Part shown: piece after piece, positions 1 through 40,937 of the stretch
How the letters are laid out: each line of letters opens with the position of its first letter
How positions within the stretch are numbered: position 1 is the stretch's first letter
Assembly: GCA_035575035.1 (NCBI GenBank)
Contig: DATLYH010000335.1
Span: forward strand, 1 to 40,937
Length of the DNA stretch: 40,937 bases
Origin: Gemmataceae bacterium
GTDB lineage: Bacteria > Planctomycetota > Planctomycetia > Gemmatales > Gemmataceae
Reading direction: 5' to 3'
Translations under genes and position numbers: made by a program
The notes under the pieces: model-generated
The model's database searches: none
What the model was told of the DNA's origin: nothing
What the model saw: only the letters and a program-made list of their open reading frames with translations

Positions 1-1068
1 CCTTCTCCAACGCCTTCAGCACCACCCAGTCCAGCTCCCGCCGCAACGCCGCCACCAACGCCCCACCCTCCATCTGCCGCTGCGCCGACAGCCGCGCCAA
101 CGCCTCCCCCGAATGACTCAAGCGCGTGCTCGGCCGCTCCGGCTCCTCCTCCTTGATGGCCATCAACAATGCCACCATCGCCGAACCACGCACCCGCTCC
201 AAGGCCAACGGCGTCGTCCCTGTCAACAACTCGTACAGCAACACCCCCAGCGAATAGACATCGCTGCGCGTGTCAATGTCCTGGTTGTTCAACTCCGCCT
301 GCTCTGGACTCATGTACTGAATGGTGCCGACTACCGCCCCCAAAGCGGTGTACATCGTCTTGTCGGTCAGCTTCCCCCCGGTCGCCTTGGCCACGCCAAA
401 GTCAATCACCTTGACCACCGGCCGACCATCAAACGAGGCCACCAGGACGTTGGACGGCTTCAGGTCGCGGTGGATGATCCCCTTCTGATGGGCGTGCTGC
501 ACCGCCTGGCAAACCTGGACGAACAGCTCCAGCCTTTGCCGCAGGCTGAGCTTGTTGCGATCGCAATAGTCGGTGATGGGGATGCCCTTGACCAGTTCCA
601 TGACGAAGTAGGGTCGGCCGCTGGGGGTGGTGCCGGCGTCGAAGACGCGGGCGATGTGGGGGTGGTCCATCAGGGCCAGGGCTTGCCGCTCGGCCTCGAA
701 GCGGGCGATGACCTGGCGGCTGTCCATGCCGGGTTTGATGATCTTGAGGGCGACCTTGCGGCGGACCGGCTCTTGCTGCTCGGCCATCCAGACAGTGCCC
801 ATGCCCCCTTCGCCGATTTGTTCCAGCAGCTTGTAGCGGCCGGCGATGAGGCTGCCGGGCTGTTCGCTCGCTTCGCTCTGTGGCGGCTGGCCGGCGTCGG
901 CGTTGGCGGGGTCGGCCGGCGGCAGGGTCTCTCGGTCCGCGATCGGGACGCTGGCCTCGTGCGAGGGGTCGGTCAGGCCGGCTTCGGATAAGCAGCGGGG
1001 ACACAGGCCGGCGGGAGCTTCGGGCGGCAAAGCCGCGCCGCACTGGGGACAGGTTGTCGGGGCGCTCA
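1..1068 (-). CDS. Ser/Thr protein kinase, N-terminal zinc-ribbon (CPxCG...CPRC) followed by Hanks-type kinase domain; 3' end (C-terminus) runs off the window start
   Basis: Reverse-strand translation starting at the ATG at 1066-1068 reads [27 protein letters not shown]...[25 protein letters not shown]...VALKIIK...[10 protein letters not shown]...DFGVAK...SPEQ, i.e. canonical kinase subdomains I, II, VIb, VII and VIII. The plus-strand ORFs 113..991 and 169..414 are antisense artefacts. Confidence 0.85.
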
Positions 1069-1439
1069 TGGACAGACCTCCACTGGGTTCAGAGTCATGC
1101 CCCTTGCTTCGGTCCCGACCGCTGGTGTCCCTATTATCTCTATTACGAAGAAAAAATCCAAAAAGGTAACAGCCGGCGGCCCGCAATGGTTCCCCGAACC
1201 AGGGCGGCGACGTTGACCCGCCTCCCCGGCCGCAGTAGACTCAAACTTCCCTCAACGACAACAACCGGTGACGAGGCGGCGCCGGGTTCGGCCGGGAGCT
1301 CTGGTTTGGATGTATGGATCGGCCTTGCGCAAAACGACCGGTTGGGGAAGGCCGCTTTGGTTCCGCGACGGTAGCCTGCTCCGCGCCCCGGCTGAGGAAG
1401 GTTCTCCGCGACGGGAAGGACTGAGCGAGGCGCCGACCT

Positions 1440-2315
1440 ATGCGTTTCCTCATAACCGGCGCCAGCGGGCAGCTCGGCGCCTACCTACTGCGCGTGCTCA
1501 AGGAACAGGGCCGGGAAGTGATCGCCTGGAGCGGCTCACGCACCGGCTCCCTTCTCGGTGTTCCCCTGCGGCCGGTGGACCTGGCCGACCCAGACGGCGT
1601 TGCCCGCGCCTTCGGTGCGGCCCGGCCGGATGTGGTGATCCATGCGGCGGCGATGGCGAATGTGGCCGACTGCCGGCGCGACCCCCAGCGGGCCGAACAG
1701 GTCAACATCGACGGTACCGCCCGGTTGGCGGAATGGGCCGATCGGATGCGGGCGCGGCTGCTGTTGGTGTCCACCGACCTGGTCTTTGACGGCGAAAAGG
1801 GCTGGTACACCGAGACGGATACACCGGCCCCGCTCTCCATCTACGGGCGCACCAAGCTGGCCGCAGAGCAGGCGGTGCTGGCAACCCCCCGCGGTGCGGT
1901 GGCACGCGTCAGCCTGCTATTTGGGCCGACGCTGGCCGGCCGGCCTTCCTTCTTCGACGAGCAGCTAGCCGCCCTGCGCGAGCGCCGGCCGCTGCACCTG
2001 TTCGCCGATGAATGGCGGACGCCGCTGGCCCTGCTCATCGCCGCCCAGGCGCTGGCGGCACTGGCCGTGTCCGACTTCACCGGCCTGATCCACCTCGGCG
2101 GGCCGGAGCGCCTCAGCCGGCTGGAGATGGGCCAACGGCTGGCCGCAGCGCTGGGACTGGACCCCTCGGTGATCGTCCCCGCCGCCCGCGCCAGCTTCCC
2201 CGCCGCAGAGCCCCGGCCGCGCGATGTGTCGCTGGACAGCAGCCGGTGGCGGTCCCTTTTCCCCGCCCAGCCCTGGCCTGACTGGGATGAGGCGCTCGGC
2301 GAGATGATGCCTTGA
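1440..2315 (+). CDS. rfbD: dTDP-4-dehydrorhamnose reductase (RmlD/RfbD family, NAD(P)-binding Rossmann)
   Basis: N-terminal ITGASGQLG Rossmann motif, HAAAMANVADCRRDPQRAEQVN, STDLVFDG, YGRTKLAAE (YxxxK) and a C-terminal ADEWRTP segment, all typical of RmlD. Confidence 0.75.
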   Translation: MRFLITGASGQLGAYLLRVLKEQGREVIAWSGSRTGSLLGVPLRPVDLADPDGVARAFGAARPDVVIHAAAMANVADCRRDPQRAEQVNIDGTARLAEWADRMRARLLLVSTDLVFDGEKGWYTETDTPAPLSIYGRTKLAAEQAVLATPRGAVARVSLLFGPTLAGRPSFFDEQLAALRERRPLHLFADEWRTPLALLIAAQALAALAVSDFTGLIHLGGPERLSRLEMGQRLAAALGLDPSVIVPAARASFPAAEPRPRDVSLDSSRWRSLFPAQPWPDWDEALGEMMP

Positions 2316-2355
2316 GGGCCGGGGACCAGGCCGCCCATTTTTTCTTGCGTGCTTA

Positions 2356-2384
2356 TTTGACAATCCCCGCGCGGTGATCTACTT
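2356..2384 (+). promoter_or_regulatory. sigma70-like promoter candidate upstream of flp pilin (TTGACA-17nt-TACTTT)
   Basis: TTGACA at 2356-2361, a 17-nt spacer, then TACTTT at 2379-2384. It sits in the AT-richer intergenic region 2316-2549, about 165 nt upstream of the pilin start. Confidence 0.35.
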
Positions 2385-2549
2385 TTGCTTCGTTCCCCTC
2401 TTGAATCCCATCGCCAATGTCCTGATTCTCCCCGGGAACGACTGCCCGTCCATGTCCGTTCCGAATCGCCCGTTGTGTGTGGAAATCCGGTCAAAGACCG
2501 GCCCATTGTCCCATCGTCTCTGTGAAGTTCTCAAAAGGAGAACAGGGTC

Positions 2550-2738
2550 ATGCGCAAGTTCGCACAGCACGTCGTTGAGTTCCTGAAGCAGGAAGACGGC
2601 CCGACCGCGGTCGAGTACGCCGTCATGCTGGCGTTGATCATCGTCGTCTGCCTGGCGGCTATCGGCACGCTCGGCAACAACGCCAACGCCACCTTCACCA
2701 CCGTCGGCACGGCTGTCGGCAGCACCACCGGCAGCTGA
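2550..2738 (+). CDS. flp: Flp/Fap family type IVb pilin (Tad pilus major subunit)
   Basis: 62 aa protein MRKFAQHVVEFLKQEDGPTAVEYAVMLALIIVVCLAAIGTLGNNANATFTTVG. It has a short leader, the G/XXXXEY prepilin motif, a hydrophobic helix and a Gly/Thr-rich tail. A strong RBS AAAGGAGAA lies 8 nt upstream. Confidence 0.8.
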   Translation: MRKFAQHVVEFLKQEDGPTAVEYAVMLALIIVVCLAAIGTLGNNANATFTTVGTAVGSTTGS

Positions 2739-3133
2739 GCCAACGGTCCCGATATGGCCGCAGCGGGGGCTGCCCGTGCCGCGGTCAGGCGCGGGCAGTC
2801 CCCCGGCGGTTCTGCCTTCCGTCCCGCTTTTCACCTCTGACAAGGATTATCCCCCGCCCCCTTGAATGGTTCCCCCGGCCGGCCCGTCCCTGTCACATTG
2901 GCAGAGCCACCGGATACACTGGCAGGTCGGCCGGCATCGGGAAGGGACCGGCCAACTGCGGCTTGATTTCTTTTCCAACGGATGATCTATTAACAGAAGG
3001 GGTTAGAACTCCTGACCCGCGGACGACCCCCTGCCGGTACGTGATTTGCTACCCCGCCCCTGGTAAGTGGGGGGAAACCTCCCGGGGATCGTGCCGCCGG
3101 GCCTTGAGAGGACGGCCGGACGAGGTGAGCGGC

Positions 3134-3532
3134 ATGACGGTACTGTCACACCCCCAGCAGTACTCTATCCTCATAACCGATGACGACCGCAGCTGCCGAG
3201 AAGCCCTGCGGGACATCATGGAGCCGGAAGGGTTCCGGACGTTCCTGGCGTCCTCGGGGGAGGAAGCGGTCGATATCGTCCGAGAGCAGGCGGTCCATCT
3301 GGCCCTGCTCGACATGCACATGCCGACGCTGACGGGATTGGAGACGCTGGGCCTGATGCGACAGATCAATGCCTGCTTGCCCTGCATCCTGGTCACGGCC
3401 GACCCCGACGAGAGGTTGATCCGCCAGGCTTACCAGGCCCGCGCGTACAGCGTCATCCCCAAGCCGGTCAGCAAGAACGTGGTCCTGTACACTGTGGTCC
3501 GCGCCCTGGTGCGCTCATACGGCAGCGGTTGA
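3134..3532 (+). CDS. single-domain response regulator (CheY-like receiver, no output domain)
   Basis: ILITDDD acidic pocket, LLDMHMP phospho-acceptor Asp region, conserved T (LVTAD) and K (IPKP). The start was trimmed from the track ORF 2963 to the ATG at 3134, which is preceded by GAGGTGA. Confidence 0.75.
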   Translation: MTVLSHPQQYSILITDDDRSCREALRDIMEPEGFRTFLASSGEEAVDIVREQAVHLALLDMHMPTLTGLETLGLMRQINACLPCILVTADPDERLIRQAYQARAYSVIPKPVSKNVVLYTVVRALVRSYGSG

Positions 3533-3583
3533 CCTGCCGGCGGCCGGGGCGACCTGTTCCAGCAAGAAGGAGCGAATCGCAAC

Positions 3584-3874
3584 ATGAAAGTTGTCCCCCT
3601 CAACGACAAGATCGTGGTCAAGCGCCTGGAGGCCGAGGAAAAGACGGCCGGCGGCATTGTCCTACCGGACACCGCCAAGGAGAAACCGAAGCAGGGCAAG
3701 GTGCTGAGCCTGGGCGAGGGCAAGTTGCTGGAGAGCGGCAAGCGGGCCCCCTTCCAGGTCAAGGAGGGCGACCGCGTCCTGTTCTCCTCCTATGCCGGCA
3801 GCGAAGTCACCCTGGACGGGGAAGAATACCTGATCATGACCGAGGATGATATCCTGGCCGTGATCGAGTCCTGA
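3584..3874 (+). CDS. groES: co-chaperonin GroES (Hsp10)
   Basis: 96 aa protein MKVVPLNDKIVVKRLEAEEKTAGGIVLPDTAKEKPKQGKV...GDRVLF..YAGSEV..DGEEYLIM.EDDILAVIE is a full-length GroES signature. No groEL follows on either strand. Confidence 0.95.
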   Translation: MKVVPLNDKIVVKRLEAEEKTAGGIVLPDTAKEKPKQGKVLSLGEGKLLESGKRAPFQVKEGDRVLFSSYAGSEVTLDGEEYLIMTEDDILAVIES

Positions 3875-4146
3875 CCGCGGATGATGTCCCTGTGATCGAG
3901 CGTGGCTGGCTGGGGCGAAGCGCCGGCAGCGGGACTTTGCAGACTCCGCCCCGGCCAGCCCGAACGACAGGGTGGCGGAGTGCCAGGGTTCCGGCTGACC
4001 GGCCGGGGTCTTAGCGTTCGCTCTCCGGAGGTAGGCCCGGCCGAACGCCTGCTTCCCCCGCCGTGTCCTTTGCCGAACGAGACCCCTCTTTGGTTTTCCA
4101 TTTCCAATCTCCACCGACTCCCTTAGGATGATAGGACCTGTTCGCT

Positions 4147-6774
4147 TTGTCCCTGGAAACGGCTTCGTGCGGAGGTTCTCCCTTGCTGCTCCCTCCCGTG
4201 CTGATGCTCGGCCTCTTTGCCTTCACACTCTTCCTTAGCGCCACGCTGCTGTTTTTGGTCCAGCCGATGATCGGCAAGATGATGCTGCCGCACCTCGGCG
4301 GCACGCCGGCGGTCTGGAACACCTGCATGGTCTTCTTCCAGGCGGTGCTGCTGTTGGGCTACGCCTACGCCCACGCCACCACCACCTGGCTCAGTTTGCG
4401 GGCCCGCATCCTGCTGCATGCCGTCGTGCTGCTCATTCCGGTGGTCGTCTTGCCCATCAGCGTGGCCGAGACCTGGGCCCCCCGGGCCGACGCCAACCCC
4501 GTGCCCGCTGTGCTCGGGTTGCTCTTTATCACGGCCGGCTTGCCGTTCTTTGTGGTTTCCACCAGCGCCCCGCTGCTGCAAAAGTGGTTCGCCAGCACCG
4601 GCCACCCCGCAGCCCGGGACCCCTACTTCCTCTATGGAGCCAGCAACCTCGGCAGCATGCTCGCCCTGGTCGCCTACCCCGCCCTGGTCGAACCGCACTT
4701 CAACGTCGCCCAACAGAGCGTCTACTGGTCGCTCGGCTATGGGGCGCTGGCCGTGCTCACGCTGGGCTGTGCCGCCCTGGTCTGGACGTCGGGGACCACT
4801 GCCCCGGCCGAGGCGGAGGGGAAGAAGGAAGGGAAGTGGGCCAAGCTCGAGCCGGGCCCGCGCGGCTCCACCGGCATCACGCCGCCCCCTCCGCTCCGAC
4901 CTGCCCCGGCCCGTCCCGGCCGCCGTCCCCGCCCTGAACCCGGGCCGCGGCCGCTGGAGACGGCCGTCACCCCGCTGGAACGGCTGCACTGGGTGGCACT
5001 GGCCTTCGTACCGAGCAGCCTGATGCTGGGGGCAACCACCTACATCACCACCGACGTGGCCGCCATCCCGCTACTGTGGGTGCTACCGCTGGGCCTGTAC
5101 CTGCTCAGCTTCATTCTGGTCTTCTCACGGCTGCCCGGCTTCATCCACAAGGCGATGGTAGTGGCACTGCCGCTTTTGCTCCTGTTGTTGGTCTTCATGA
5201 TGATGTCGAACATCCCCGGGCGGAGTTTCTTCTTCAGCGCTTTGGTGTGGAAGATCGGCATCCACCTGCTCGTACTGTTCGTCGCTGCCATGGTCTGCCA
5301 CGGCGAGCTGGCCCGGCGCCGGCCGTCCACCAGCCACCTGACTGAGTACTATCTGCTGATGTCGGTCGGCGGCGTGCTGGGCGGCGTCTTCAACGCCCTG
5401 GTCGCCCCGCTGATCTTCACCAGTGTTGGTATTGTCGAGTATCCCCTGGCGATGATCCTGGCCCTGATGCTCCTGCCGCGCGATCCCAACGAGGACAAGA
5501 GCCGCGAGGCCTTCTTCAAGGACTTTGGCTACCCGGCCGCTCTGGGGGTGCTGTCGTTGATCCTTATCTCAGGGTTGATCCTCATTCAGCTCAAGCTCCA
5601 TGAGCTTCGCCTTTTTGTCTGGGAGGACACCAGCCGGCTGGATAACTTCTTGGAGAATTATGGCGAGCAGATCGAGGGGGCCTTTGCCAAGATCATCCGT
5701 TACGGGGTGCCGGTGGTCCTGTGCTACCTGTTCGTGGACCGGCCGCTGCGGCTGGCGCTGGGGGTCGGCGCCATCTTGCTGGCTCATGGCTTCGTGGAGC
5801 GCGCCAACAATGACATCATCCGCCAAGAGCGGAGCTTCTTCGGCGTGCTTAAAGTGGAGGAGGAGGGCCAGTTCCGCAAACTGGTCCACGGCACCACGCT
5901 GCACGGCACGCAGCGCTACCGCTGGGACAACCGCTCGCGTTTGCTGACGGTGCGGACTTACTTCCCGCTGCTGGCCTCGGCCGACCCCAGTCAGACCGTC
6001 TGTTACTGGGCGGCGATCCAGGACGAGTGGGTCGAGCCGACCCGCGAGGCGCTGACGTACTACCACCGCACCGGACCAATGGGCCAGATCATGCGGGAGT
6101 TCCGCGGGCCCAAGCGCAAGGAGCACTACGCCGTCATCGGCCTGGGGACCGGCAGCATGGCCAGCTTCGCCGAGGCTGGCCAGAAGGTCACTTTTTACGA
6201 CATCGACAAGGCTGTCAAGGAAATCGCGACCGATCCCCGTTATTTCACCTACGTCTCCGATGCCCGAGAGCGCGGGGCCCAGGTGGAGATCGTCCTCGGC
6301 GACGCTCGCGTCCGGCTGAAGGAGGAGATCCAGGACGAGAAGAATGAGCGCCACCACCATCGGTACGGGCTGCTGGTCATCGACGCCTTCAGCTCCGACG
6401 CCATCCCCATGCACCTGATCACCAAGGAGGCGGTGGAGATTTACTTGAAGAAGCTGGCCGACGACGGCGTGTTGGTCTTCCACATTTCCAACCGCCACCT
6501 CAATCTGGAGCCGGTCCTGGCCAACCTGGCCGAGGCCGTTGAGCCGCCCCTGGTGGGTTATGTGCAGACGGACGGGGACGACGACATCCCCGAGAAGGCC
6601 GCCTCAACCTGGGTGATTATGGCGCGCAAGAAGGAAGACTTCGGCGGACTGCTGGAGTTGAAGCGGGCCAGCGGCAAGCCGCGCTGGGAGCCGCTGGAGG
6701 ACAAGAAGAACCCCGCGGTCGGCGTCTGGACCGACCACTTCTCGAACATCCTCAAGGTGTTCCACTGGCGGTGA
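4147..6774 (+). CDS. fused polytopic membrane domain / spermidine-synthase-like (PABS-fold, SAM-dependent) protein
   Basis: N-terminal multi-TM region (LLFLVQPMIGKMMLPHLGGTPAVWNTCMVFFQAVLLLGYAYAH) as in the fused MFS/spermidine synthase family. C-terminal part carries HYAVIGLGTGS, YDIDKAV and LLVIDAFSSDAIPMHLITKEA, matching the aminopropyltransferase fold. A Pro-rich linker lies between the two parts. Confidence 0.65.
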   Translation: MSLETASCGGSPLLLPPVLMLGLFAFTLFLSATLLFLVQPMIGKMMLPHLGGTPAVWNTCMVFFQAVLLLGYAYAHATTTWLSLRARILLHAVVLLIPVVVLPISVAETWAPRADANPVPAVLGLLFITAGLPFFVVSTSAPLLQKWFASTGHPAARDPYFLYGASNLGSMLALVAYPALVEPHFNVAQQSVYWSLGYGALAVLTLGCAALVWTSGTTAPAEAEGKKEGKWAKLEPGPRGSTGITPPPPLRPAPARPGRRPRPEPGPRPLETAVTPLERLHWVALAFVPSSLMLGATTYITTDVAAIPLLWVLPLGLYLLSFILVFSRLPGFIHKAMVVALPLLLLLLVFMMMSNIPGRSFFFSALVWKIGIHLLVLFVAAMVCHGELARRRPSTSHLTEYYLLMSVGGVLGGVFNALVAPLIFTSVGIVEYPLAMILALMLLPRDPNEDKSREAFFKDFGYPAALGVLSLILISGLILIQLKLHELRLFVWEDTSRLDNFLENYGEQIEGAFAKIIRYGVPVVLCYLFVDRPLRLALGVGAILLAHGFVERANNDIIRQERSFFGVLKVEEEGQFRKLVHGTTLHGTQRYRWDNRSRLLTVRTYFPLLASADPSQTVCYWAAIQDEWVEPTREALTYYHRTGPMGQIMREFRGPKRKEHYAVIGLGTGSMASFAEAGQKVTFYDIDKAVKEIATDPRYFTYVSDARERGAQVEIVLGDARVRLKEEIQDEKNERHHHRYGLLVIDAFSSDAIPMHLITKEAVEIYLKKLADDGVLVFHISNRHLNLEPVLANLAEAVEPPLVGYVQTDGDDDIPEKAASTWVIMARKKEDFGGLLELKRASGKPRWEPLEDKKNPAVGVWTDHFSNILKVFHWR

Positions 6775-6783
6775 CCGAGGTGA

Positions 6784-6836
6784 CCGCTTGCAGCTTAGTG
6801 CTCGCCTCGCCGAGGCGAGCACTAAGCTGCAAGCGG
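6784..6836. repeat. near-perfect 53-bp palindrome (26-bp arms) between convergent genes; REP-like / bidirectional terminator-like; member of the GCTAAGCYGCAAGYGG family
   Basis: CCGCTTGCAGCTTAGTGCTCGCCTCG c CGAGGCGAGCACTAAGCTGCAAGCGG read directly. It lies between the stop of the 4147..6774 gene (6774) and the stop of the flotillin gene (6849). Confidence 0.8.
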
Positions 6837-6848
6837 CGAAGAAGATGT

Positions 6849-8618
6849 TCACCCCTTGGGCGGCGGCGCGTCGGATTCGTCCTTGGCTGTCGCAACCACC
6901 TGGGGGCCGTCATGGTGCTCCGGCGAGGTCGGGGCAGCCGACCGGCCCTCCGGGGCGAAGCGGGCCAAATACTCGGGCATCTCGATGCCGCCGATGTCCT
7001 TCATCACCTGCATCATCGGCGGCAGCACTCGGGCCATGCTCTGCAAGAAGTGGGCGGTGCTGGTCGTACCGTTGCCGTTGGCCCCGCCCCCTTCCCAGAC
7101 GACCACCTTGTCGAACTTGATGTTGGAGATGGCCTGGGCCGCCGTCTGGGCCAGGGTATCGAGGTGCTCCAGCATCAGCATCTGGAAGGCCTGGGAAGCG
7201 CCGCCGCAGGCCTCGATGATCCGCCGCAGGCCTTCCCCCTTCTTGGCCAGGATCTCATACTGGCCGCGGGCCTCGGCCTCGAGCTTGGCGTAGATGGCCT
7301 GGGCCTGGCCCTCCGCCTCGATACGGCGTTTTTCGGCTTCGGCTTCGGCCTCGACGATGATCTTAGCCTTCTCCGCCTTGGCCGGCGCTTCCAACGCCGC
7401 CCGCCGCTCCGCCTCGACGCGCTCGGCCTGGGCCAGAGCGGCCTTGGTCAGGGCGCGGTTCTGCGCCTCCTGCACGGCGGCCTCGGCCTCGCGCTTGCGG
7501 GTCTCGCCGAGCTGGTACGCCTCGGCCTGTTTGACCTGGAGCTGGGCCTGGGCCAGGGCGATCTTGGCCTGGGCCTCGGCCTCGCCGGCGACCGCCTTGG
7601 CGTTGGCCTCGGCAATGGCGATGCGCATCTGCCGCTCGGCGTCCTTGACCTGGGCCTCGCGCTCGAAAGCCGCGGTCTGCTCGCCGACCTTCTGCTCCTT
7701 TTCCAGCTGAGCGATGCGGACCGCCTGCTGTCGCTGGACTTCCTTGATCTGGGCCTCGCGCTCCATCGCCGCCGTCTGTTCGCCGACCTTCTGTTCCTTT
7801 TCCAACTGGGCAATGCGGACCGTCTGGTCGCGCAGGGCCTCGCGGGTGCCGATCTCGCGCACCTTGACGGCGTTGGCCACCTGGATGGCCTTCTCACGCT
7901 CGGCCTCGGCGACGCCGATCTGGCCGAGCTTCTCCTGCTCGGCCACCTCGACCTTGGCTTTCTGGACCGCCTGGCTGGCGGCCTTGCGGCCGATGGCCTC
8001 GATGTAGCCCGACTCGTCGGTGATGTCGGTGATGTTGACGTTGATCAGCACCAGGCCGATCTTCTTCAGCTCCGGCTCCAACGATGTCTGGATGTTGTGC
8101 AGAAACTTGTCGCGGTCGCGGTTGATCTCCTCGATGTGCATCGAGGCGATCACCTGGCGGAGTTGGCCGAAGATGATGTCGCCGGCCTGCTGCTTGATCT
8201 CGTCCGTGCTCAAGTGGAGCAGGCGGATGGCGGCATTGTTCATCGTCTCGGGGTCGGTGCCGATGCCGACGGTGAAGACGCTGGGGACGTTGACGCGGAT
8301 GTTCTCGGCCGACAGGGCCCCTTTGAGGGGGATCTCGATCTGGATCGGTTCCAGACTGAGATAGGCGTATTCCTGGATGAGCGGCCAGACGAAGGCCGCT
8401 CCGCCGTGAATGGGCCGCGACGCCATGCCGCCGCCCACCTTGCCGGAGATGACCAGGATCTGGTCGGGCCGGCACCGCTTGTAGCGGTTCATGAGCAGCA
8501 GCAGAAAACTGAAGAAGACGAGGGCCAGGAAGACCGGCACCAGCACCAGCCAGGGGAAATCGAAATCGGACGCGGGCGCCCCGGGCCGGCCCTGGGCAAG
8601 CAACAAGGTGTTAAGCAT
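6849..8618 (-). CDS. flotillin (SPFH/band-7 family, FloT/YqiK-like) with long coiled-coil (EA-rich) region
   Basis: N-terminal TM, then an SPFH domain (PDQILVISG...RPIHGGAAFVWPLIQEYAYLSLEPIQIEIPLKGALSAENIRVNV...IGTDPE), followed by about 250 aa of E/A/K/Q heptad-like repeats. Its ATG at 8616-8618 overlaps the stop of the upstream NfeD gene. Confidence 0.85.
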   Translation of the reverse strand: MLNTLLLAQGRPGAPASDFDFPWLVLVPVFLALVFFSFLLLLMNRYKRCRPDQILVISGKVGGGMASRPIHGGAAFVWPLIQEYAYLSLEPIQIEIPLKGALSAENIRVNVPSVFTVGIGTDPETMNNAAIRLLHLSTDEIKQQAGDIIFGQLRQVIASMHIEEINRDRDKFLHNIQTSLEPELKKIGLVLINVNITDITDESGYIEAIGRKAASQAVQKAKVEVAEQEKLGQIGVAEAEREKAIQVANAVKVREIGTREALRDQTVRIAQLEKEQKVGEQTAAMEREAQIKEVQRQQAVRIAQLEKEQKVGEQTAAFEREAQVKDAERQMRIAIAEANAKAVAGEAEAQAKIALAQAQLQVKQAEAYQLGETRKREAEAAVQEAQNRALTKAALAQAERVEAERRAALEAPAKAEKAKIIVEAEAEAEKRRIEAEGQAQAIYAKLEAEARGQYEILAKKGEGLRRIIEACGGASQAFQMLMLEHLDTLAQTAAQAISNIKFDKVVVWEGGGANGNGTTSTAHFLQSMARVLPPMMQVMKDIGGIEMPEYLARFAPEGRSAAPTSPEHHDGPQVVATAKDESDAPPPKG

Positions 8619-9222
8619 GGCTAGGACTCCCGTTTTCGGTGGCAGGAAGGACCTCGACGGTATCGGGACTGACGACGGCGGTCACCACGACCTTGGTGCC
8701 GGTCGGCAATTGCTGGTCCGGAGTGACGGCCTGGTACTCGACGGTGCGGTTCTGGAGATTGAGCATGACCTTGCCGACGCCCGCCTTTTGGCCGGGGATG
8801 GGGACGTAGACGGTGCCGCGCTGGCCGACGGCCCGCTCGATACGGGCCGTCCCCTCGGCCTTGAGCCGGTGCAGCGACCGCATCATCAGGGCGACCAGCA
8901 TCAGGGCGCCCAGGCCGGCCGCGGCGGCGACTGCCAGGTTCGGCCCCGGATCCATCCGGCCGTAGGCCGACAGACCGACGATGCCGAAGAAGGTCAAGGC
9001 CGCGACGATGGTGCGGAAGGTCAGCACGCCGACGAACCACGACGTCTGATGGTCGTGGCTGCCGTGGTGGACGTCGTGGTGAATGTCATGGCCGCCGACG
9101 CCGTGAAAATCGTGGCCGGCGTCGGTGTCGTGGTGGTCGCCGAGGCCCAGCAGGCTCAGCACAAACTGGCAAATCATCAGGGTCGCGCCCACCAGGAGAC
9201 AGATCAAGTAGAAGGTGTACAT
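8611..9222 (-). CDS. NfeD-like membrane protein (flotillin-associated, OB-fold C-terminus) with His-rich loop
   Basis: 203 aa from the ATG at 9220-9222. It has two hydrophobic segments, a C-terminal VYVPIPGQKAGVGKVMLNLQNRTVEYQAVT beta-barrel motif typical of NfeD/YuaF, and is translationally coupled to flotillin. The track ORF extension 9223..9861 reads as non-coding. Confidence 0.7.
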   Translation of the reverse strand: MYTFYLICLLVGATLMICQFVLSLLGLGDHHDTDAGHDFHGVGGHDIHHDVHHGSHDHQTSWFVGVLTFRTIVAALTFFGIVGLSAYGRMDPGPNLAVAAAAGLGALMLVALMMRSLHRLKAEGTARIERAVGQRGTVYVPIPGQKAGVGKVMLNLQNRTVEYQAVTPDQQLPTGTKVVVTAVVSPDTVEVLPATENGSPSHA

Positions 9223-9580
9223 GGTTAGACCTCGACAGGTTTGAAGGCCCGCGGGGCTGGTGGCGCCCGGATCAAGACATGGAGACGCCTGCATATTCGA
9301 GCACGCCACCCTGATTGTCAATTTCTTTTTCGGATCGGAATGGGGGACAGGTGCGATGTCCTCCGTCACAGGCGCTCCAGGCCCGCAGCGCTCCGGGCTC
9401 GTAGCAACGTCTGTATGGGAATAATCCACCGGCGGTTCCATCCATCGGCGCCGATCAATCGGCACCTGTGCCGCTGGAACCACTGATCGCTGTCCCAAGG
9501 ATATTCGCTCGCGGATGCCGAGTATTATCCGGAACCAACCAGACGGGTCTGCCTCCACCCTGGCCATAATGCGGTGTTCC

Positions 9581-9615
9581 AACGAAAACGGCCCCTCCAG
9601 GGGGGCCGTTTTTCC
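9581..9615. terminator. bidirectional rho-independent terminator hairpin (terminates glmS and GlmU-like operon on minus strand)
   Basis: gAAAACGGCCCC-tccagg-GGGGCCGTTTTTcc, i.e. a 9-bp GC stem flanked by an A-run on one side and a T-run on the other. It lies 40 nt downstream of the stop at 9657. Confidence 0.7.
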
Positions 9616-9656
9616 AGTCGATCCCAAAGGTAGGGACTGCTTATCAAGCGGGGCGT

Positions 9657-10955
9657 TCAGCCGCTGCGGCGAAGGCGGCGTTGCTCGCTCTCCCGCAAGA
9701 CCTGACGGCGATAGACCGCTGTCCGCTCGTACAACGCCAGGAAAAAGTCGGCGTGCTGCTCCGTCCATTCCTGCCCTCGCCGCCGCAGCACCGCCGCCGC
9801 CGTCGTGAACAACTGCCGGAAGTCCGCCCGGTCCTGCAACTGCCCGTGCCAGACACTGCAAAACGCCGGCACCTCCTTCGGCAACAGCGACCCCGACGCC
9901 AACAGGTGGCCGAATGGACCCACTGCTGTCCCCGTGTTCACCAACACTCCTAACCCCGTCTTGCTGTGGTCTCCGAGGAACGCCCCCACCTTGGTCAGAC
10001 CCGTGTTCACCTTCCGACCAGCCACCGGGACCGTCACCGGCCCATAGTCATTCCGCAGGTCGCTTATTTGGGTGCCGGCTCCCAGGTTGACCCACTCCCC
10101 CACGTAGCTGTGCCCCACAAAACCATCGTGCGCCTTGTTGCTGTAACCGTGGATGATGCTGGCCTCCACCTCGCCGCCGACCTTGCAGCACGGCCCCAAC
10201 GCACTGGACCGCACCCGCGCCCCCAGCACCTGCGTCCCTGCCCCCACATAGCAAGGCCCCTCCAACACGCTGAACGACCGCACCACCGCCCCCTGGTCGA
10301 TCAGCACCGGCCCGGCCGTGGTGTCGATCGCCACCAGCGGATCGAGCCGGGCCCCGGTCTTCACCACCAGCCGCTCCCGCGGCCCTACTACTGCTGCCGC
10401 CGACGGCACACCGTGGCCCTTCCAGTCCTCATAATCCTGCTCTAGCGCCTCCACATTGGCCTCGATCAGGTCCCAAAGGTAGTCGATCATCCGGCCGCCG
10501 GCCGCCCGGACCGGCAGACGTTGCCGACAGCTCTCGATATAGTCGGCCACCGCCGCAGGGGAGCCGTCGGGCAGAGGCTCGGGCGGCAGGGCCACATAGG
10601 CGACCTGCTCCCCCACCAACCCGATGTGCGGCGACCGCGGCGGCGGCACTGTCCCGGCCGGCGGCAGCCAGCGGGCGTTGACCAGCAGCCGCGTCCCCGC
10701 CGCCAGCCCGTCCTCGAACCGGCCGGCTAACGCCGACCGCTCGCCCCGGCCGTTGACACTCAATTCGGGATGCAGGAGGGCGGTGAACGCGGCCAGGAAC
10801 GGCCGCACGACGACGCTCACCGCCGTGGCGGCCGCGTAGCGGCGCTGCCGGTCCAACAGCGACGCAGCGCCGCACCGCAGGTCGAAGGCCGGCCGGCTCA
10901 GGGCCAGCGGCTCCAGATTCTCCACGCCAAGATCTTCATAAACCACGATACGCAT
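9657..10955 (-). CDS. GlmU-like putative sugar-phosphate nucleotidyltransferase / acyltransferase with left-handed beta-helix (hexapeptide) C-terminal domain (alt_bact_glmU-like family)
   Basis: Start trimmed to the ATG at 10953-10955 (MRIVVYEDLGVENLEPLALSRPAFDLRCGAASLLDR). This N-terminal pattern resembles the alternative bacterial GlmU-type family. The C-terminal half has tandem hexapeptide-like repeats (VGAGTQV, LGARVRSSALGPCCKVGGEVEASI, VGEWVNLGAGTQ). It sits immediately downstream of glmS in the same orientation. Confidence 0.55.
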   Translation of the reverse strand: MRIVVYEDLGVENLEPLALSRPAFDLRCGAASLLDRQRRYAAATAVSVVVRPFLAAFTALLHPELSVNGRGERSALAGRFEDGLAAGTRLLVNARWLPPAGTVPPPRSPHIGLVGEQVAYVALPPEPLPDGSPAAVADYIESCRQRLPVRAAGGRMIDYLWDLIEANVEALEQDYEDWKGHGVPSAAAVVGPRERLVVKTGARLDPLVAIDTTAGPVLIDQGAVVRSFSVLEGPCYVGAGTQVLGARVRSSALGPCCKVGGEVEASIIHGYSNKAHDGFVGHSYVGEWVNLGAGTQISDLRNDYGPVTVPVAGRKVNTGLTKVGAFLGDHSKTGLGVLVNTGTAVGPFGHLLASGSLLPKEVPAFCSVWHGQLQDRADFRQLFTTAAAVLRRRGQEWTEQHADFFLALYERTAVYRRQVLRESEQRRLRRSG

Positions 10956-10981
10956 GAGGCACCTTCCCTTGGACGGCCGGC

Positions 10982-12808
10982 TCACTCCACGGTGACACTC
11001 TTGGCCAGGTTGCGGGGTTTGTCCACGTCGCAGCCACGCAACAGGGCAATGTGGTAGGCCAACAATTGCAACGGCACCACCGCCACCAGCGGCTGCAAAT
11101 ACTCCGGCACCTCCGGAATGTAGATCACCTCGTCGGCCCGCGCGGCCACCTCGTCGTCTCCCTCGCAGGCCACGGCGATGACCGGCCCGCCCCGGGCCTT
11201 GATCTCTTCCAGATTGCTCATCACCTTGTCGAAGACCGCCCCGCGGGGGACCAGGAAGACCGACGGCGTGTTGGCATCGACCAGGGCGATCGGCCCATGC
11301 TTCATCTCCGCGGCCGGGTAGCCCTCGGCATGAATGTAGCTGATCTCCTTCAGTTTCAGCGCCCCTTCTAACGCTACCGGGTACAGGTACTGCCGCCCCA
11401 GGTAGAGGCAGTTGGTAACATGGGCATACTTCCGGGCGATGCGTTCCACCGTGGCGTGACAGTGCAGTGTCTGCCGGACCCGGTCAGGCATCGCTCGTAA
11501 CTCCTGGATCATCCGGGCCCCTTGCAGGCTGGAGAGGTGACGCATCCGCCCCAGGTACAATGCCAGCAGAGCCAGGACAGCGACCTGGGCGGTGAAGGCC
11601 TTGGTGCTGGCCACGCCGACTTCGGGGCCGGCGTGCAGGTAGATGCCGCCATCGGCCTCGCGGGCAATGGTGCTCCCCACGACATTGCAGATGGCCAGCG
11701 TCCGGTGTCCCTTGCGTTTGGATTCGCGGAGGGCGGCGAGGGTGTCGGCCGTCTCCCCCGACTGGGTGATGGCCACGACGATGGTATTGCGGTCGATGGG
11801 GGGATTGCGGTAGCGGAACTCGCTGGCGTACTCGACCTCGACCGGGATGCGGGCGAATTCCTCGAACAGGTATTCGCCGACCAAGGCGGCGTGGTAGCTG
11901 GTGCCGCAACCGGTCAGGATGAGCCGCTCGGCCTGGCGGAGTTGGCGGCTTTCGATGTTCAGGCCGCCGAAGTGGGCGCTGGCCTCGGCCTCATCGAGTC
12001 GGCCGCGGAGGGCATTCTCCAGGGCTTCGGGCTGCTCGTAGATCTCCTTGAGCATGTAGTGCTCGAAGTCCCCCTTGTCGGCGTCGCCGGGGTCCCAGTC
12101 GATGCGGCAGACGCGGGCGGCCACCGGGGCGCGGTCGGAGCTGAGAAGGTGCCAATCGTCGGGGGTGAGCACGGCCAGTTGGCGGTCGCCGAGGTAGACA
12201 ACCTGGTCGGTGAAGCCGAGGAGGGCGGCAGGATCGCTGGCAAGGAAGGCCTCTCCTTGCCCCAGGCCAAGGACCAGGGGGCTGCCGAGGCGGGCGGCGA
12301 CGAGCAGGCCGGGGTGGCGGCGGCTGATGACGGCCAGACCGTAGGTGCCCTTGAGCTGGGCCAGGGCCTGGCGGACGGCTTCGACCAGATCGCCATTAAG
12401 GTGGGCGGCGATGAGGTGAGCGATGACCTCGGTATCGGTATCGCTGCGGAAAACGAAGCCATCGGCCTGGAGTTGCTGGCGGAGGGGGGCGTAGTTTTCG
12501 ATGACGCCGTTGTGGACGACGGCAAGATCGCCGTGGCCGCCGAGGTGGGGGTGGGCGTTGGCGTCGGTGGCGGGTCCGTGGGTGGCCCAGCGGGTGTGGC
12601 TGATACCGGTGCATCCGGGGGCAGGCTGGCGGCGGAGGAGTTCGGCGAGGTCGGCGACGCGTCCGGCCCGTTTGCGGAGGTGGAGGTGGGCACCGGTGAG
12701 GGTAGCGAGGCCGGCGCTGTCATAGCCGCGGTATTCCAGGCGGCGCAATCCTTCCAGGAGAACAGACTCGGCCTCTCGATAGCCGGTGTAACCTACGATG
12801 CCACACAT
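10982..12808 (-). CDS. glmS: glutamine--fructose-6-phosphate aminotransferase (isomerising)
   Basis: MCGIVGY N-terminal Cys nucleophile, a glutaminase domain, and two SIS domains (GCGTSYHA, CNVVGSTIAREADGGIYLHAGPEVGVASTKAFT) ending in ...VDKPRNLAKSVTVE. ATG at 12806-12808. Confidence 0.97.
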   Translation of the reverse strand: MCGIVGYTGYREAESVLLEGLRRLEYRGYDSAGLATLTGAHLHLRKRAGRVADLAELLRRQPAPGCTGISHTRWATHGPATDANAHPHLGGHGDLAVVHNGVIENYAPLRQQLQADGFVFRSDTDTEVIAHLIAAHLNGDLVEAVRQALAQLKGTYGLAVISRRHPGLLVAARLGSPLVLGLGQGEAFLASDPAALLGFTDQVVYLGDRQLAVLTPDDWHLLSSDRAPVAARVCRIDWDPGDADKGDFEHYMLKEIYEQPEALENALRGRLDEAEASAHFGGLNIESRQLRQAERLILTGCGTSYHAALVGEYLFEEFARIPVEVEYASEFRYRNPPIDRNTIVVAITQSGETADTLAALRESKRKGHRTLAICNVVGSTIAREADGGIYLHAGPEVGVASTKAFTAQVAVLALLALYLGRMRHLSSLQGARMIQELRAMPDRVRQTLHCHATVERIARKYAHVTNCLYLGRQYLYPVALEGALKLKEISYIHAEGYPAAEMKHGPIALVDANTPSVFLVPRGAVFDKVMSNLEEIKARGGPVIAVACEGDDEVAARADEVIYIPEVPEYLQPLVAVVPLQLLAYHIALLRGCDVDKPRNLAKSVTVE

Positions 12809-12893
12809 GCGCTGAGGTACCTCCCCACAGTGCCAGGATTCATCGGATGCCGGTCCCGCCGCTCTCGGAAGGTATCGAGATTGGTCGGCCGGT

Positions 12894-12911
12894 TCAGTCA
12901 GCGTTGACTGA
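12894..12911. promoter_or_regulatory. candidate operator: inverted repeat TCAGTCA-gcgt-TGACTGA 86-103 bp upstream of glmS start
   Basis: 7-bp perfect arms with a 4-bp spacer, read directly, located in the glmS 5' intergenic region. Confidence 0.3.
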
Positions 12912-13294
12912 TGAACTATAGGGCATGAAAGACAACAGTGCTTTTCTCAACCCGGGACGGCATGGTTCCGGGGTCGCCGGCAGCGTGAGCAAACTACCGC
13001 TCCCCCCACCGCGGGTGCTGAAAGGAACCCGAGACCTTGGCCAGCGAGCGCGGCCGTGGAATAAAGATGATTTCGCACAAACCATGCCGCGTCGCCCGGA
13101 AAGCCGGCCGGTCTTCCCTGGCCCCTGAAGGTGCCGGCGCAACCACTTGCCGGATGAGGAGATCGGTCCTTCCTCCGGCCGATGACGCAGACTGGGAGCA
13201 AGGCCAGGGTAAAGTCGAGCGTTAACTCTGCTTAACGCCGGTATTTCACTGGTTAACGAGGGGAAACGGGGAGAGGATCGGACCGGCAAACCGA

Positions 13295-14272
13295 TCAAGG
13301 CACTACCTGGGCCCGAGCTTGAAACTCGACCTGCCCCTCATCTTCCAAGTCGGTCCGGACACGCAGGGTGCGGTCGAGGTTGCCGGGTCGGTCCGGTCGA
13401 AAGGTGATTGTCAAGACGTGGACTGGCTTGCGGTCGGCGGTGCTGTCCCGGACGGTCAGCTGCTTGTCGGTCCCCTCGACGGCGGTGATCCGGAAGGGCT
13501 GGGTGCCGCGGACAATGACCTTGCGCTCCGCGGTGGTGCCCAGGCGGATCTGGCCCAGGGAGACCGTGGCGGGACTGACGCTGAGGGGCGAATCGATCTC
13601 CACGGTCAGGGGGACACGGATGCGCGGCACGGCAGGGTTGTTGGTTTGCAGCCAGATGTCGGCGTACCACTTGCCGGCCGGCGCATCGGCGTGGAGCAAG
13701 ACAGTAAGCTGATAACTGACCTCGGCCTCGTGGCGCTGCAACTCTTGCAGCTTGGTCTGAATGTAACGGCTGTCGCTGGTCACATCCACGATGCGGGCGG
13801 CGCCGTCGCCGAGGAAGGTGACGGTGGCAACGGCCGTCGGTCGGCTGCCGCGTTTGACGTGGCCGAAGGCTAGGGTGTCGGGGGAGACAGTAATATCCTC
13901 GCGACTGTTGGCCTGGACCCAGAGCCGCACCTCAGCCCAGGTGGGTTGGCTGAACTGCACGTAGACGGTGACGGTCTTGATGCCGGTAAAGCGGCGGGTG
14001 TCCATGGTGACGATAACGCTGGTTTCCTCACCGGGTTGAAGGTTGTGCTTGAGGGCTGACGCGCTGACGCAGCCGCAGGAGGTGCGGAGGCTATGGATGG
14101 TGACGGGACTTTTGGTCTTGTTGACGAGGCGGAACGGGTGCGTGAGGGCGGGGCCCCGGGGGACAGAGCCGAAGTCCTTGGAAACTTCGTCGAACAGGGC
14201 GTCGGCCCAAGATGCCGCCGCCGGGGCCGTGGTACACAGGCCCATGAGAAGCACAAGGCTGTACCGGAACAT
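13295..14272 (-). CDS. secreted DUF1573-domain protein (beta-sandwich, SCGC motif)
   Basis: Signal peptide MFRYSLVLLMGLCTTAPAAASWA, then FGSVPRGPALTHPFRLVNKTKSPVTIHSLRTSCGCVSA, the hallmark DUF1573 motif. A second similar module lies downstream. This domain is common in Planctomycetota and Bacteroidota. Confidence 0.6.
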   Translation of the reverse strand: MFRYSLVLLMGLCTTAPAAASWADALFDEVSKDFGSVPRGPALTHPFRLVNKTKSPVTIHSLRTSCGCVSASALKHNLQPGEETSVIVTMDTRRFTGIKTVTVYVQFSQPTWAEVRLWVQANSREDITVSPDTLAFGHVKRGSRPTAVATVTFLGDGAARIVDVTSDSRYIQTKLQELQRHEAEVSYQLTVLLHADAPAGKWYADIWLQTNNPAVPRIRVPLTVEIDSPLSVSPATVSLGQIRLGTTAERKVIVRGTQPFRITAVEGTDKQLTVRDSTADRKPVHVLTITFRPDRPGNLDRTLRVRTDLEDEGQVEFQARAQVVP

Positions 14273-14762
14273 GAGACCCTTCCCTGCTGCCGTGACCCGC
14301 CGCCTGCCGGATGCGATACGTGATGGACAAGATATGGGCGGTTAGGAGTCACTTTCTTTATGGCCGCTGGGAAGGGGGCTGTCAAACCAGCCGGGCCGGA
14401 AACGGCGTGCGGGAGCGGCACCGGCGCAGACAAGTACCGCGCCGATGTCCCGTTCGCTATTTTGCCTACGCTCGAACGGGCCGCGGGATGGAGGAAGCGG
14501 CCCGCGACACGCCGCATCAACGGCAAGTTCGGCAGAAATCGCGCAGCATCACCGCAGTGATGCGACGCTCCGCAATGAGATGATCGGCGGTTCGGTTCCG
14601 GAGGACAGTCGGTTCTGCGCCAAGGGCGGTAGTGATGGCGCGGGTTTTCGCTTGATTGTCCACCGCAACCAGCGGTAATGTCAGTGATGGTGGCCGTCCG
14701 AACGGTCGGAACGGTTCATTCGATAGCTCGCGCCGACGCAAGGTAATGACCAGTTCGGCTAG

Positions 14763-15221
14763 GTGCTCGACATATGCGAGATCGCCATGGATAGTGCATC
14801 CCGGCCTTCGATCTGGTTCTATATTGGCATCGCCAGTCTTACGCTTGCTCTCGGGCCGTTCTTTCTCGGTTTTGTCGCCATCTTGACTTGGGGGCTGATC
14901 TTCATTCCGGTTGTCGCTCTGACCTGGTTTGGGCCATTGTTGCTGCTGCACTGGGTTCTCTGGGGACGGGCTTTCTCTTGGCAAGTGTCTGAAGGAGCCG
15001 AAGGCGTGGCGGGTGGAGTGGCCGATGCTCTTGTGAAGCGTCCAACGGTCCCGTTGCGGGTGTTACGACTTGCCGGCGGCGTCATCGTCATCATCGGCAC
15101 TGTCTTATATTACCTGAGCCTGCTTGGTGTGTTTAACGCGAGTACTGAGCCGCGGTTTTTGCATATCGAGTCGCGGTCTGACGGTACGGTGTGGATCCGC
15201 AATGTGACCTTGGACAAATAA
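14763..15221 (+). CDS. hypothetical small membrane protein (3 predicted TM helices) encoded in a low-GC, atypical-codon-usage islet
   Basis: The ORF has T-ending codon bias unlike its neighbours and hydrophobic helices (IWFYIGIASLTLALGPFFLGFVAILTWGLIFIPVVALTWFGPLLLLHWVLW, VIVIIGTVLYYLSLLGVF). No recognisable domain was found. Confidence 0.4.
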   Translation: MLDICEIAMDSASRPSIWFYIGIASLTLALGPFFLGFVAILTWGLIFIPVVALTWFGPLLLLHWVLWGRAFSWQVSEGAEGVAGGVADALVKRPTVPLRVLRLAGGVIVIIGTVLYYLSLLGVFNASTEPRFLHIESRSDGTVWIRNVTLDK

Positions 15222-15248
15222 GATCGCGGAAAGATAATCGCGACAGGG

Positions 15249-15359
15249 GGAAGAGGACGCCATGAGGCCGAATCCGATGCACCCTCAAGCAATTCCCCAT
15301 CGTCGGCTGCTCCACCACCATGCTATCGGAGGCTCTCTAGTGCCGTCGATGCCGGCCTA
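15249..15359 (+). repeat. copy 1 of a ~110-bp dispersed direct repeat (second copy at 23147..23256, ~97% identical)
   Basis: GGAAGAGGACGCCATGAGGCCGAATCCGATGCACCCTCAAGCAATTCCCCATCGTCGGCTGCTCCACCACCATGCTATCGGAGGCTCTCTAGTGCCGTCGATGCCGGCCTA. It differs from copy 2 by 3 substitutions. Confidence 0.9.
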
Positions 15360-15547
15360 CGCTTGCCCGACCAGCCGCCACGACTTCACCCAGGCCCAAC
15401 TCTGCGCCATCCGGGCCTTGAAGACCTTCCTCACGACCGACTCCCGCGCCGTCGCCCTCCCGGGCGACCTTCCCGAGCGGCACGCCGACCGGGGGCGGCC
15501 CCTGATGCCCCACTACGCCACCCTGGGCCCGGCCGAGCCGCGGCTGC

Positions 15548-15901
15548 TCACAAAGGGGGCTTCCGCAAGCGCCCGCGGAAAGCCTGCCGCCACGCCTCCC
15601 GCCCCGACGCCCGCCGCAACTGTTTGTCGAGGCGGGGATGGGCATAGTCCTTGGGCAGCACGCCCTTGAGGGAGGGGTTGTCCCGTTCGATGGTGAGCAT
15701 GGCGTCGTCAACGATCTTGCCGATCATCGGGTCTTTCGCACGGTTGCGGAGGTTCGACCAACGGGCCTCGGGCGGCACCCAGAAGACATTGACGGCCCGG
15801 TACTCGTCCGGGTCTTCCGGGTCGGCTCCCTGCGCCCGCTCGGCTTGGAGTCTGGCGTGCTGCCCCTCAAAGGCGTCCAAGATGTACTTGAGGAAGATCA
15901 A
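15548..15901 (-). pseudogene. hsdM: remnant of type I restriction-modification methyltransferase subunit HsdM (N-terminal domain fragment only)
   Basis: Translation [22 protein letters not shown]...[56 protein letters not shown] matches the conserved HsdM N-terminal domain. It begins abruptly right after a terminator hairpin and diverges and terminates about 110 aa in. There is no catalytic (NPPF) domain and no hsdR or hsdS nearby. Confidence 0.6.
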
Positions 15902-15935
15902 GGGGCCTGTCAGGACTATCCCCTGGACAGGCCCC
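15902..15935 (-). terminator. hairpin terminator candidate downstream of BBP7 gene
   Basis: GGGGCCTGTCAGG-actatcc-CCTGGACAGGCCCC sits 37 nt after the stop at 15972. On the minus strand it is followed by TTGATCTT. Confidence 0.4.
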
Positions 15936-15971
15936 GGCTCGTTTTCAGGAACGTTCTTCCCGGGCCGGTGA

Positions 15972-17231
15972 TCAGTACCGCACCTCCACGCCGAAGTTGG
16001 CGCCGTGCGCCCAGAATTCCGAGCGGTTGAACAGGACGGTGGGTCGGGCCGGGCCCATCAGCTGGCCGGTGCCGAAGATCGGGCTTTGCGTCAGGTTCAA
16101 CGCCCGATCGACTTGCTCGCCCGGCCGGATGACATTGTTCCAGTACAGGAAATCGTAGCCGACGTAGGCCTGGACATTGCTCAGGAGGTTCACCCCCAAC
16201 CGGAGCTGGGCCTGCGGCAGCACGGTGAACTGGCCGCGGGTAAACCGCCCCATGTTGGTCGGCTGGGTGAAGACACCGCCGGGGAACGTGCCGGGGGTGG
16301 TAGCGCCCGCGCCGGTCTGAGTAATGGCGCCGCTGATGTTCAGCACCTGGTGCGTCGTACCCAGGGCACACTTGCCGGTCAGGTCCAGCGTGAAGCGGCG
16401 CCAACGGAAGCCGAACCAGGTGCCGAGCTGGCCGCCGAAGAACTGGTTCCGCGTCTCAAAACGATCCCGGGCAATCTCGATGACCGCGGCGGCCGGGTCG
16501 ATCGTGGGATTGAAGAGCCGCAGGTCCTCGTCGAGGTCCATATAGCGGAAGCCGCCCAGCGCCCCCATCGAGAAGCAGGGCATCCGGACCAGGGTCACAC
16601 CGCCGCTGGCCTCAGCACCCCACAGCCGGCTTGACGAGGCAATGGCCACGCCACCGACCAATGGCTCGCCTGGGGCCGGCTCCGAGATCAGCACGGCGTG
16701 CGGAGCCCCGGTAGTCGGGTTAATGAACGGGAAAGCCAGCAACGGCGCGCCGGCCGCGTCCGACTGGATGCGGAACGTGTCGCTCCGCCGCTCCAGGAGG
16801 AAAAGAGTCCCCTCCAGGCCGATCGACCGGTTTTTGTTCAACCAGGAGCCGACCGCAAGACGGCCGCCGGCGAAGCTGCCGTAGTGCAGGTCGCGCTGGC
16901 CGAACAGGATGCGGGTGCCCGGCTGGCCCAGCGCCCCGGGGTCGATGTCGGCGGGATCTCCGACCGTCACCAGCGGCAACGGCAACGGGCCGTCCTTGAC
17001 CCACCACAGCAGGTATTCAGCGCTGGCCCAGACCAGCGGAGGCCGCCCACAGTCGGGGGGGAGGCAGTCTTCCTCCAGCCCCGGCTCCTCGTCCGAGACG
17101 AAGCCGTGCACCGCCCCGGGCTCAAGCCAGCCCTCGGTCAGGGGTGTGCCCGGGTAAGGCACCGGTTGGGCCAGGCTGAGACCTGCACCGGCCAGCAGGG
17201 TGCCCAGCGCGGCGAGAAATCCCTTTCGCAT
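15972..17231 (-). CDS. BBP7-family outer-membrane beta-barrel protein (Planctomycetota-type porin-like)
   Basis: Start trimmed to the ATG at 17229-17231 ([23 protein letters not shown] signal peptide; GAGGAG SD). It has the SAEYLLWW motif, many Gly/aromatic beta-strands and a C-terminal ...FGVEVRY terminal aromatic, typical of the BBP7 family. The track ORF N-terminal extension was rejected. Confidence 0.7.
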
Positions 17232-17516
17232 GGCGTACTCCTCATCCGTGGAAGACCGGCTCCACGATCCATTCCTTGCATCGGCAATCCGACGCGCAAA
17301 ACCGGAGCATCCGTAAAAATTTATCAGCCGGCGCCTGGCCCCGGCCCACGAGTGGCGCGGTGACACGAACAGGAGAAACCAGGTCAAGGGCCTTAGGGCG
17401 CGGGATTGCGCAAGACGGATGGTGCCGGCGAAGGTACTGCCGTCCGACCCGCCCAAGCTGTAGCCGGCCGAACATCCCACGGAGGTGATTCCTAATCCGC
17501 GGTTGCAACCCGGGGG

Positions 17517-17960
17517 TTATCCCTCGTCTTCCTCCGCTACCAGCAGGTTGCCGGTCGGGTCGAAAAATCCCCGACCGTCCGCTTGATAAACGCCGTCTGT
17601 GCTCCGGGCGAGATAACGGCAGAGGGCTTCGGCCTGCTCGGTGGCCGGGCCGCGAAGCACGAACAACTGCCGGGTGCCGATCAGCCGCTCCATCAGGCGA
17701 AGCTGCGCGGGGCCCTCGCCGGTCGCCTCCACCCAGGCCGCCCAGGCGTTCAACTCCCCGCGGATGCCCTCCTCGTCGGCCAGGTAGCGCTCCACGACGG
17801 CTGCGGTCCCATCGATCAGCAGCTCGGCCCGGAACCAGCCCCGGTCGTCGCCCCGGAAATTGCCGCCCGTCTCGCGGCCGAGCGTTTGCAGGAACGCCAG
17901 CAGCGCTGCCGGCGAAGGCTCGACATCGCTTTGGCCAAAGACGCGATACCAGGTGTTCAT
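17517..17960 (-). CDS. hypothetical acidic protein (147 aa), downstream partner of MoxR ATPase
   Basis: Coherent ORF with an ATG start, 24 nt after the MoxR stop. No recognisable motif. Confidence 0.45.
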   Translation of the reverse strand: MNTWYRVFGQSDVEPSPAALLAFLQTLGRETGGNFRGDDRGWFRAELLIDGTAAVVERYLADEEGIRGELNAWAAWVEATGEGPAQLRLMERLIGTRQLFVLRGPATEQAEALCRYLARSTDGVYQADGRGFFDPTGNLLVAEEDEG

Positions 17961-17984
17961 GGTGAACGGGGCGCGGCGGATGCC

Positions 17985-19007
<1,023 letters not shown>

Positions 19008-19090
19008 CGGTGCGGATCCCTCAGGGATGGGTCAAGGAGGCGAGCGTCTCTGCGTGGCCTCTATTGTAGAGGAAATTCGTGGCCGCGCCC

Positions 19091-19708
19091 CTAGCGGTCG
19101 CTTGGCTTGGGCGGCGGCGCCGGCTCGGCGGGGCCTTTCGCGGGCTTCGGTGGAACCGGCTCCGCGGGCGGCGGTGGAATCAGCTTGGGCGGCAGCTCGG
19201 CCGGCGGGGGCGGGAAGACATCGACCTTCGGCGGCGGTGCGAACCGGGTACGCGGGGGCTGCTGCACGACCGGCCGATCCATCGGCCAGGATAATTCCAA
19301 CACGTTGCTGACCACTTCGGCACCGCTGGCCGACGTAACCGGTTTCTCCTCCGAGACAACCACCGCCAGTTTGCCGCCCTGGGCCAGGCCGTTACGCTTC
19401 AGCTGGTAATCCTGGACCACGGCGCGGACCTCGCCCAGGCGGAAGAGGGTGTCGTCGAGGACGCGGTGATTGTAGCTCCGACCGTTGGGGAAGAGGAGAT
19501 TGATATAGTAACTCTTGCCCGGGTTGGGCGGCTTATTCCATTTGCCTTCCAGGGTGACGATGTGAACGCGGCGATCGAGCGGCCGGACCTCGTACAGCGG
19601 CAGGCCGGGGTCGCTCAACTCCAGCCGGGGCGGGTCGGCTGCGTCGCTGCGGACCGCGAACCCCAGGATCGCCGCCAGCGTCAGAGTCAGGGGGAAGAAG
19701 TGCCTCAT
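19091..19708 (-). CDS. secreted hypothetical protein with C-terminal Pro-rich (PPPP/PxP) tail
   Basis: Trimmed to the ATG at 19706-19708 (MRHFFPLTLTLAAILGFAVRSDA signal peptide). The track ORF upstream extension is antisense to leuS. The C-terminus is FPPPPAELPPKLIPPPPAEPVPPKPAKGPAEPAPPPKP. Confidence 0.55.
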   Translation of the reverse strand: MRHFFPLTLTLAAILGFAVRSDAADPPRLELSDPGLPLYEVRPLDRRVHIVTLEGKWNKPPNPGKSYYINLLFPNGRSYNHRVLDDTLFRLGEVRAVVQDYQLKRNGLAQGGKLAVVVSEEKPVTSASGAEVVSNVLELSWPMDRPVVQQPPRTRFAPPPKVDVFPPPPAELPPKLIPPPPAEPVPPKPAKGPAEPAPPPKPSDR

Positions 19709-19957
19709 GGTGCTGTTCTCCGAAGAGGAAGGAATACCCTGCTTCTGTTGACTATAGCGCTCCGCCGGGCCGGAGGCAACGACAGGCGGGAGCGACGGCC
19801 GGTCGGGGAAGGGCCGGCGGGGCCGGCGTTGACGGCCTTTCCGCGGGGGGATAAGTTGAGCAGGATAATGCGGACTCCATTGATCAAACCATGCGAGGAC
19901 GTTTAGCCGCGAGCCGCGGTGGCACTGGCTGTCAGCCGGTGCCACAACATCCCTCTC

Positions 19958-19995
19958 TTCCAAGGGGAGAGGAGATAGGGGTGAGGGGGAACGCG
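19958..19995. repeat. degenerate copy of the GC-rich palindromic element (GGGGAGAGG...GGGGTGAGGGGG) in the leuS 5' UTR
   Basis: CCCTCTCTTCCAAGGGGAGAGGAGATAGGGGTGAGGGGGAAC, compared with the right arm GGGGGAGAGGGGGAGGGGTGAGGGGG of the copy at 36973-36998. Confidence 0.55.
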
Positions 19996-20014
19996 GCTCA
20001 ATCAACGAGAAGCC

Positions 20015-22813
<2,799 letters not shown>

Positions 22814-22848
22814 GTAGAGCCAATCTCCTGACGACGCAGACGTATCGC

Positions 22849-22921
22849 AGCCGAAGCCGCTCGACGGCGGGCACACCACTACCCGAAAGTCGGGCGGCTT
22901 CGGCTACGAGCTGCACCTTTT
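22849..22921 (+). terminator. leuS terminator candidate (12-bp stem with 33-nt loop, then T-run)
   Basis: AGCCGAAGCCGC...GCGGCTTCGGCT followed 12 nt later by CTTTTT. Confidence 0.35.
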
Positions 22922-23146
22922 TCCTGCGAACGCTGTACTTAGCCCGCGGCCAGCTGCGCGCCGAACCGGCGCCGGTACTCCGCCAGGACGGCCAGCTTGC
23001 ACAGCCACTTGTACCACCGCGGCAGATGGGGCCAATAGGGGCTTGATTGGATCAACGGATCATCATGCTTGAATATATATGCCTGCATGCGTTGCTGCTT
23101 GGCGCTGCGTCAGTGTGTGCTATCATGAGAAGACCCGGGAGCGTCG

Positions 23147-23256
23147 GAAGAGGACGCCATGAGGCCGAATCCGATGCACCCTCAAGCAATTCCCCATCGT
23201 CGACTGCTCCACCACCGTGCTATCGGGGGCTCTCTAGTGCCGTCGATGCCGGCCTA
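23147..23256 (+). repeat. copy 2 of the ~110-bp dispersed direct repeat (see 15249..15359)
   Basis: Near-identical sequence. It is preceded by an AT-richer stretch (23040-23146) and followed by TTTTAGTTTGG. Confidence 0.9.
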
Positions 23257-23501
23257 TTTTAGTTTGGCACCCTGGTTCTGGTTGGCGTTTTGCTGGGCGG
23301 GATAGTTGGACTGCTCACCGCGTCTGCTACGCTTACCCTGTACCTGGTAGCCAGCTTCGCTCGGTTGGGGGGCGTTCTGGGCGGGCCGGTCTGTTCAACT
23401 CCCCTCGGTGGCTACTGCTGGGGTACGGTTGGGGCAGAGCACGTGTTGGCCTCGGCCGAAGCGGTCGTTCGCTGGTTTGTCCAACGGCTGGCCCTCCGGG
23501 G

Positions 23502-23858
23502 CTACCAGGGGGCGTAGTAGTACGGGTAAGGCGAGTAGTAACTCTCGGTGTATGACCACGGCGTGTACGAGTAGCCGCGGTACGAGAACGGGTCGTAAGT
23601 GTGGGCATGCGGCACAAAGTCATGCGGCCCCAACCCGTACCAGGAGAAACTCCCGAACGGCGTGTAAGTCTGGTGCCAGTGGGGCACCACGTCATGGCCG
23701 CCGCGTCCGAAGTAATAGCCGCCGAAATAGCCAGGGTAGTAATACCGGATGGAAGGCCGGCCGAAGCGCCCGCGCGGACCGTGGGCCTCGGCCGACGACG
23801 GGGCCAGGCCGAGCAGGAACGCAGCCGTCAGAGTAGCAGACAAGATGAGGGCTCGCAT
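23502..23858 (-). CDS. small secreted Tyr/His/Pro/Trp-rich protein with internal repeats
   Basis: Signal peptide MRALILSATLTAAFLLGLAPSSAEA. Repeated HDVVPHWHQTYTPFGSFSWY / HDFVPHAHTYDPFSY modules. Ends YYSPYPYYYAPW. Confidence 0.55.
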   Translation of the reverse strand: MRALILSATLTAAFLLGLAPSSAEAHGPRGRFGRPSIRYYYPGYFGGYYFGRGGHDVVPHWHQTYTPFGSFSWYGLGPHDFVPHAHTYDPFSYRGYSYTPWSYTESYYSPYPYYYAPW

Positions 23859-24207
23859 AGTAGGCTCCTATCGTGATGGCCCGCAATGGGGCCGAGCTTA
23901 ACTCTACCTCGGCCAACTTCCTCGTTCGGGATCGGCATCAGCCTGCGCCGAATCGTGGACAGCGGGCAGGGCTGGCCGAGGGTCATCCCCTGCCCGAAAA
24001 AAGAACGTTCGCCGGACCTGAACTTGCGCGGACAGCACAGATGGGGTTGGAACAGCATGGCAGGTCGCAGGATCCTGCCGCAGAGCCCGAAGCGTCCGCG
24101 ACGGGTTGACGGTGCCCGTCGCGGACGTTCCAGGCTCGTAGGAACATCGACCCGTCGCGGACGTTCCGGGCTCTGACAGTACACGCTCCGGGCTCGGACC
24201 CAGGCGC

Positions 24208-25842
24208 TCAGTAATCCTCCAGGCGAAGCTCTTTGCTGTCGGCGTTCTTCCACGCCGCCTGGAGCTCCTGCTCAACCAGCCGGGCAGCGTAGTCCTTCTT
24301 CTGTGCCTTAAGGCTCTCCCGCAGGCCGAAGAGGCAGCGGCCGTTGCGCGGGTGCTTCGCCAGTCCGGCGCGGAAAACCTCTTCCGCCCCGGCCGCGTCG
24401 CCGCTCCCAAGGAGCACCGCCCCGAGCGTCTCTCGCACCGGCATCAACCAGTCCGGCGGCTCGCCGTAATGCAGCGCATCCTCCAGCCGCACCGCCCGGC
24501 GCAGCAAGTTGATTGTCCGGCGCCGGTCGCCCCCGGCCAAGGCCAGCTTGGCGTCCAGGACCGCCGCAGCGATTCCCAGCACGTGCTGGGCCGTGTTCCA
24601 GTCGCTGATCTTCATGTCCTCCGGGATCGTCTTCTTCACCGCTAGGAACTCCTTGCGCTCCTGCCCGGCTTTTTGCACATCACCCTTGGCCAGGTGGGCG
24701 AGGGCGCGAGCGAAGTGCCAGGTAGCCCGGGTGAACGGCCGCTTTTCGCCGGGGGAGGGAGAGGCGAGGATATCGTCCCAGCGGTTAAAGCGGACCAGGA
24801 CCACGGTCGGCGTCACTAGGAAACCCTCGAGCATGGGCATTTCCTCGATGTGCGGCTCGACGTGAGCGGCGAGGCGGTCGGCCGCTTCCTTGGCGGCGGC
24901 GAAGCGGCCCTGGAAGCAGTGGGCTGCGGCCAGGAAGTGGATGTTGTGCGGATAGTACATCAGCCAGTAGACGCCCTGGGTGCCGTGGCTTTTGAAGTAC
25001 GCTTGGTCGGCGGCGATCGCCTCCTCATTAGCCCGGGCGGCTGCGGCGTAGTCGCCGACGCGCATGTAGATGTGCGACGGCATATGCACCAGATGGCCGG
25101 CGGCCGGCACCAGCGTCCGCAGCCGGTCGGCGCAGGCTAGGCCGCGCTCCGGATACGGGGAAGCTTCAATAGCATGGATGTAGTAGTGATTGGCCCCGGG
25201 ATGGTTGGGGTTGCGGCGCAGGACCGACTCCAACGTGGCGAGGAGCTCCGCGGTCCCCTCCGCGGGCTTGCCGTCCGGCGTCCAGAGTTTCCACGGCCGC
25301 AGGTTCATGGCGCTCTCGGCGTAGAGCGTGGCCGCGTCCAGGTCGTCGGGGTACTTGCGGGCCAACTCGCCCATCGCCTCCTTGTAGGCGACGGCCAACT
25401 TCTGCCGGTTGGCGTCCGGGTCGAGGGAGTAGCGCTTCGCCAGCGCCTTGATGTAGTCGCGCTCCGGCTCGGGGGCATTCGACGCCAGGTGAAGAGCCTT
25501 CAGCAGCGCCGCGTTCGCTGCCTTCCACTGCTCGCTGTCGGCGTCGAGGTTGTAGTTCGGCCCCTTGGCCAGCGCCAACCCCCAGTAGGCCATCGCCAGG
25601 TTCGGATCAAGCTCGGCAGCCTGGGCGAACGACCGGGCTGCCTCGTCGTGGTTGAAGGCGTACAGGAGGATCAGTCCCTGGTCGAAGAATTTCTGCGCCA
25701 GGGCATTGCGGGTCGAGACAGGATGGTGATGATTGCCGAGCCCGGCGATCAGCACGGCCTTGCCTTCCGGTTTCGTCGGAGGATGGTCCGCCCGGACGAA
25801 GCCACACAACAGGACCAGCGCCAGAGCCACGCGCACCTTCAT
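24208..25842 (-). CDS. secreted tetratricopeptide-repeat (TPR) protein
   Basis: Signal peptide MKVRVALALVLLCGFVRA, then multiple TPR-like helical pairs (AMAYWGLALAKGPNYNL...; EAAARANEEAIAADQAYFK...). Confidence 0.6.
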   Translation of the reverse strand: MKVRVALALVLLCGFVRADHPPTKPEGKAVLIAGLGNHHHPVSTRNALAQKFFDQGLILLYAFNHDEAARSFAQAAELDPNLAMAYWGLALAKGPNYNLDADSEQWKAANAALLKALHLASNAPEPERDYIKALAKRYSLDPDANRQKLAVAYKEAMGELARKYPDDLDAATLYAESAMNLRPWKLWTPDGKPAEGTAELLATLESVLRRNPNHPGANHYYIHAIEASPYPERGLACADRLRTLVPAAGHLVHMPSHIYMRVGDYAAAARANEEAIAADQAYFKSHGTQGVYWLMYYPHNIHFLAAAHCFQGRFAAAKEAADRLAAHVEPHIEEMPMLEGFLVTPTVVLVRFNRWDDILASPSPGEKRPFTRATWHFARALAHLAKGDVQKAGQERKEFLAVKKTIPEDMKISDWNTAQHVLGIAAAVLDAKLALAGGDRRRTINLLRRAVRLEDALHYGEPPDWLMPVRETLGAVLLGSGDAAGAEEVFRAGLAKHPRNGRCLFGLRESLKAQKKDYAARLVEQELQAAWKNADSKELRLEDY

Positions 25843-25892
25843 GGTTCAGTCCTCCAAGGGTAGGGCGCTAAGCTGCAAGTGGCCAACCAGGA

Positions 25893-27962
25893 TTACTCCT
25901 TGACCGGCAGCCACTGCACCGCGTCGATGATCACATGGCCGTCGGCGCCGTGGTTGCCGACCTCCACGTAGCCGGACTTGCCTGCCGCGAAGCGGAAGAC
26001 GCCCAACGAGATGAAGGCCCCGTCAAGCGGCGGCGCCTTCCGCTGGTTGACCGTCACGACCGTCCGGCCGTCGGCGTGGACAATGGTCACTGGCACATTG
26101 GTGGCGCGGTTGTTGTCAGGCGAGTACGACAGCCGGACCTCGTAACGGCCGGGCCGCGGCAACTCCGGCGTGTAGCGCGCCCACTGCCGGCCTGGGTCCT
26201 TGCCGCCGTCATGGCGGTAGCCGGCGTTGACGAACGGCGTCCGGACGCTGCTTTGGCCGTCGAATCCCTGACGCTGGGCTGCCTCATCATCCACAACAAT
26301 GCCGGGCAGCGCCCGCGAATCGATCGCTCCCGGCCGCGCCGGGCCGGTCCACTCCAGGACCTGCTTGTCCTCCAGGAGCCGTCGGCGCAGCTTCGCGTAA
26401 TCCACCTTCTGGACATCCACGCCTTCCTCAATCGCCAGCACCGCCGCGGTCGCCGCGCTCTGCCCCAGGATGAGAAAGACCGGCTCCATGCGGATCGAGC
26501 CGTAGGCGATGTGCGAGCTGGACACGCAGACCGGCACGAGCAGGTTCGAACACTCCTTCTGCTTCGGCACGATCGCGCGGTAGCTGATCATGTAAGGACC
26601 GCCGGGGCTGACCTGGATGTCCCCCTCGTTCTGCACCCGGCCGTCCGGGGTGACGTAGCGCATGCAGTTGTGCGAGTCCATGTTGTACGACCCCATGCCG
26701 ACCGACTCGGGCGTCGGGCGCTTCCGGCGGCAGTCGAGCTCGGTCATCACGTAGTCGCTCACCATCCGCCGGGCCTCGCGGACGTAGATTTGATGCGGCC
26801 AGTTACCATTGTCGATGAACTCGTCCTTGGCCAGGCCCCACGACTTCATCTGGTCCCGGATCTTCGGCGGCACGCGCGGGTGGTTGGCCAGGGTCCACAT
26901 CAGCCCCTTCTGGTACGACTCATGCTCGCGGATGATCTTCTCGCGCTCGGCGTAGCTTGCCTCAGGGTAGCGGTAGTTCTGACCGATGTAGTCGGTGCTG
27001 ACGGCGCAGTTGTTGTTCGTATCGGTTTTGCCATTGGGCATGCGGTCGATCTTGAGCGGCAGCCGCAGGTCGCCCGCCTCGAAGTTGCGCAGGAGCAGCT
27101 CATACTTCGCCTCGTCGTAGTCGGCCGGCTTGGGGAAGGGGACCCGATTCTCGGGCACGTCGCTCATGCACATGCGGAAGCAGTATGCCTGGACGCGGTG
27201 GTCCCCCTCGCCGTCGGGCGGATAGGGGCCGGGATCGATGCCGTGGAGCAGGCCGCTCTTGGGGTCGCCCGGCTTGACGTAGGGATCCACCTTGACGACG
27301 AAGCGGTGCAGGTGGGTGTTCAGGGCCCGCTGGACGCCATTCAGGGTCTCGCCATAGGTGCGGTTGGCCTCCCGTCCCACGGTGTAGCTTACCCCCGCGG
27401 CGGCCATCAGGTCGCCCTCATAAGTCGCATCGATGAACATCTTCCCGGTGAAGACCTTGCCCGACTCCATGACGATGGCGGTGATCCGCCCGCCATCCTT
27501 CTTGACCCCTTTCCCCGGCGTGCGGTCGAGGCGCTCGCTCAGGACAACGGGGACCTTGTGCTCCTGGAGCATGGCGCGGAAGATCTGCTCGGCGACGTGC
27601 GGCTCGAAGGTCCACATGGCGTCATCGGCGGGGCGATAGAACTTGTACTGCTCGGGCTTCTCGTACTTCCAGGCGGAGGGCTGGTCATAGTGCTTCTTGA
27701 TGCGCTGGTAGAACTCGCGGGCGATGCCGCCAATGACGTTCTTGTTGCCGGAGTCGGTCCAGCCGAGGCCGCCGGAGGAGAGGCCACCGAGGTGCCGGCC
27801 GGGTTCGATCAGGACGACCGACTTGCCCATGCGGGCCGTCTGGATAGCTGCGCTAACGCCGGCCGACGTGCCGCCGTAGATCACTATGTCATACTCGGCG
27901 GCCGTCGCCGGGCCGCCGGACAGAACGGCTAGCAGGGAGAGGACAAGGGGCCGGGGGTGCAT
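25893..27962 (-). CDS. FAD-dependent oxidoreductase (FAD_oxidored/GidA-like fold) with C-terminal beta-sandwich domain; secreted
   Basis: Trimmed to the ATG at 27960-27962 (MHPRPLVLSLLAVLSGGPATAAEYDIVIYGGTSAGVSAAIQTARMG, a dinucleotide-binding GxGxxG motif right after the signal peptide). About 690 aa. Confidence 0.65.
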   Translation of the reverse strand: MHPRPLVLSLLAVLSGGPATAAEYDIVIYGGTSAGVSAAIQTARMGKSVVLIEPGRHLGGLSSGGLGWTDSGNKNVIGGIAREFYQRIKKHYDQPSAWKYEKPEQYKFYRPADDAMWTFEPHVAEQIFRAMLQEHKVPVVLSERLDRTPGKGVKKDGGRITAIVMESGKVFTGKMFIDATYEGDLMAAAGVSYTVGREANRTYGETLNGVQRALNTHLHRFVVKVDPYVKPGDPKSGLLHGIDPGPYPPDGEGDHRVQAYCFRMCMSDVPENRVPFPKPADYDEAKYELLLRNFEAGDLRLPLKIDRMPNGKTDTNNNCAVSTDYIGQNYRYPEASYAEREKIIREHESYQKGLMWTLANHPRVPPKIRDQMKSWGLAKDEFIDNGNWPHQIYVREARRMVSDYVMTELDCRRKRPTPESVGMGSYNMDSHNCMRYVTPDGRVQNEGDIQVSPGGPYMISYRAIVPKQKECSNLLVPVCVSSSHIAYGSIRMEPVFLILGQSAATAAVLAIEEGVDVQKVDYAKLRRRLLEDKQVLEWTGPARPGAIDSRALPGIVVDDEAAQRQGFDGQSSVRTPFVNAGYRHDGGKDPGRQWARYTPELPRPGRYEVRLSYSPDNNRATNVPVTIVHADGRTVVTVNQRKAPPLDGAFISLGVFRFAAGKSGYVEVGNHGADGHVIIDAVQWLPVKE

Positions 27963-28248
27963 GGTGGTCCCTCCAGAGAGCAAGGCCGGGCAGGATCGTT
28001 GCGACTATCCTAAGGAGACCGGGGCCGAGGAGAAAGTGGTCGCCTGGCACGCGGTACTCACCCTTTGATACAAGCCCGGAGCGGCCGCGACCGCTGATGA
28101 CGCTACCCACCACGAATGCTCGGGAAATGATGAGAGATTTTTAATCAAAGAGCACGAGCCCTGGCCCGCTTCGGGTGGTTAAATCTCAAGAGACCCTCTC
28201 CTCCAGTGTGCGGTTGAGGTGCTCGCTCATTTCCACGGCTAACACGCC

Positions 28249-29268
28249 GTGGCCGCATTGAAGCCCGGGAGGGATTTGGCTGTGCTGACCGAAACGCTTG
28301 ACGAATCGGCTTACGGAGTCTGGGCCGTCGCCTTCGGCCTGGTCCTGCTCAGCCTGCTGGCCGGCCTGCTTGGCATCCTTTACCCGCGTCTCTACCGCAC
28401 AAGCCGGCTCTCCGCCGCCGGGGCTCGTCTGCTCCTGGTCCTGGTAATATCCATCCTGGTGATTGGCGGACTGGCGCTGGCCGGCCGGGTGGAAGGCACC
28501 GCGCCCCGCTTCGGGTTATCGCTGGGCGTGGTGGCTGCTGCGGTCGCCGGCCTGCATTGGGCCCTGGCGCCGGCGCCGCCAGAAGGCCGAGGCCGTCTGG
28601 GGGTCGCGCTGGTGACGGCGGGGCTGATGGCGGCCGGCTGGCTGACCTTTCGCTTCGTTGAATTGGCCGAGCCGCCGCCGATGCCGCCGCGCGAGGTAGA
28701 CCTCGGGGCCTTGGTGGAGGTGCATGACGTCCAGGCCTACACCGACCGGGGCACGCCGATCCAACTCTTCAGCCGGGTCGGGGTCGGATCGCCGCCTGAC
28801 GATACCCCCGCCCTGCTGCCTGCGCCGGGCGGTCGGCTACTCAATGGCCGCGCCATCCAGGTTGGCCCGCCGGACCCCCGCACCATCTGCCACGGCTGGA
28901 CATTCTGCGGCGGCCGGTACATGATCGCCGCCCAGGCGGTCGAGCTGATTCTTCAGGAGAACGGCTACCGCCGGGTGGAGGTCCCCCGCTCGGGCGACCT
29001 GATCATTTACTGGGACCGACCTGGGGACGGCGGCCTGATTGTGCACAGCGGCGTGGTCAAGGCGGTGGGGGACGACGGCTACGTCTTAGTGGAGAGCAAG
29101 TGGGGCACCCAGGGCCGCTTCCTCCACGAGCCGAAGATGCAGCCGTACTCTCCCTATTTCGGTTACTTCCGCAGCGAGCGCAAGGGGCATCTCCTCCTCG
29201 GCCTGACCTCTGAGCGGCCTCCTGCCCCGACTGCCAACTCCACCCCCGCCAGCCCGACCGGCGAGTAA
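28249..29268 (+). CDS. membrane-anchored NlpC/P60-like (papain-fold Cys/His) hydrolase-domain protein
   Basis: N-terminal TM helices. C-terminal ICHGWTFCGG...RSGDLIIYWDRPGDGGLIVHSGVV resembles the Cys...PGDLxFF...HVGIY arrangement of NlpC/P60/CHAP domains. The start codon is uncertain (GTG at 28249 or downstream). Confidence 0.4.
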   Translation: MAALKPGRDLAVLTETLDESAYGVWAVAFGLVLLSLLAGLLGILYPRLYRTSRLSAAGARLLLVLVISILVIGGLALAGRVEGTAPRFGLSLGVVAAAVAGLHWALAPAPPEGRGRLGVALVTAGLMAAGWLTFRFVELAEPPPMPPREVDLGALVEVHDVQAYTDRGTPIQLFSRVGVGSPPDDTPALLPAPGGRLLNGRAIQVGPPDPRTICHGWTFCGGRYMIAAQAVELILQENGYRRVEVPRSGDLIIYWDRPGDGGLIVHSGVVKAVGDDGYVLVESKWGTQGRFLHEPKMQPYSPYFGYFRSERKGHLLLGLTSERPPAPTANSTPASPTGE

Positions 29269-29376
29269 CGGACGGCCGCGTCGGACTGTCCCGAACCGTG
29301 CCGCTTTCGCGAGCACTTCCGGCTTCAACCCACAGGGACCTGCAAGTACGGAACTGCCCCCTTGTCCTCTTTTTGT

Positions 29377-29405
29377 TTGACTGTGCGCTTGCGCGGCTGT
29401 AATCT
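29377..29405 (+). promoter_or_regulatory. sigma70-like promoter candidate TTGACT-17nt-TAATCT for the 29512 gene
   Basis: Read directly in the 243-bp intergenic region. It is preceded by CCTCTTTTTGTTTG, a possible T-rich terminator tail of the upstream gene. Confidence 0.4.
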
Positions 29406-29511
29406 TCTCAGTTGGGGGTAATTATCGCAAACTCGAGCTTCCACCTGTGAATAGTCCTAGGCCACCATCCAGTCGCCCCCAGGGATAGTCTCAGCCGATG
29501 AGGGTACGCCC

Positions 29512-31446
29512 ATGATCTACTTTCCCTGTCCCTCTTGCCGCACGATGCTCTGCGCTCCGAAGGAGTGCGTCGGGCGCCCCAGCAAATGCCGTTGGTGTGG
29601 CCACCCGGTTACCATACCGCCCGGCATGCCGCCTGCGAATGCCCCCCAGCAACCCGAGTCGCGGATGCCGGTCCTCCTCAGTGCGCTGGCCGCCTTCGCC
29701 CTGGCTGTTTGCATCGCTGGCGGCCTACTGGGATTGTTTATCTTCCATCATTATTGGAACCCGGGGGCCGGGGATGACGGGGGCGCTGACGCGCCACCGC
29801 AACTGGTATTTCAAACCGAAGAAGGGCCGAGGGAGCGGCTCGCTGCTGTGTCCCACCCGAAGCTTGCTCCTCCGCTTGAGCACCGTTCGGCCCTGGACAA
29901 GGATCGGGACCAGCGCCCGATCGAAGAAGAGTTGATTGCCCCTCCCCCCGCGAAGGAAGCGCCGCCGAGAATTGGGGAGTTGCTACTTCCGCCGAAGGAG
30001 GTGCCCCCACCTCGGACAGAGGAACCCCCACCCTCTCTGCGCAAACAACCGCCGCCGTCCGGGCCAGCGCCGGTGCCTTCGGACCTGCTCGCGGCCCAAC
30101 CGCCGAAACCCCCGGCGTCCCTGCCCGCCCCTGCATCCCCGCCGCGGCGACCGGTGGTTGTCAAACGCCGGAAGGAAACGTCGGACGAGGACCTTCGCAA
30201 ACAGTTGCTGAGGGTGCCCGAGGCTGGGCTGGACCAGATCAACGCCGCCTTCCTCTACGCCCCCCTGCTCCCGTCCCAGCAGCGCCGCGGGCAGCCGTCG
30301 CCACTACCACCGCCCGACTACGGCCGACGATACTTGACAAAGCGGGCAAGGGACCTGAAGCAGGTCGAGCTGGCCTATCTCCCGTGGCGGAAGGAACCCG
30401 ATTGTCAGCTGGGCAAGGAATCGGCCGACCGCCTCCATGTCCTGTCACTCTACTTGCGGAATTGCCTGCGGGCGTCCACACCCGGGGGAGACATCCGTCC
30501 GGACCCGGATCGGCTCCGCAACCTGCTCTTGCAGGATAGCCTGTCTGGAGGGTTCAGTCCGTTACAGAGGCCCGGGCTGGGCGAAATCAAGCCGTCCGAG
30601 TGGCGGCAGCCGGGGGCGGTCCCGGTCCTGGTGCAGTTGCTCCAGCACGAGAACACGCCGATCCGCCTGCTCCTGGTGGAGCTGCTCTCCCAAATCGAGG
30701 GCAAGGAGGCGAGCGTGGCGCTGGCGCAGCGGGCGCTCTTTGACCTTTCCCCCGAGGTGCGGGAAAAGGCCGTGCGGGCCCTCGGCGACCGCCCGGCGGC
30801 CGAGTATCGGCACGTGTTGTTGAACGGTTTCCGCTACCCCTGGCCGCCGGTGGCCGACCATGCTGCTGAAGCGGTGGCAGCACTTGAAGACCGCGATACC
30901 CTCCCCGCCCTGATCGATCTGCTGGCTGAACCGGACCCTCGGCGGCCGATCGCCGTCAAGGACGGGGACCGGGAGGTACTCTTCACGCGAGAACTCGTCC
31001 GCATCAACCACCTGAGCAACTGCATGATCTGCCATGCCCCATCCTTCTCCCGGGACGATCTGGTCCGCGGACGCGTCCCCATCCCGGGCGAGGACCCGCC
31101 CCCGCTGTACTACGCGGAGACCTCGGGACTGTTCGTCCGAGCCGATATAACCTACCTGCGGCAAGATTTCTCCGTTGTCCAACCGGTGACCAATTCCGGG
31201 AAATGGCCGGGCAACCAGCGGTTCGACTACCTGATCCGCACTCGCCCGCTCACAGGCGGCGAGTGGACGCACTTCGAACAGCGCCAGAAAGAGAAGCCGG
31301 GGCCGAACACCTACGAGCAGCGCGAAGCCTTGCTCTTTGCCATCCGGGAACTGACCGGCAAGGACCTGGGCTCCTCTTATGAAGACTGGAAAGGACTCTT
31401 GAAGCCCAAAGTGGTAAAGGAAGAGGACCGCCAGAAAGACGACTGA
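29512..31446 (+). CDS. zinc-ribbon / single-TM / Pro-rich / HEAT-repeat protein with C-terminal CxxCH heme-binding-like motif
   Basis: N-terminus MIYFPCPSCRTMLCAP...CRWCGHPV (double CxxC). TM helix VLLSALAAFALAVCIAGGLLGLFIF. An extended PPxP region. HEAT-like repeats (PVLVQLLQHENTPIRLLLVELLSQ...EVREKAVRALGD...AEAVAALEDRDTLPALIDLL). Then NCMICH near the C-terminal domain. Confidence 0.5.
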   Translation: MIYFPCPSCRTMLCAPKECVGRPSKCRWCGHPVTIPPGMPPANAPQQPESRMPVLLSALAAFALAVCIAGGLLGLFIFHHYWNPGAGDDGGADAPPQLVFQTEEGPRERLAAVSHPKLAPPLEHRSALDKDRDQRPIEEELIAPPPAKEAPPRIGELLLPPKEVPPPRTEEPPPSLRKQPPPSGPAPVPSDLLAAQPPKPPASLPAPASPPRRPVVVKRRKETSDEDLRKQLLRVPEAGLDQINAAFLYAPLLPSQQRRGQPSPLPPPDYGRRYLTKRARDLKQVELAYLPWRKEPDCQLGKESADRLHVLSLYLRNCLRASTPGGDIRPDPDRLRNLLLQDSLSGGFSPLQRPGLGEIKPSEWRQPGAVPVLVQLLQHENTPIRLLLVELLSQIEGKEASVALAQRALFDLSPEVREKAVRALGDRPAAEYRHVLLNGFRYPWPPVADHAAEAVAALEDRDTLPALIDLLAEPDPRRPIAVKDGDREVLFTRELVRINHLSNCMICHAPSFSRDDLVRGRVPIPGEDPPPLYYAETSGLFVRADITYLRQDFSVVQPVTNSGKWPGNQRFDYLIRTRPLTGGEWTHFEQRQKEKPGPNTYEQREALLFAIRELTGKDLGSSYEDWKGLLKPKVVKEEDRQKDD

Positions 31447-31799
31447 TCTAATGCGCTGGGGCGAGGTGGCTTGTTGTTCCAAGAGATCCCTCCACGAAGC
31501 CGACCGCAGGGTTCCTCCACCTTGGAAGAAAACCTGTACATTCCGGGAAAAGGGTAACGCCGATGGCTGGCTGACGACAGCCGGGTAGACGAGCGGACTT
31601 CTCGCGCCCGATGGTCTCTGCCAGGCACACCATCCTGACGCGGCGAGCCAGCCGTGTCCGTGGCGCAACTGCCGGCCGATCGGGCCGCCTGGGGCCGCAA
31701 GGCGTTGCAGCGGGCCTGCCTGGGTGAGGAAGAGCAGGCGGCGACAGGGGCGGTCCAGAGTGGCAATTGCACTGCCCGGCCCGGGGCTTGCTCCGCAGA

Positions 31800-31909
31800 G
31801 TAGCTTGATGTTGGGCTTCCCACGGAAAGTACAGAGGTTTCTCCACTACACGTGGCTTCACTCTCATGCCATGTAGCTTGATGTTGGGCTTCCCACGGAA
31901 AGTACAGAG
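31800..31909. repeat. two copies of a 37-bp direct repeat (GTAGCTTGATGTTGGGCTTCCCACGGAAAGTACAGAG) separated by a 36-bp unique spacer, upstream of the adh promoter
   Basis: Copies at 31800-31836 and 31873-31909, exact. Each contains a small CTTCC-cac-GGAAG hairpin. Confidence 0.85.
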
Positions 31910-32023
31910 AAGAAGCTAGAGAAGATAACGTAGGAGGGGCGGAATTGGGTGGTGTCGCGGTTTCTTGCTCTTGTTCATCCTCTCTTCCCTCTTCGCTGTG
32001 TTCTCTGTGTTCTCTGTGGTTCA

Positions 32024-32029
32024 TATAAT
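32024..32029 (+). promoter_or_regulatory. -10 box TATAAT about 19 nt upstream of the adh start, preceded by tandem TGTGTTCTC 9-mers
   Basis: CTGTGTTCTCTGTGTTCTCTGTGGTTCATATAATTTTTGAGG read directly. Confidence 0.4.
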
Positions 32030-32047
32030 TTTTGAGGCCCTTGCAAG

Positions 32048-33244
32048 ATGGTGGCAACTGCGATGGCGATAGCAGAGAAGAGACTGGGCCTCGGCTCGCT
32101 GACCGGCTTCGACTTCCACGCGCCGACGCGGGTGATCTTCGGGGCCGGTTCGCTGGCCCGGCTGGGCGAGGTGGCCTGCGACCTGGGCGAGTCGCGCGTG
32201 CTGCTGGTCACCGATCCCGGGCTGGAGGCGGCCGGCCATCCGCAGCGAGCGGCAGCTTCCCTGCGCGAAGCGGGCCTGGAGGTCTTCATCTTTGACGGGG
32301 TGGAGGAGAACCCGACCAACCGCCATGTCGAGGCCGGCGTGGCGTTCGCCCGGCCACTCGGCATCGACCTGATCGTCAGCGTCGGCGGCGGCAGCGCCAT
32401 GGACTGCGCCAAGGGGATCAACTTCCTCCTGACCAACGGCGGCACCATGGCCGACTACAAGGGCTTCGGCAAGGCGCGCAAGCCGATGCTGCCGTCAATC
32501 GGTGTGCCGACCACCGCCGGCACCGGCAGCGAGGCGCAGTCATACGCCCTGATTGCCGACGAGCGCAGCCATATGAAGATGGCTTGCGGCGACCGCAAAG
32601 CCGCTTTCCACGTCGCCATCCTCGATCCCGAGGTGACCGTGTCGCAGCCGCCGCGCGTCACCGCCCTGACCGGCATTGATGCCCTGTCGCACGCCGTCGA
32701 GTCGTATGTCACTACCAAGCGCAATCCGGTGTCGCAGATGTTCGCCCGGGAGGCCTGGCAACTCCTGGAGGCGAACTTCGCCAAGGTGCTCCGCGATCCC
32801 AACGACCTCGACGCCCGCGGAGCCATGCAGATGGGGGCATTTCTGGCCGGCACCGCCATCGAGAACTCGATGCTCGGCGCCACTCACGCCTGCGCCAATC
32901 CGCTAACCGCCCACTACGGACTGACGCACGGCCTGGCGGTCGGCCTGATGTTGCCACACGTGGTCCGCTTCAATGCTGCCGTGGTTGGCCCGCTCTACGC
33001 CGAGCTAATGGAGCAGGCTGGGCTGCTCAACGGCGAGCCGGGAGTGGCCGGCGAGTTGCTGGCCGGGCGATTAGAGGAATTGATGCAGGCCACCGGTCTG
33101 CCGACCCGGCTGAGGGACTTGGGCGTTAGCCGAGGCATTCTGCCGGTGCTGGCCGAGGAGGCGGCGCAGCAGTGGACCGCCCGCTTCAATCCGCGCCCCG
33201 TGACCGAGGCCGACCTGCTACGGCTATACGAGGCGGCGTTCTAA
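32048..33244 (+). CDS. iron-containing (group III) alcohol dehydrogenase
   Basis: GGGSAMDCAKG glycine-rich NAD(P) motif, IGVPTTAGTGSE, and metal-binding His residues in the ALSHAVES and THGLAVG contexts. 398 aa. Confidence 0.9.
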   Translation: MVATAMAIAEKRLGLGSLTGFDFHAPTRVIFGAGSLARLGEVACDLGESRVLLVTDPGLEAAGHPQRAAASLREAGLEVFIFDGVEENPTNRHVEAGVAFARPLGIDLIVSVGGGSAMDCAKGINFLLTNGGTMADYKGFGKARKPMLPSIGVPTTAGTGSEAQSYALIADERSHMKMACGDRKAAFHVAILDPEVTVSQPPRVTALTGIDALSHAVESYVTTKRNPVSQMFAREAWQLLEANFAKVLRDPNDLDARGAMQMGAFLAGTAIENSMLGATHACANPLTAHYGLTHGLAVGLMLPHVVRFNAAVVGPLYAELMEQAGLLNGEPGVAGELLAGRLEELMQATGLPTRLRDLGVSRGILPVLAEEAAQQWTARFNPRPVTEADLLRLYEAAF

Positions 33245-33257
33245 CCGCGAGCCACTG

Positions 33258-33298
33258 GCGGCTAAGCCGCAAGCGGCTTAGCCGCTTGCGGCTTAGCG
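33258..33298. repeat. REP-like compound palindrome (GCTAAGCCGCAAGC / GCTTGCGGCTTAGC), same family as 6784..6836 and 25869..25888
   Basis: GGCGGCTAAGCCGCAAGCGGCTTAGCCGCTTGCGGCTTAGCG lies immediately after the adh stop. Confidence 0.75.
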
Positions 33299-33322
33299 AT
33301 TAGACGAACGGAGGTTTCCGAC

Positions 33323-34447
33323 ATGACATCCACGCACTGGTGCAGGCTTCCTGCACTGGTCCTGGTCCTGTTTGTCCTGTCGTTGCCGGCGGCTGACGAC
33401 AAACCTTCCGCCGACTGGCCGATGGTGCGCGGCAACCCCCTGCAAAACGGCGTCGCCGGCACTGACCTGCCCCAGGAGCTGCAGCTGCGCTGGAAGTTCG
33501 AGACCAAGGACGCCATCGAGGGGACGGCGGCCATCGTGGGCGACACAGTCTACGTCGGCTCGTTTGACCAACATCTCTATGCCCTCGACCTGGCCAGCGG
33601 CAAGGAAAAGTGGAAGTACAAAGGGGGGCCGTTCCGCGCCTCGCCGAGCGTCCGGGGCGGGTTGGTTTATGTCGGCGACGGCGACGGTACCTTCCACTGT
33701 GTGGAGGCGGCCACCGGCAAGAAGCGCTGGACGTTCGCGACCAAGGCCGAGATCATGTCGGGGGCCAACTTTGCCGGCGATGCGGTCCTGTTCGGCTCCA
33801 GTGACGAACACCTTTACTGCCTGTCCGGCGACGGTAAGCTGCGCTGGAAGTTCCAGGTGCCCGGCGGCCCGGTACTCGGCTCGCCCGCAGTGGTGGACGG
33901 ACGGACCTTCGTGGCCGGCTGCGACAGCGCCCTGCACGTGCTTGACGCCGCCAAGGGGACCGAGCTGAAGTCAGTCGAGCTGAGCGGCCAGGTGGGGGCG
34001 AGCGTGGCGGTGGCCGGCGACCGGCTCTACGTCGGCACCATGACCAACCAGGTGCAGGCCATCGACTGGAAGGCGGGGAAGGTCCTCTGGACGTTCGAAG
34101 CGAAGAAGCAGCGACAGCCGTTCTACGCCTCCGCGGCGGTGACCGAGCAGTTGGTGATCATTGGCAGCCGGGACCGGCGCGTCTACGCCCTGGACCGCAC
34201 GAAGGGGACCGAAGTCTGGAGCTTCCTAACCGGCAACCGGGTGGACAGCTCGCCGGTGGTCGCCGGTCAGCGCGTCTTCGTCGGATCGTTCGACGGCAAG
34301 CTGTACGTGCTCGATCTGGAAAAGGGGACGGAATTGCAGAGGTTCGACCTCGGCAGCGCGATCATCGCCTCACCGGCGGTGGGCCGGGGCTGCCTGGTGA
34401 TCGGCACGGAGAAAGGTGTGGTGTACTGCTTCGGAACGAAGCAGTAG
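33323..34447 (+). CDS. secreted PQQ-like beta-propeller repeat protein (BamB/YfgL-like fold)
   Basis: Signal peptide, then repeated ...VYVGS.DG.LYALD...G...W blades (VYVGSFDQHLYALDLASGKEKWKY, VYVGDGDGTFHCVEAATGKKRWTF, and others). GGAGG SD. Confidence 0.75.
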   Translation: MTSTHWCRLPALVLVLFVLSLPAADDKPSADWPMVRGNPLQNGVAGTDLPQELQLRWKFETKDAIEGTAAIVGDTVYVGSFDQHLYALDLASGKEKWKYKGGPFRASPSVRGGLVYVGDGDGTFHCVEAATGKKRWTFATKAEIMSGANFAGDAVLFGSSDEHLYCLSGDGKLRWKFQVPGGPVLGSPAVVDGRTFVAGCDSALHVLDAAKGTELKSVELSGQVGASVAVAGDRLYVGTMTNQVQAIDWKAGKVLWTFEAKKQRQPFYASAAVTEQLVIIGSRDRRVYALDRTKGTEVWSFLTGNRVDSSPVVAGQRVFVGSFDGKLYVLDLEKGTELQRFDLGSAIIASPAVGRGCLVIGTEKGVVYCFGTKQ

Positions 34448-34470
34448 CCCGGCGGAGGGAGGTCTGCATC

Positions 34471-35859
34471 ATGGCGACCGTCGAGACGACCCAGGAAAAG
34501 ACTGGCCTCGGCAATTACTTCGTGGCCAACTACCCGCCCTTCTCCTTCTGGAAGCCGGCCCATCTCCCCGCCGCGCATGCCGCCCTCCAGTCGGCGCCGA
34601 AGCCCGACACGCCGCTTGGGCTGTACCTGCACATTCCGTTTTGCCGGAAGCGGTGCAAGTTCTGCTATTTCCGCGTCTACACCGACAAGAATGCCCGCGA
34701 TGTGGAGACCTATACCGAGGCGCTAATCAAGGAAGTCGAGCTGTACAGCCGGCTGCCGGCCGTGGGCGGTCGGCCCTTGCACTATGTCTACTTTGGCGGC
34801 GGCACGCCGTCGTACCTGAGCGCGACGCAGCTTCGCGGGTTGATGACCCGGCTACAAGCGATCATGCCGTGGGATCAGGCGGAGGAGGTGACTTTCGAGT
34901 GCGAGCCGGGCACCCTCCAGCTGCACAAGTTGGAAACGCTTAAGGAAATGGGGGTCACTCGGCTGAGTCTCGGCATCGAGAACTTCGACCCGAAGATCCT
35001 GGAGTTCAACGGACGGGCCCATCTGGAGGAAGAGATCTACCGGGCGATGGACTGGGCCCGGCAGGTTGGCTTTGACCAGATCAACATCGACCTGATCGCC
35101 GGCATGGTCGGTGAGAGTTGGGACAACTGGCGCGAGTGCGTCCGCAAGACGCTGGCGCTGGCCCCCGACAGTGTTACCATCTATCAGATGGAGTTGCCCT
35201 ACAACACCATCTTCTCGAAGGAACTGCTTGGGAAAGATGAAGGCAGAAGGATGAAGGATGAAAAAAGACCCGGCGACGGTTCTTCCCTGCATCCTCCCTC
35301 TTTTATCCTTCATCCGTTCCAGGTTGCCGACTGGCCGACCAAGCGGGCCTGGGTCAGCTACGCCTTTGACGAGTTCCTCAAGGCCGGCTACGAGATCTCC
35401 AGCGCCTATACAGTGGTCAAGAGCCGCCAGCGCTGCCGCTTCGTTTACCGCGACAGTCTCTGGCACGGCGCCGACATGTTCGGCACCGGCGTCGCCTCGT
35501 TCGGCCATGTTAATGGCGTCCATATCCAGAACGTGGACCAGTGGGAGCCGTACATCGGCCTGCTTCAGAAGGGGGAATTGCCGCTGGGCCGCGCGCTGCC
35601 GGTCGGCCCGCGCGAACTCCTCATCCGCGAGATGATCTTGCAGCTGAAGACAGGCCAGCTCGACGCCGCCTACTTCCGGCGGAAGTTCGGCGTGGATATA
35701 CTACAGACTTTTGCGGAGGGCTTCGGCCGGCTGGCCGAGGAAGGGTATCTGACCGTGGGCGAAGATGGCGTGGAACTGACCCGTCAGGGGTTGTTGCAGG
35801 TGGACCGCCTGCTGCCGACCTTCTTCGAGCCAGAGCACCGGGGGACGCGCTACACCTGA
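34471..35859 (+). CDS. radical SAM enzyme of the HemN/HemW (oxygen-independent coproporphyrinogen-III oxidase-like) family, carrying an in-frame ~27-aa insertion
   Basis: CRKRCKFCYF (CxxxCxxC), GGGTPSYL, and HemN-like distal motifs (LSLGIENFDPKIL, QINIDLIAGM). A HemN_C-like C-terminal domain is present. See the repeat at 35236..35316 for the insertion. Confidence 0.8.
   Translation: MATVETTQEKTGLGNYFVANYPPFSFWKPAHLPAAHAALQSAPKPDTPLGLYLHIPFCRKRCKFCYFRVYTDKNARDVETYTEALIKEVELYSRLPAVGGRPLHYVYFGGGTPSYLSATQLRGLMTRLQAIMPWDQAEEVTFECEPGTLQLHKLETLKEMGVTRLSLGIENFDPKILEFNGRAHLEEEIYRAMDWARQVGFDQINIDLIAGMVGESWDNWRECVRKTLALAPDSVTIYQMELPYNTIFSKELLGKDEGRRMKDEKRPGDGSSLHPPSFILHPFQVADWPTKRAWVSYAFDEFLKAGYEISSAYTVVKSRQRCRFVYRDSLWHGADMFGTGVASFGHVNGVHIQNVDQWEPYIGLLQKGELPLGRALPVGPRELLIREMILQLKTGQLDAAYFRRKFGVDILQTFAEGFGRLAEEGYLTVGEDGVELTRQGLLQVDRLLPTFFEPEHRGTRYT
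35236..35316. repeat. 81-bp AT-rich, inverted-repeat-bounded insertion (MITE-like) lying in-frame inside the HemN-like CDS
   Basis: GATGAAGGCAGAAGGATGAAGGATGAAAAAAGA cccggcgacggttcttccctgcatcctccc TCTTTTATCCTTCATCC. The terminal inverted repeats GGATGAAGGATGAAAAAAGA and TCTTTTATCCTTCATCC flank a spacer. GC content is far below the flanking CDS. It encodes ...KDEGRRMKDEKRPGDGSSLHPPSFILHP... in a loop between conserved HemN motifs. Confidence 0.6.
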
Positions 35860-35862
35860 TCA

Positions 35863-35917
35863 GAGCCGCGAGCGTCAGCGAGCGTTGAGACGCCCCGCTC
35901 GCTGACGCTCGCGGCTC
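35863..35917 (+). other. perfect 22-bp-stem RNA hairpin in the 76-nt spacer between the HemN-like and gcvH-like genes (no U-tract)
   Basis: GAGCCGCGAGCGTCAGCGAGCG-ttgagacgccc-CGCTCGCTGACGCTCGCGGCTC. The stop of the upstream gene is at 35859 and the start of the downstream gene at 35936. Confidence 0.8.
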
Positions 35918-35935
35918 GGACACGGTCTGCACCGA

Positions 35936-36397
35936 ATGGACAATCTGACCTTTATGATGGGCAAGTTCCCGGCCGAGCTGCCGGGCGACCTGCTCTACGC
36001 GACCACCAACCACATGTGGTGCCGCCCGGTCGGGAGCCGCTACCGCTTCGGCTTTACCTCCTACGCCGTCCGCCTGATGCAGGATGTCTACTTCCTTGAC
36101 TGGGTGGTCAATGCCGGTGATACCGTGCATCACCTGCAACAGATTGGCCACATCGAAACATCCAAGGCGGTGGCCGACCTGTTCGCCCCGATGGCCGGGA
36201 CAATCGTGGCGTTCAACCGGGAGCTATTGAAGGACCCGTCGGCCATCAACGTCGATAAGTACGGGGCCGGCTGGCTGTTTGAGATGGAGGGGGACGCCCG
36301 CCACCTGAGGACCGCGGCCGAGTATCATCAGTTCCTGACCGACAACTGGGAAAAGACCCAGCGGCTGATCAAGGGCAAGATCAACCTCGAAGATTGA
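35936..36397 (+). CDS. glycine-cleavage-system H-protein-like lipoyl-carrier protein (stand-alone, not with gcvT/gcvP)
   Basis: H-protein fold motifs: YATTNHMW, YAV, IGHIETSKAVADLFAPMAGTIVAFN (lipoyl-Lys context), INVDKYGAGWLFEME. 153 aa. Confidence 0.75.
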   Translation: MDNLTFMMGKFPAELPGDLLYATTNHMWCRPVGSRYRFGFTSYAVRLMQDVYFLDWVVNAGDTVHHLQQIGHIETSKAVADLFAPMAGTIVAFNRELLKDPSAINVDKYGAGWLFEMEGDARHLRTAAEYHQFLTDNWEKTQRLIKGKINLED

Positions 36398-36406
36398 GAC
36401 CACCCC

Positions 36407-37480
36407 ATGAGCCGTCACCGCCTCACCGTCGTGCTGTCACAGGCCCCGGGCAAGAATCCGACCAAGCGGGCGCTGGAGGAAAGCATCGTCGCCGCCCTGA
36501 TCACCGAGCCGGGGTTGGATGTGTCGGTCGTTCCCTACCTCTACGACCTGGACGCCAACCATACCGGCCGACTGTTCCTGGAGTCGATCACCGGCGACAT
36601 GGTGGTGCTGGCCTGGATGTTTCCGCGGGCAGCGTTCTGGGTCCTGGACCGCGACGGCATCAAGGGACACTTCGGCGAGAGCCGCCTCAAGCCGCCCGCC
36701 GCCGATGATGACGAGGAAGACGGTGAGCCCGAGCCGCCCCGGGGCATTGGCTCTGTCAATGTGCCGGACCGGTACATTTACTGCCTCGACCTGCGCGACT
36801 TCGCCAGCCATGAGCCTTATGTCCAGGAAGTTCGGCGGATCGCCGAGGAGTGCCGGCAGCGGTACGAAGCGAAGCAGCGGGAGCGGGCCCAAGCCAACCC
36901 GCCGCTGGTGCAGCTGGGCCTCTCGGTGCGGGCCGACGAGCCCCCCTCACCCCCACCCCTCTCCCCCGCGGCGGGGGAGAGGGGGAGGGGTGAGGGGGCG
37001 CCGCATTTCAAGCCCGAGGATCTGCTGAAGCCGCCGGAGCGCCGCTGGTATCCGGTTATCGACTACAGCCGCTGCACCAATTGCATGGAGTGCATCGATT
37101 TTTGCCTGTTCGGCGTCTACGGCGTGGATCAATTCGACCGAATCTTCGTCGAGAATCAGGACAACTGCAAGCGCGGCTGTCCAGCGTGCAGCCGGGTCTG
37201 TCCCGAGCATGCCATCATGTTCCCCGACTACAAGACGCCGGCCATCGCGGGGGCGCCGGTCGGCGGCATCAGCGGGTTGAAGATCGACCTGACGAAGCTG
37301 TTCGGCGGCGATGACGCCATCAAGATCGCCGCCGCCGAGCGCGACCGCGAGCTGATCAAGGACGGCCGGCAGGCAGTCGGCCTGACGGTCGGCATCCCCA
37401 AGCGCCAGGCCGCCAAGCCGCAGCAGCCGAAGGATGATCTGGACAAGCTGGTGGACTCCCTGGACGCGCTGGATATTTGA
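36407..37480 (+). CDS. two-domain protein: N-terminal domain of unknown function + C-terminal 2x[4Fe-4S] ferredoxin-like domain; contains an in-frame GC-rich palindromic element in the linker
   Basis: CTNCMECIDFC (CxxCxxCxxxC) and CKRGCPACSRVCP (CxxxCxxCxxxCP). The linker ...ADEPPSPPPLSPAAGERGRGEGAP... is encoded by the palindrome at 36943-36998. Confidence 0.6.
   Translation: MSRHRLTVVLSQAPGKNPTKRALEESIVAALITEPGLDVSVVPYLYDLDANHTGRLFLESITGDMVVLAWMFPRAAFWVLDRDGIKGHFGESRLKPPAADDDEEDGEPEPPRGIGSVNVPDRYIYCLDLRDFASHEPYVQEVRRIAEECRQRYEAKQRERAQANPPLVQLGLSVRADEPPSPPPLSPAAGERGRGEGAPHFKPEDLLKPPERRWYPVIDYSRCTNCMECIDFCLFGVYGVDQFDRIFVENQDNCKRGCPACSRVCPEHAIMFPDYKTPAIAGAPVGGISGLKIDLTKLFGGDDAIKIAAAERDRELIKDGRQAVGLTVGIPKRQAAKPQQPKDDLDKLVDSLDALDI
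36943..36998. repeat. GC-rich palindromic element, copy A: CCCCTCACCCCCACCCCTCTCCCCC-gcggc-GGGGGAGAGGGGGAGGGGTGAGGGG. Four G-tracts give G-quadruplex potential. It lies in-frame inside a CDS.
   Basis: 25-nt arms are reverse complements with 2 mismatches. The right arm has a G5-N3-G5-N1-G4-N3-G5 pattern. Confidence 0.85.
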
Positions 37481-37496
37481 TTCCTGGTCCAAACCA

Positions 37497-37679
37497 CTAT
37501 ACAGGCTGGCGTCGCAGCAGGTGTAGCGCCTGGGCTCGCACTAGCGCAATGGTTTCGCTGAGTTCGACGAGTCCTTCCAACTCCTCGCGTTCCTCGGGCG
37601 TCAGGGCGCCGTTGGTGTCGCGGTCCATCAATGTTCTCAGGCGGGCAGCCACTCCCGGGTGGAGGCAGAGGGCGGCCAC
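37497..37679 (-). CDS. small hypothetical protein (possible TA-module or regulatory component), opposite strand between the ferredoxin-domain gene and the Phd antitoxin
   Basis: 60-aa ORF ...LTPEEREELEGLVELSETIALVRAQALHLLRR. The start is ambiguous and no domain was recognised. Confidence 0.25.
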   Translation of the reverse strand: MAALCLHPGVAARLRTLMDRDTNGALTPEEREELEGLVELSETIALVRAQALHLLRRQPV

Positions 37680-37762
37680 GGCGCGGAGGATCGGGTTGAG
37701 GTGCTGGCCATTCTTTCCAAACAGGACGTCGAGGAATGGCTCAAACGGGAAGGGATCTCGGA

Positions 37763-38029
37763 ATGAAAAAGGTGACTGTTTCAGAGGTCAAGGAAGATCT
37801 CCTGCGCTACCTGCGCGAAGCCGCAAAGGAAGAAGTGGTGATCACTCGCTACGGCAAGCCGGTCGGTGTACTCATCGCCTTCGCTTCCGAGGACGAATGG
37901 CTGGACTACCTGCTCGAAAATGATCCAGCTTTTGCAAAGCGGATTGCCAAGGCTCGACAAGACCTGCGTGCCGGACGCGGGATTCGACTTGAGGAGGTCG
38001 GATCGCAGTTGAAGAACAGTGACTCCTGA
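37763..38029 (+). CDS. Phd/YefM-family type II antitoxin (orphan: no cognate toxin gene adjacent)
   Basis: MKKVTVSEVKEDLLRYLREAAKEEVVITRYGKPVGVLIAFASEDEWLDYL is a classic YefM/Phd fold signature. The ATG at 37763 is preceded by GGGAAGGGA. The track ORF begins at 37736. Confidence 0.7.
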   Translation: MKKVTVSEVKEDLLRYLREAAKEEVVITRYGKPVGVLIAFASEDEWLDYLLENDPAFAKRIAKARQDLRAGRGIRLEEVGSQLKNSDS

Positions 38030-38082
38030 TGACTCGGGCTGAACTGTGCTCTGATCCCCGCGCGCCCGGATAAGGGTCTGCC

Positions 38083-39351
38083 ATGTACCTGAAGATGCTC
38101 CATCGCCTCCTGCGCGAAACCGACAAACGGCTGCTCTGGAAGCTGGTCTGGAACCTGGGCGTCAAGGGGATGCTTTCGGTCGAGCGGCACAAACGGCGGC
38201 TCCGCCGCGGCGAGTTCTTCCCGCCGTTCCTCTACATCTCAATCATCAACAGTTGCAATCTCCGCTGTCAGGGATGCTGGGTTGATGTCGCGGCCAAGCA
38301 GCAGACCATCAGCCTGGAGGCGATGAACCGGCTCATCAACGAGGCCAAGGAAATGGGCAACGTCTTCTTCGGCATCGTCGGCGGCGAGCCGTTCATGCAT
38401 CCGCAGCTCTTCGACATCCTTGAAGCCCACCCCGACTGCTACTTCCAGGTCTTCACCAACGGCCAGTTCATTACCGATGAGAAGGCTAAGCGGCTGCGCC
38501 GGCTGGGCAACGTCACGCCGTTGATCAGCGTGGAGGGCAACGAGGTTGTCAGCGACCAGCGCCGCGGCCGAGCGGGCGTGCTGAGCAAGACCATGGAGGG
38601 CGTCCGCAACTGTCTGAAGAACAAAGTCTTCACCGGTGTCTGCACCAGTCTCTGCCAGACCAACTTCGACGACCTGCTCAGCGAGAAGTGGATCGACCGG
38701 CTGATCGAGATGGGCGTGATGTACACCTGGTATCATGTCTATCGGCCGATGGGCCCCGACGCCAACCCGCAACTCTGCCTGACGCCCGAGCAGCAGCTGC
38801 AAGCGCGGCGCTTCGTGGTCGAGATGCGGGCCAAGAAGCCGATCATCATTATTGATGCCTACTACGACGGCGAGGGCCGAGCTCTCTGCCCGGCGGCTAC
38901 CGGCATCAGCCATCACATCAACCCCTGGGGCGATATTGAACCGTGCCCGATCGTCCAGTTCACTCGGGAGTCGATCCACGCGACCGAGGCGGACGGCCGA
39001 CCGCTGCGGGACAAATTCATCCAGTCGGAATTCCTGCGCGACTTCCGGGAATTGGCCCGATCTACGACGCGTGGCTGCATTGTGCTGGAACGGCCCGACC
39101 TGCTGAAGCAGCTGGTCGAGCGGCACGGCGCCCGCGACGCCACCGCCCGCGGCACCGCTTTGGCCGAGCTGGAGCAGATGCAGATCCGTACCTCGCAGTA
39201 CAACCCGGGCCATGAGATCCCGGAGAAAAACTGGCTCTACCGCCTGGCGAAGCGGTTCTGGTTCAACGACTTCGGCCTCTACGAGGGATATGACCACAGC
39301 CGAGCGTCCGCGCCGGCGATCCTCCGCGCGAACGAACGGGTGAAGACGTAG
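38083..39351 (+). CDS. radical SAM protein of the SPASM/twitch-like subgroup (MoaA/PqqE-like core) with a ~50-aa basic N-terminal extension and a Cys-containing C-terminal domain; substrate unknown
   Basis: YISIINSCNLRCQGCW (CxxxCxxC), FGIVGGEPFMHP (GGEP SAM motif), FTNGQF, and C-terminal Cys residues (ALCPAATG, EPCPIVQF, TRGCIV). Confidence 0.7.
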   Translation: MYLKMLHRLLRETDKRLLWKLVWNLGVKGMLSVERHKRRLRRGEFFPPFLYISIINSCNLRCQGCWVDVAAKQQTISLEAMNRLINEAKEMGNVFFGIVGGEPFMHPQLFDILEAHPDCYFQVFTNGQFITDEKAKRLRRLGNVTPLISVEGNEVVSDQRRGRAGVLSKTMEGVRNCLKNKVFTGVCTSLCQTNFDDLLSEKWIDRLIEMGVMYTWYHVYRPMGPDANPQLCLTPEQQLQARRFVVEMRAKKPIIIIDAYYDGEGRALCPAATGISHHINPWGDIEPCPIVQFTRESIHATEADGRPLRDKFIQSEFLRDFRELARSTTRGCIVLERPDLLKQLVERHGARDATARGTALAELEQMQIRTSQYNPGHEIPEKNWLYRLAKRFWFNDFGLYEGYDHSRASAPAILRANERVKT

Positions 39352-39423
39352 AAGTCGCCAGACTTCGGGACATCGCCGAATCGTTGTCAGAGGACCCGAG
39401 GTCGGGCGGCAGCTATATTTCTG

Positions 39424-40332
39424 CTACCCCCCTGCCAGCAGCTGGCGGGCCCCCTGGGCCAGGAGCATCCCGGCCAGTTTCTGACCGACTGCCTCAGGAT
39501 CGTCCGCCGGACCGCTGATCTCGCCGCCGACCCGCTGGGTCCCGTCGGGACTCAGCACGACGCCGCGCAGGACAAGCACATCGCCGGACACCGACGCGGC
39601 GGCCCCCAGCGGTATCAGGCAACCGCCGCCCAGGGCGCGCAACAGGGCGCGCTCGGCCAGCACGGCCTGGCGAGTGGGCGGGTCGTCCAGCGGCGCGACC
39701 AGAGTGAGCGTAGCGTGGTCATCCGCTCGGCACTCCAGCCCTAGCGCTCCTTGGCCGACCGCCGGCAACATCCACCCGAGCATCTCGGTGATGACGCCGC
39801 CGAGTCCTAGCCGCTCCAGGCCGGCCTGGGCCAGGATCAACCCATCGAGGTCCTGCTCGGCCAGTTTGCGCAAACGGGTCTCGACATTGCCGCGGATGTC
39901 CACCAGGCACAGGTCGGGCCGGCGATGGAGGACCTGGGCCCGCCGCCGCAAGCTGCTGGTGGCCACCGCAGCGCCGGTCGGCAGACGGTCGAAGCCGGCA
40001 TGTCGGTGGGAGACGAATGCATCGCCGGCCGGCCCGCGCCGCGGCACAGCAGCCAGGACCAGTCCCTCGACCGGGACGGTGGGCAAATCCTTAAGGCTGT
40101 GCACGGCCAGGTCCACGCGGCCGGCCAGAAGGGCGCGCTGGATCTCCTTGGTGAAGACACCTTCGCCGCCGATCTGGACCAGCGGCCGGTCGCGCAGCTG
40201 GTCGCCAGTGGTCTGGATTTCGACCAACTCAACCGGGCGCGGCCCGGCCAGCGGGCGGAGCAGCTCGGCGACATGGTTGGCCTGCCACCGGGCAAGCGGG
40301 CTGCCGCGAGTGCCGATGCGCAAAGGGGTCAT
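39424..40332 (-). CDS. hemC: hydroxymethylbilane synthase (porphobilinogen deaminase)
   Basis: LRIGTRGSPLARWQA, the dipyrromethane cofactor Cys context (GGGCLIPLGA), FTKEIQ and HSLKDLP. Trimmed to the ATG at 40330-40332. Confidence 0.92.
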   Translation of the reverse strand: MTPLRIGTRGSPLARWQANHVAELLRPLAGPRPVELVEIQTTGDQLRDRPLVQIGGEGVFTKEIQRALLAGRVDLAVHSLKDLPTVPVEGLVLAAVPRRGPAGDAFVSHRHAGFDRLPTGAAVATSSLRRRAQVLHRRPDLCLVDIRGNVETRLRKLAEQDLDGLILAQAGLERLGLGGVITEMLGWMLPAVGQGALGLECRADDHATLTLVAPLDDPPTRQAVLAERALLRALGGGCLIPLGAAASVSGDVLVLRGVVLSPDGTQRVGGEISGPADDPEAVGQKLAGMLLAQGARQLLAGG

Positions 40333-40375
40333 GAAGGTTGATCTAGCGACATCCCGCCGAAGTGTCACGGGGTGC

Positions 40376-40937
40376 TCAAGCGGACTCCAGATAGCGCTGC
40401 CGCTCCCAGTCGGTCACCGCCGTTCGGAACAACTCCCATTCCCGGCGGGCCATCTCGACCAGGTGCCGCGCCAGGACCGGGCCGAGCGCCTCTTGCAGCA
40501 CCGTGTCGGCCTCGAACGCAGCGATCCCTTCGGGCAGGGTCCGCGGCAGTGCAGTGCCCCGGACGTAGGCGTCGCCGTCAGTGCGCCCCGGCGGCATCAG
40601 GCGGCGGCGCAGACCATCGAGCGCCGCCGCGGCGCAGCCGGCCAGCAACAGGTAGGGGTTGGCATCAGCGGCGCCGCCCCGGTACTCCAGCCGCCGCTCC
40701 GGCCCGTGCCCCAACACGCGCACCGCTGCCGTGCGATTGTCCACGCCCCAGGTCGCCGTCGTCGGCGCGAACGAGTGCTCGACCAGCCGCTTGTACCCAT
40801 TGACGGTGGTGGATGAAAGGAAGATCAGGCCGGGGAGATGGGCCAGCAGCCCCGCCAGGCAGTGCTCCATCAGCCGGTTGCCGAGTGGGCTATCGCCCCC
40901 CTCACCCCCGACCCCTCTCCCCCCGAGGGGGGAGAGG
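40376..40937 (-). CDS. glutamine synthetase family protein, C-terminal catalytic part only (gene continues beyond window end); contains copy B of the GC-rich palindromic element in-frame
   Basis: IFLSSTTVNGYKRLVEHSFAPTTATWGVDNRTAAVRV...EYRGGAADANPYLLLAG matches GS catalytic-domain C-terminal motifs. The frame stays open upstream through 40937 and encodes ...GGRGVGGEGGDSPLGNRLMEHC.... Confidence 0.75.
   Translation of the reverse strand, partial: LSPLGGRGVGGEGGDSPLGNRLMEHCLAGLLAHLPGLIFLSSTTVNGYKRLVEHSFAPTTATWGVDNRTAAVRVLGHGPERRLEYRGGAADANPYLLLAGCAAAALDGLRRRLMPPGRTDGDAYVRGTALPRTLPEGIAAFEADTVLQEALGPVLARHLVEMARREWELFRTAVTDWERQRYLESA
40896..40937. repeat. GC-rich palindromic element, copy B (truncated by window end): CCCCTCACCCCCGACCCCTCTCCCCCC-gagg-GGGGAGAGG...
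   Basis: The left arm is identical to copy A apart from a 1-nt indel. It lies inside the open reading frame of the GS-like gene on the minus strand. Confidence 0.8.

Follow-up and report, generated by a model that had tools for sequence, protein, structure and literature searches.

Two direct repeats of 111 nt in a Gemmataceae bacterium, whose starts lie 7,897 nt apart, are probably two copies of a rearrangement junction that was duplicated, rather than a functional or mobile unit. Each copy consists of a 101-nt orphan segment, here called X, joined to 10 nt from the interior of an insertion sequence (IS) of the IS5 family; at copy 1 the IS sequence reads on, and at copy 2 it does not. The window analysed is the complete 40,937-nt contig of a short-read metagenome-assembled genome (MAG) carrying NCBI third-party annotation (locus tags VNK04_; LeuS HXG12449.1), and the features in and around the repeats are as follows.

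14763..15221, + strand: hydrophobic ORF of 152 aa without a family, within the lower-GC DNA left of copy 1; JGI contig L046 also has a 152-aa ORF there
15211..15238, + strand: sigma-70-like promoter consensus TGGACA-16-GATAAT, 11 nt upstream of copy 1 in the unrepeated flank (consensus match only)
15249..15349, + strand: X, copy 1; the first 101 nt of the repeat, orphan segment
15350..15359, + strand: TGCCGGCCTA, copy 1; the 10 nt that close the repeat and open the homology to the IS (orfA codons L-P-A-Y)
15350..15619, + strand: internal IS5-family (IS903-like) relic of 270 nt, from about codon 30 of orfA via the frameshift region to the first orfB codons
15620..15901, - strand: N-terminal fragment of hsdM (type I restriction-modification methylase), abutting the IS relic at 15619/15620
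15360..23145, no strand: interval, with the IS relic, hsdM fragment, BBP7 porin, a 147-aa ORF, MoxR-type ATPase, a conserved hypothetical, leuS and a 49-aa ORF
22939..23088, - strand: ORF of 49 codons, hypothetical VNK04_22020, no family, left of copy 2
23099..23126, + strand: sigma-70-like promoter consensus TTGGCG-16-TG-TATCAT, 20 nt upstream of copy 2 in the unrepeated flank (consensus match only)
23146..23246, + strand: X, copy 2; differs from copy 1 at three positions and matches in full the copy-1-locus X of JGI contig L046
23247..23256, + strand: IS-derived stub TGCCGGCCTA, copy 2; the 10 nt after X, where likeness to copy 1 and to the IS family stops

The repeat pair and its edges

Repeat search and pairwise alignment place the copies at 15249-15359 and 23146-23256 on the same strand, with 108 of the 111 positions identical and mismatches at 15306 (G in copy 1, A in copy 2), 15320 (A/G) and 15330 (A/G). 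The two near-identical repeats of about 110 bp in one orientation that had been described from the letters of the contig (the sequence-only reading) are real, and the coordinates then given are correct for copy 1 and one nucleotide late at the start of copy 2 (23147 for 23146). Both edges of the repeat are sharp: similarity stops abruptly on the left and on the right, a sensitive blastn and six-frame tblastn comparison of the 1.6-1.8 kb around each copy detected no further homology between the flanks, and the membrane-like ORFs beside copy 1 and copy 2 are without mutual homology. The 111 nt have no terminal inverted repeats, and no junction microhomology is visible at their edges. The check for target-site duplications that the sequence-only reading had proposed was run, and none is visible at the edges of either copy, the flanks of which share nothing. 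The window holds no third copy on either strand (28-32-mers of the repeat with up to three mismatches; shuffles expect none).

The surroundings of the copies are largely as they had been described. Lower-GC DNA does lie beside each copy, the GC content being 0.56-0.58 to the left of copy 1, though around copy 2 the dip is mild (0.60-0.62). The decayed hsdM noted next to copy 1 is confirmed as an HsdM_N fragment (Pfam HsdM_N, 4e-13; PADLOC MTase_I, 1e-27, residues 1-94), annotated likewise in the MAG; the small minus-strand ORF noted next to copy 2 is VNK04_22020, and the core genes placed in the interval are indeed leuS and a gene for a MoxR-type AAA ATPase. The nearest homologues of LeuS are 82-84% identical and their loci share with the window just the gene upstream of leuS, synteny being otherwise lost; an ancestral copy-2 site free of the repeat was not seen among them. 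The region 14300-15980 as a whole has the appearance of a decayed island between a DUF1573 gene and the BBP7 porin gene, made up of the 152-aa ORF, X, the IS5 relic and the hsdM fragment.

An internal relic of an IS5-family element

The ORF at 15262-15669 matches four small proteins, solely from 'PAYACPTSRHDFTQAQL' onward, and what these represent is the OrfA portion of transposases of the IS5 family (NF033579 positions 32-94; the match to DUF772 is weak). Scanning metagenomes with an alignment of the matched proteins yielded 37 loci, all of which encode a relative of orfA. The DNA homology of these loci to the window starts at 15350 in most of the close ones, at 15331-15347 in others and later in some distant ones, and it ends by 15619. 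Full-length relatives measure 970-1007 bp, are bounded by the inverted repeats (T/G)GCTYTGTTGAA / TTCAACAGAGC(A/C) and carry, after an orfA some 110 codons long, an orfB with DDE_Tnp_1 that overlaps it; target duplications of 9 bp are seen in L005, L009, L023 and L030 (for example ATTTCTTCT in L005 and ACCAGATGT in L009). Ahead of TGCCGGCCTA the relatives have 120-150 nt that take in the inverted repeat, a box of the TATAAT type and codons of the form M..RPMTKSP..LA.EAL..A..AL, a region that is conserved even where OrfA identity has fallen to 41-48%, and conservation also runs across the point occupied by TGCCGGCCTA.

We take this clade to be IS903-like within the IS5 family, in terms of the ISfinder groups. 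The hallmarks of the IS903 group are an IS903-like inverted repeat and a 9-bp target duplication; classical IS903 has one ORF, whereas the relatives described here split it into orfA and orfB. Loci L003-L039 form a coherent clade of IS5-family elements of about 1 kb from soil and sediment, many of whose contigs start or stop at the inverted repeats, and the orfA/orfB overlap at a KGG/AAAGGGGG-type site suggests programmed frameshifting. Elsewhere in the MAG there is at least one further orfA of the family: a 55.5-kb contig carries HXG08404.1 (VNK04_01310), which is 62% identical to the relic and has a normal MTKSP N-terminus.

Set against the IS5 family (NF033579; Pfam DUF772 and DDE_Tnp_1), then, 15350-15619 is homologous to orfA in both DNA and protein, yet what the window holds is an internal relic without inverted repeats, DDE domain or target duplication, and the repeated X is not IS-derived. 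The family inverted repeat TGCTYTGTTGAA, defined from 13 full-length relatives, is not found in the window with up to three mismatches; neither are other IS pieces or a DDE domain, and tblastn with the ORFs of the relatives finds just the orfA relic. An IS5-family end was rejected as an identity for the repeat on the absence of these inverted repeats and of 9-bp target duplications. The earlier suggestion of an IS end was sound in linking the repeat to an insertion sequence, and fails as regards the end, the window having no family inverted repeat and X being unlike the IS.

The X|IS junction

X gives way to the IS at 15349/15350. An exhaustive HMMER search with the 135-residue ORF against 1.84 billion representatives returned 83 relatives, about 70 of which align from query residues 28-31. 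Eight of the 83 were read, among them seven of the nine that start earlier, and most have an N-terminus of the MTKSP type; since an X-like N-terminus occurs in none of the eight, the X-orfA fusion looks lineage-specific. The junction recurs in copy 2, where it is followed by the 10 IS-derived nucleotides of copy 1, and beyond these the copies diverge. Because the 10-mer TGCCGGCCTA is expected by chance 0.11 times per 41-kb window, counting both strands, and stands at copy 2 exactly at this junction, we infer that the two copies share the junction by descent from a time after it had formed, copy 2 deriving from a structure of the copy-1 type or from a third copy since lost.

The orphan segment X

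X begins GGAAGAGGACGCC and opens with a Shine-Dalgarno-like GGAAGAGGA 4 nt before an ATG at 15262, from which the 135-codon ORF (15262-15669) reads on into the IS relic. At copy 2 the corresponding ORF has 48 codons and runs out into unrelated sequence, and X is there in frame with its left flank (ORF 23047-23262). No protein among 5.8 billion clusters matches X in any of its six frames, and HMMER found no homologue of the X peptide among the 1.84 billion representatives. A 22-mer of X gave one chance hit, in a Pyrinomonadaceae MAG, among 185,579 species-representative genomes, a set to which the source MAG does not belong. A 24-mer of the repeat had no hits in JGI metagenomes, a collection that is incomplete, since JGI contig L046 does carry the 24-mer. 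Two scans of viral contigs gave no hits to X, and blastn gave no match among plasmids and phages.

The possibility that X is the diverged native 5' end of the IS was considered and rejected, as four statistical tests were null despite matches by eye (CCGATG..ACC..AAG..TCCCC, GAGGCT). Against the 5' region of the IS family, local alignment of X gave z scores of at most 2.9, mostly near 0, anchored global alignment gave z from about 0 to 2.6, and an nhmmer profile of the region gave no hit; with a protein HMM of the OrfA N-terminus, in any forward frame of X, 667 of 1000 shuffles scored as well. An extension of tblastn alignments into X with L024 and L025 was carried by the downstream homology.

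The two loci in other assemblies

Contigs from independent assemblies carry both loci. In run SRR7882662, Logan contigs match 21692-23175 and 23227-31829 at 100% and, from either direction, break off once they have entered copy 2 by about 30 nt, the behaviour of a k=31 graph at a repeat. ENA contig L045, from another sample, matches 23152-23867 at 99.3%; it shares the right junction and has TGCCGGACTA and the alleles G,G,G. A different sample yielded JGI contig L046, which matches 14682-16035 at 98.5% and so spans the entire copy-1 locus; the repeat at this locus is identical to copy 2 of the window at 111 of 111 positions. L046 also keeps a codon, GCG, after 15445 that the window is without. 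Since assemblies from other samples carry both loci with the same junctions, the arrangement predates the split of these strains. Conservation is no higher in X than around it, the divergence in L046 being 2.7% for X against 1.1% for the flanks. The allele at 15306 is common to both loci across strains, which suggests, on the thin evidence of this one site, either gene conversion between the copies or mis-phasing in the short-read assemblies.

Proposed origin of the repeat

Our working hypothesis is that an IS5-family element of about 1 kb, with orfA and orfB, resided in a decaying restriction-modification island in an ancestor of this Gemmataceae lineage. The element would have lost its left inverted repeat, its promoter and the first 29 or so codons of orfA, and the truncated orfA would have become joined to the unrelated X at 15349/15350; its right side would have been lost at 15619/15620, against the hsdM fragment. 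Later, a stretch starting exactly at X and including the X|IS junction would have been copied 7.9 kb downstream in the same orientation, where just its first 111 nt (X and 10 nt of the IS) remain. The order of these events and the manner of the duplication are what we infer from the anatomy of the two loci, and two routes may be envisaged. One possible route is tandem duplication of a unit of 7,897 nt (15249-23145), after which an illegitimate deletion would have removed almost the entire second copy, such that the left edge of the repeat would be the breakpoint of the duplication and the right edge that of the deletion. Alternatively, a single short patch, templated or captured, may have been inserted downstream of leuS. 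The first route would need two events to account for orientation and spacing as well as for the two sharp edges.

A duplication independent of transposition is suggested by the structure of the unit itself. X is without the family inverted repeat and replaces the conserved N-terminus of OrfA, so that 'X + IS' should not be movable by the transposase of the family, and this, together with the lack of a 9-bp duplication, argues for a non-transpositional event. The copies are long enough for RecA-dependent exchange, and gene conversion between them may have occurred. The sequence-only reading had expected such repeats to drive inversions or deletions of the interval: inversion is not expected from direct repeats, and deletion would remove leuS, which would explain why the arrangement persists.

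Alternative explanations

A doubtful alternative, though not a negligible one, is that both copies are truncated relics of a once-mobile chimeric element, with X as its left end and an IS5-like body, which inserted twice around the leuS region and was each time cut down from the right. The identical left edge at the two loci is what such an element would leave, copy 1 does continue into IS sequence, and a further orfA of the family resides on another contig of the same MAG. However, the start of X, GGAAGAGGACGCC, does not resemble the family inverted repeat TGCTYTGTTGAA; the family transposase should not move an element in which X takes the place of the OrfA N-terminus; no such chimera was seen among the 37 loci or the 83 HMMER hits (8 of the 83 read); the left edges are without a 9-bp target duplication; and at least four events would be needed.

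It is unlikely that X is native to the region downstream of leuS, as the 5' part of a small ORF, for instance, and was copied from there into the IS at locus 1 during the repair of a break, primed by a chance microhomology of 10 nt, TGCCGGCCTA. Excision of a cut-and-paste IS leaves breaks of the kind required, the 10 nt stand exactly at the junction, as in microhomology-mediated joins, and the reading frame shared by X and its left flank at copy 2 would fit a native position. Against this, an identical 10-mer already present within 8 kb is improbable at the chance expectation given above, the ORFs at locus 2 have no homologues and look non-genic, and the left edge at locus 1 would still call for a second illegitimate join.

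We regard it as quite improbable that X is a small mobile or site-specific unit (MITE-like, derived from an IS200/IS605-type element without inverted repeats, or the end of an element of another sort) that inserts by a target resembling TGCCGGCCTA. In its fullest form this explanation would make X the terminus, or the whole, of an undescribed small Gemmataceae element, mobile or targeted by recombination beside TGCCGGCCTA-like sequence, lacking inverted repeats and target duplications, which disrupted the IS5-like element at locus 1; we give that form equally little credence, even if X may be the end of some undescribed element. Two sharp edges, one shared flank and the absence of inverted repeats and target duplications do recall the IS200/IS605 type, the targets of which are 4-5 nt; a target of 10 nt would be far longer. 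Two copies are known, with none in the collections of species genomes, JGI metagenomes, viruses, plasmids and phages scanned, X forms no significant hairpins, and insertion into the IS predicts that the 5' part of the IS should lie to the left of X, where it is absent.

The odds are still poorer that X is a functional expression module, supplying leader, ribosome-binding site (RBS) and start codon, driven by promoters upstream of it and maintained by selection in two places. Promoter-like motifs lie 11 and 20 nt before the copies, the numbers found in the two regions (3 and 2) exceed those expected (0.1 and 0.4), and the Shine-Dalgarno-like sequence precedes ORFs that stay open for 135 and 48 codons; a context of this kind could mean that X is expressed. 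These motifs and the RBS-like start of X are nevertheless probably a coincidence in lower-GC flanks. What lies downstream is a pseudogene fusion in one case and a read-out into unrelated sequence in the other, the X peptide has no homologue in the two protein collections searched, there is no signal of RNA structure, and between strains X varies more than its flanks do.

Lastly, an artefact of metagenome assembly, which might be suspected given that the window is an entire contig of a short-read MAG, is hardly credible, as the junctions recur in four independent assemblies, drawn from three samples or more, and a repeat of 111 nt falls short of the k=141 that the names of some public contigs show (the assembler of the MAG itself is unstated).

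Comparison with known systems

The pair resembles the remnants of tandem segmental duplications, or short templated or captured insertions at illegitimate joins, with which it has in common its direct copies, a spacing equal to the putative unit, sharp non-homologous edges, junk content and the absence of transposition hallmarks; no diagnostic microhomology is seen here, in which it differs from them, and its assignment to this class is presumptive. The strain-level contigs L045 and L046 already carry the repeat.

Several other classes were considered. MITEs and solo IS ends are likewise short, non-coding, repeated and tied to IS debris, and a MITE was rejected for want of terminal inverted repeats and target duplications, and with two copies in the window and none in the collections scanned. 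The attL and attR sites of integrative elements are likewise direct repeats of about 100 nt around a multi-kb segment. They were rejected, as was the att-like site proposed in the sequence-only reading: no integrase family occurs among the scanned interval proteins, ARAGORN finds no tRNA or tmRNA in the window that could serve as a target, and the interval carries leuS and other chromosomal genes. A structured RNA or riboswitch was rejected because no Rfam family is found in X at the gathering threshold (merely noise at E up to 10), nor anywhere in the window, and because its folding does not depart from that of shuffles on either strand (z -0.10 to +0.56). Lastly, the template and variable repeats (TR/VR) of a diversity-generating retroelement were rejected: the three differences (G/A, A/G, A/G) are of mixed direction, copy 1 of L046 equals copy 2 of the window, and the ORFs of 12.5-26 kb showed no sign of a reverse transcriptase.

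Taken as a whole, the sequence-only reading is partly supported, its IS-related debris and its recombination scar fitting the evidence, as does its remark that this is not a simple transposon, and its IS end and att-like site not.

Other repeats in the window

Repeats of other kinds were also observed. Two perfect 37-nt direct repeats, GTAGCTTGATGTTGGGCTTCCCACGGAAAGTACAGAG, with a 36-nt spacer at 31800-31909 form an intergenic, CRISPR-like mini-array, at which a Logan contig breaks. Dispersed G/C-rich palindromic units, GGGGAGAGGGG...CCCCTCTCCCC, resembling REP hairpins, occur in at least three places (36940-37001, 40895-40937 and 19964-19989). The segment 7260-7830 is rich in repeats, with a 99-nt tandem pair at 7629-7826 (85% identical) and several shorter repeats of the GCCTGGGCC type, and may belong to a gene that contains repeats. 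At 6784-6836 there is a perfect palindrome of 26 nt around a 1-nt centre, and further strong hairpins lie at 24081-24175 and 35860-35920.

Implications

We read the repeat as a case of ordinary genome decay: a junction in junk DNA, since duplicated, belonging to a decaying IS/restriction-modification island, with any residual novelty confined to the origin of X. Should X prove to end an element not yet described, it would be of moderate interest to those who study mobile DNA. For those who assemble such genomes, repeats of 111 nt are breakpoints when k is short. In the chromosome they offer a substrate for gene conversion and for unequal crossing-over, by which the 7.9-kb leuS-MoxR-porin segment could be amplified. 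For the organism, the repeat marks a decayed restriction-modification/IS island that adjoins core genes, and the case, although of little biological weight, shows how IS debris and small duplications build up in a planctomycete genome.

Follow-up and report, generated by a model that had tools for sequence, protein, structure and literature searches.

Several kinds of small bacterial repeat come close to the element described here. Like it, bacterial MITEs such as Correia, ERIC, RUP, and Nezha (PMC10969869) are small, non-coding elements with terminal inverted repeats (TIRs) and occasional in-frame fusions; MITEs occur in many copies, as our element probably does. Their definition includes a target-site duplication (TSD) and a parent IS sharing the TIRs. 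Rickettsia palindromic elements (RPEs; PMC10969869) are also similar, being short dispersed palindromes located in frame in unrelated housekeeping genes, with no identified transposase. In the summary of Ogata et al. (2000, 2002) given in PMC10969869, they add a conserved peptide at fold-compatible sites, and as far as that summary goes they are ~100–150 bp long, confined to Rickettsia, and without tandem heptamers. A REP is defined as a 20–40 bp palindrome that carries a conserved GTAG or CGTC tag on one of its ends (PMC3733652). Like our family, REPs and the REPIN/RAYT systems (Bertels and Rainey, 2011; PMC3116915) are mostly found downstream of genes, where the flanking ORFs converge or run in the same direction. 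Intragenic REPs occasionally “decorate” proteins in frame, notably UvrA, and REP super-families span phyla (Di Nocera et al., 2013; PMC3733652). The STRRs described for heterocystous cyanobacteria resemble our family in their hairpin-capable, intergenic 7-bp tandem units; their function is unknown, and transcript stabilization or translation coupling has been proposed (PMC2670836). The TAACTGA heptamers of Beggiatoaceae, Cyanobacteria, and Bacteroidetes (PMC4679880) are likewise one specific heptamer present in distant phyla, and no way in which it was transferred is evident. The GGATGAA heptamer family is a new repeat family within a known kind.

We found one copy of the element in the window, the whole stretch of DNA analyzed (40,937 nt, 41 kb). 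It lies inside a protein-coding gene, and the features of the locus are as follows.

34471–35859, + strand: gene of a HemN-family radical SAM protein of 462 aa (ORF list; Pfam Radical_SAM at residues 53–225, HemN_C at 380–442)
35227–35234, + strand: outer stem half CTTGGGAA, partner of 35317–35323 in the MFE structure
35235–35262, + strand: left arm, four units AGATGAA, GGCAGAA, GGATGAA, GGATGAA (sequence, heptamer-array finder)
35263–35279, + strand: loop AAAAGACCCGGCGACGG, with a small internal stem and without a match in other copies (fold, copy comparison)
35280–35315, + strand: right arm, five degenerate units TTCTTCC (followed by a single c), TGCATCC, TCCCTCT, TTTATCC, TTCATCC (sequence, inverted repeats I1, I2, I4, and I5, fold)
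35316–35323, + strand: right junction, a G followed by the outer stem half TTCCAGG (35317–35323)
35331–35340, + strand: CTGGCCGACC, right half of the native 10-bp inverted repeat GGTCGGCCAG / CTGGCCGACC (empty-site DNA of L123; folds of L122, L124, and L125)

Judged by its sequence, the host protein is a member of the HemN family with a radical SAM core and a HemN_C domain (Pfam Radical_SAM 2.5e-24, HemN_C 7.2e-07). The CxxxCxxC motif is present as CRKRCKFC, which is invariant in the orthologue alignment, and the E. coli HemN structure 1OLT aligns across residues 37–448. The assignment stops at the family level, as the NCBIfam equivalog models for HemN, HemW, HutW, and HemZ all scored below cut-off (HemN 191 vs 325, HemW 156 vs 205). 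The gene is the first of a conserved rSAM–GcvH-like–Fer4 cluster, with synteny in the orthologous loci L121, L122, L123, and L125.

The preliminary description had reported a low-GC segment bounded by inverted repeats, in frame in a HemN-family radical SAM gene, and both the segment and its setting proved real. The 81 nt at 35235–35315 form a hairpin in which four GGATGAA-type heptamers face five degenerate TTCATCC-type heptamers across a 17-nt loop. By inspection, the inverted repeats are GGATGAAGGATGAAAAAAGA at 35249–35268 and TCTTTTATCCTTCATCC at 35299–35315; a repeat finder places the arms at 35249–35263 and 35301–35315 with 93% complementarity. With up to 3 mismatches allowed, the 20-mer of the inverted repeat has a single occurrence in the window (0 expected from 100 shuffles). 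The 101 nt from 35225 to 35325 fold into a single long hairpin. The sense RNA has a dG of −44.5 kcal/mol (z −5.0), and none of 200 shuffles was as stable. The antisense RNA gave −40.5 kcal/mol (z −3.5), and the single-stranded DNA gave −15.9 (z −1.9). An extra direct repeat, GATGAAGG, had also been noted. The repeat is present, but the observation was incomplete since the arms themselves are tandem heptamers, and a 14-nt direct repeat (35232–35245 / 35246–35259) corresponds to two of the heptamer units.

The low GC content is likewise real, with the element at 49–51% and within the lowest 1.7% of 81-nt windows, whereas the host gene has 62% GC rather than the ~70% first given. The clearest compositional contrast is in GC3, which is 0.47 in the element and 0.85 in the remainder of the gene. 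The segment is translated as KDEGRRMKDEKRPGDGSSLHPPSFILHP in frame in ORF 34471–35859. The left arm encodes (K)DEGRRMKDE in its only TGA-free frame. The right arm encodes SSLHPPSFILHP and pairs with the left arm partly via G-U pairs. Because its right arm is degenerate, the window copy could be an old one that has lost its mobility.

The orthologue alignment confirmed the indel. The connector has 8–11 aa in 110 of 122 orthologues and 32 aa in the window, and the nearest relative (P0001, 87.6% identity) has an ordinary short connector without the element. The 27 added codons that were originally proposed overstate the gain, as comparison with the empty-site DNA of L123 shows a replacement and not a clean insertion. 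The element stands in for most of the native ~11-codon connector, with a net gain of ~20–22 codons. At the left edge, the outer stem half covers the junction codons L253-G254, in place of the native ...LVGQ. The right junction runs through codons F283-Q284 into the first base of V285, directly before the conserved VADWPTKR. An example of an insert-spanning peptide of the host protein is RPGDGSSLHPPSFILHPFQVADWPTK. In empty-site orthologues, the native 10-bp inverted repeat flanks the connector; its left half is missing in the window, and in the L122, L124, and L125 folds the inserted hairpins are nested within the native stem.

In the alignment with E. coli HemN (1OLT), this region falls in the stretch that follows the final strand of the barrel. 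In the AlphaFold model (pTM 0.81), pLDDT falls below 50 for exactly residues 255–282, which appear as coil between helices 247–256 and 288–304. The 28 encoded residues are thus predicted to be a disordered excursion in a permissive loop, in line with the tolerated surface loop anticipated in the preliminary description.

The same connector is occupied by inserts in other orthologues. Two non-sister orthologues, P0002 and L127, carry a GGATGAA-family element there, and they rank 120 and 121 of 121 orthologues in similarity to the window. We compared loop and junction at the DNA level for L127, which has canonical arms, a 49-nt loop, and a junction unlike that of the window. A conserved insert at this site in unrelated lineages had been named as evidence against an insertion. 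Similar inserts do formally exist in P0002 and L127, yet we read them as recurrent acquisition and not as conservation because the L127 loop and junction differ and 110 of 122 orthologues have no insert. In metagenomes, a pattern of perfect arm cores adjoining ADWP gave no match; a looser pattern retrieved L127 as a true match and L126 and L128 by chance. L121, L122, and L124 contain unrelated hairpins or heptamer arrays in the connector, and L125 has a short non-palindromic insert. Either any insert is tolerated at this position, or the native stem-loop attracts hairpin elements. The short connector in P0001 and most orthologues, the distance of the carriers P0002 and L127, and the GC3 contrast together indicate that the element was acquired secondarily in the lineage of the window genome.

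The open frame through the element is kept in three lineages, which would favor a selected functional module. Such a module could be an mRNA hairpin, acting as a ribosome pause or as an RNase III cut that uncouples expression in the operon, or a linker peptide with charged and hydrophobic residues that serves interaction. The more stable sense-strand hairpin, whose G-U pairs correspond to A-C mismatches in the antisense strand, and the stabilizing or coupling roles proposed for STRR heptamer hairpins (PMC2670836) also fit this explanation. However, the great majority of orthologues dispense with the module, other carriers have unrelated sequences in its place, disorder is predicted for the residues that it encodes, its right arm is decaying, and no Rfam family matches. 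We therefore regard a selected function as unlikely.

Dispersal of the inverted repeats had been suggested, and the arms indeed recur at unrelated loci in other genomes. The arm-loop-arm pattern was found at at least 120 loci, where we estimate ~2 by chance. The carriers among the matches listed, nearly all of them MAGs, are labeled Acidobacteriota, Planctomycetota, Chloroflexota, Burkholderiales, and others. Short contigs may bear a wrong phylum label; the safest labels are those of contigs of 0.27–8 Mb (Acidobacteriota, Planctomycetota, and Chloroflexota). The arms consist of (GGATGAA / GGCGGAA / GGATGAG)n opposite (TTCATCC / TTCCGCC / CTCATCC)n around a variable loop. They are near-identical between phyla, and the loops are lineage-specific. 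For example, the loop ends of a Burkholderiales sub-family are peculiar to it, and seven Pyrinomonadaceae copies have arms and loop in common within unrelated flanks. The heptamer arrays exist almost only as inverted pairs (133 forward, 139 reverse, 130 paired). Copies span about 52–134 nt between paired ends, and canonical copies have near-perfect arms of 20–40 nt each. Several copies per 8 kb are present in some MAGs, with ~10 extra copies in 873 kb. As heptamer registers slip in an anchored gapless comparison, we assessed arm-to-arm pairing by folding native and chimeric copies. The values of −0.483 (native) and −0.457 (chimeric) kcal/mol/nt indicate that arms are nearly interchangeable between copies.

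Rfam at gathering thresholds recognized no family in the window or at 18 loci, and below threshold gave miRNA-like hairpin noise at E values up to 10. BLAST against plasmid and phage records returned no match, although the low-complexity filter may hide the element. The literature gave no relevant match for the DNA string or the peptide motifs.

The window copy fits this family closely. Its left arm with the three preceding 5′ bases differs from the common arm AAGGATGAAGGCGGAAGGATGAAGGATGAA at 2 of 30 positions, and its GGCGGAA-type unit occupies the identical position (122 copies compared). This agreement bears on whether the hairpin could have grown in situ from the native connector by heptamer slippage and palindrome formation. 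The connector lies inside a native stem-loop and contains GGACGAG, one mismatch from GGATGAG. In L121, (GTCGGCA)4 at the same site is clearly seeded on native GTCGGCC. Among long simple repeats, those with heptanucleotide units are stated to predominate in most bacterial genomes, and they are ascribed to polymerase slippage (Mrazek, 2007, to the extent cited in PMC4679880). However, local growth would have to reproduce 28 of 30 positions, and the succession of unit variants, of an arm that other phyla carry at unrelated loci. The low GC3 in a gene of high GC3 and the canonical arms of L127 at the same site with a different junction also argue against it, and in-situ origin seems quite improbable.

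Palindromic sequence is easily misassembled, and such a segment could in principle stem from a chimeric or fold-back read. Against this, the reading frame is preserved with coding-compatible junctions, the family recurs at the same site in the independent assemblies of P0002 and L127, and some copies elsewhere lie inside Mb-scale contigs, part of them deposited as complete chromosomes. An assembly or sequencing artefact is extremely unlikely. The import of a member of the dispersed family remains our preferred reading.

We inspected where the copies lie relative to open frames. An open frame of at least 150 codons ends at the element edge in 83% of copies vs 16% of control positions, and such frames end at both edges (convergent) in 44% of copies vs 1% of controls. 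Most copies are located at gene 3′ ends, a REP-like and mostly extragenic location, although this statistic is partly built in because TGA codons of the arms end frames reading into them. About 9 of 122 copies lie in long ORFs, five of them Pfam-confirmed. The in-frame copies split TsaD, UvrA (L062), a GT4 glycosyltransferase, a NACHT NTPase, a Ser/Thr kinase, and MurD, and in these six they always read KDEGGRMKDE...SSFILHP. A word-index search with the consensus peptide, which gives no survey of host genes, returned almost only “hypothetical proteins” of 30–80 aa that are miscalled intergenic copies. A HMMER search with the 34-aa window peptide found 7 matches at E ≤ 0.001, a number from a short query that does not measure element frequency. 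SSFILHP repeats are also present in a cyanobacterial protein from Stenomitos (P0165).

The family compares with each described class in part. The term MITE-like holds for a compositionally deviant mini-element with terminal inverted repeats, here the paired arms 35235–35262 and 35280–35315. Seven aligned copies of the same subfamily have no consistent direct repeat in their flanks, and at the window copy no TSD is readable because the element replaces native sequence. In 8-kb neighborhoods, no transposase-like or other gene family recurs among 2575 ORFs around 120 copies (873 kb), and no RAYT-type gene was found, both being weak tests. In the same neighborhoods, no arm pairs lie 0.3–4 kb apart as in a long composite element, the widest spacing being 167 nt. 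As neither a TSD nor a parent IS was found, the sequences do not establish a MITE as strictly defined. As in RPEs, an in-frame palindrome encodes a conserved peptide in unrelated genes, with the HemN-like gene joining the six above. Unlike RPEs, the family measures about 55–135 bp, has heptamer arms, occurs in several phyla, and is mostly intergenic. By this comparison it appears to work like an RPE without being one, set apart by carrier labels outside Rickettsia. In contrast to REPs, its arms are longer (~20–40 nt each), periodic, and tagless; neither GTAG nor CGTC occurs in the common arm. The 7-nt periodicity of both arms and the hairpin are STRR-like. STRR units are CCCCAGT, TTGGTCA, and similar sequences, which are not matched by the family units GGATGAA, GGCGGAA, and GGATGAG. 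In 1997, Vioque reportedly placed STRRs within a functional gene, that of RNase P RNA. We found no description of an obligatory inverted-pair architecture or of protein-coding copies for STRRs. The TAACTGA repeats (PMC4679880) are direct and, apart from one inverted case, immediately precede start codons, whereas nearly all GGATGAA arrays form inverted pairs and lie at gene 3′ ends.

Other candidates were rejected from sequence reading and general knowledge. An integron attC site would require R″/R′ GTT...AAC ends and cassette arrays, which are missing. The segment is too small for an intron or intein, its frame is open, and Rfam gave no match. Translational bypass lacks an in-frame stop, and in a CsrA sponge the GGA motifs would not be paired as they are here.

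The explanation that we consider likely as a whole is that the window segment is a copy of a dispersed, non-coding, hairpin-forming family, with its multi-copy status in the source organism taken from other genomes. The foreign hairpin element was acquired in the variable connector that joins the radical SAM barrel to the C-terminal part, where 32 codons now stand for ~11 native ones. It persists because the left arm is read in its one TGA-free frame and the length keeps the downstream frame, and because the site is a permissive loop in which the insert is predicted to be a disordered excursion. The family would spread as a non-autonomous REP/MITE-like element, probably through a trans-acting enzyme that recognizes the conserved arm or the hairpin. 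Selection would remove most genic landings, leaving copies at gene 3′ ends and a few in tolerant protein loops. The 3′-end copies could serve as terminator or mRNA-stabilizer hairpins, and heptamer slippage may change arm length.

A more far-reaching proposal, which we hold to be possible but doubtful, is an undescribed cross-phylum class of small element. In such a class, a conserved trans-acting partner would keep the arm sequence constant and not just its pairing, and the element would prefer existing stem-loops at gene ends and in genes. Entry into existing stem-loops would account for the independent hits on one connector in two or three lineages or more. Since an uninterrupted arm presents TGA in each of the three frames, whichever way it is read, intergenic copies would be bidirectional stop-and-terminate modules, and only copies with a well-placed GGCGGAA would be readable as protein.

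Palindromes that code for protein are commonly treated as a Rickettsia peculiarity, apart from scattered intragenic REPs in other bacteria. Here, a single short family with a near-invariant arm is shared by free-living bacteria from several phyla, where it occupies gene ends and also lies in frame in essential enzymes (TsaD, MurD, and UvrA) and a HemN-like radical SAM enzyme. For annotation, KDEGGRMKDE...SSFILHP or a tiny “hypothetical protein” of SSFILHP repeats is the signature of a repeat copy and not a gene feature. The repeatedly hit connector of one conserved gene lends itself to the question whether hairpin elements seek out existing stem-loops or simply survive where a protein loop permits them. 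The family also raises the question of what holds a 30-nt arm constant across phyla with no mobilizing enzyme known.

The preliminary description had further taken the element for a second, unrelated family of insertions in coding sequence, which agrees with a GC-rich palindrome of another family at 36942–36998, in frame in the neighboring Fer4 gene. This palindrome is absent from two of three aligned orthologues, and the third has only a short unrelated insert.

The AT-rich segment is an 81-base, heptamer-built hairpin (35235-35315) lying in frame inside a HemN-like radical SAM gene. Comparison with other genomes shows that it is a member of a dispersed repeat family, an identification we hold with high confidence. 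The gene and the parts of the element are as follows:

34471-35859, forward strand: HemN-family radical SAM open reading frame, 462 aa (Pfam: Radical_SAM, residues 53-225; HemN_C, residues 380-442)
35235-35262: element left arm, AGATGAA GGCAGAA GGATGAA GGATGAA
35263-35279: element loop, AAAAGACCCGGCGACGG
35280-35315: element right arm, TTCTTCC c TGCATCC TCCCTCT TTTATCC TTCATCC

The sequence and repeat finding confirmed the inverted repeat flagged in the preliminary description, and the extra direct repeat reported there simply reflects the 7-nt period of the arm. In the window, the 20-mer of the inverted repeat occurs once (0 expected by chance). The 101 nt around the element fold into one long hairpin, with -44.5 kcal/mol as sense RNA (z -5.0), -40.5 kcal/mol as antisense RNA (z -3.5) and -15.9 as single-stranded DNA (z -1.9). 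The reported GC dip is present (49-51% in the segment versus 62% for the host gene; GC3 0.47 versus 0.85 on either side), although the gene is not ~70% GC as had been stated. E. coli HemN (PDB 1OLT) is alignable to the host protein over residues 37-448. The protein falls below all NCBIfam equivalog cut-offs (HemN, HutW, HemW, HemZ). Its relatives number in the thousands; the top 120 share 73-87% identity with it, and most of them have 439-442 aa. The gene opens a conserved cluster, followed by genes for a GcvH-like protein (153 aa) and then a ~340-aa Fer4-motif protein, found in the window (34471-37480) and in the loci L121, L122, L123 and L125 from other genomes; a squalene-hopene cyclase lies 0.7-0.9 kb downstream of the cluster in L122, L123 and L125.

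We delimited the variable connector between the radical SAM barrel and the C-terminal part as the stretch between FSKEL and ADWPTKR. Its length is 32 aa in the window, against 8-11 aa for 110 of the 122 sequences compared. The empty site of L123 reads ...CTG CGC CTG GTC GGC CAG GAC GAG CCG GCT CTG GCG GTC GCC GAC TGG, and the window reads CTG CTT GGG, the element, then G TTC CAG GTT GCC GAC TGG, so most of the native connector (LVGQDEPxxx) has been lost. The element was secondarily acquired and is frame-compatible with its host gene; replacement of the native connector is a more exact description than a plain indel. The alignment confirms the earlier claim of an indel relative to orthologues, but the net gain is ~20-22 codons rather than 27. 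In the AlphaFold model of the host protein (pTM 0.81), pLDDT is below 50 at residues 255-282, exactly codons 35233-35316; the model shows this stretch as a coil that joins helix 247-256 to helix 288-304. The prediction is consistent with a disordered loop that leaves the fold undisturbed.

We scanned one genome per species (596 Gb) with the pattern GGATGAAGGAT-N30-60-ATCCTTCATCC. It matched at least 120 loci; given the 22 fixed bases and 31 possible spacings of the pattern and the 596 Gb scanned, we estimate ~2 matches by chance. The carriers among the matches listed are metagenome-assembled genomes (MAGs) of several phyla by label, the labels being safest, on contigs of 0.27-8 Mb, for Acidobacteriota, Planctomycetota and Chloroflexota:

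Acidobacteriota: Pyrinomonadaceae, Blastocatellia, Thermoanaerobaculia, Chloracidobacterium
Planctomycetota: Gemmataceae, Planctomycetaceae, Pirellulales, Tepidisphaeraceae, Phycisphaerae
Chloroflexota: Anaerolineae, Ardenticatenaceae, Oscillochloris
Other labels: Burkholderiales, Chthoniobacterales, Hydrogenedentes, Ignavibacteriota, Armatimonadaceae

The arms of every copy are heptamer runs of GGATGAA, GGCGGAA and GGATGAG opposite their complements. The window's left arm with three 5' bases (35232-35261, AAAGATGAAGGCAGAAGGATGAAGGATGAA) differs at 2 positions from the common arm AAGGATGAAGGCGGAAGGATGAAGGATGAA. The heptamer arrays hardly ever stand singly (133 forward, 139 reverse, 130 paired within 120 nt). 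Swapping arms between copies changed the folding energy from -0.483 to -0.457 kcal/mol/nt (p = 0.0015); this small loss indicates that the arm sequence itself is conserved, beyond mere pairing ability. Loops are variable family-wide and conserved inside lineages. Seven Pyrinomonadaceae copies have in common ...AATGCTGCTC-N-CTTGAAAGCTTTTAC... in either orientation and the outer ends AAGAGCAAGG...CCTTGCTCTT, with unrelated flanks, and the Burkholderiales copies have GGATGACC...GGTCATCC. Among single cases, a 79-aa metagenome protein (P0121) carries the whole element and flank duplicated in tandem (KKDEGGRMKDEESMT.RGRLILHPSSLILHPFERP, twice), and a Hydrogenedentes MAG (L005, 105-328) has a copy with arms 167 nt apart. 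A 'hypothetical protein' of Stenomitos frigidus ULC029 (P0165, 6.3-Mb contig), made of SSFILHP-type repeats, suggests at the protein level that the family is also present in Cyanobacteria. The Pyrinomonadaceae locus L084 holds three GGATGAA elements, and also two matches to the Acido-Lenti-1 RNA that exceed the gathering score, at 2401-2448 (-) and 2547-2594 (+), inverted and ~100 nt apart.

Each of the three frames of (GGATGAA)3 has a TGA, and (TTCATCC)n has no stop codon; GGCGGAA as second unit leaves one open frame, reading KDEGGRMKDE. In 98 testable copies, an open frame of 150 codons or more ended at or just inside an edge in 83% (16% of random positions from the same loci), and at both edges in 44% (1%), which points to a location mainly at gene 3' ends and between convergent genes. 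The stop codons of the arms, which end every frame that reads into them, account for part of this effect. Gene callers have miscalled intergenic copies as 30-80 aa 'hypothetical proteins' of SSFILHP repeats. Some 9 of the 122 copies fall inside long open reading frames. The split genes include the following, the first five of them recognised by Pfam domain matches on either side of the element:

TsaD: domain split at residues 139-165 by an in-frame copy
UvrA: in-frame copy between the UvrA_inter and UvrA_DNA-bind domains
GT4 glycosyltransferase: in-frame copy in the inter-domain linker
NACHT NTPase: in-frame copy
Ser/Thr kinase-WD40 protein: in-frame copy
MurD fragment: copy between the P-loop region and GGNIG

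All six use a single common reading frame, as the stop-codon logic predicts.

Insertions recur at the HemN-like connector. This family occupies it in two further orthologues, P0002 (protein only; KELRE-KDEGGRMKDEKTPLPLHPSSFILHPS-EVADW) and the DNA locus L127 (...QKDSP-KDEGGRMKDE-[49-nt loop]-HPSSFSPHPSA-VADW), the latter with canonical arms, native QKDSP retained and a fold of -62 kcal/mol. When sequences are compared outside the connector, the closest relative of the window is P0001 (87.6% identity), whose own connector is of the usual short kind and lacks the element. P0002 (77.1%) and L127 (71.0%) rank last among 121 in similarity to the window, so at least L127 represents an independent event. 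Degenerate right-arm features (LHPxSFILHP) common to the window and P0002 may reflect common descent or transfer between them. Other connectors hold hairpins unrelated to the GGATGAA family: a perfect GGAGAAAAAGGGGTYAGACCCC hairpin in L122 (z -7.4) and a CCCCTCACCCC...GGGGTGAGGGG palindrome in L124 (z -6.6). L125 has a short insert, and P0015, P0058 and P0071 show further insert classes at the protein level. In L121 (Gemmataceae; 10754-10876), an in-frame (GTCGGCA)4 array, evidently seeded on native GTCGGCC, pairs with native TGCCGA opposite (z -4.2) and looks like in-situ heptamer expansion, not import. A native inverted repeat, GGTCGGCCAG / CTGGCCGACC, brackets the connector in empty sites (fold z -1.8), and this stem encloses the hairpins inserted in L122, L124 and L125. 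Stem-loops could attract such elements, or the connector loop could merely tolerate any insert.

In-frame palindromic repeats are known as Rickettsia palindromic elements (RPEs; PMC10969869) and as intragenic GTAG/CGTC REPs, which lie notably in uvrA and further repair genes and occur in Opitutus, Thauera, Thioalkalivibrio and others (PMC3733652). Hairpin-capable heptamer repeats occur in cyanobacteria (STRRs; PMC2670836), and TAACTGA repeats are a precedent for one specific heptamer across phyla (PMC4679880). The element works like GTAG/CGTC REPs and RPEs but is better kept apart from both: it has no REP tag, and its hosts differ from those of RPEs. A MITE is less likely, as no target-site duplication was seen in the copies aligned and no parent IS in the 8-kb neighbourhoods. 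Full-text literature searches by DNA string and peptide motifs returned no description of the GGATGAA family, and no Rfam family matched the window or family loci; its unit sequence, obligatory inverted-pair form, cross-phylum spread and coding copies are apparently new. The alignment of seven same-subfamily copies with flanks contained no target duplication, the 8-kb neighbourhoods no recurrent neighbouring gene or long composite element with family arms, and BLAST no plasmid or phage carriers, a search in which the low-complexity filter may hide the family. The copies might spread non-autonomously through a trans-acting enzyme recognising the arms, with slippage altering arm length; purifying selection would then leave intergenic copies, possibly acting as terminators or mRNA stabilisers, and loop copies. 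We place little confidence in any one mechanism of mobility. The original observation and its interpretation are essentially right; to these are added the heptamer build, the dispersal across phyla, the replaced connector and its role as a recurrent landing site.

Several unrelated hairpin repeats are abundant in the window. The neighbouring Fer4 gene (36407-37480) contains an in-frame, GC-rich palindrome at 36942-36998 (CCCCCTCACCCCCACCCCTCTCCCCCGC g GCGGGGGAGAGGGGGAGGGGTGAGGGGG) with 28-nt arms of 93% complementarity, which adds ~16 aa (PPSPPPLSPAAGERGRGEG). The orthologues in L121 and L123 lack these residues, the insert of L125 at this point is different and shorter, and the L124 connector palindrome is of the same kind as the one in the Fer4 gene. 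The latter is presumably the first family alluded to in the preliminary description, which called the present element a second. At 35860-35920, one base past the radical SAM stop codon and before the GcvH-like gene, TCAGAGCCGCGAGCGTCAGCGAGCG ... CGCTCGCTGACGCTCGCGGCTCGGA (25-nt arms, 96% complementary) looks like a REP or terminator. Further palindromes comprise a three-arm set with common GAGCCCGAAGCGTCCGCGACGGG (24081-24175), a perfect palindrome with 26-nt arms (6784-6836), a nested one (GCTAAGCCGCAAGCGGCT; 33250-33297) and another long one (22845-22909).

Follow-up and report, generated by a model that had tools for sequence, protein, structure and literature searches.

The BoxC/PIT/TMECO repeat, also listed as HPGQ, has been known in Escherichia coli since the 1990s, and we know of no function and no mode of spread that has been found for it. 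Among other small repeats, the Rickettsia palindromic elements (RPEs) are AT-rich. The TMECO consensus of the E. coli motif reads CCCTCNCCC N3-6 GGGNGAGGG N3 GGGNGAGGG, with 23 copies listed for this organism (Holder et al., 2015, PMC4666352). This study and that of Kaplan et al. (2016, PMC5100583), both of which cite earlier work of the Maher group, stress that the E. coli copies are exclusively intergenic. In vitro, the repeat is described as folding into a hairpin, an intrastrand triplex or a G-quadruplex (G4), including a K+/Mg2+-dependent transition between G4 and hairpin (PMC4666352, PMC5100583). In our view, the intergenic location describes how the copies lie in E. coli but does not define BoxC. 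RPEs, in the summaries given by PMC10969869 and PMC3733652, are palindromic repeats of ~100-150 bp in ten families of Rickettsia that also occur in-frame in unrelated conserved protein genes, where the additional peptide is tolerated at permissive sites. A third class, the GTAG/CGTC REPs, consists of short (20-40 bp), mainly extragenic hairpins, for which intragenic in-frame copies are documented in several phyla; this minority is contained entirely in the ORFs of known proteins, among them DNA ligase and further genes for replication or repair (Di Nocera et al., 2013, PMC3733652).

The window analysed here, the whole 40,937-bp contig of a Gemmataceae metagenome-assembled genome (MAG), carries three copies of a GC-rich element in ~41 kb, two of them inside ORFs, just as the sequence-only reading had counted them, with the copy in the glutamine synthetase (GS)-like gene cut by the contig end (Table 1). 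Copy 1 is a 57-bp near-perfect palindrome lying in-frame within a conserved ferredoxin-domain gene, where it is translated as PPSPPPLSPAAGERGRGEGAP. Its arms (36942-36969 and 36971-36998) are 28 nt long, 93% complementary and separated by 1 nt, and the stem consists of 12 bp + 13 bp with a loop of 3 nt, which replaces the 25 + 5 + 25 geometry proposed before. The inverted repeat, the z-score of the fold, the excess of the arm pattern and the uninterrupted ORF together confirm an in-frame GC-rich palindrome in coding sequence: the arm pattern GGGGAGAGGGGNNGGGGTGAGGGG has 2 matches in the window compared to 0.01 expected, and the element has a GC content of >80% within a genome of 65% GC.

Table 1. 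Copies of the repeat, their blocks and the neighbouring genes in the window.
Feature	Position	Strand	Sequence or remarks
Copy 3, degenerate, intergenic	~19950..19990	+	CCCTCTCTTCC-AA-GGGGAGAGG-AGAT-AGGGGTGAGGGGG
leuS (leucyl-tRNA synthetase), downstream of copy 3	20015..22813	+	
Host gene 1, conserved ferredoxin-family protein	36407..37480	+	357 aa; 4Fe-4S domain at residues 214-270
Copy 1, merged palindromic BoxC/TMECO-type element	36942..36998	.	inverted-repeat search, arm pattern, folding, block reading
C2 block of copy 1	36943-36953		CCCCTCACCCC
C1 block of copy 1	36956-36966		CCCCTCTCCCC
Central GC loop of copy 1	36967-36973		
G1 block of copy 1	36974-36984		GGGGAGAGGGG
G2 block of copy 1	36987-36997		GGGGTGAGGGG
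Host gene 2, glutamine-synthetase-family protein (PF00120)	40376..40937	-	C-terminal 186 aa
Copy 2	40895..40937	minus (coding)	cut at contig end; inverted repeats, block reading

At its core, this element is the BoxC/PIT/TMECO/HPGQ motif that E. coli shares with other Proteobacteria (PMC4666352, PMC5100583), and the earlier remark that it was not recognised as a described family is therefore not supported. For comparison, the copies in Table 1 of PMC4666352 were used and the E. coli hrpB-mrcB copy pair was read directly. The order of a C block CCCTCNCCC, a complementary G block GGGNGAGGG and a second G block GGGNGAGGG on the same strand was found in copy 1 on both strands, in copy 2 on the minus strand and in copy 3 with a degenerate C block; in copy 1 the C1-loop-G1-G2 triplex motif can thus be read from either strand. 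The layout CCCCTCTCCCC-loop-GGGGAGAGGGG-NN-GGGGTGAGGGG has stems two bases longer than those of the E. coli repeat, as the window copies carry one extra G/C at each block end compared to the TMECO blocks. Due to these additional bases (11-13 nt stems, 2-nt second loop), the spacers between the 9-nt cores measure 9 and 4 nt, as against the published 3-6 and 3 nt, and the strict TMECO regular expression (first loop 3-6 nt, second 3 nt) finds no match in the window, whereas relaxed spacers (2-10 and 2-5 nt) match copy 1 on both strands. Since the published pattern is unmatched, family membership rests on block identity, and judged by these blocks the window element is best read as a long-stem, partly merged-palindrome variant of BoxC/PIT/TMECO/HPGQ and not as a typical member. 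A BLAST search with the element (71-nt low-complexity query) against E. coli genomes gave no match, as expected. The hairpin also reached 37 bits with Rfam models of miRNA precursors, which we rejected as generic GC-hairpin matches to eukaryotic models with gathering scores of 64-168; over the entire window no Rfam family reached its gathering score, and a tRNA search returned none.

Beyond the identical order of the blocks CCCTC(T/G)CCC, GGGAGAGGG and GGGTGAGGG, including the T/G mismatch variant, the two repeats share the occurrence as inverted pairs and a G-rich strand with a potential, predicted for the window element, to form hairpin, triplex and G4, and no attached mobility gene was seen; a dispersed, multi-copy and patchy distribution would probably be common to both as well. 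They differ in the stems (11-13 nt here, 9 in E. coli) and in the arrangement of the units: copy 1 corresponds to two inverted units fused on a shared hairpin, whereas the inverted units of E. coli stay separate with 16-36 nt between them (Table 1 coordinates in PMC4666352). Moreover, the host is a planctomycete, while the published census comprises 262 proteobacterial genomes, and two of the three window copies lie within genes and are read through, in contrast to none within an ORF in E. coli. In the open-access literature, which is weak evidence on this point, we found no description of in-frame BoxC-type copies or of their occurrence in planctomycetes.

The two other copies extend this picture. 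The coding strand of copy 2 reads ...CCTCTCCCCCC-TC-GGGGGGAGAGGGG-TC-GGGGGTGAGGGGGG, equivalent to C1-loop-G1-G2, and yields the peptide ...LSPLGGRGVGGEGGDSPLG in the minus-strand ORF of the GS-like protein. It encodes the first 19 visible residues of a gene that is cut at the contig edge, just ahead of the stretch for which solved GS structures give an alignment (only from residue 17-20 onward), and its site corresponds to a length-variable loop among GS homologs that are at most 49% identical (best 46-49%, mostly fragments). GS orthologs beside ferredoxin genes were sought in long Gemmataceae contigs, in which the downstream synteny differs (squalene-hopene cyclase region). The suspected third, degenerate copy upstream of leuS was found as well: it is intergenic, has kept the G1-G2 blocks next to a degenerate hairpin partner (C block), and leaves 24 nt between its end and the leuS ATG at 20015. 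In related Gemmataceae the element was absent from the 11-kb locus of the closest relative and present once in 21 kb of another, with the scan of the source genome covering 41 kb.

Evidence for insertion comes from the ferredoxin-family protein. The element encodes residues ~179-198, which lie in a hypervariable linker between ...LVQLG and PRFxPEQLL that ranges from 0 to ~60 aa across 111 ortholog sequences, and a poor AlphaFold2 model of the protein (mean pLDDT 46) predicts no structure for this linker. P0002, which is the closest ortholog (83-88% identity), is devoid of the element, which bears out the earlier view of a dispersed repeat that is read through in-frame rather than a native linker. 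Peptides encoded by the element are present in P0001, P0004, P0082 and P0100, which are only 78-85% identical to each other. For three of these carriers the nearest relative outside the linker has no element (88% identical for P0001, 93% for P0082 and 85% for P0100), while for P0004 the nearest sequence, P0057 (94%), shows a degenerate remnant and the next one, P0085 (89%), lacks the element. Because four sublineages carry the element in one linker and their nearest relatives are mostly without it, this pattern points to recurrent insertion, with at least four separate gains of the element in the same linker, one per sublineage. At the DNA level, P0082 contains a bona fide element of the mismatch subtype without a C2 block, unlike the window copy, and P0105 has an unrelated 39-nt linker at this position. 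The comparison of P0082 and P0105 resembles a linker replacement more than a clean insertion. No target-site duplication was detected for copy 1 against P0002 or for P0082 against P0105, at sites that are 7-17% diverged and where a duplication of 2-3 bp could escape detection.

The idea of a lineage-specific element did not hold up in genome scans, as the same motif together with its hairpin partner occurs in Proteobacteria, Myxococcota, Planctomycetota, Verrucomicrobiota and Acidobacteriota. Using a G1-G2 search pattern that left the C-block partner unconstrained, we found this partner at a distance of ≤25 nt in 102 of 135 genome matches, 33 of which share the CCTCGCCC mismatch variant. The long-stem form is concentrated in Planctomycetota (11/22 matches) and Acidobacteriota (5/10). 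The metagenome pattern is the reverse complement of the ordinary unit and serves as a sample of the long-stem variant; among its 135 matches, 7 are full palindromes and 17 lie ≤60 nt from a contig end, as does copy 2, inside which the window contig ends. Across the scanned sets the motif is mostly intergenic. In-frame copies in ORFs with a coding GC pattern account for 6 of 140 matches from the genomes and for 13 of 94 from the metagenomes (control 40-41%), equal to an in-CDS share of about 4-14% of scored copies versus ~40% in the control and a 3- to 10-fold depletion relative to random placement. Where copies are located in genes, Pfam domains can flank them on both sides, as in RNase R, UvrA, LigA, E1 dehydrogenase (two copies), PSCyt2/PSD1, lipoyl-E3, DsbD (Cedecea), NuoE-F and a PKS, and such inter-domain in-frame positions were seen in at least 10 other proteins. 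The new points of this analysis are the wide range of the family, far outside the Proteobacteria, and its translation into flexible, Pro/Gly-rich linkers between protein domains.

Taken together, copy 1 is probably a long-stem variant of the BoxC family that was inserted and is read through, and the repeat would be non-autonomous and either selfish or neutral. New copies would arise via a process that makes use of the hairpin and is probably linked to replication or repair; most copies within genes would be purged, and the survivors would persist in frame where a flexible peptide is tolerated, in a host protein that may neither need the insert nor suffer much from it. The non-autonomous selfish or neutral character, the purging and the dispensability to the host are what we infer. 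A mobilising gene, a target-site duplication or a terminal inverted repeat was not seen among 20 window ORFs and the compared filled and empty sites.

In this context, the folding properties of the element deserve attention, as they form the basis of an alternative in which the cell uses the equilibrium between hairpin, G4 and intrastrand triplex as a selected structural switch and the in-gene copies are functional, possibly by slowing ribosomes at a domain boundary, as an RNase III-type mRNA cleavage site or as a site of recombination or replication pausing. Nearest-neighbour folding predicts a very stable hairpin for copy 1, with -36.5 kcal/mol as single-stranded DNA (z = -7.5 versus shuffles, 0/200 shuffles as good) and -61.7 kcal/mol as RNA. 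The G arm GGGGGAGAGGGGGAGGGGTGAGGGGG at 36973-36998 matches the canonical G-quadruplex motif (four runs of ≥3 G, 1-7 nt apart) with a G4Hunter score of 2.79, and the prediction that the G-rich arm is G4-capable thus stands; the mirror relation between G1 and G2 that is needed for a triplex (G*G, A*A, T*A triads) is also present in the sequence. The isolated G arm as a predicted G4 reaches -32.5 kcal/mol versus -61.7 kcal/mol for the RNA hairpin of the full element, and in this model the hairpin wins over the G4 in the full palindrome, where the C arm competes for its complement within one strand. A single-stranded full palindrome would accordingly fold into a hairpin of 25-28 bp, and G4 or triplex formation would require opening of the outer stem. 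From ORF continuity and ortholog conservation only, we infer that translation proceeds across an RNA hairpin of -62 kcal/mol. Apart from this predicted stability, the conservation of the blocks and the mismatch variant across phyla, the structural transitions of the E. coli version in vitro, the position of in-CDS copies at domain boundaries and the raised local variability of E. coli motif loci (PMC4666352) would fit a switch. Nevertheless, we consider it unlikely: an earlier study, as cited in PMC4666352, is reported to have found neither promoter or terminator activity nor an in vivo effect, and in vivo DMS footprinting in E. coli gave no triplex signal (PMC4666352). Furthermore, host genes and positions are unrelated, the nearest orthologs are fine without the insert, copies are depleted from CDSs, and siting at domain boundaries is equally expected under purifying selection alone.

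A miniature element mobilised by a transposase, either as a REP via a RAYT tyrosine transposase or as a MITE via an IS transposase, could likewise be dispersed, multi-copy and patchy among relatives with independent gains at one site, and the in-frame GTAG/CGTC REPs of several phyla, with hosts to which LigA, UvrA and RNase R correspond here, provide a precedent (PMC3733652). However, the defining GTAG or CGTC tag flanks none of the three copies, and REP families are species-specific in sequence, while the BoxC-type motif is nearly identical in distant phyla. A MITE is unlikely, as the entire element is the hairpin, with no terminal inverted repeats outside of it and no target-site duplication seen at the compared sites. 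In addition, no transposase-like Pfam domain was found among the 20 larger window ORFs scanned. Neither did we see an association of the motif with RAYTs, nor is one known to us. In the work of Holder et al., the motif showed no link to transposons, phages or plasmids (PMC4666352), and overall this origin appears quite improbable.

With regard to RPEs, the proposed analogy is well supported at the level of behaviour. Both repeats lie in-frame at permissive sites and in intergenic positions; our element occupies the ferredoxin linker here and inter-domain positions or loops in other genomes, and only one frame per strand contains a stop codon (TGA), leaving two of three frames open on either strand to encode Pro/Ser/Leu-rich and then Gly/Arg/Glu-rich peptides. 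Membership is excluded by composition and length, as copy 1 measures 57 bp with >80% GC in a Gemmataceae host. Elements of the window type (35-57 bp, >80% GC) are common to several phyla and are probably unrelated in sequence to RPEs. The likeness is one of analogous behaviour, not of membership.

It is highly improbable that a native low-complexity Pro/Gly-rich linker evolved in place and resembles the repeat through high GC and codon bias: many orthologs have a Pro/Ala/Gly-rich segment in this hypervariable linker and the genome has 65% GC, but this reading is already contradicted by the excess of the arm pattern, by a perfect inverted repeat without protein-level explanation, by the same DNA in intergenic positions and unrelated genes, including the G1-G2 copies at the contig end and upstream of leuS, and by the closest ortholog without the segment. 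A chimeric join of MAG contigs at the repeat is barely credible, for although the source is a MAG whose contig ends inside copy 2, and the assembler therefore does break at a BoxC-type repeat, both flanks of copy 1 lie in one gene that is collinear with >100 full-length orthologs, and the same arrangement occurs in an independent assembly (P0082, L242) and an isolate genome (Cedecea dsbD, L078).

The window alone would mostly amount to the re-identification of a known repeat. So far, BoxC was viewed as a structural curiosity of proteobacterial DNA that is found strictly between genes; the same blocks and mismatch variant now appear in Planctomycetota, Verrucomicrobiota, Acidobacteriota and Myxococcota, one protein linker has apparently been entered independently several times, and copies are read through at inter-domain positions, for instance in LigA, UvrA, RNase R and DsbD. 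This turns the motif into a testable mobile-element problem, in which filled and empty orthologous sites can define the ends and the insertion chemistry, and a partner gene can be searched for by phylogenetic profiling. On the practical side, BoxC-type repeats break metagenome assemblies, and the odd Pro/Gly-rich segments to which they give rise in annotated proteins should not be taken as functional motifs. More speculatively, and with considerable doubt, BoxC/TMECO-type motifs may constitute a single pan-bacterial family of tiny elements that are still being copied to new places, among them repeatedly the same permissive linkers of essential proteins, via a sequence-specific mechanism common to distant phyla; the agent would be an unrecognised mobilising enzyme or a conserved side-reaction of replication or repair on the hairpin. 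If true, the family would represent a general, RPE-like source of new inter-domain linker peptides beyond one genus, and copies within genes, for which empty sites can be dated, would offer the first handle on the spread of BoxC.

At all three places where the sequence-only reading had seen a GC-rich element, the observation was correct: copies 1-3 could be read and aligned directly in the window, and their common alignment is CCCCCTCACCCC-NN-CCCCTCTCCCC-loop-GGGG.GAGG. Copy 1 consists of two units in inverted orientation that are fused on one shared central hairpin, a rare form found in 7 of 135 cases both among the listed genome matches and in a metagenome sample. According to a repeat finder, its 28-nt arms are 93% complementary with a 1-nt gap; as single-stranded DNA it folds at -36.5 kcal/mol (z = -7.5), a value equalled by none of 200 shuffles. 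Its arm pattern matches the window, which has 63-68% GC throughout, only twice (once per strand of the palindrome) versus 0.01 matches expected. The end of copy 3 lies 24 nt upstream of the leuS start codon at 20015. Copy 2 is cut by the contig end, the window being the entire contig, and a break within such a copy is usual assembler behaviour at dispersed repeats. In the metagenome sample (loci L122-L241), the raw count of units no more than 60 nt away from a contig end is 17 of 135, and BoxC-type repeats appear to fragment short-read assemblies.

Positions of the element copies and of other repeats and genes in the window
Feature	Position	Strand	Description
Copy 1	36942-36998		CCCCCTCACCCCCACCCCTCTCCCCCGCGGCGGGGGAGAGGGGGAGGGGTGAGGGGG, sequence read directly
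Host ORF of copy 1	36407-37480	+	357 aa, ferredoxin-family; element translated as PPSPPPLSPAAGERGRGEGAP
Copy 2	40895-40937		final 43 bases of window; in C-terminal part of a minus-strand glutamine-synthetase (GS)-family ORF; translated as LSPLGGRGVGGEGGDSPLG
Copy 3	~19950-19990		degenerate; C-block eroded, G-blocks intact
Direct repeat	15249-15359 and 23146-23256		111 nt, 97% identical, 7.9 kb apart, unrelated flanks; begins 13 nt before ATG (15262); would encode MRPNPMHPQAIPHRRLLHHHAIGGSLVPSMPAY
Palindrome	6784-6836		perfect, 26 bp, 1-nt centre; between convergent ORFs 4147-6774(+) and 6849-8618(-, SPFH/Band 7)
Inverted repeat	24081-24175		29 nt, 90% complementary, arms 37 nt apart; directly downstream of TPR-repeat gene 24208-25842(-); sequence unrelated to BoxC-type element
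Tandem duplication	7629-7826		99 nt, two copies, 85% identical, within SPFH/Band 7 gene; flanked by more Ala/Glu/Leu-type internal repeats
Gene string	32048-37480		Fe-ADH, PQQ beta-propeller, HemN-like radical SAM, GcvH-like protein, ferredoxin-family protein; conserved in Gemmataceae (versus locus L245 and Gemmataceae gene tables)

Among the other repeats of the window, the 111-nt direct repeat matches no Rfam family and may represent a 5' leader or N-terminus common to two genes, or else one more small repeat, and the perfect palindrome looks like a bidirectional terminator hairpin.

The element had not been recognised as a described family, yet it is of the BoxC/PIT/TMECO type, with the same blocks in the same order. 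Holder et al. (2015, PMC4666352) and Kaplan et al. (2016, PMC5100583) deal with the E. coli BoxC repeat, which was later presented under the names PIT element, TMECO and HPGQ G-quadruplex/hairpin switch. TMECO has the consensus CCCTCNCCC N3-6 GGGNGAGGG N3 GGGNGAGGG, amounts to 3610 copies in 262 proteobacterial genomes, often occurs as inverted pairs and is surrounded by raised local sequence variability; it is unlinked to transposons, phages or plasmids, and its single strand folds in vitro into a stable intrastrand triplex, with an in vivo footprint being absent (PMC4666352, PMC5100583). Both papers stress that no copy lies in an ORF, and they cite an earlier study as reporting neither promoter nor terminator activity (PMC4666352, PMC5100583). 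Reading the E. coli hrpB-mrcB copy pair directly, we found the same blocks as in the window copies, which differ by one extra G/C at each end. Because of these extra bases the strict published TMECO expression fails on the window copies, whereas a relaxed version matches. Block identity and order support membership in BoxC/PIT/TMECO, and since spacing and location are non-canonical, the element is best filed as a variant. Such long stems, exceeding the published E. coli form, are typical of Planctomycetota and Acidobacteriota among the genome matches listed.

Scanning one genome per species in a 596-Gb library with the pattern GGGGAGAGG-N2-6-GGGGTGAGGGG matched at least 119 loci, the listed ones belonging to Alpha-, Beta- and Gammaproteobacteria, Myxococcota, Planctomycetota, Verrucomicrobiota, Acidobacteriota, Chloroflexota and others. 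As several tens of matches are expected by chance from composition alone, this raw number proves little by itself. The decisive evidence is a partner block that the scan pattern never required: CCTC[TG]CCC lies within 25 nt upstream in 102 of the 135 listed matches, pairing with the first G-block as a hairpin, and 33 of those 102 carry the same G-for-T mismatch variant. Partner-bearing matches occur in Proteobacteria, Myxococcota, Planctomycetota, Verrucomicrobiota and Acidobacteriota, which contradicts the proposed lineage-specificity; all five listed Chloroflexota matches lack the block and may therefore be derived by chance. At some loci from Proteobacteria, Myxococcota and Verrucomicrobiota (L011, L074, L094, L098, L103, L112, L079), the two copies per locus also share tens of flank bases, and the triplex unit of those genomes may form part of a longer repeat. 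Among the window copies the likeness ends at the unit itself.

For the ferredoxin-family protein we found thousands of homologs, including >100 full-length orthologs with 71-83% identity. There is almost no variation in their N-terminal and 4Fe-4S parts; the linker from ...LVQLG to PRFxPEQLL cannot be aligned and has a length of anything between 0 and ~60 residues. In line with the suggested insertion, the closest ortholog (P0002) is without the element, and the window DNA has a net 39 additional bases there. Element-encoded peptides are present in four sublineages, represented by the proteins P0001, P0004 (with the degenerate relative P0057), P0082 and P0100. Outside the linker, the nearest relatives of P0001, P0082 and P0100 are 88%, 93% and 85% identical and mostly without the element; P0004 is closest to P0057 (94%), which holds a degenerate remnant only, followed by P0085 (89%) without it. 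Since the four carriers share only 78-85% identity with each other and their nearest relatives mostly lack the element, the best explanation of its distribution is that it reached one permissive linker repeatedly and independently. In the P0082 DNA there is a bona fide unit that belongs to another subtype (CCCCTCGCCCC) and has no outer C-block; at this site the relative P0105 has an unrelated 39-nt linker and P0110 three codons only. The linker has apparently been entered by several different repeat families, as P0070 (SEDRGSRIEDRGS...SSILDPRSSILGS) and P0058 (ERGAQS...ALGAPRS) hold different peptides at the same place that look palindrome-encoded; that of P0093 contains an NGNGAS tandem repeat. 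Downstream of the ferredoxin-family gene the order is not conserved (radical SAM gene, hemC and GS in the window versus squalene-hopene cyclase elsewhere). For the GS-like ORF, homologs reach at most 49% identity, and copy 2 occupies a stretch of family-wide variable length just before the part alignable to solved GS structures.

Copies were assigned to CDS if an ORF spanned the match with at least 80 codons on each side showing a coding GC pattern (GC3 high, GC1 > GC2), which held for 40-41% of random positions. This applied to 6 of 140 copies among the listed genome-scan matches (control 41%) and to 13 of 94 metagenome long-stem units (control 40%); the family is 3- to 10-fold depleted in genes, yet not excluded. 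The in-gene copies are real because Pfam domains flank both sides, in RNase R (between OB and CSD2 domains), DsbD of a Cedecea sp. isolate (between N-terminal and membrane domains), UvrA, NAD-dependent DNA ligase, a fused E1 dehydrogenase (two copies), a PSCyt2/PSD1 protein, lipoyl-E3, NuoE-NuoF and a polyketide-type synthase, so that the survivors sit at domain boundaries. Per strand, one frame of three contains TGA and the two others are open, encoding Pro/Ser/Leu-rich and Gly/Arg/Glu-rich peptides. The in-gene copies occur in either orientation and in either open frame, typically giving ...GRGVGGEGG, ...GERAGVRG or PLTPALSP..., and ORF continuity with both flanks conserved indicates in-frame read-through.

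In terms of mechanism, the element would be a neutral or selfish passenger whose disruptive copies would be removed by selection. We found no tag, terminal repeat or duplication in the window copies and the P0002 and P0082/P0105 comparisons, and no transposase among the 20 larger window ORFs (Pfam scan), which instead comprise ordinary planctomycete housekeeping and envelope genes. Rather than cut-and-paste, the replacement-like P0082 junction hints at repair or template switching as the route. As to the proposed G-quadruplex (G4), the isolated G arm is indeed a strong G4 motif, but the full palindrome thermodynamically favours the same-strand hairpin (-61.7 kcal/mol for the whole element as RNA versus -32.5 kcal/mol for the isolated G arm); for the E. 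coli version, G4/hairpin switching is already published (PMC4666352, PMC5100583). What is explained least is how nearly identical the blocks are from phylum to phylum. The geometry of a triplex or G4 puts constraints on the G runs and permits the A/T positions, and since it does not obviously demand the exact sequence, a shared sequence-specific partner is possible.

The behaviour resembles that of Rickettsia palindromic elements, as had been suggested, with an in-frame element in the ferredoxin-family linker and between domains of other proteins, and also that of intragenic GTAG/CGTC REPs (Di Nocera et al., PMC3733652), but the element has the defining features of neither. The searchable literature, which is incomplete, yielded no account of BoxC-type units in genes or in organisms other than Proteobacteria. 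The repeat is thus a known one, and what is new is its host range, its architecture with long stems and a fused palindrome, and its in-frame, inter-domain context.

Follow-up and report, generated by a model that had tools for sequence, protein, structure and literature searches.

The BoxC, PIT or triplex-motif (TM) repeats are short (about 36–50 nt), non-coding, GC-rich sequences interspersed in bacterial genomes, and to our knowledge no enzyme that mobilises them is known. The class was described by Bachellier in the 1990s, by Hoyne and Maher in 2000 and by Holder et al. (NAR 2015; PMC4666352), the last of these papers having been found by a full-text search for the two G-blocks of the repeat considered here. 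BoxC was the first name and PIT element a later one, while the term 'TMECO' was given to 23 sequences of E. coli K-12, of which CCCTCTCCCTGTGGGAGAGGGCCGGGGTGAGGGC is an example (PMC4666352). These sequences form an intrastrand purine-motif triplex in vitro, the demonstration in vivo being lacking, and the family has shown neither promoter nor terminator activity in published tests, is not linked to transposons, phages or plasmids and is associated with local genomic variability or instability in E. coli (PMC4666352). All 23 K-12 copies are intergenic ('always located intergenically'), a count over 262 proteobacterial genomes gave 3610 occurrences of the repeat, and cyanobacteria have related G/C-rich motifs in abundance (PMC4666352).

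Two further systems are close to the locus described below. The RPEs (Ogata et al. 2000, 2002) are, in the passages devoted to them in PMC10969869 and PMC3733652, small palindromes found in frame within genes that still look functional; they are there described as AT-rich, about 100–150 bp long and restricted to Rickettsia, with nearly half of the copies intragenic in some families. The REP elements (GTAG- or CGTC-tagged, the REPIN/RAYT system) are short GC-rich hairpins that are mostly extragenic, with a minority located in the linkers and loops of genes (Di Nocera et al. 2013, PMC3733652), and they are present in Planctomycetes too (PMC3733652).

The repeat that we call copy B (40896–40937, minus strand) forms the final 42 bases of a Gemmataceae contig of 40937 bp; the whole of this contig was analysed and is referred to as the window. 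The last 43 bases (40895–40937) read GCCCCCCTCACCCCCGACCCCTCTCCCCCCGAGGGGGGAGAGG. On the plus strand the repeat consists of a C1 block (CCCCCCTCACCCCC, 40896–40909), a GA spacer (40910–40911), a C2 block (CCCCTCTCCCCCC, 40912–40924), a GA loop (40925–40926) and a G2 block (GGGGGGAGAGG, 40927–40937) that is cut by the contig end. The opposite strand, which is the sense strand of the glutamine synthetase (GS) family gene discussed below, reads CCTCTCCCCCC-TC-GGGGGGAGAGGGG-TC-GGGGGTGAGGGGGG, i.e., a C-stem, TC, a first G-stem, TC and a second G-stem, and is thus a near-complete three-block C-G-G unit.

The architecture of copy B is the one found in TMECO: a C-stem CCCCTCTCCCC, a loop, the complementary G-stem GGGGAGAGGGG, a short spacer and a G-block GGGGTGAGGGG, and the 9-nt cores of the blocks (CCCTCTCCC / GGGAGAGGG / GGGTGAGGG) are identical to those of TMECO (Table 1 in PMC4666352). 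The succession of a C-stem CCCTCNCCC, a loop, a G-stem GGGNGAGGG, a loop and a second G-stem GGGNGAGGG is present in copy B and also in a second copy on the same contig, copy A. The strict published pattern, CCCTCNCCC N3-6 GGGNGAGGG N3 GGGNGAGGG, matches neither strand of the window and only 7 of the 175 related copies among the matches listed, because the G/C runs here are 4–6 nt long instead of 3 and the second loop has 2 nt instead of 3; the repeat is therefore a variant of the family and not a strict member. Rfam gave no match at its gathering thresholds anywhere in the window. In the other respects that we could compare, the likeness is close: the order of the blocks is the same, the size is similar (~34–45 nt), the loops vary while the stems are conserved, and the repeats, which appear to be multi-copy and interspersed, are at times arranged as inverted pairs or palindromes, devoid of a transposase and present in distant bacterial groups. 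The differences, apart from the run and loop lengths, are the host phylum, which is Planctomycetota here, the compact four-block palindromic form of copy A with the motif on both strands, and the location of both contig copies within translated coding sequences, whereas the K-12 copies are all intergenic. Judged by its sequence, copy B is thus a variant of the BoxC/PIT/TM repeat class and not a new element.

An earlier note on this DNA had described copy B as the same GC-rich palindrome as copy A, placed in the same orientation and truncated by the window edge. The kinship of the two copies stands, since copy B matches the copy A region (36940–36982) directly, without gaps and with 79% identity. 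The inner hairpin of copy B, CCCCTCTCCCCCCGAGGGGGGAGAGG, has a single occurrence in the window against none in 100 dinucleotide-preserving shuffles, which is more than chance would give. The truncation is real as well, the window being the entire public contig. The repeat is GC-rich, but the word palindrome suits copy B poorly, since on the GS sense strand it reads as a near-complete three-block C-G-G motif, the common form of the family. Copy B also matches in inverted orientation, with 73% identity, because copy A is itself palindromic, and the label of a common orientation therefore carries little meaning. The statement that the G-rich arm is the translated one holds for the G-blocks (GGRGVGGEGG), but not exclusively, since the C-stem (LSP) is translated too.

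Copy A (36942–36998) offers an internal control on the same contig. It is a four-block palindrome, C1 C2 G2 G1, of 28 + 1 + 28 nt (57 nt, 19 codons), with arms that are 93% complementary in the inverted-repeat search, blocks that read CCCCTCTCCCCC..GGGGGAGAGGGGG-A-GGGGTGAGGGGG and a triplex-type motif on both strands; in the plus-strand frame it is translated as PPSPPPLSPAAGERGRGEG. As RNA it would fold into a hairpin of −67.6 kcal/mol (z = −6). Its host is a ferredoxin-family gene of 357 aa (36407–37480, plus strand) with Pfam Fer4 domains at aa 214–270, which is full-length in the NCBI annotation of a 100%-identical 'ferredoxin family protein' and has thousands of homologs. In an alignment of 24 orthologs of 74–84% identity the flanks are near-invariant and the inter-domain linker carrying copy A, ~4 kb from copy B, is hypervariable, being almost missing in some orthologs and up to ~50 residues long in others. 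Neither of the two closest orthologous genes has copy A, and the DNA of the window has a net gain of 39 nt (13 codons) relative to them. No target-site duplication is visible at copy A in comparison with the empty orthologous sites, and the left outer block of copy A may be partly native Pro-codon sequence or may be part of the element. Copy A shows the repeat being carried in frame by an intact gene.

TM-type linker peptides are found in 3 of the 120 ortholog clusters of the ferredoxin family (P0062, P0065 and P0115), the frame or orientation differing in each, so that this linker is a site either repeatedly hit or repeatedly tolerated. The DNA of the P0115 linker (L132:2060–2105) is a TM-like variant, CCCCCCACCCCTGACCCCTCCCCCACAAGGGGGGAGGGG. 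Peptides derived from unrelated palindromes were observed in the same linker of P0131 (IEDRGS.../SILDPRS) and of P0119 (AERGAQS...ALGAPRSA), both at alignment columns ~200–250. A preference for Pro-codon (C-rich) targets, hinted at by the alignment around copy A, was discarded, the flanks of nine other intragenic copies giving it no support.

We searched species-representative genomes with the pattern CCCCTCACCCC N0-6 CCCCTCTCCCC N1-12 GGGGAGAGGGG and found the motif in at least 120 genome stretches from many phyla. Among the matches listed, the majority belong to Planctomycetota (Gemmataceae/Gemmatales, Fimbriiglobus, Pirellulaceae and Planctomycetaceae), and the others to Acidobacteriota, several proteobacterial groups, Chloroflexota, Armatimonadota, Myxococcota and further phyla. 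The 175 three-block copies in these listed stretches share one architecture and measure 36–51 nt (mode 39 nt), with TT, CC, CT or TC as the usual second loop; again among the matches listed, 92% of the copies sampled are three-block units and about 8% four-block palindromes. The window holds two copies in 41 kb, and related Gemmataceae MAGs have several loci each among the matches listed (e.g., L069, L072, L093, L097 and L098 in MFD04492.bin.2.10). The flanks of the 175 listed copies show nothing conserved apart from a weak preference for T or C beside the runs, and no target-site duplication is apparent. Among 2.9 million viral contigs only 6 stretches with the motif were found, so carriage by phages is unsupported. 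Three matches came from unexpected hosts for such a GC-rich repeat, namely a 393-nt Streptomyces contig with a coverage of 0.93 (L016), a Ruminococcus MAG (L051) and an Exiguobacterium MAG (L059); these may be contaminant contigs rather than true hosts.

The coding context could be evaluated for 145 copies, these being the loci of other genomes, among the matches listed, that have at least 240 nt on each side. No open frame runs through the region in 110 of them, so most copies are intergenic; in 26 the frame is open and not coding-like, and in nine (~6%) the open frame is accompanied by a coding-like GC3 on either side of the element, which makes them intragenic-like. Pfam placed intragenic copies at aa 230–244 within a GlnE domain (109–353), at aa 111–125 within the DNA_pol3_alpha domain (2–198) of a DnaE-type polymerase, within a WD40 propeller, between PSCyt2 and PSD1, directly after an Hsp70-like ATPase segment and, in an Alcaligenaceae MAG (L048:5933–6898), inside a methyltransferase domain that is split by the element, with FPSPPAPLPQGERGG in frame. 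Upstream of the latter insert a PLGGEGGRRPGEG stretch resembles a second, degenerate copy, which gives the region the look of a paired insertion. Both orientations and several frames are used by the intragenic copies. The motif on the sense strand is typically read as SPLPxGGEGxGVRG or LSPxGGRGxGGEG, and the antisense motif as PPHPxPLSPxGERG, PSPxxPLPxGERG or LTPNPSPKGRGE. The only possible stop codon within the element is a TGA in GGGTGAGGG, and five of the six reading frames are stop-free, because of which an open frame by itself is weak evidence. The real test is the continuity of the frame with conserved domains on both sides, and such continuity is seen in copy A and in the Pfam-verified cases.

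With this distribution in view, the kinship to the other systems may be stated more closely. The element resembles RPEs in being a small in-frame palindromic repeat that adds a peptide segment to tolerant regions of unrelated proteins, this carriage in intact genes being seen for copy A and the Pfam-verified copies while copy B displays its 3′ junction only. It differs from RPEs in its length (42–57 nt), its GC-richness, its unrelated sequence, its Gemmataceae host and its intragenic share, which is roughly 6% of the copies sampled as against nearly half in some RPE families. With REP elements it has in common the short GC-rich hairpin and the mostly extragenic location with some copies in linkers or loops; in contrast to them, both contig copies are without a GTAG or CGTC tag, a third block of triplex or G4 type is present beyond the hairpin, and a RAYT-type gene is absent from the contig. 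Bacterial MITEs are non-autonomous, short and structured and can create in-frame fusions. The repeat, however, lacks terminal inverted repeats that would be separate from its body and is much shorter (36–57 nt), and with conserved flanks and target-site duplications absent around the 175 copies among the matches listed, a MITE reading was rejected.

The gene that hosts copy B is the 3′ part of a GS-family gene on the minus strand (40376–40936), which comprises 186 codons and a stop at 40376–40378 and is cut off by the contig end. Read from 40936, the frame gives LSPLGGRGVGGEGGDSPLGNRLMEHCLAGLLAHLPGLIFLSSTTVNGYKRL... and remains open until that stop. Residues 20–182 of the fragment correspond to positions 174–344 of the 344-position Pfam profile Gln-synt_C (E = 3.7e-44; 151.6 bits against a cutoff of 24), a catalytic domain with the NxYKR, DNR and E-R motifs. 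The fragment is therefore the last half of the catalytic domain, with Gln-synt_N and the first catalytic half beyond the contig. Partial NCBIfam matches were obtained to type III GS, PuuA (gamma-glutamylputrescine synthetase) and GlnA, and a 100%-identical NCBI protein is annotated as 'glutamine synthetase, partial'. GS chains from the PDB align from query residue 17–20 and chain residue ~265–307 onward, the query position corresponding to ~265 of Bacillus subtilis GS; because the structures align only from there, ~260–300 N-terminal residues are missing. The native part of the gene has gene-like codon-position GC values (GC1/2/3 = 0.74/0.54/0.87), and in an alignment with 11 homologs all invariant columns are kept. 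What the earlier note had proposed for this gene was borne out in part: copy B lies inside the coding sequence of a minus-strand GS-family gene, its visible part leaves the frame open into conserved GS motifs, the peptide quoted is reproduced exactly, and the first ~15–19 residues are left unaligned by the profiles and structures, as an insert would be. The conclusion of the note that the insertion neither disrupted nor frameshifted the gene goes further than the 3′ junction, the one within the contig, allows.

Translated in the GS frame, copy B gives LSPLGGRGVGGEGG, a Gly/Pro-rich stretch of about 14–19 residues, and the native sequence restarts at D15-SPLGNRLMEH. In the homolog alignment the residues encoded by the element fall into the loop between the HxHxSLW..DG strand and the 'LSPLG..flaGLLaH' helix, a loop that shows large length differences among homologs. 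The protein cluster search placed this GS in a cluster with one member from one contig, the gene being absent from other assemblies, and its nearest relatives are at most 49% identical, except for one 107-aa fragment at 67%. None of the 60 other GS homologs retrieved has a TM-type peptide (1 of 61 if the host of copy B is included). The orthologous GS gene was not reached through the synteny of the ferredoxin-family neighbour either: the P0063 contigs stop ~250 nt after the ferredoxin gene, and in the P0070 genome different genes, with no orthologous GS, lie downstream of the ferredoxin-family ortholog. As a close ortholog for an empty-site comparison is absent, we infer the insertion into the GS gene from the behaviour of the family. 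The gene presumably continues intact upstream of copy B, the visible junction being the 3′ one alone.

The most probable explanation, which we favour with reasonable confidence, is that copy B is a passenger repeat of the BoxC/triplex-motif type, residing in a stop-free frame within an insertion-tolerant loop of GS, translated with it and coinciding with an assembly break. According to this explanation a copy of the TM class would have lodged in the length-variable loop; being in a stop-free frame, it would be read as a flexible Gly/Pro-rich stretch and would be kept as a tolerated passenger. Its persistence would be due to the fact that five of six frames are free of stops, that the peptide is hydrophilic and flexible and that the site already tolerates indels; the peptide itself is presumably neutral. 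That such in-frame carriage occurs is evident from the intact gene located 4 kb away and from at least six Pfam-verified genes elsewhere.

The alternative that survives best, although we consider it unlikely, is that the GS gene is a truncated pseudogene of which only the C-terminal 170 residues remain, the repeat marking the breakpoint of a rearrangement or a deletion. The link of the BoxC/TM family with local genomic instability in E. coli (PMC4666352) would suit such an origin, as would the internal ATG-initiated ORF of 164 aa and the absence of close orthologs from the databases, and the contig, which stops at copy B, holds nothing that contradicts a truncation. The frame, however, stays open through copy B instead of ending there, the GC3 is strongly coding, the invariant and catalytic-region residues are intact, and copy A together with the at least six Pfam-verified copies elsewhere lies in frame in intact genes.

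It is distinctly improbable that copy B is functional and maintained by selection, either by pausing translation through an mRNA hairpin or G-quadruplex or as an exapted loop that changes the regulation or the oligomer contacts of GS. The predicted RNA structure is indeed very stable, the visible part of copy B giving a 10-bp GC hairpin with a total of −37.2 kcal/mol in the hairpin energy calculation. The minus strand of copy B matches the G-quadruplex consensus, the G-arm of each contig copy fits it, and TM copies account for three of the seven consensus matches in 41 kb; elements of the TM type also occur repeatedly in the one ferredoxin-family linker. Against a selected function, the copies are not conserved across orthologs (one of 61 GS proteins; three independent and differently framed copies in the 120 ferredoxin orthologs), the host proteins are functionally unrelated, both orientations and several frames are used, and the published tests mentioned above revealed no promoter or terminator activity for the family (PMC4666352).

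The contig stops inside copy B, and the position of the repeat right at the terminus of a contig from a short-read MAG invites the suspicion that it is an assembly artefact, i.e., a chimeric join or a palindrome fold-back, with the real GS gene lacking the element. The enrichment of TM copies near contig ends would fit this: 14 of the 175 copies among the matches listed, roughly 6–7 times a rough expectation, have a true contig end no more than 150 nt away, in most cases no more than 60 nt. The junction, however, lies 42 nt from the contig end and passes without a break into unique GS sequence, and copy B possesses the full three-block structure typical of genuine copies, so that we regard an artefact as very improbable. 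A fold-back in particular was rejected, since the terminal palindrome has only 24 nt and is far shorter than assembly k-mers. Typical final assembly k-mers are longer than the 44-nt repeat, and for this reason repetitiveness alone is insufficient to break the contig; a drop in coverage or read quality at a structure of extreme GC content is the likelier cause. It is thus likely that the very stable, GC-rich hairpin-, triplex- or G4-prone structure is the reason why the short-read assembly stops here, and the numbers for the listed copies suggest that triplex-motif repeats systematically break short-read MAG assemblies. Finally, the idea that copy B is a locally evolved, low-complexity Gly-rich coding stretch with a chance likeness to copy A, to which the natural variability of the GS loop, the tendency of GC-rich genomes to generate Gly/Pro-rich low-complexity sequence and the succession of an element-encoded SPLG and a native SPLG might lead, is hardly credible in the face of the identity, block by block, with a repeat that at least 120 genome stretches share, the absence of chance matches in the shuffles, and a perfect 10-bp GC hairpin and C-G-G block order that would not be expected of such a stretch.

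The BoxC/triplex-motif class, described as strictly intergenic in E. coli, is thus present with longer runs in Planctomycetota and further phyla, and a minority of its copies lie in frame within conserved proteins, on this contig a GS-family enzyme and a ferredoxin-family protein. The repeat class itself is already known, as are in-frame small palindromes in the RPEs of Rickettsia and in tagged REPs; intragenic REP and RPE copies are established precedents, and the current understanding is not overturned. New are the variant with longer runs, found in Planctomycetota and other phyla, the intragenic occurrence of a compact four-block palindrome and the translated copies of a family described as strictly intergenic. 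Peptides of the SPLPxGGEGxGVRG or PPHPxPLSPxGERG type in annotated proteins are accordingly to be read as repeat-derived inserts and not as features of the protein families. Because triplex-motif repeats coincide with contig ends, the genes that carry them will tend to be reported as 'partial' in short-read MAGs, and the repeats provide a natural map of insertion-tolerant loops. A much broader view, that BoxC/TM repeats, in the manner of RPEs, supply in-frame Pro/Gly-rich inserts to loops and linkers throughout the bacteria, being especially active in Planctomycetota and landing repeatedly in the same tolerant linkers (three times independently in one ferredoxin-family linker), and that some translated copies, such as the one in the GS loop, might have been recruited to serve as flexible loops or, between folding units, as mRNA hairpin/G4 pause sites, is offered here as a speculation to which we give little weight.

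By its gene content the contig is an ordinary piece of a Gemmataceae chromosome: it encodes a Ser/Thr kinase, RmlD, GroES, an SPFH protein, GlmS, a BBP7 porin, MoxR, LeuRS, an Fe-ADH, a HemN-like radical SAM protein, a GcvH-like protein, the ferredoxin-family protein, an antitoxin-like ORF, another radical SAM protein, HemC and the GS fragment, and none of its 24 coding-like ORFs has a transposase or RAYT domain. Several other repeats were observed in it. An exact 37-nt direct repeat, GTAGCTTGATGTTGGGCTTCCCACGGAAAGTACAGAG, is located at 31800–31836 and 31873–31909 in an AT-richer intergenic stretch, the two copies being separated by a 36-nt spacer; the geometry of 31800–31909 is CRISPR-like, but there are only two copies. 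Three intergenic, GC-rich palindromes have no relation to the triplex-motif repeat, one with perfect 26-nt arms (6784–6836), one with 29-nt arms of 90% and a third partial copy between the arms (24081–24175) and one with 25-nt arms of 96% (35860–35920); they look like a different REP-like family or terminators. A 111-nt direct repeat of 97% identity is present at 15249–15359 and 23146–23256, 7.9 kb apart, one copy adjoining an ORF fragment that has HsdM_N only, and the minus-strand SPFH/Band 7 gene has, in its C-terminal part, a tandem 99-nt (33-codon) repeat of 85% identity (7629–7826).
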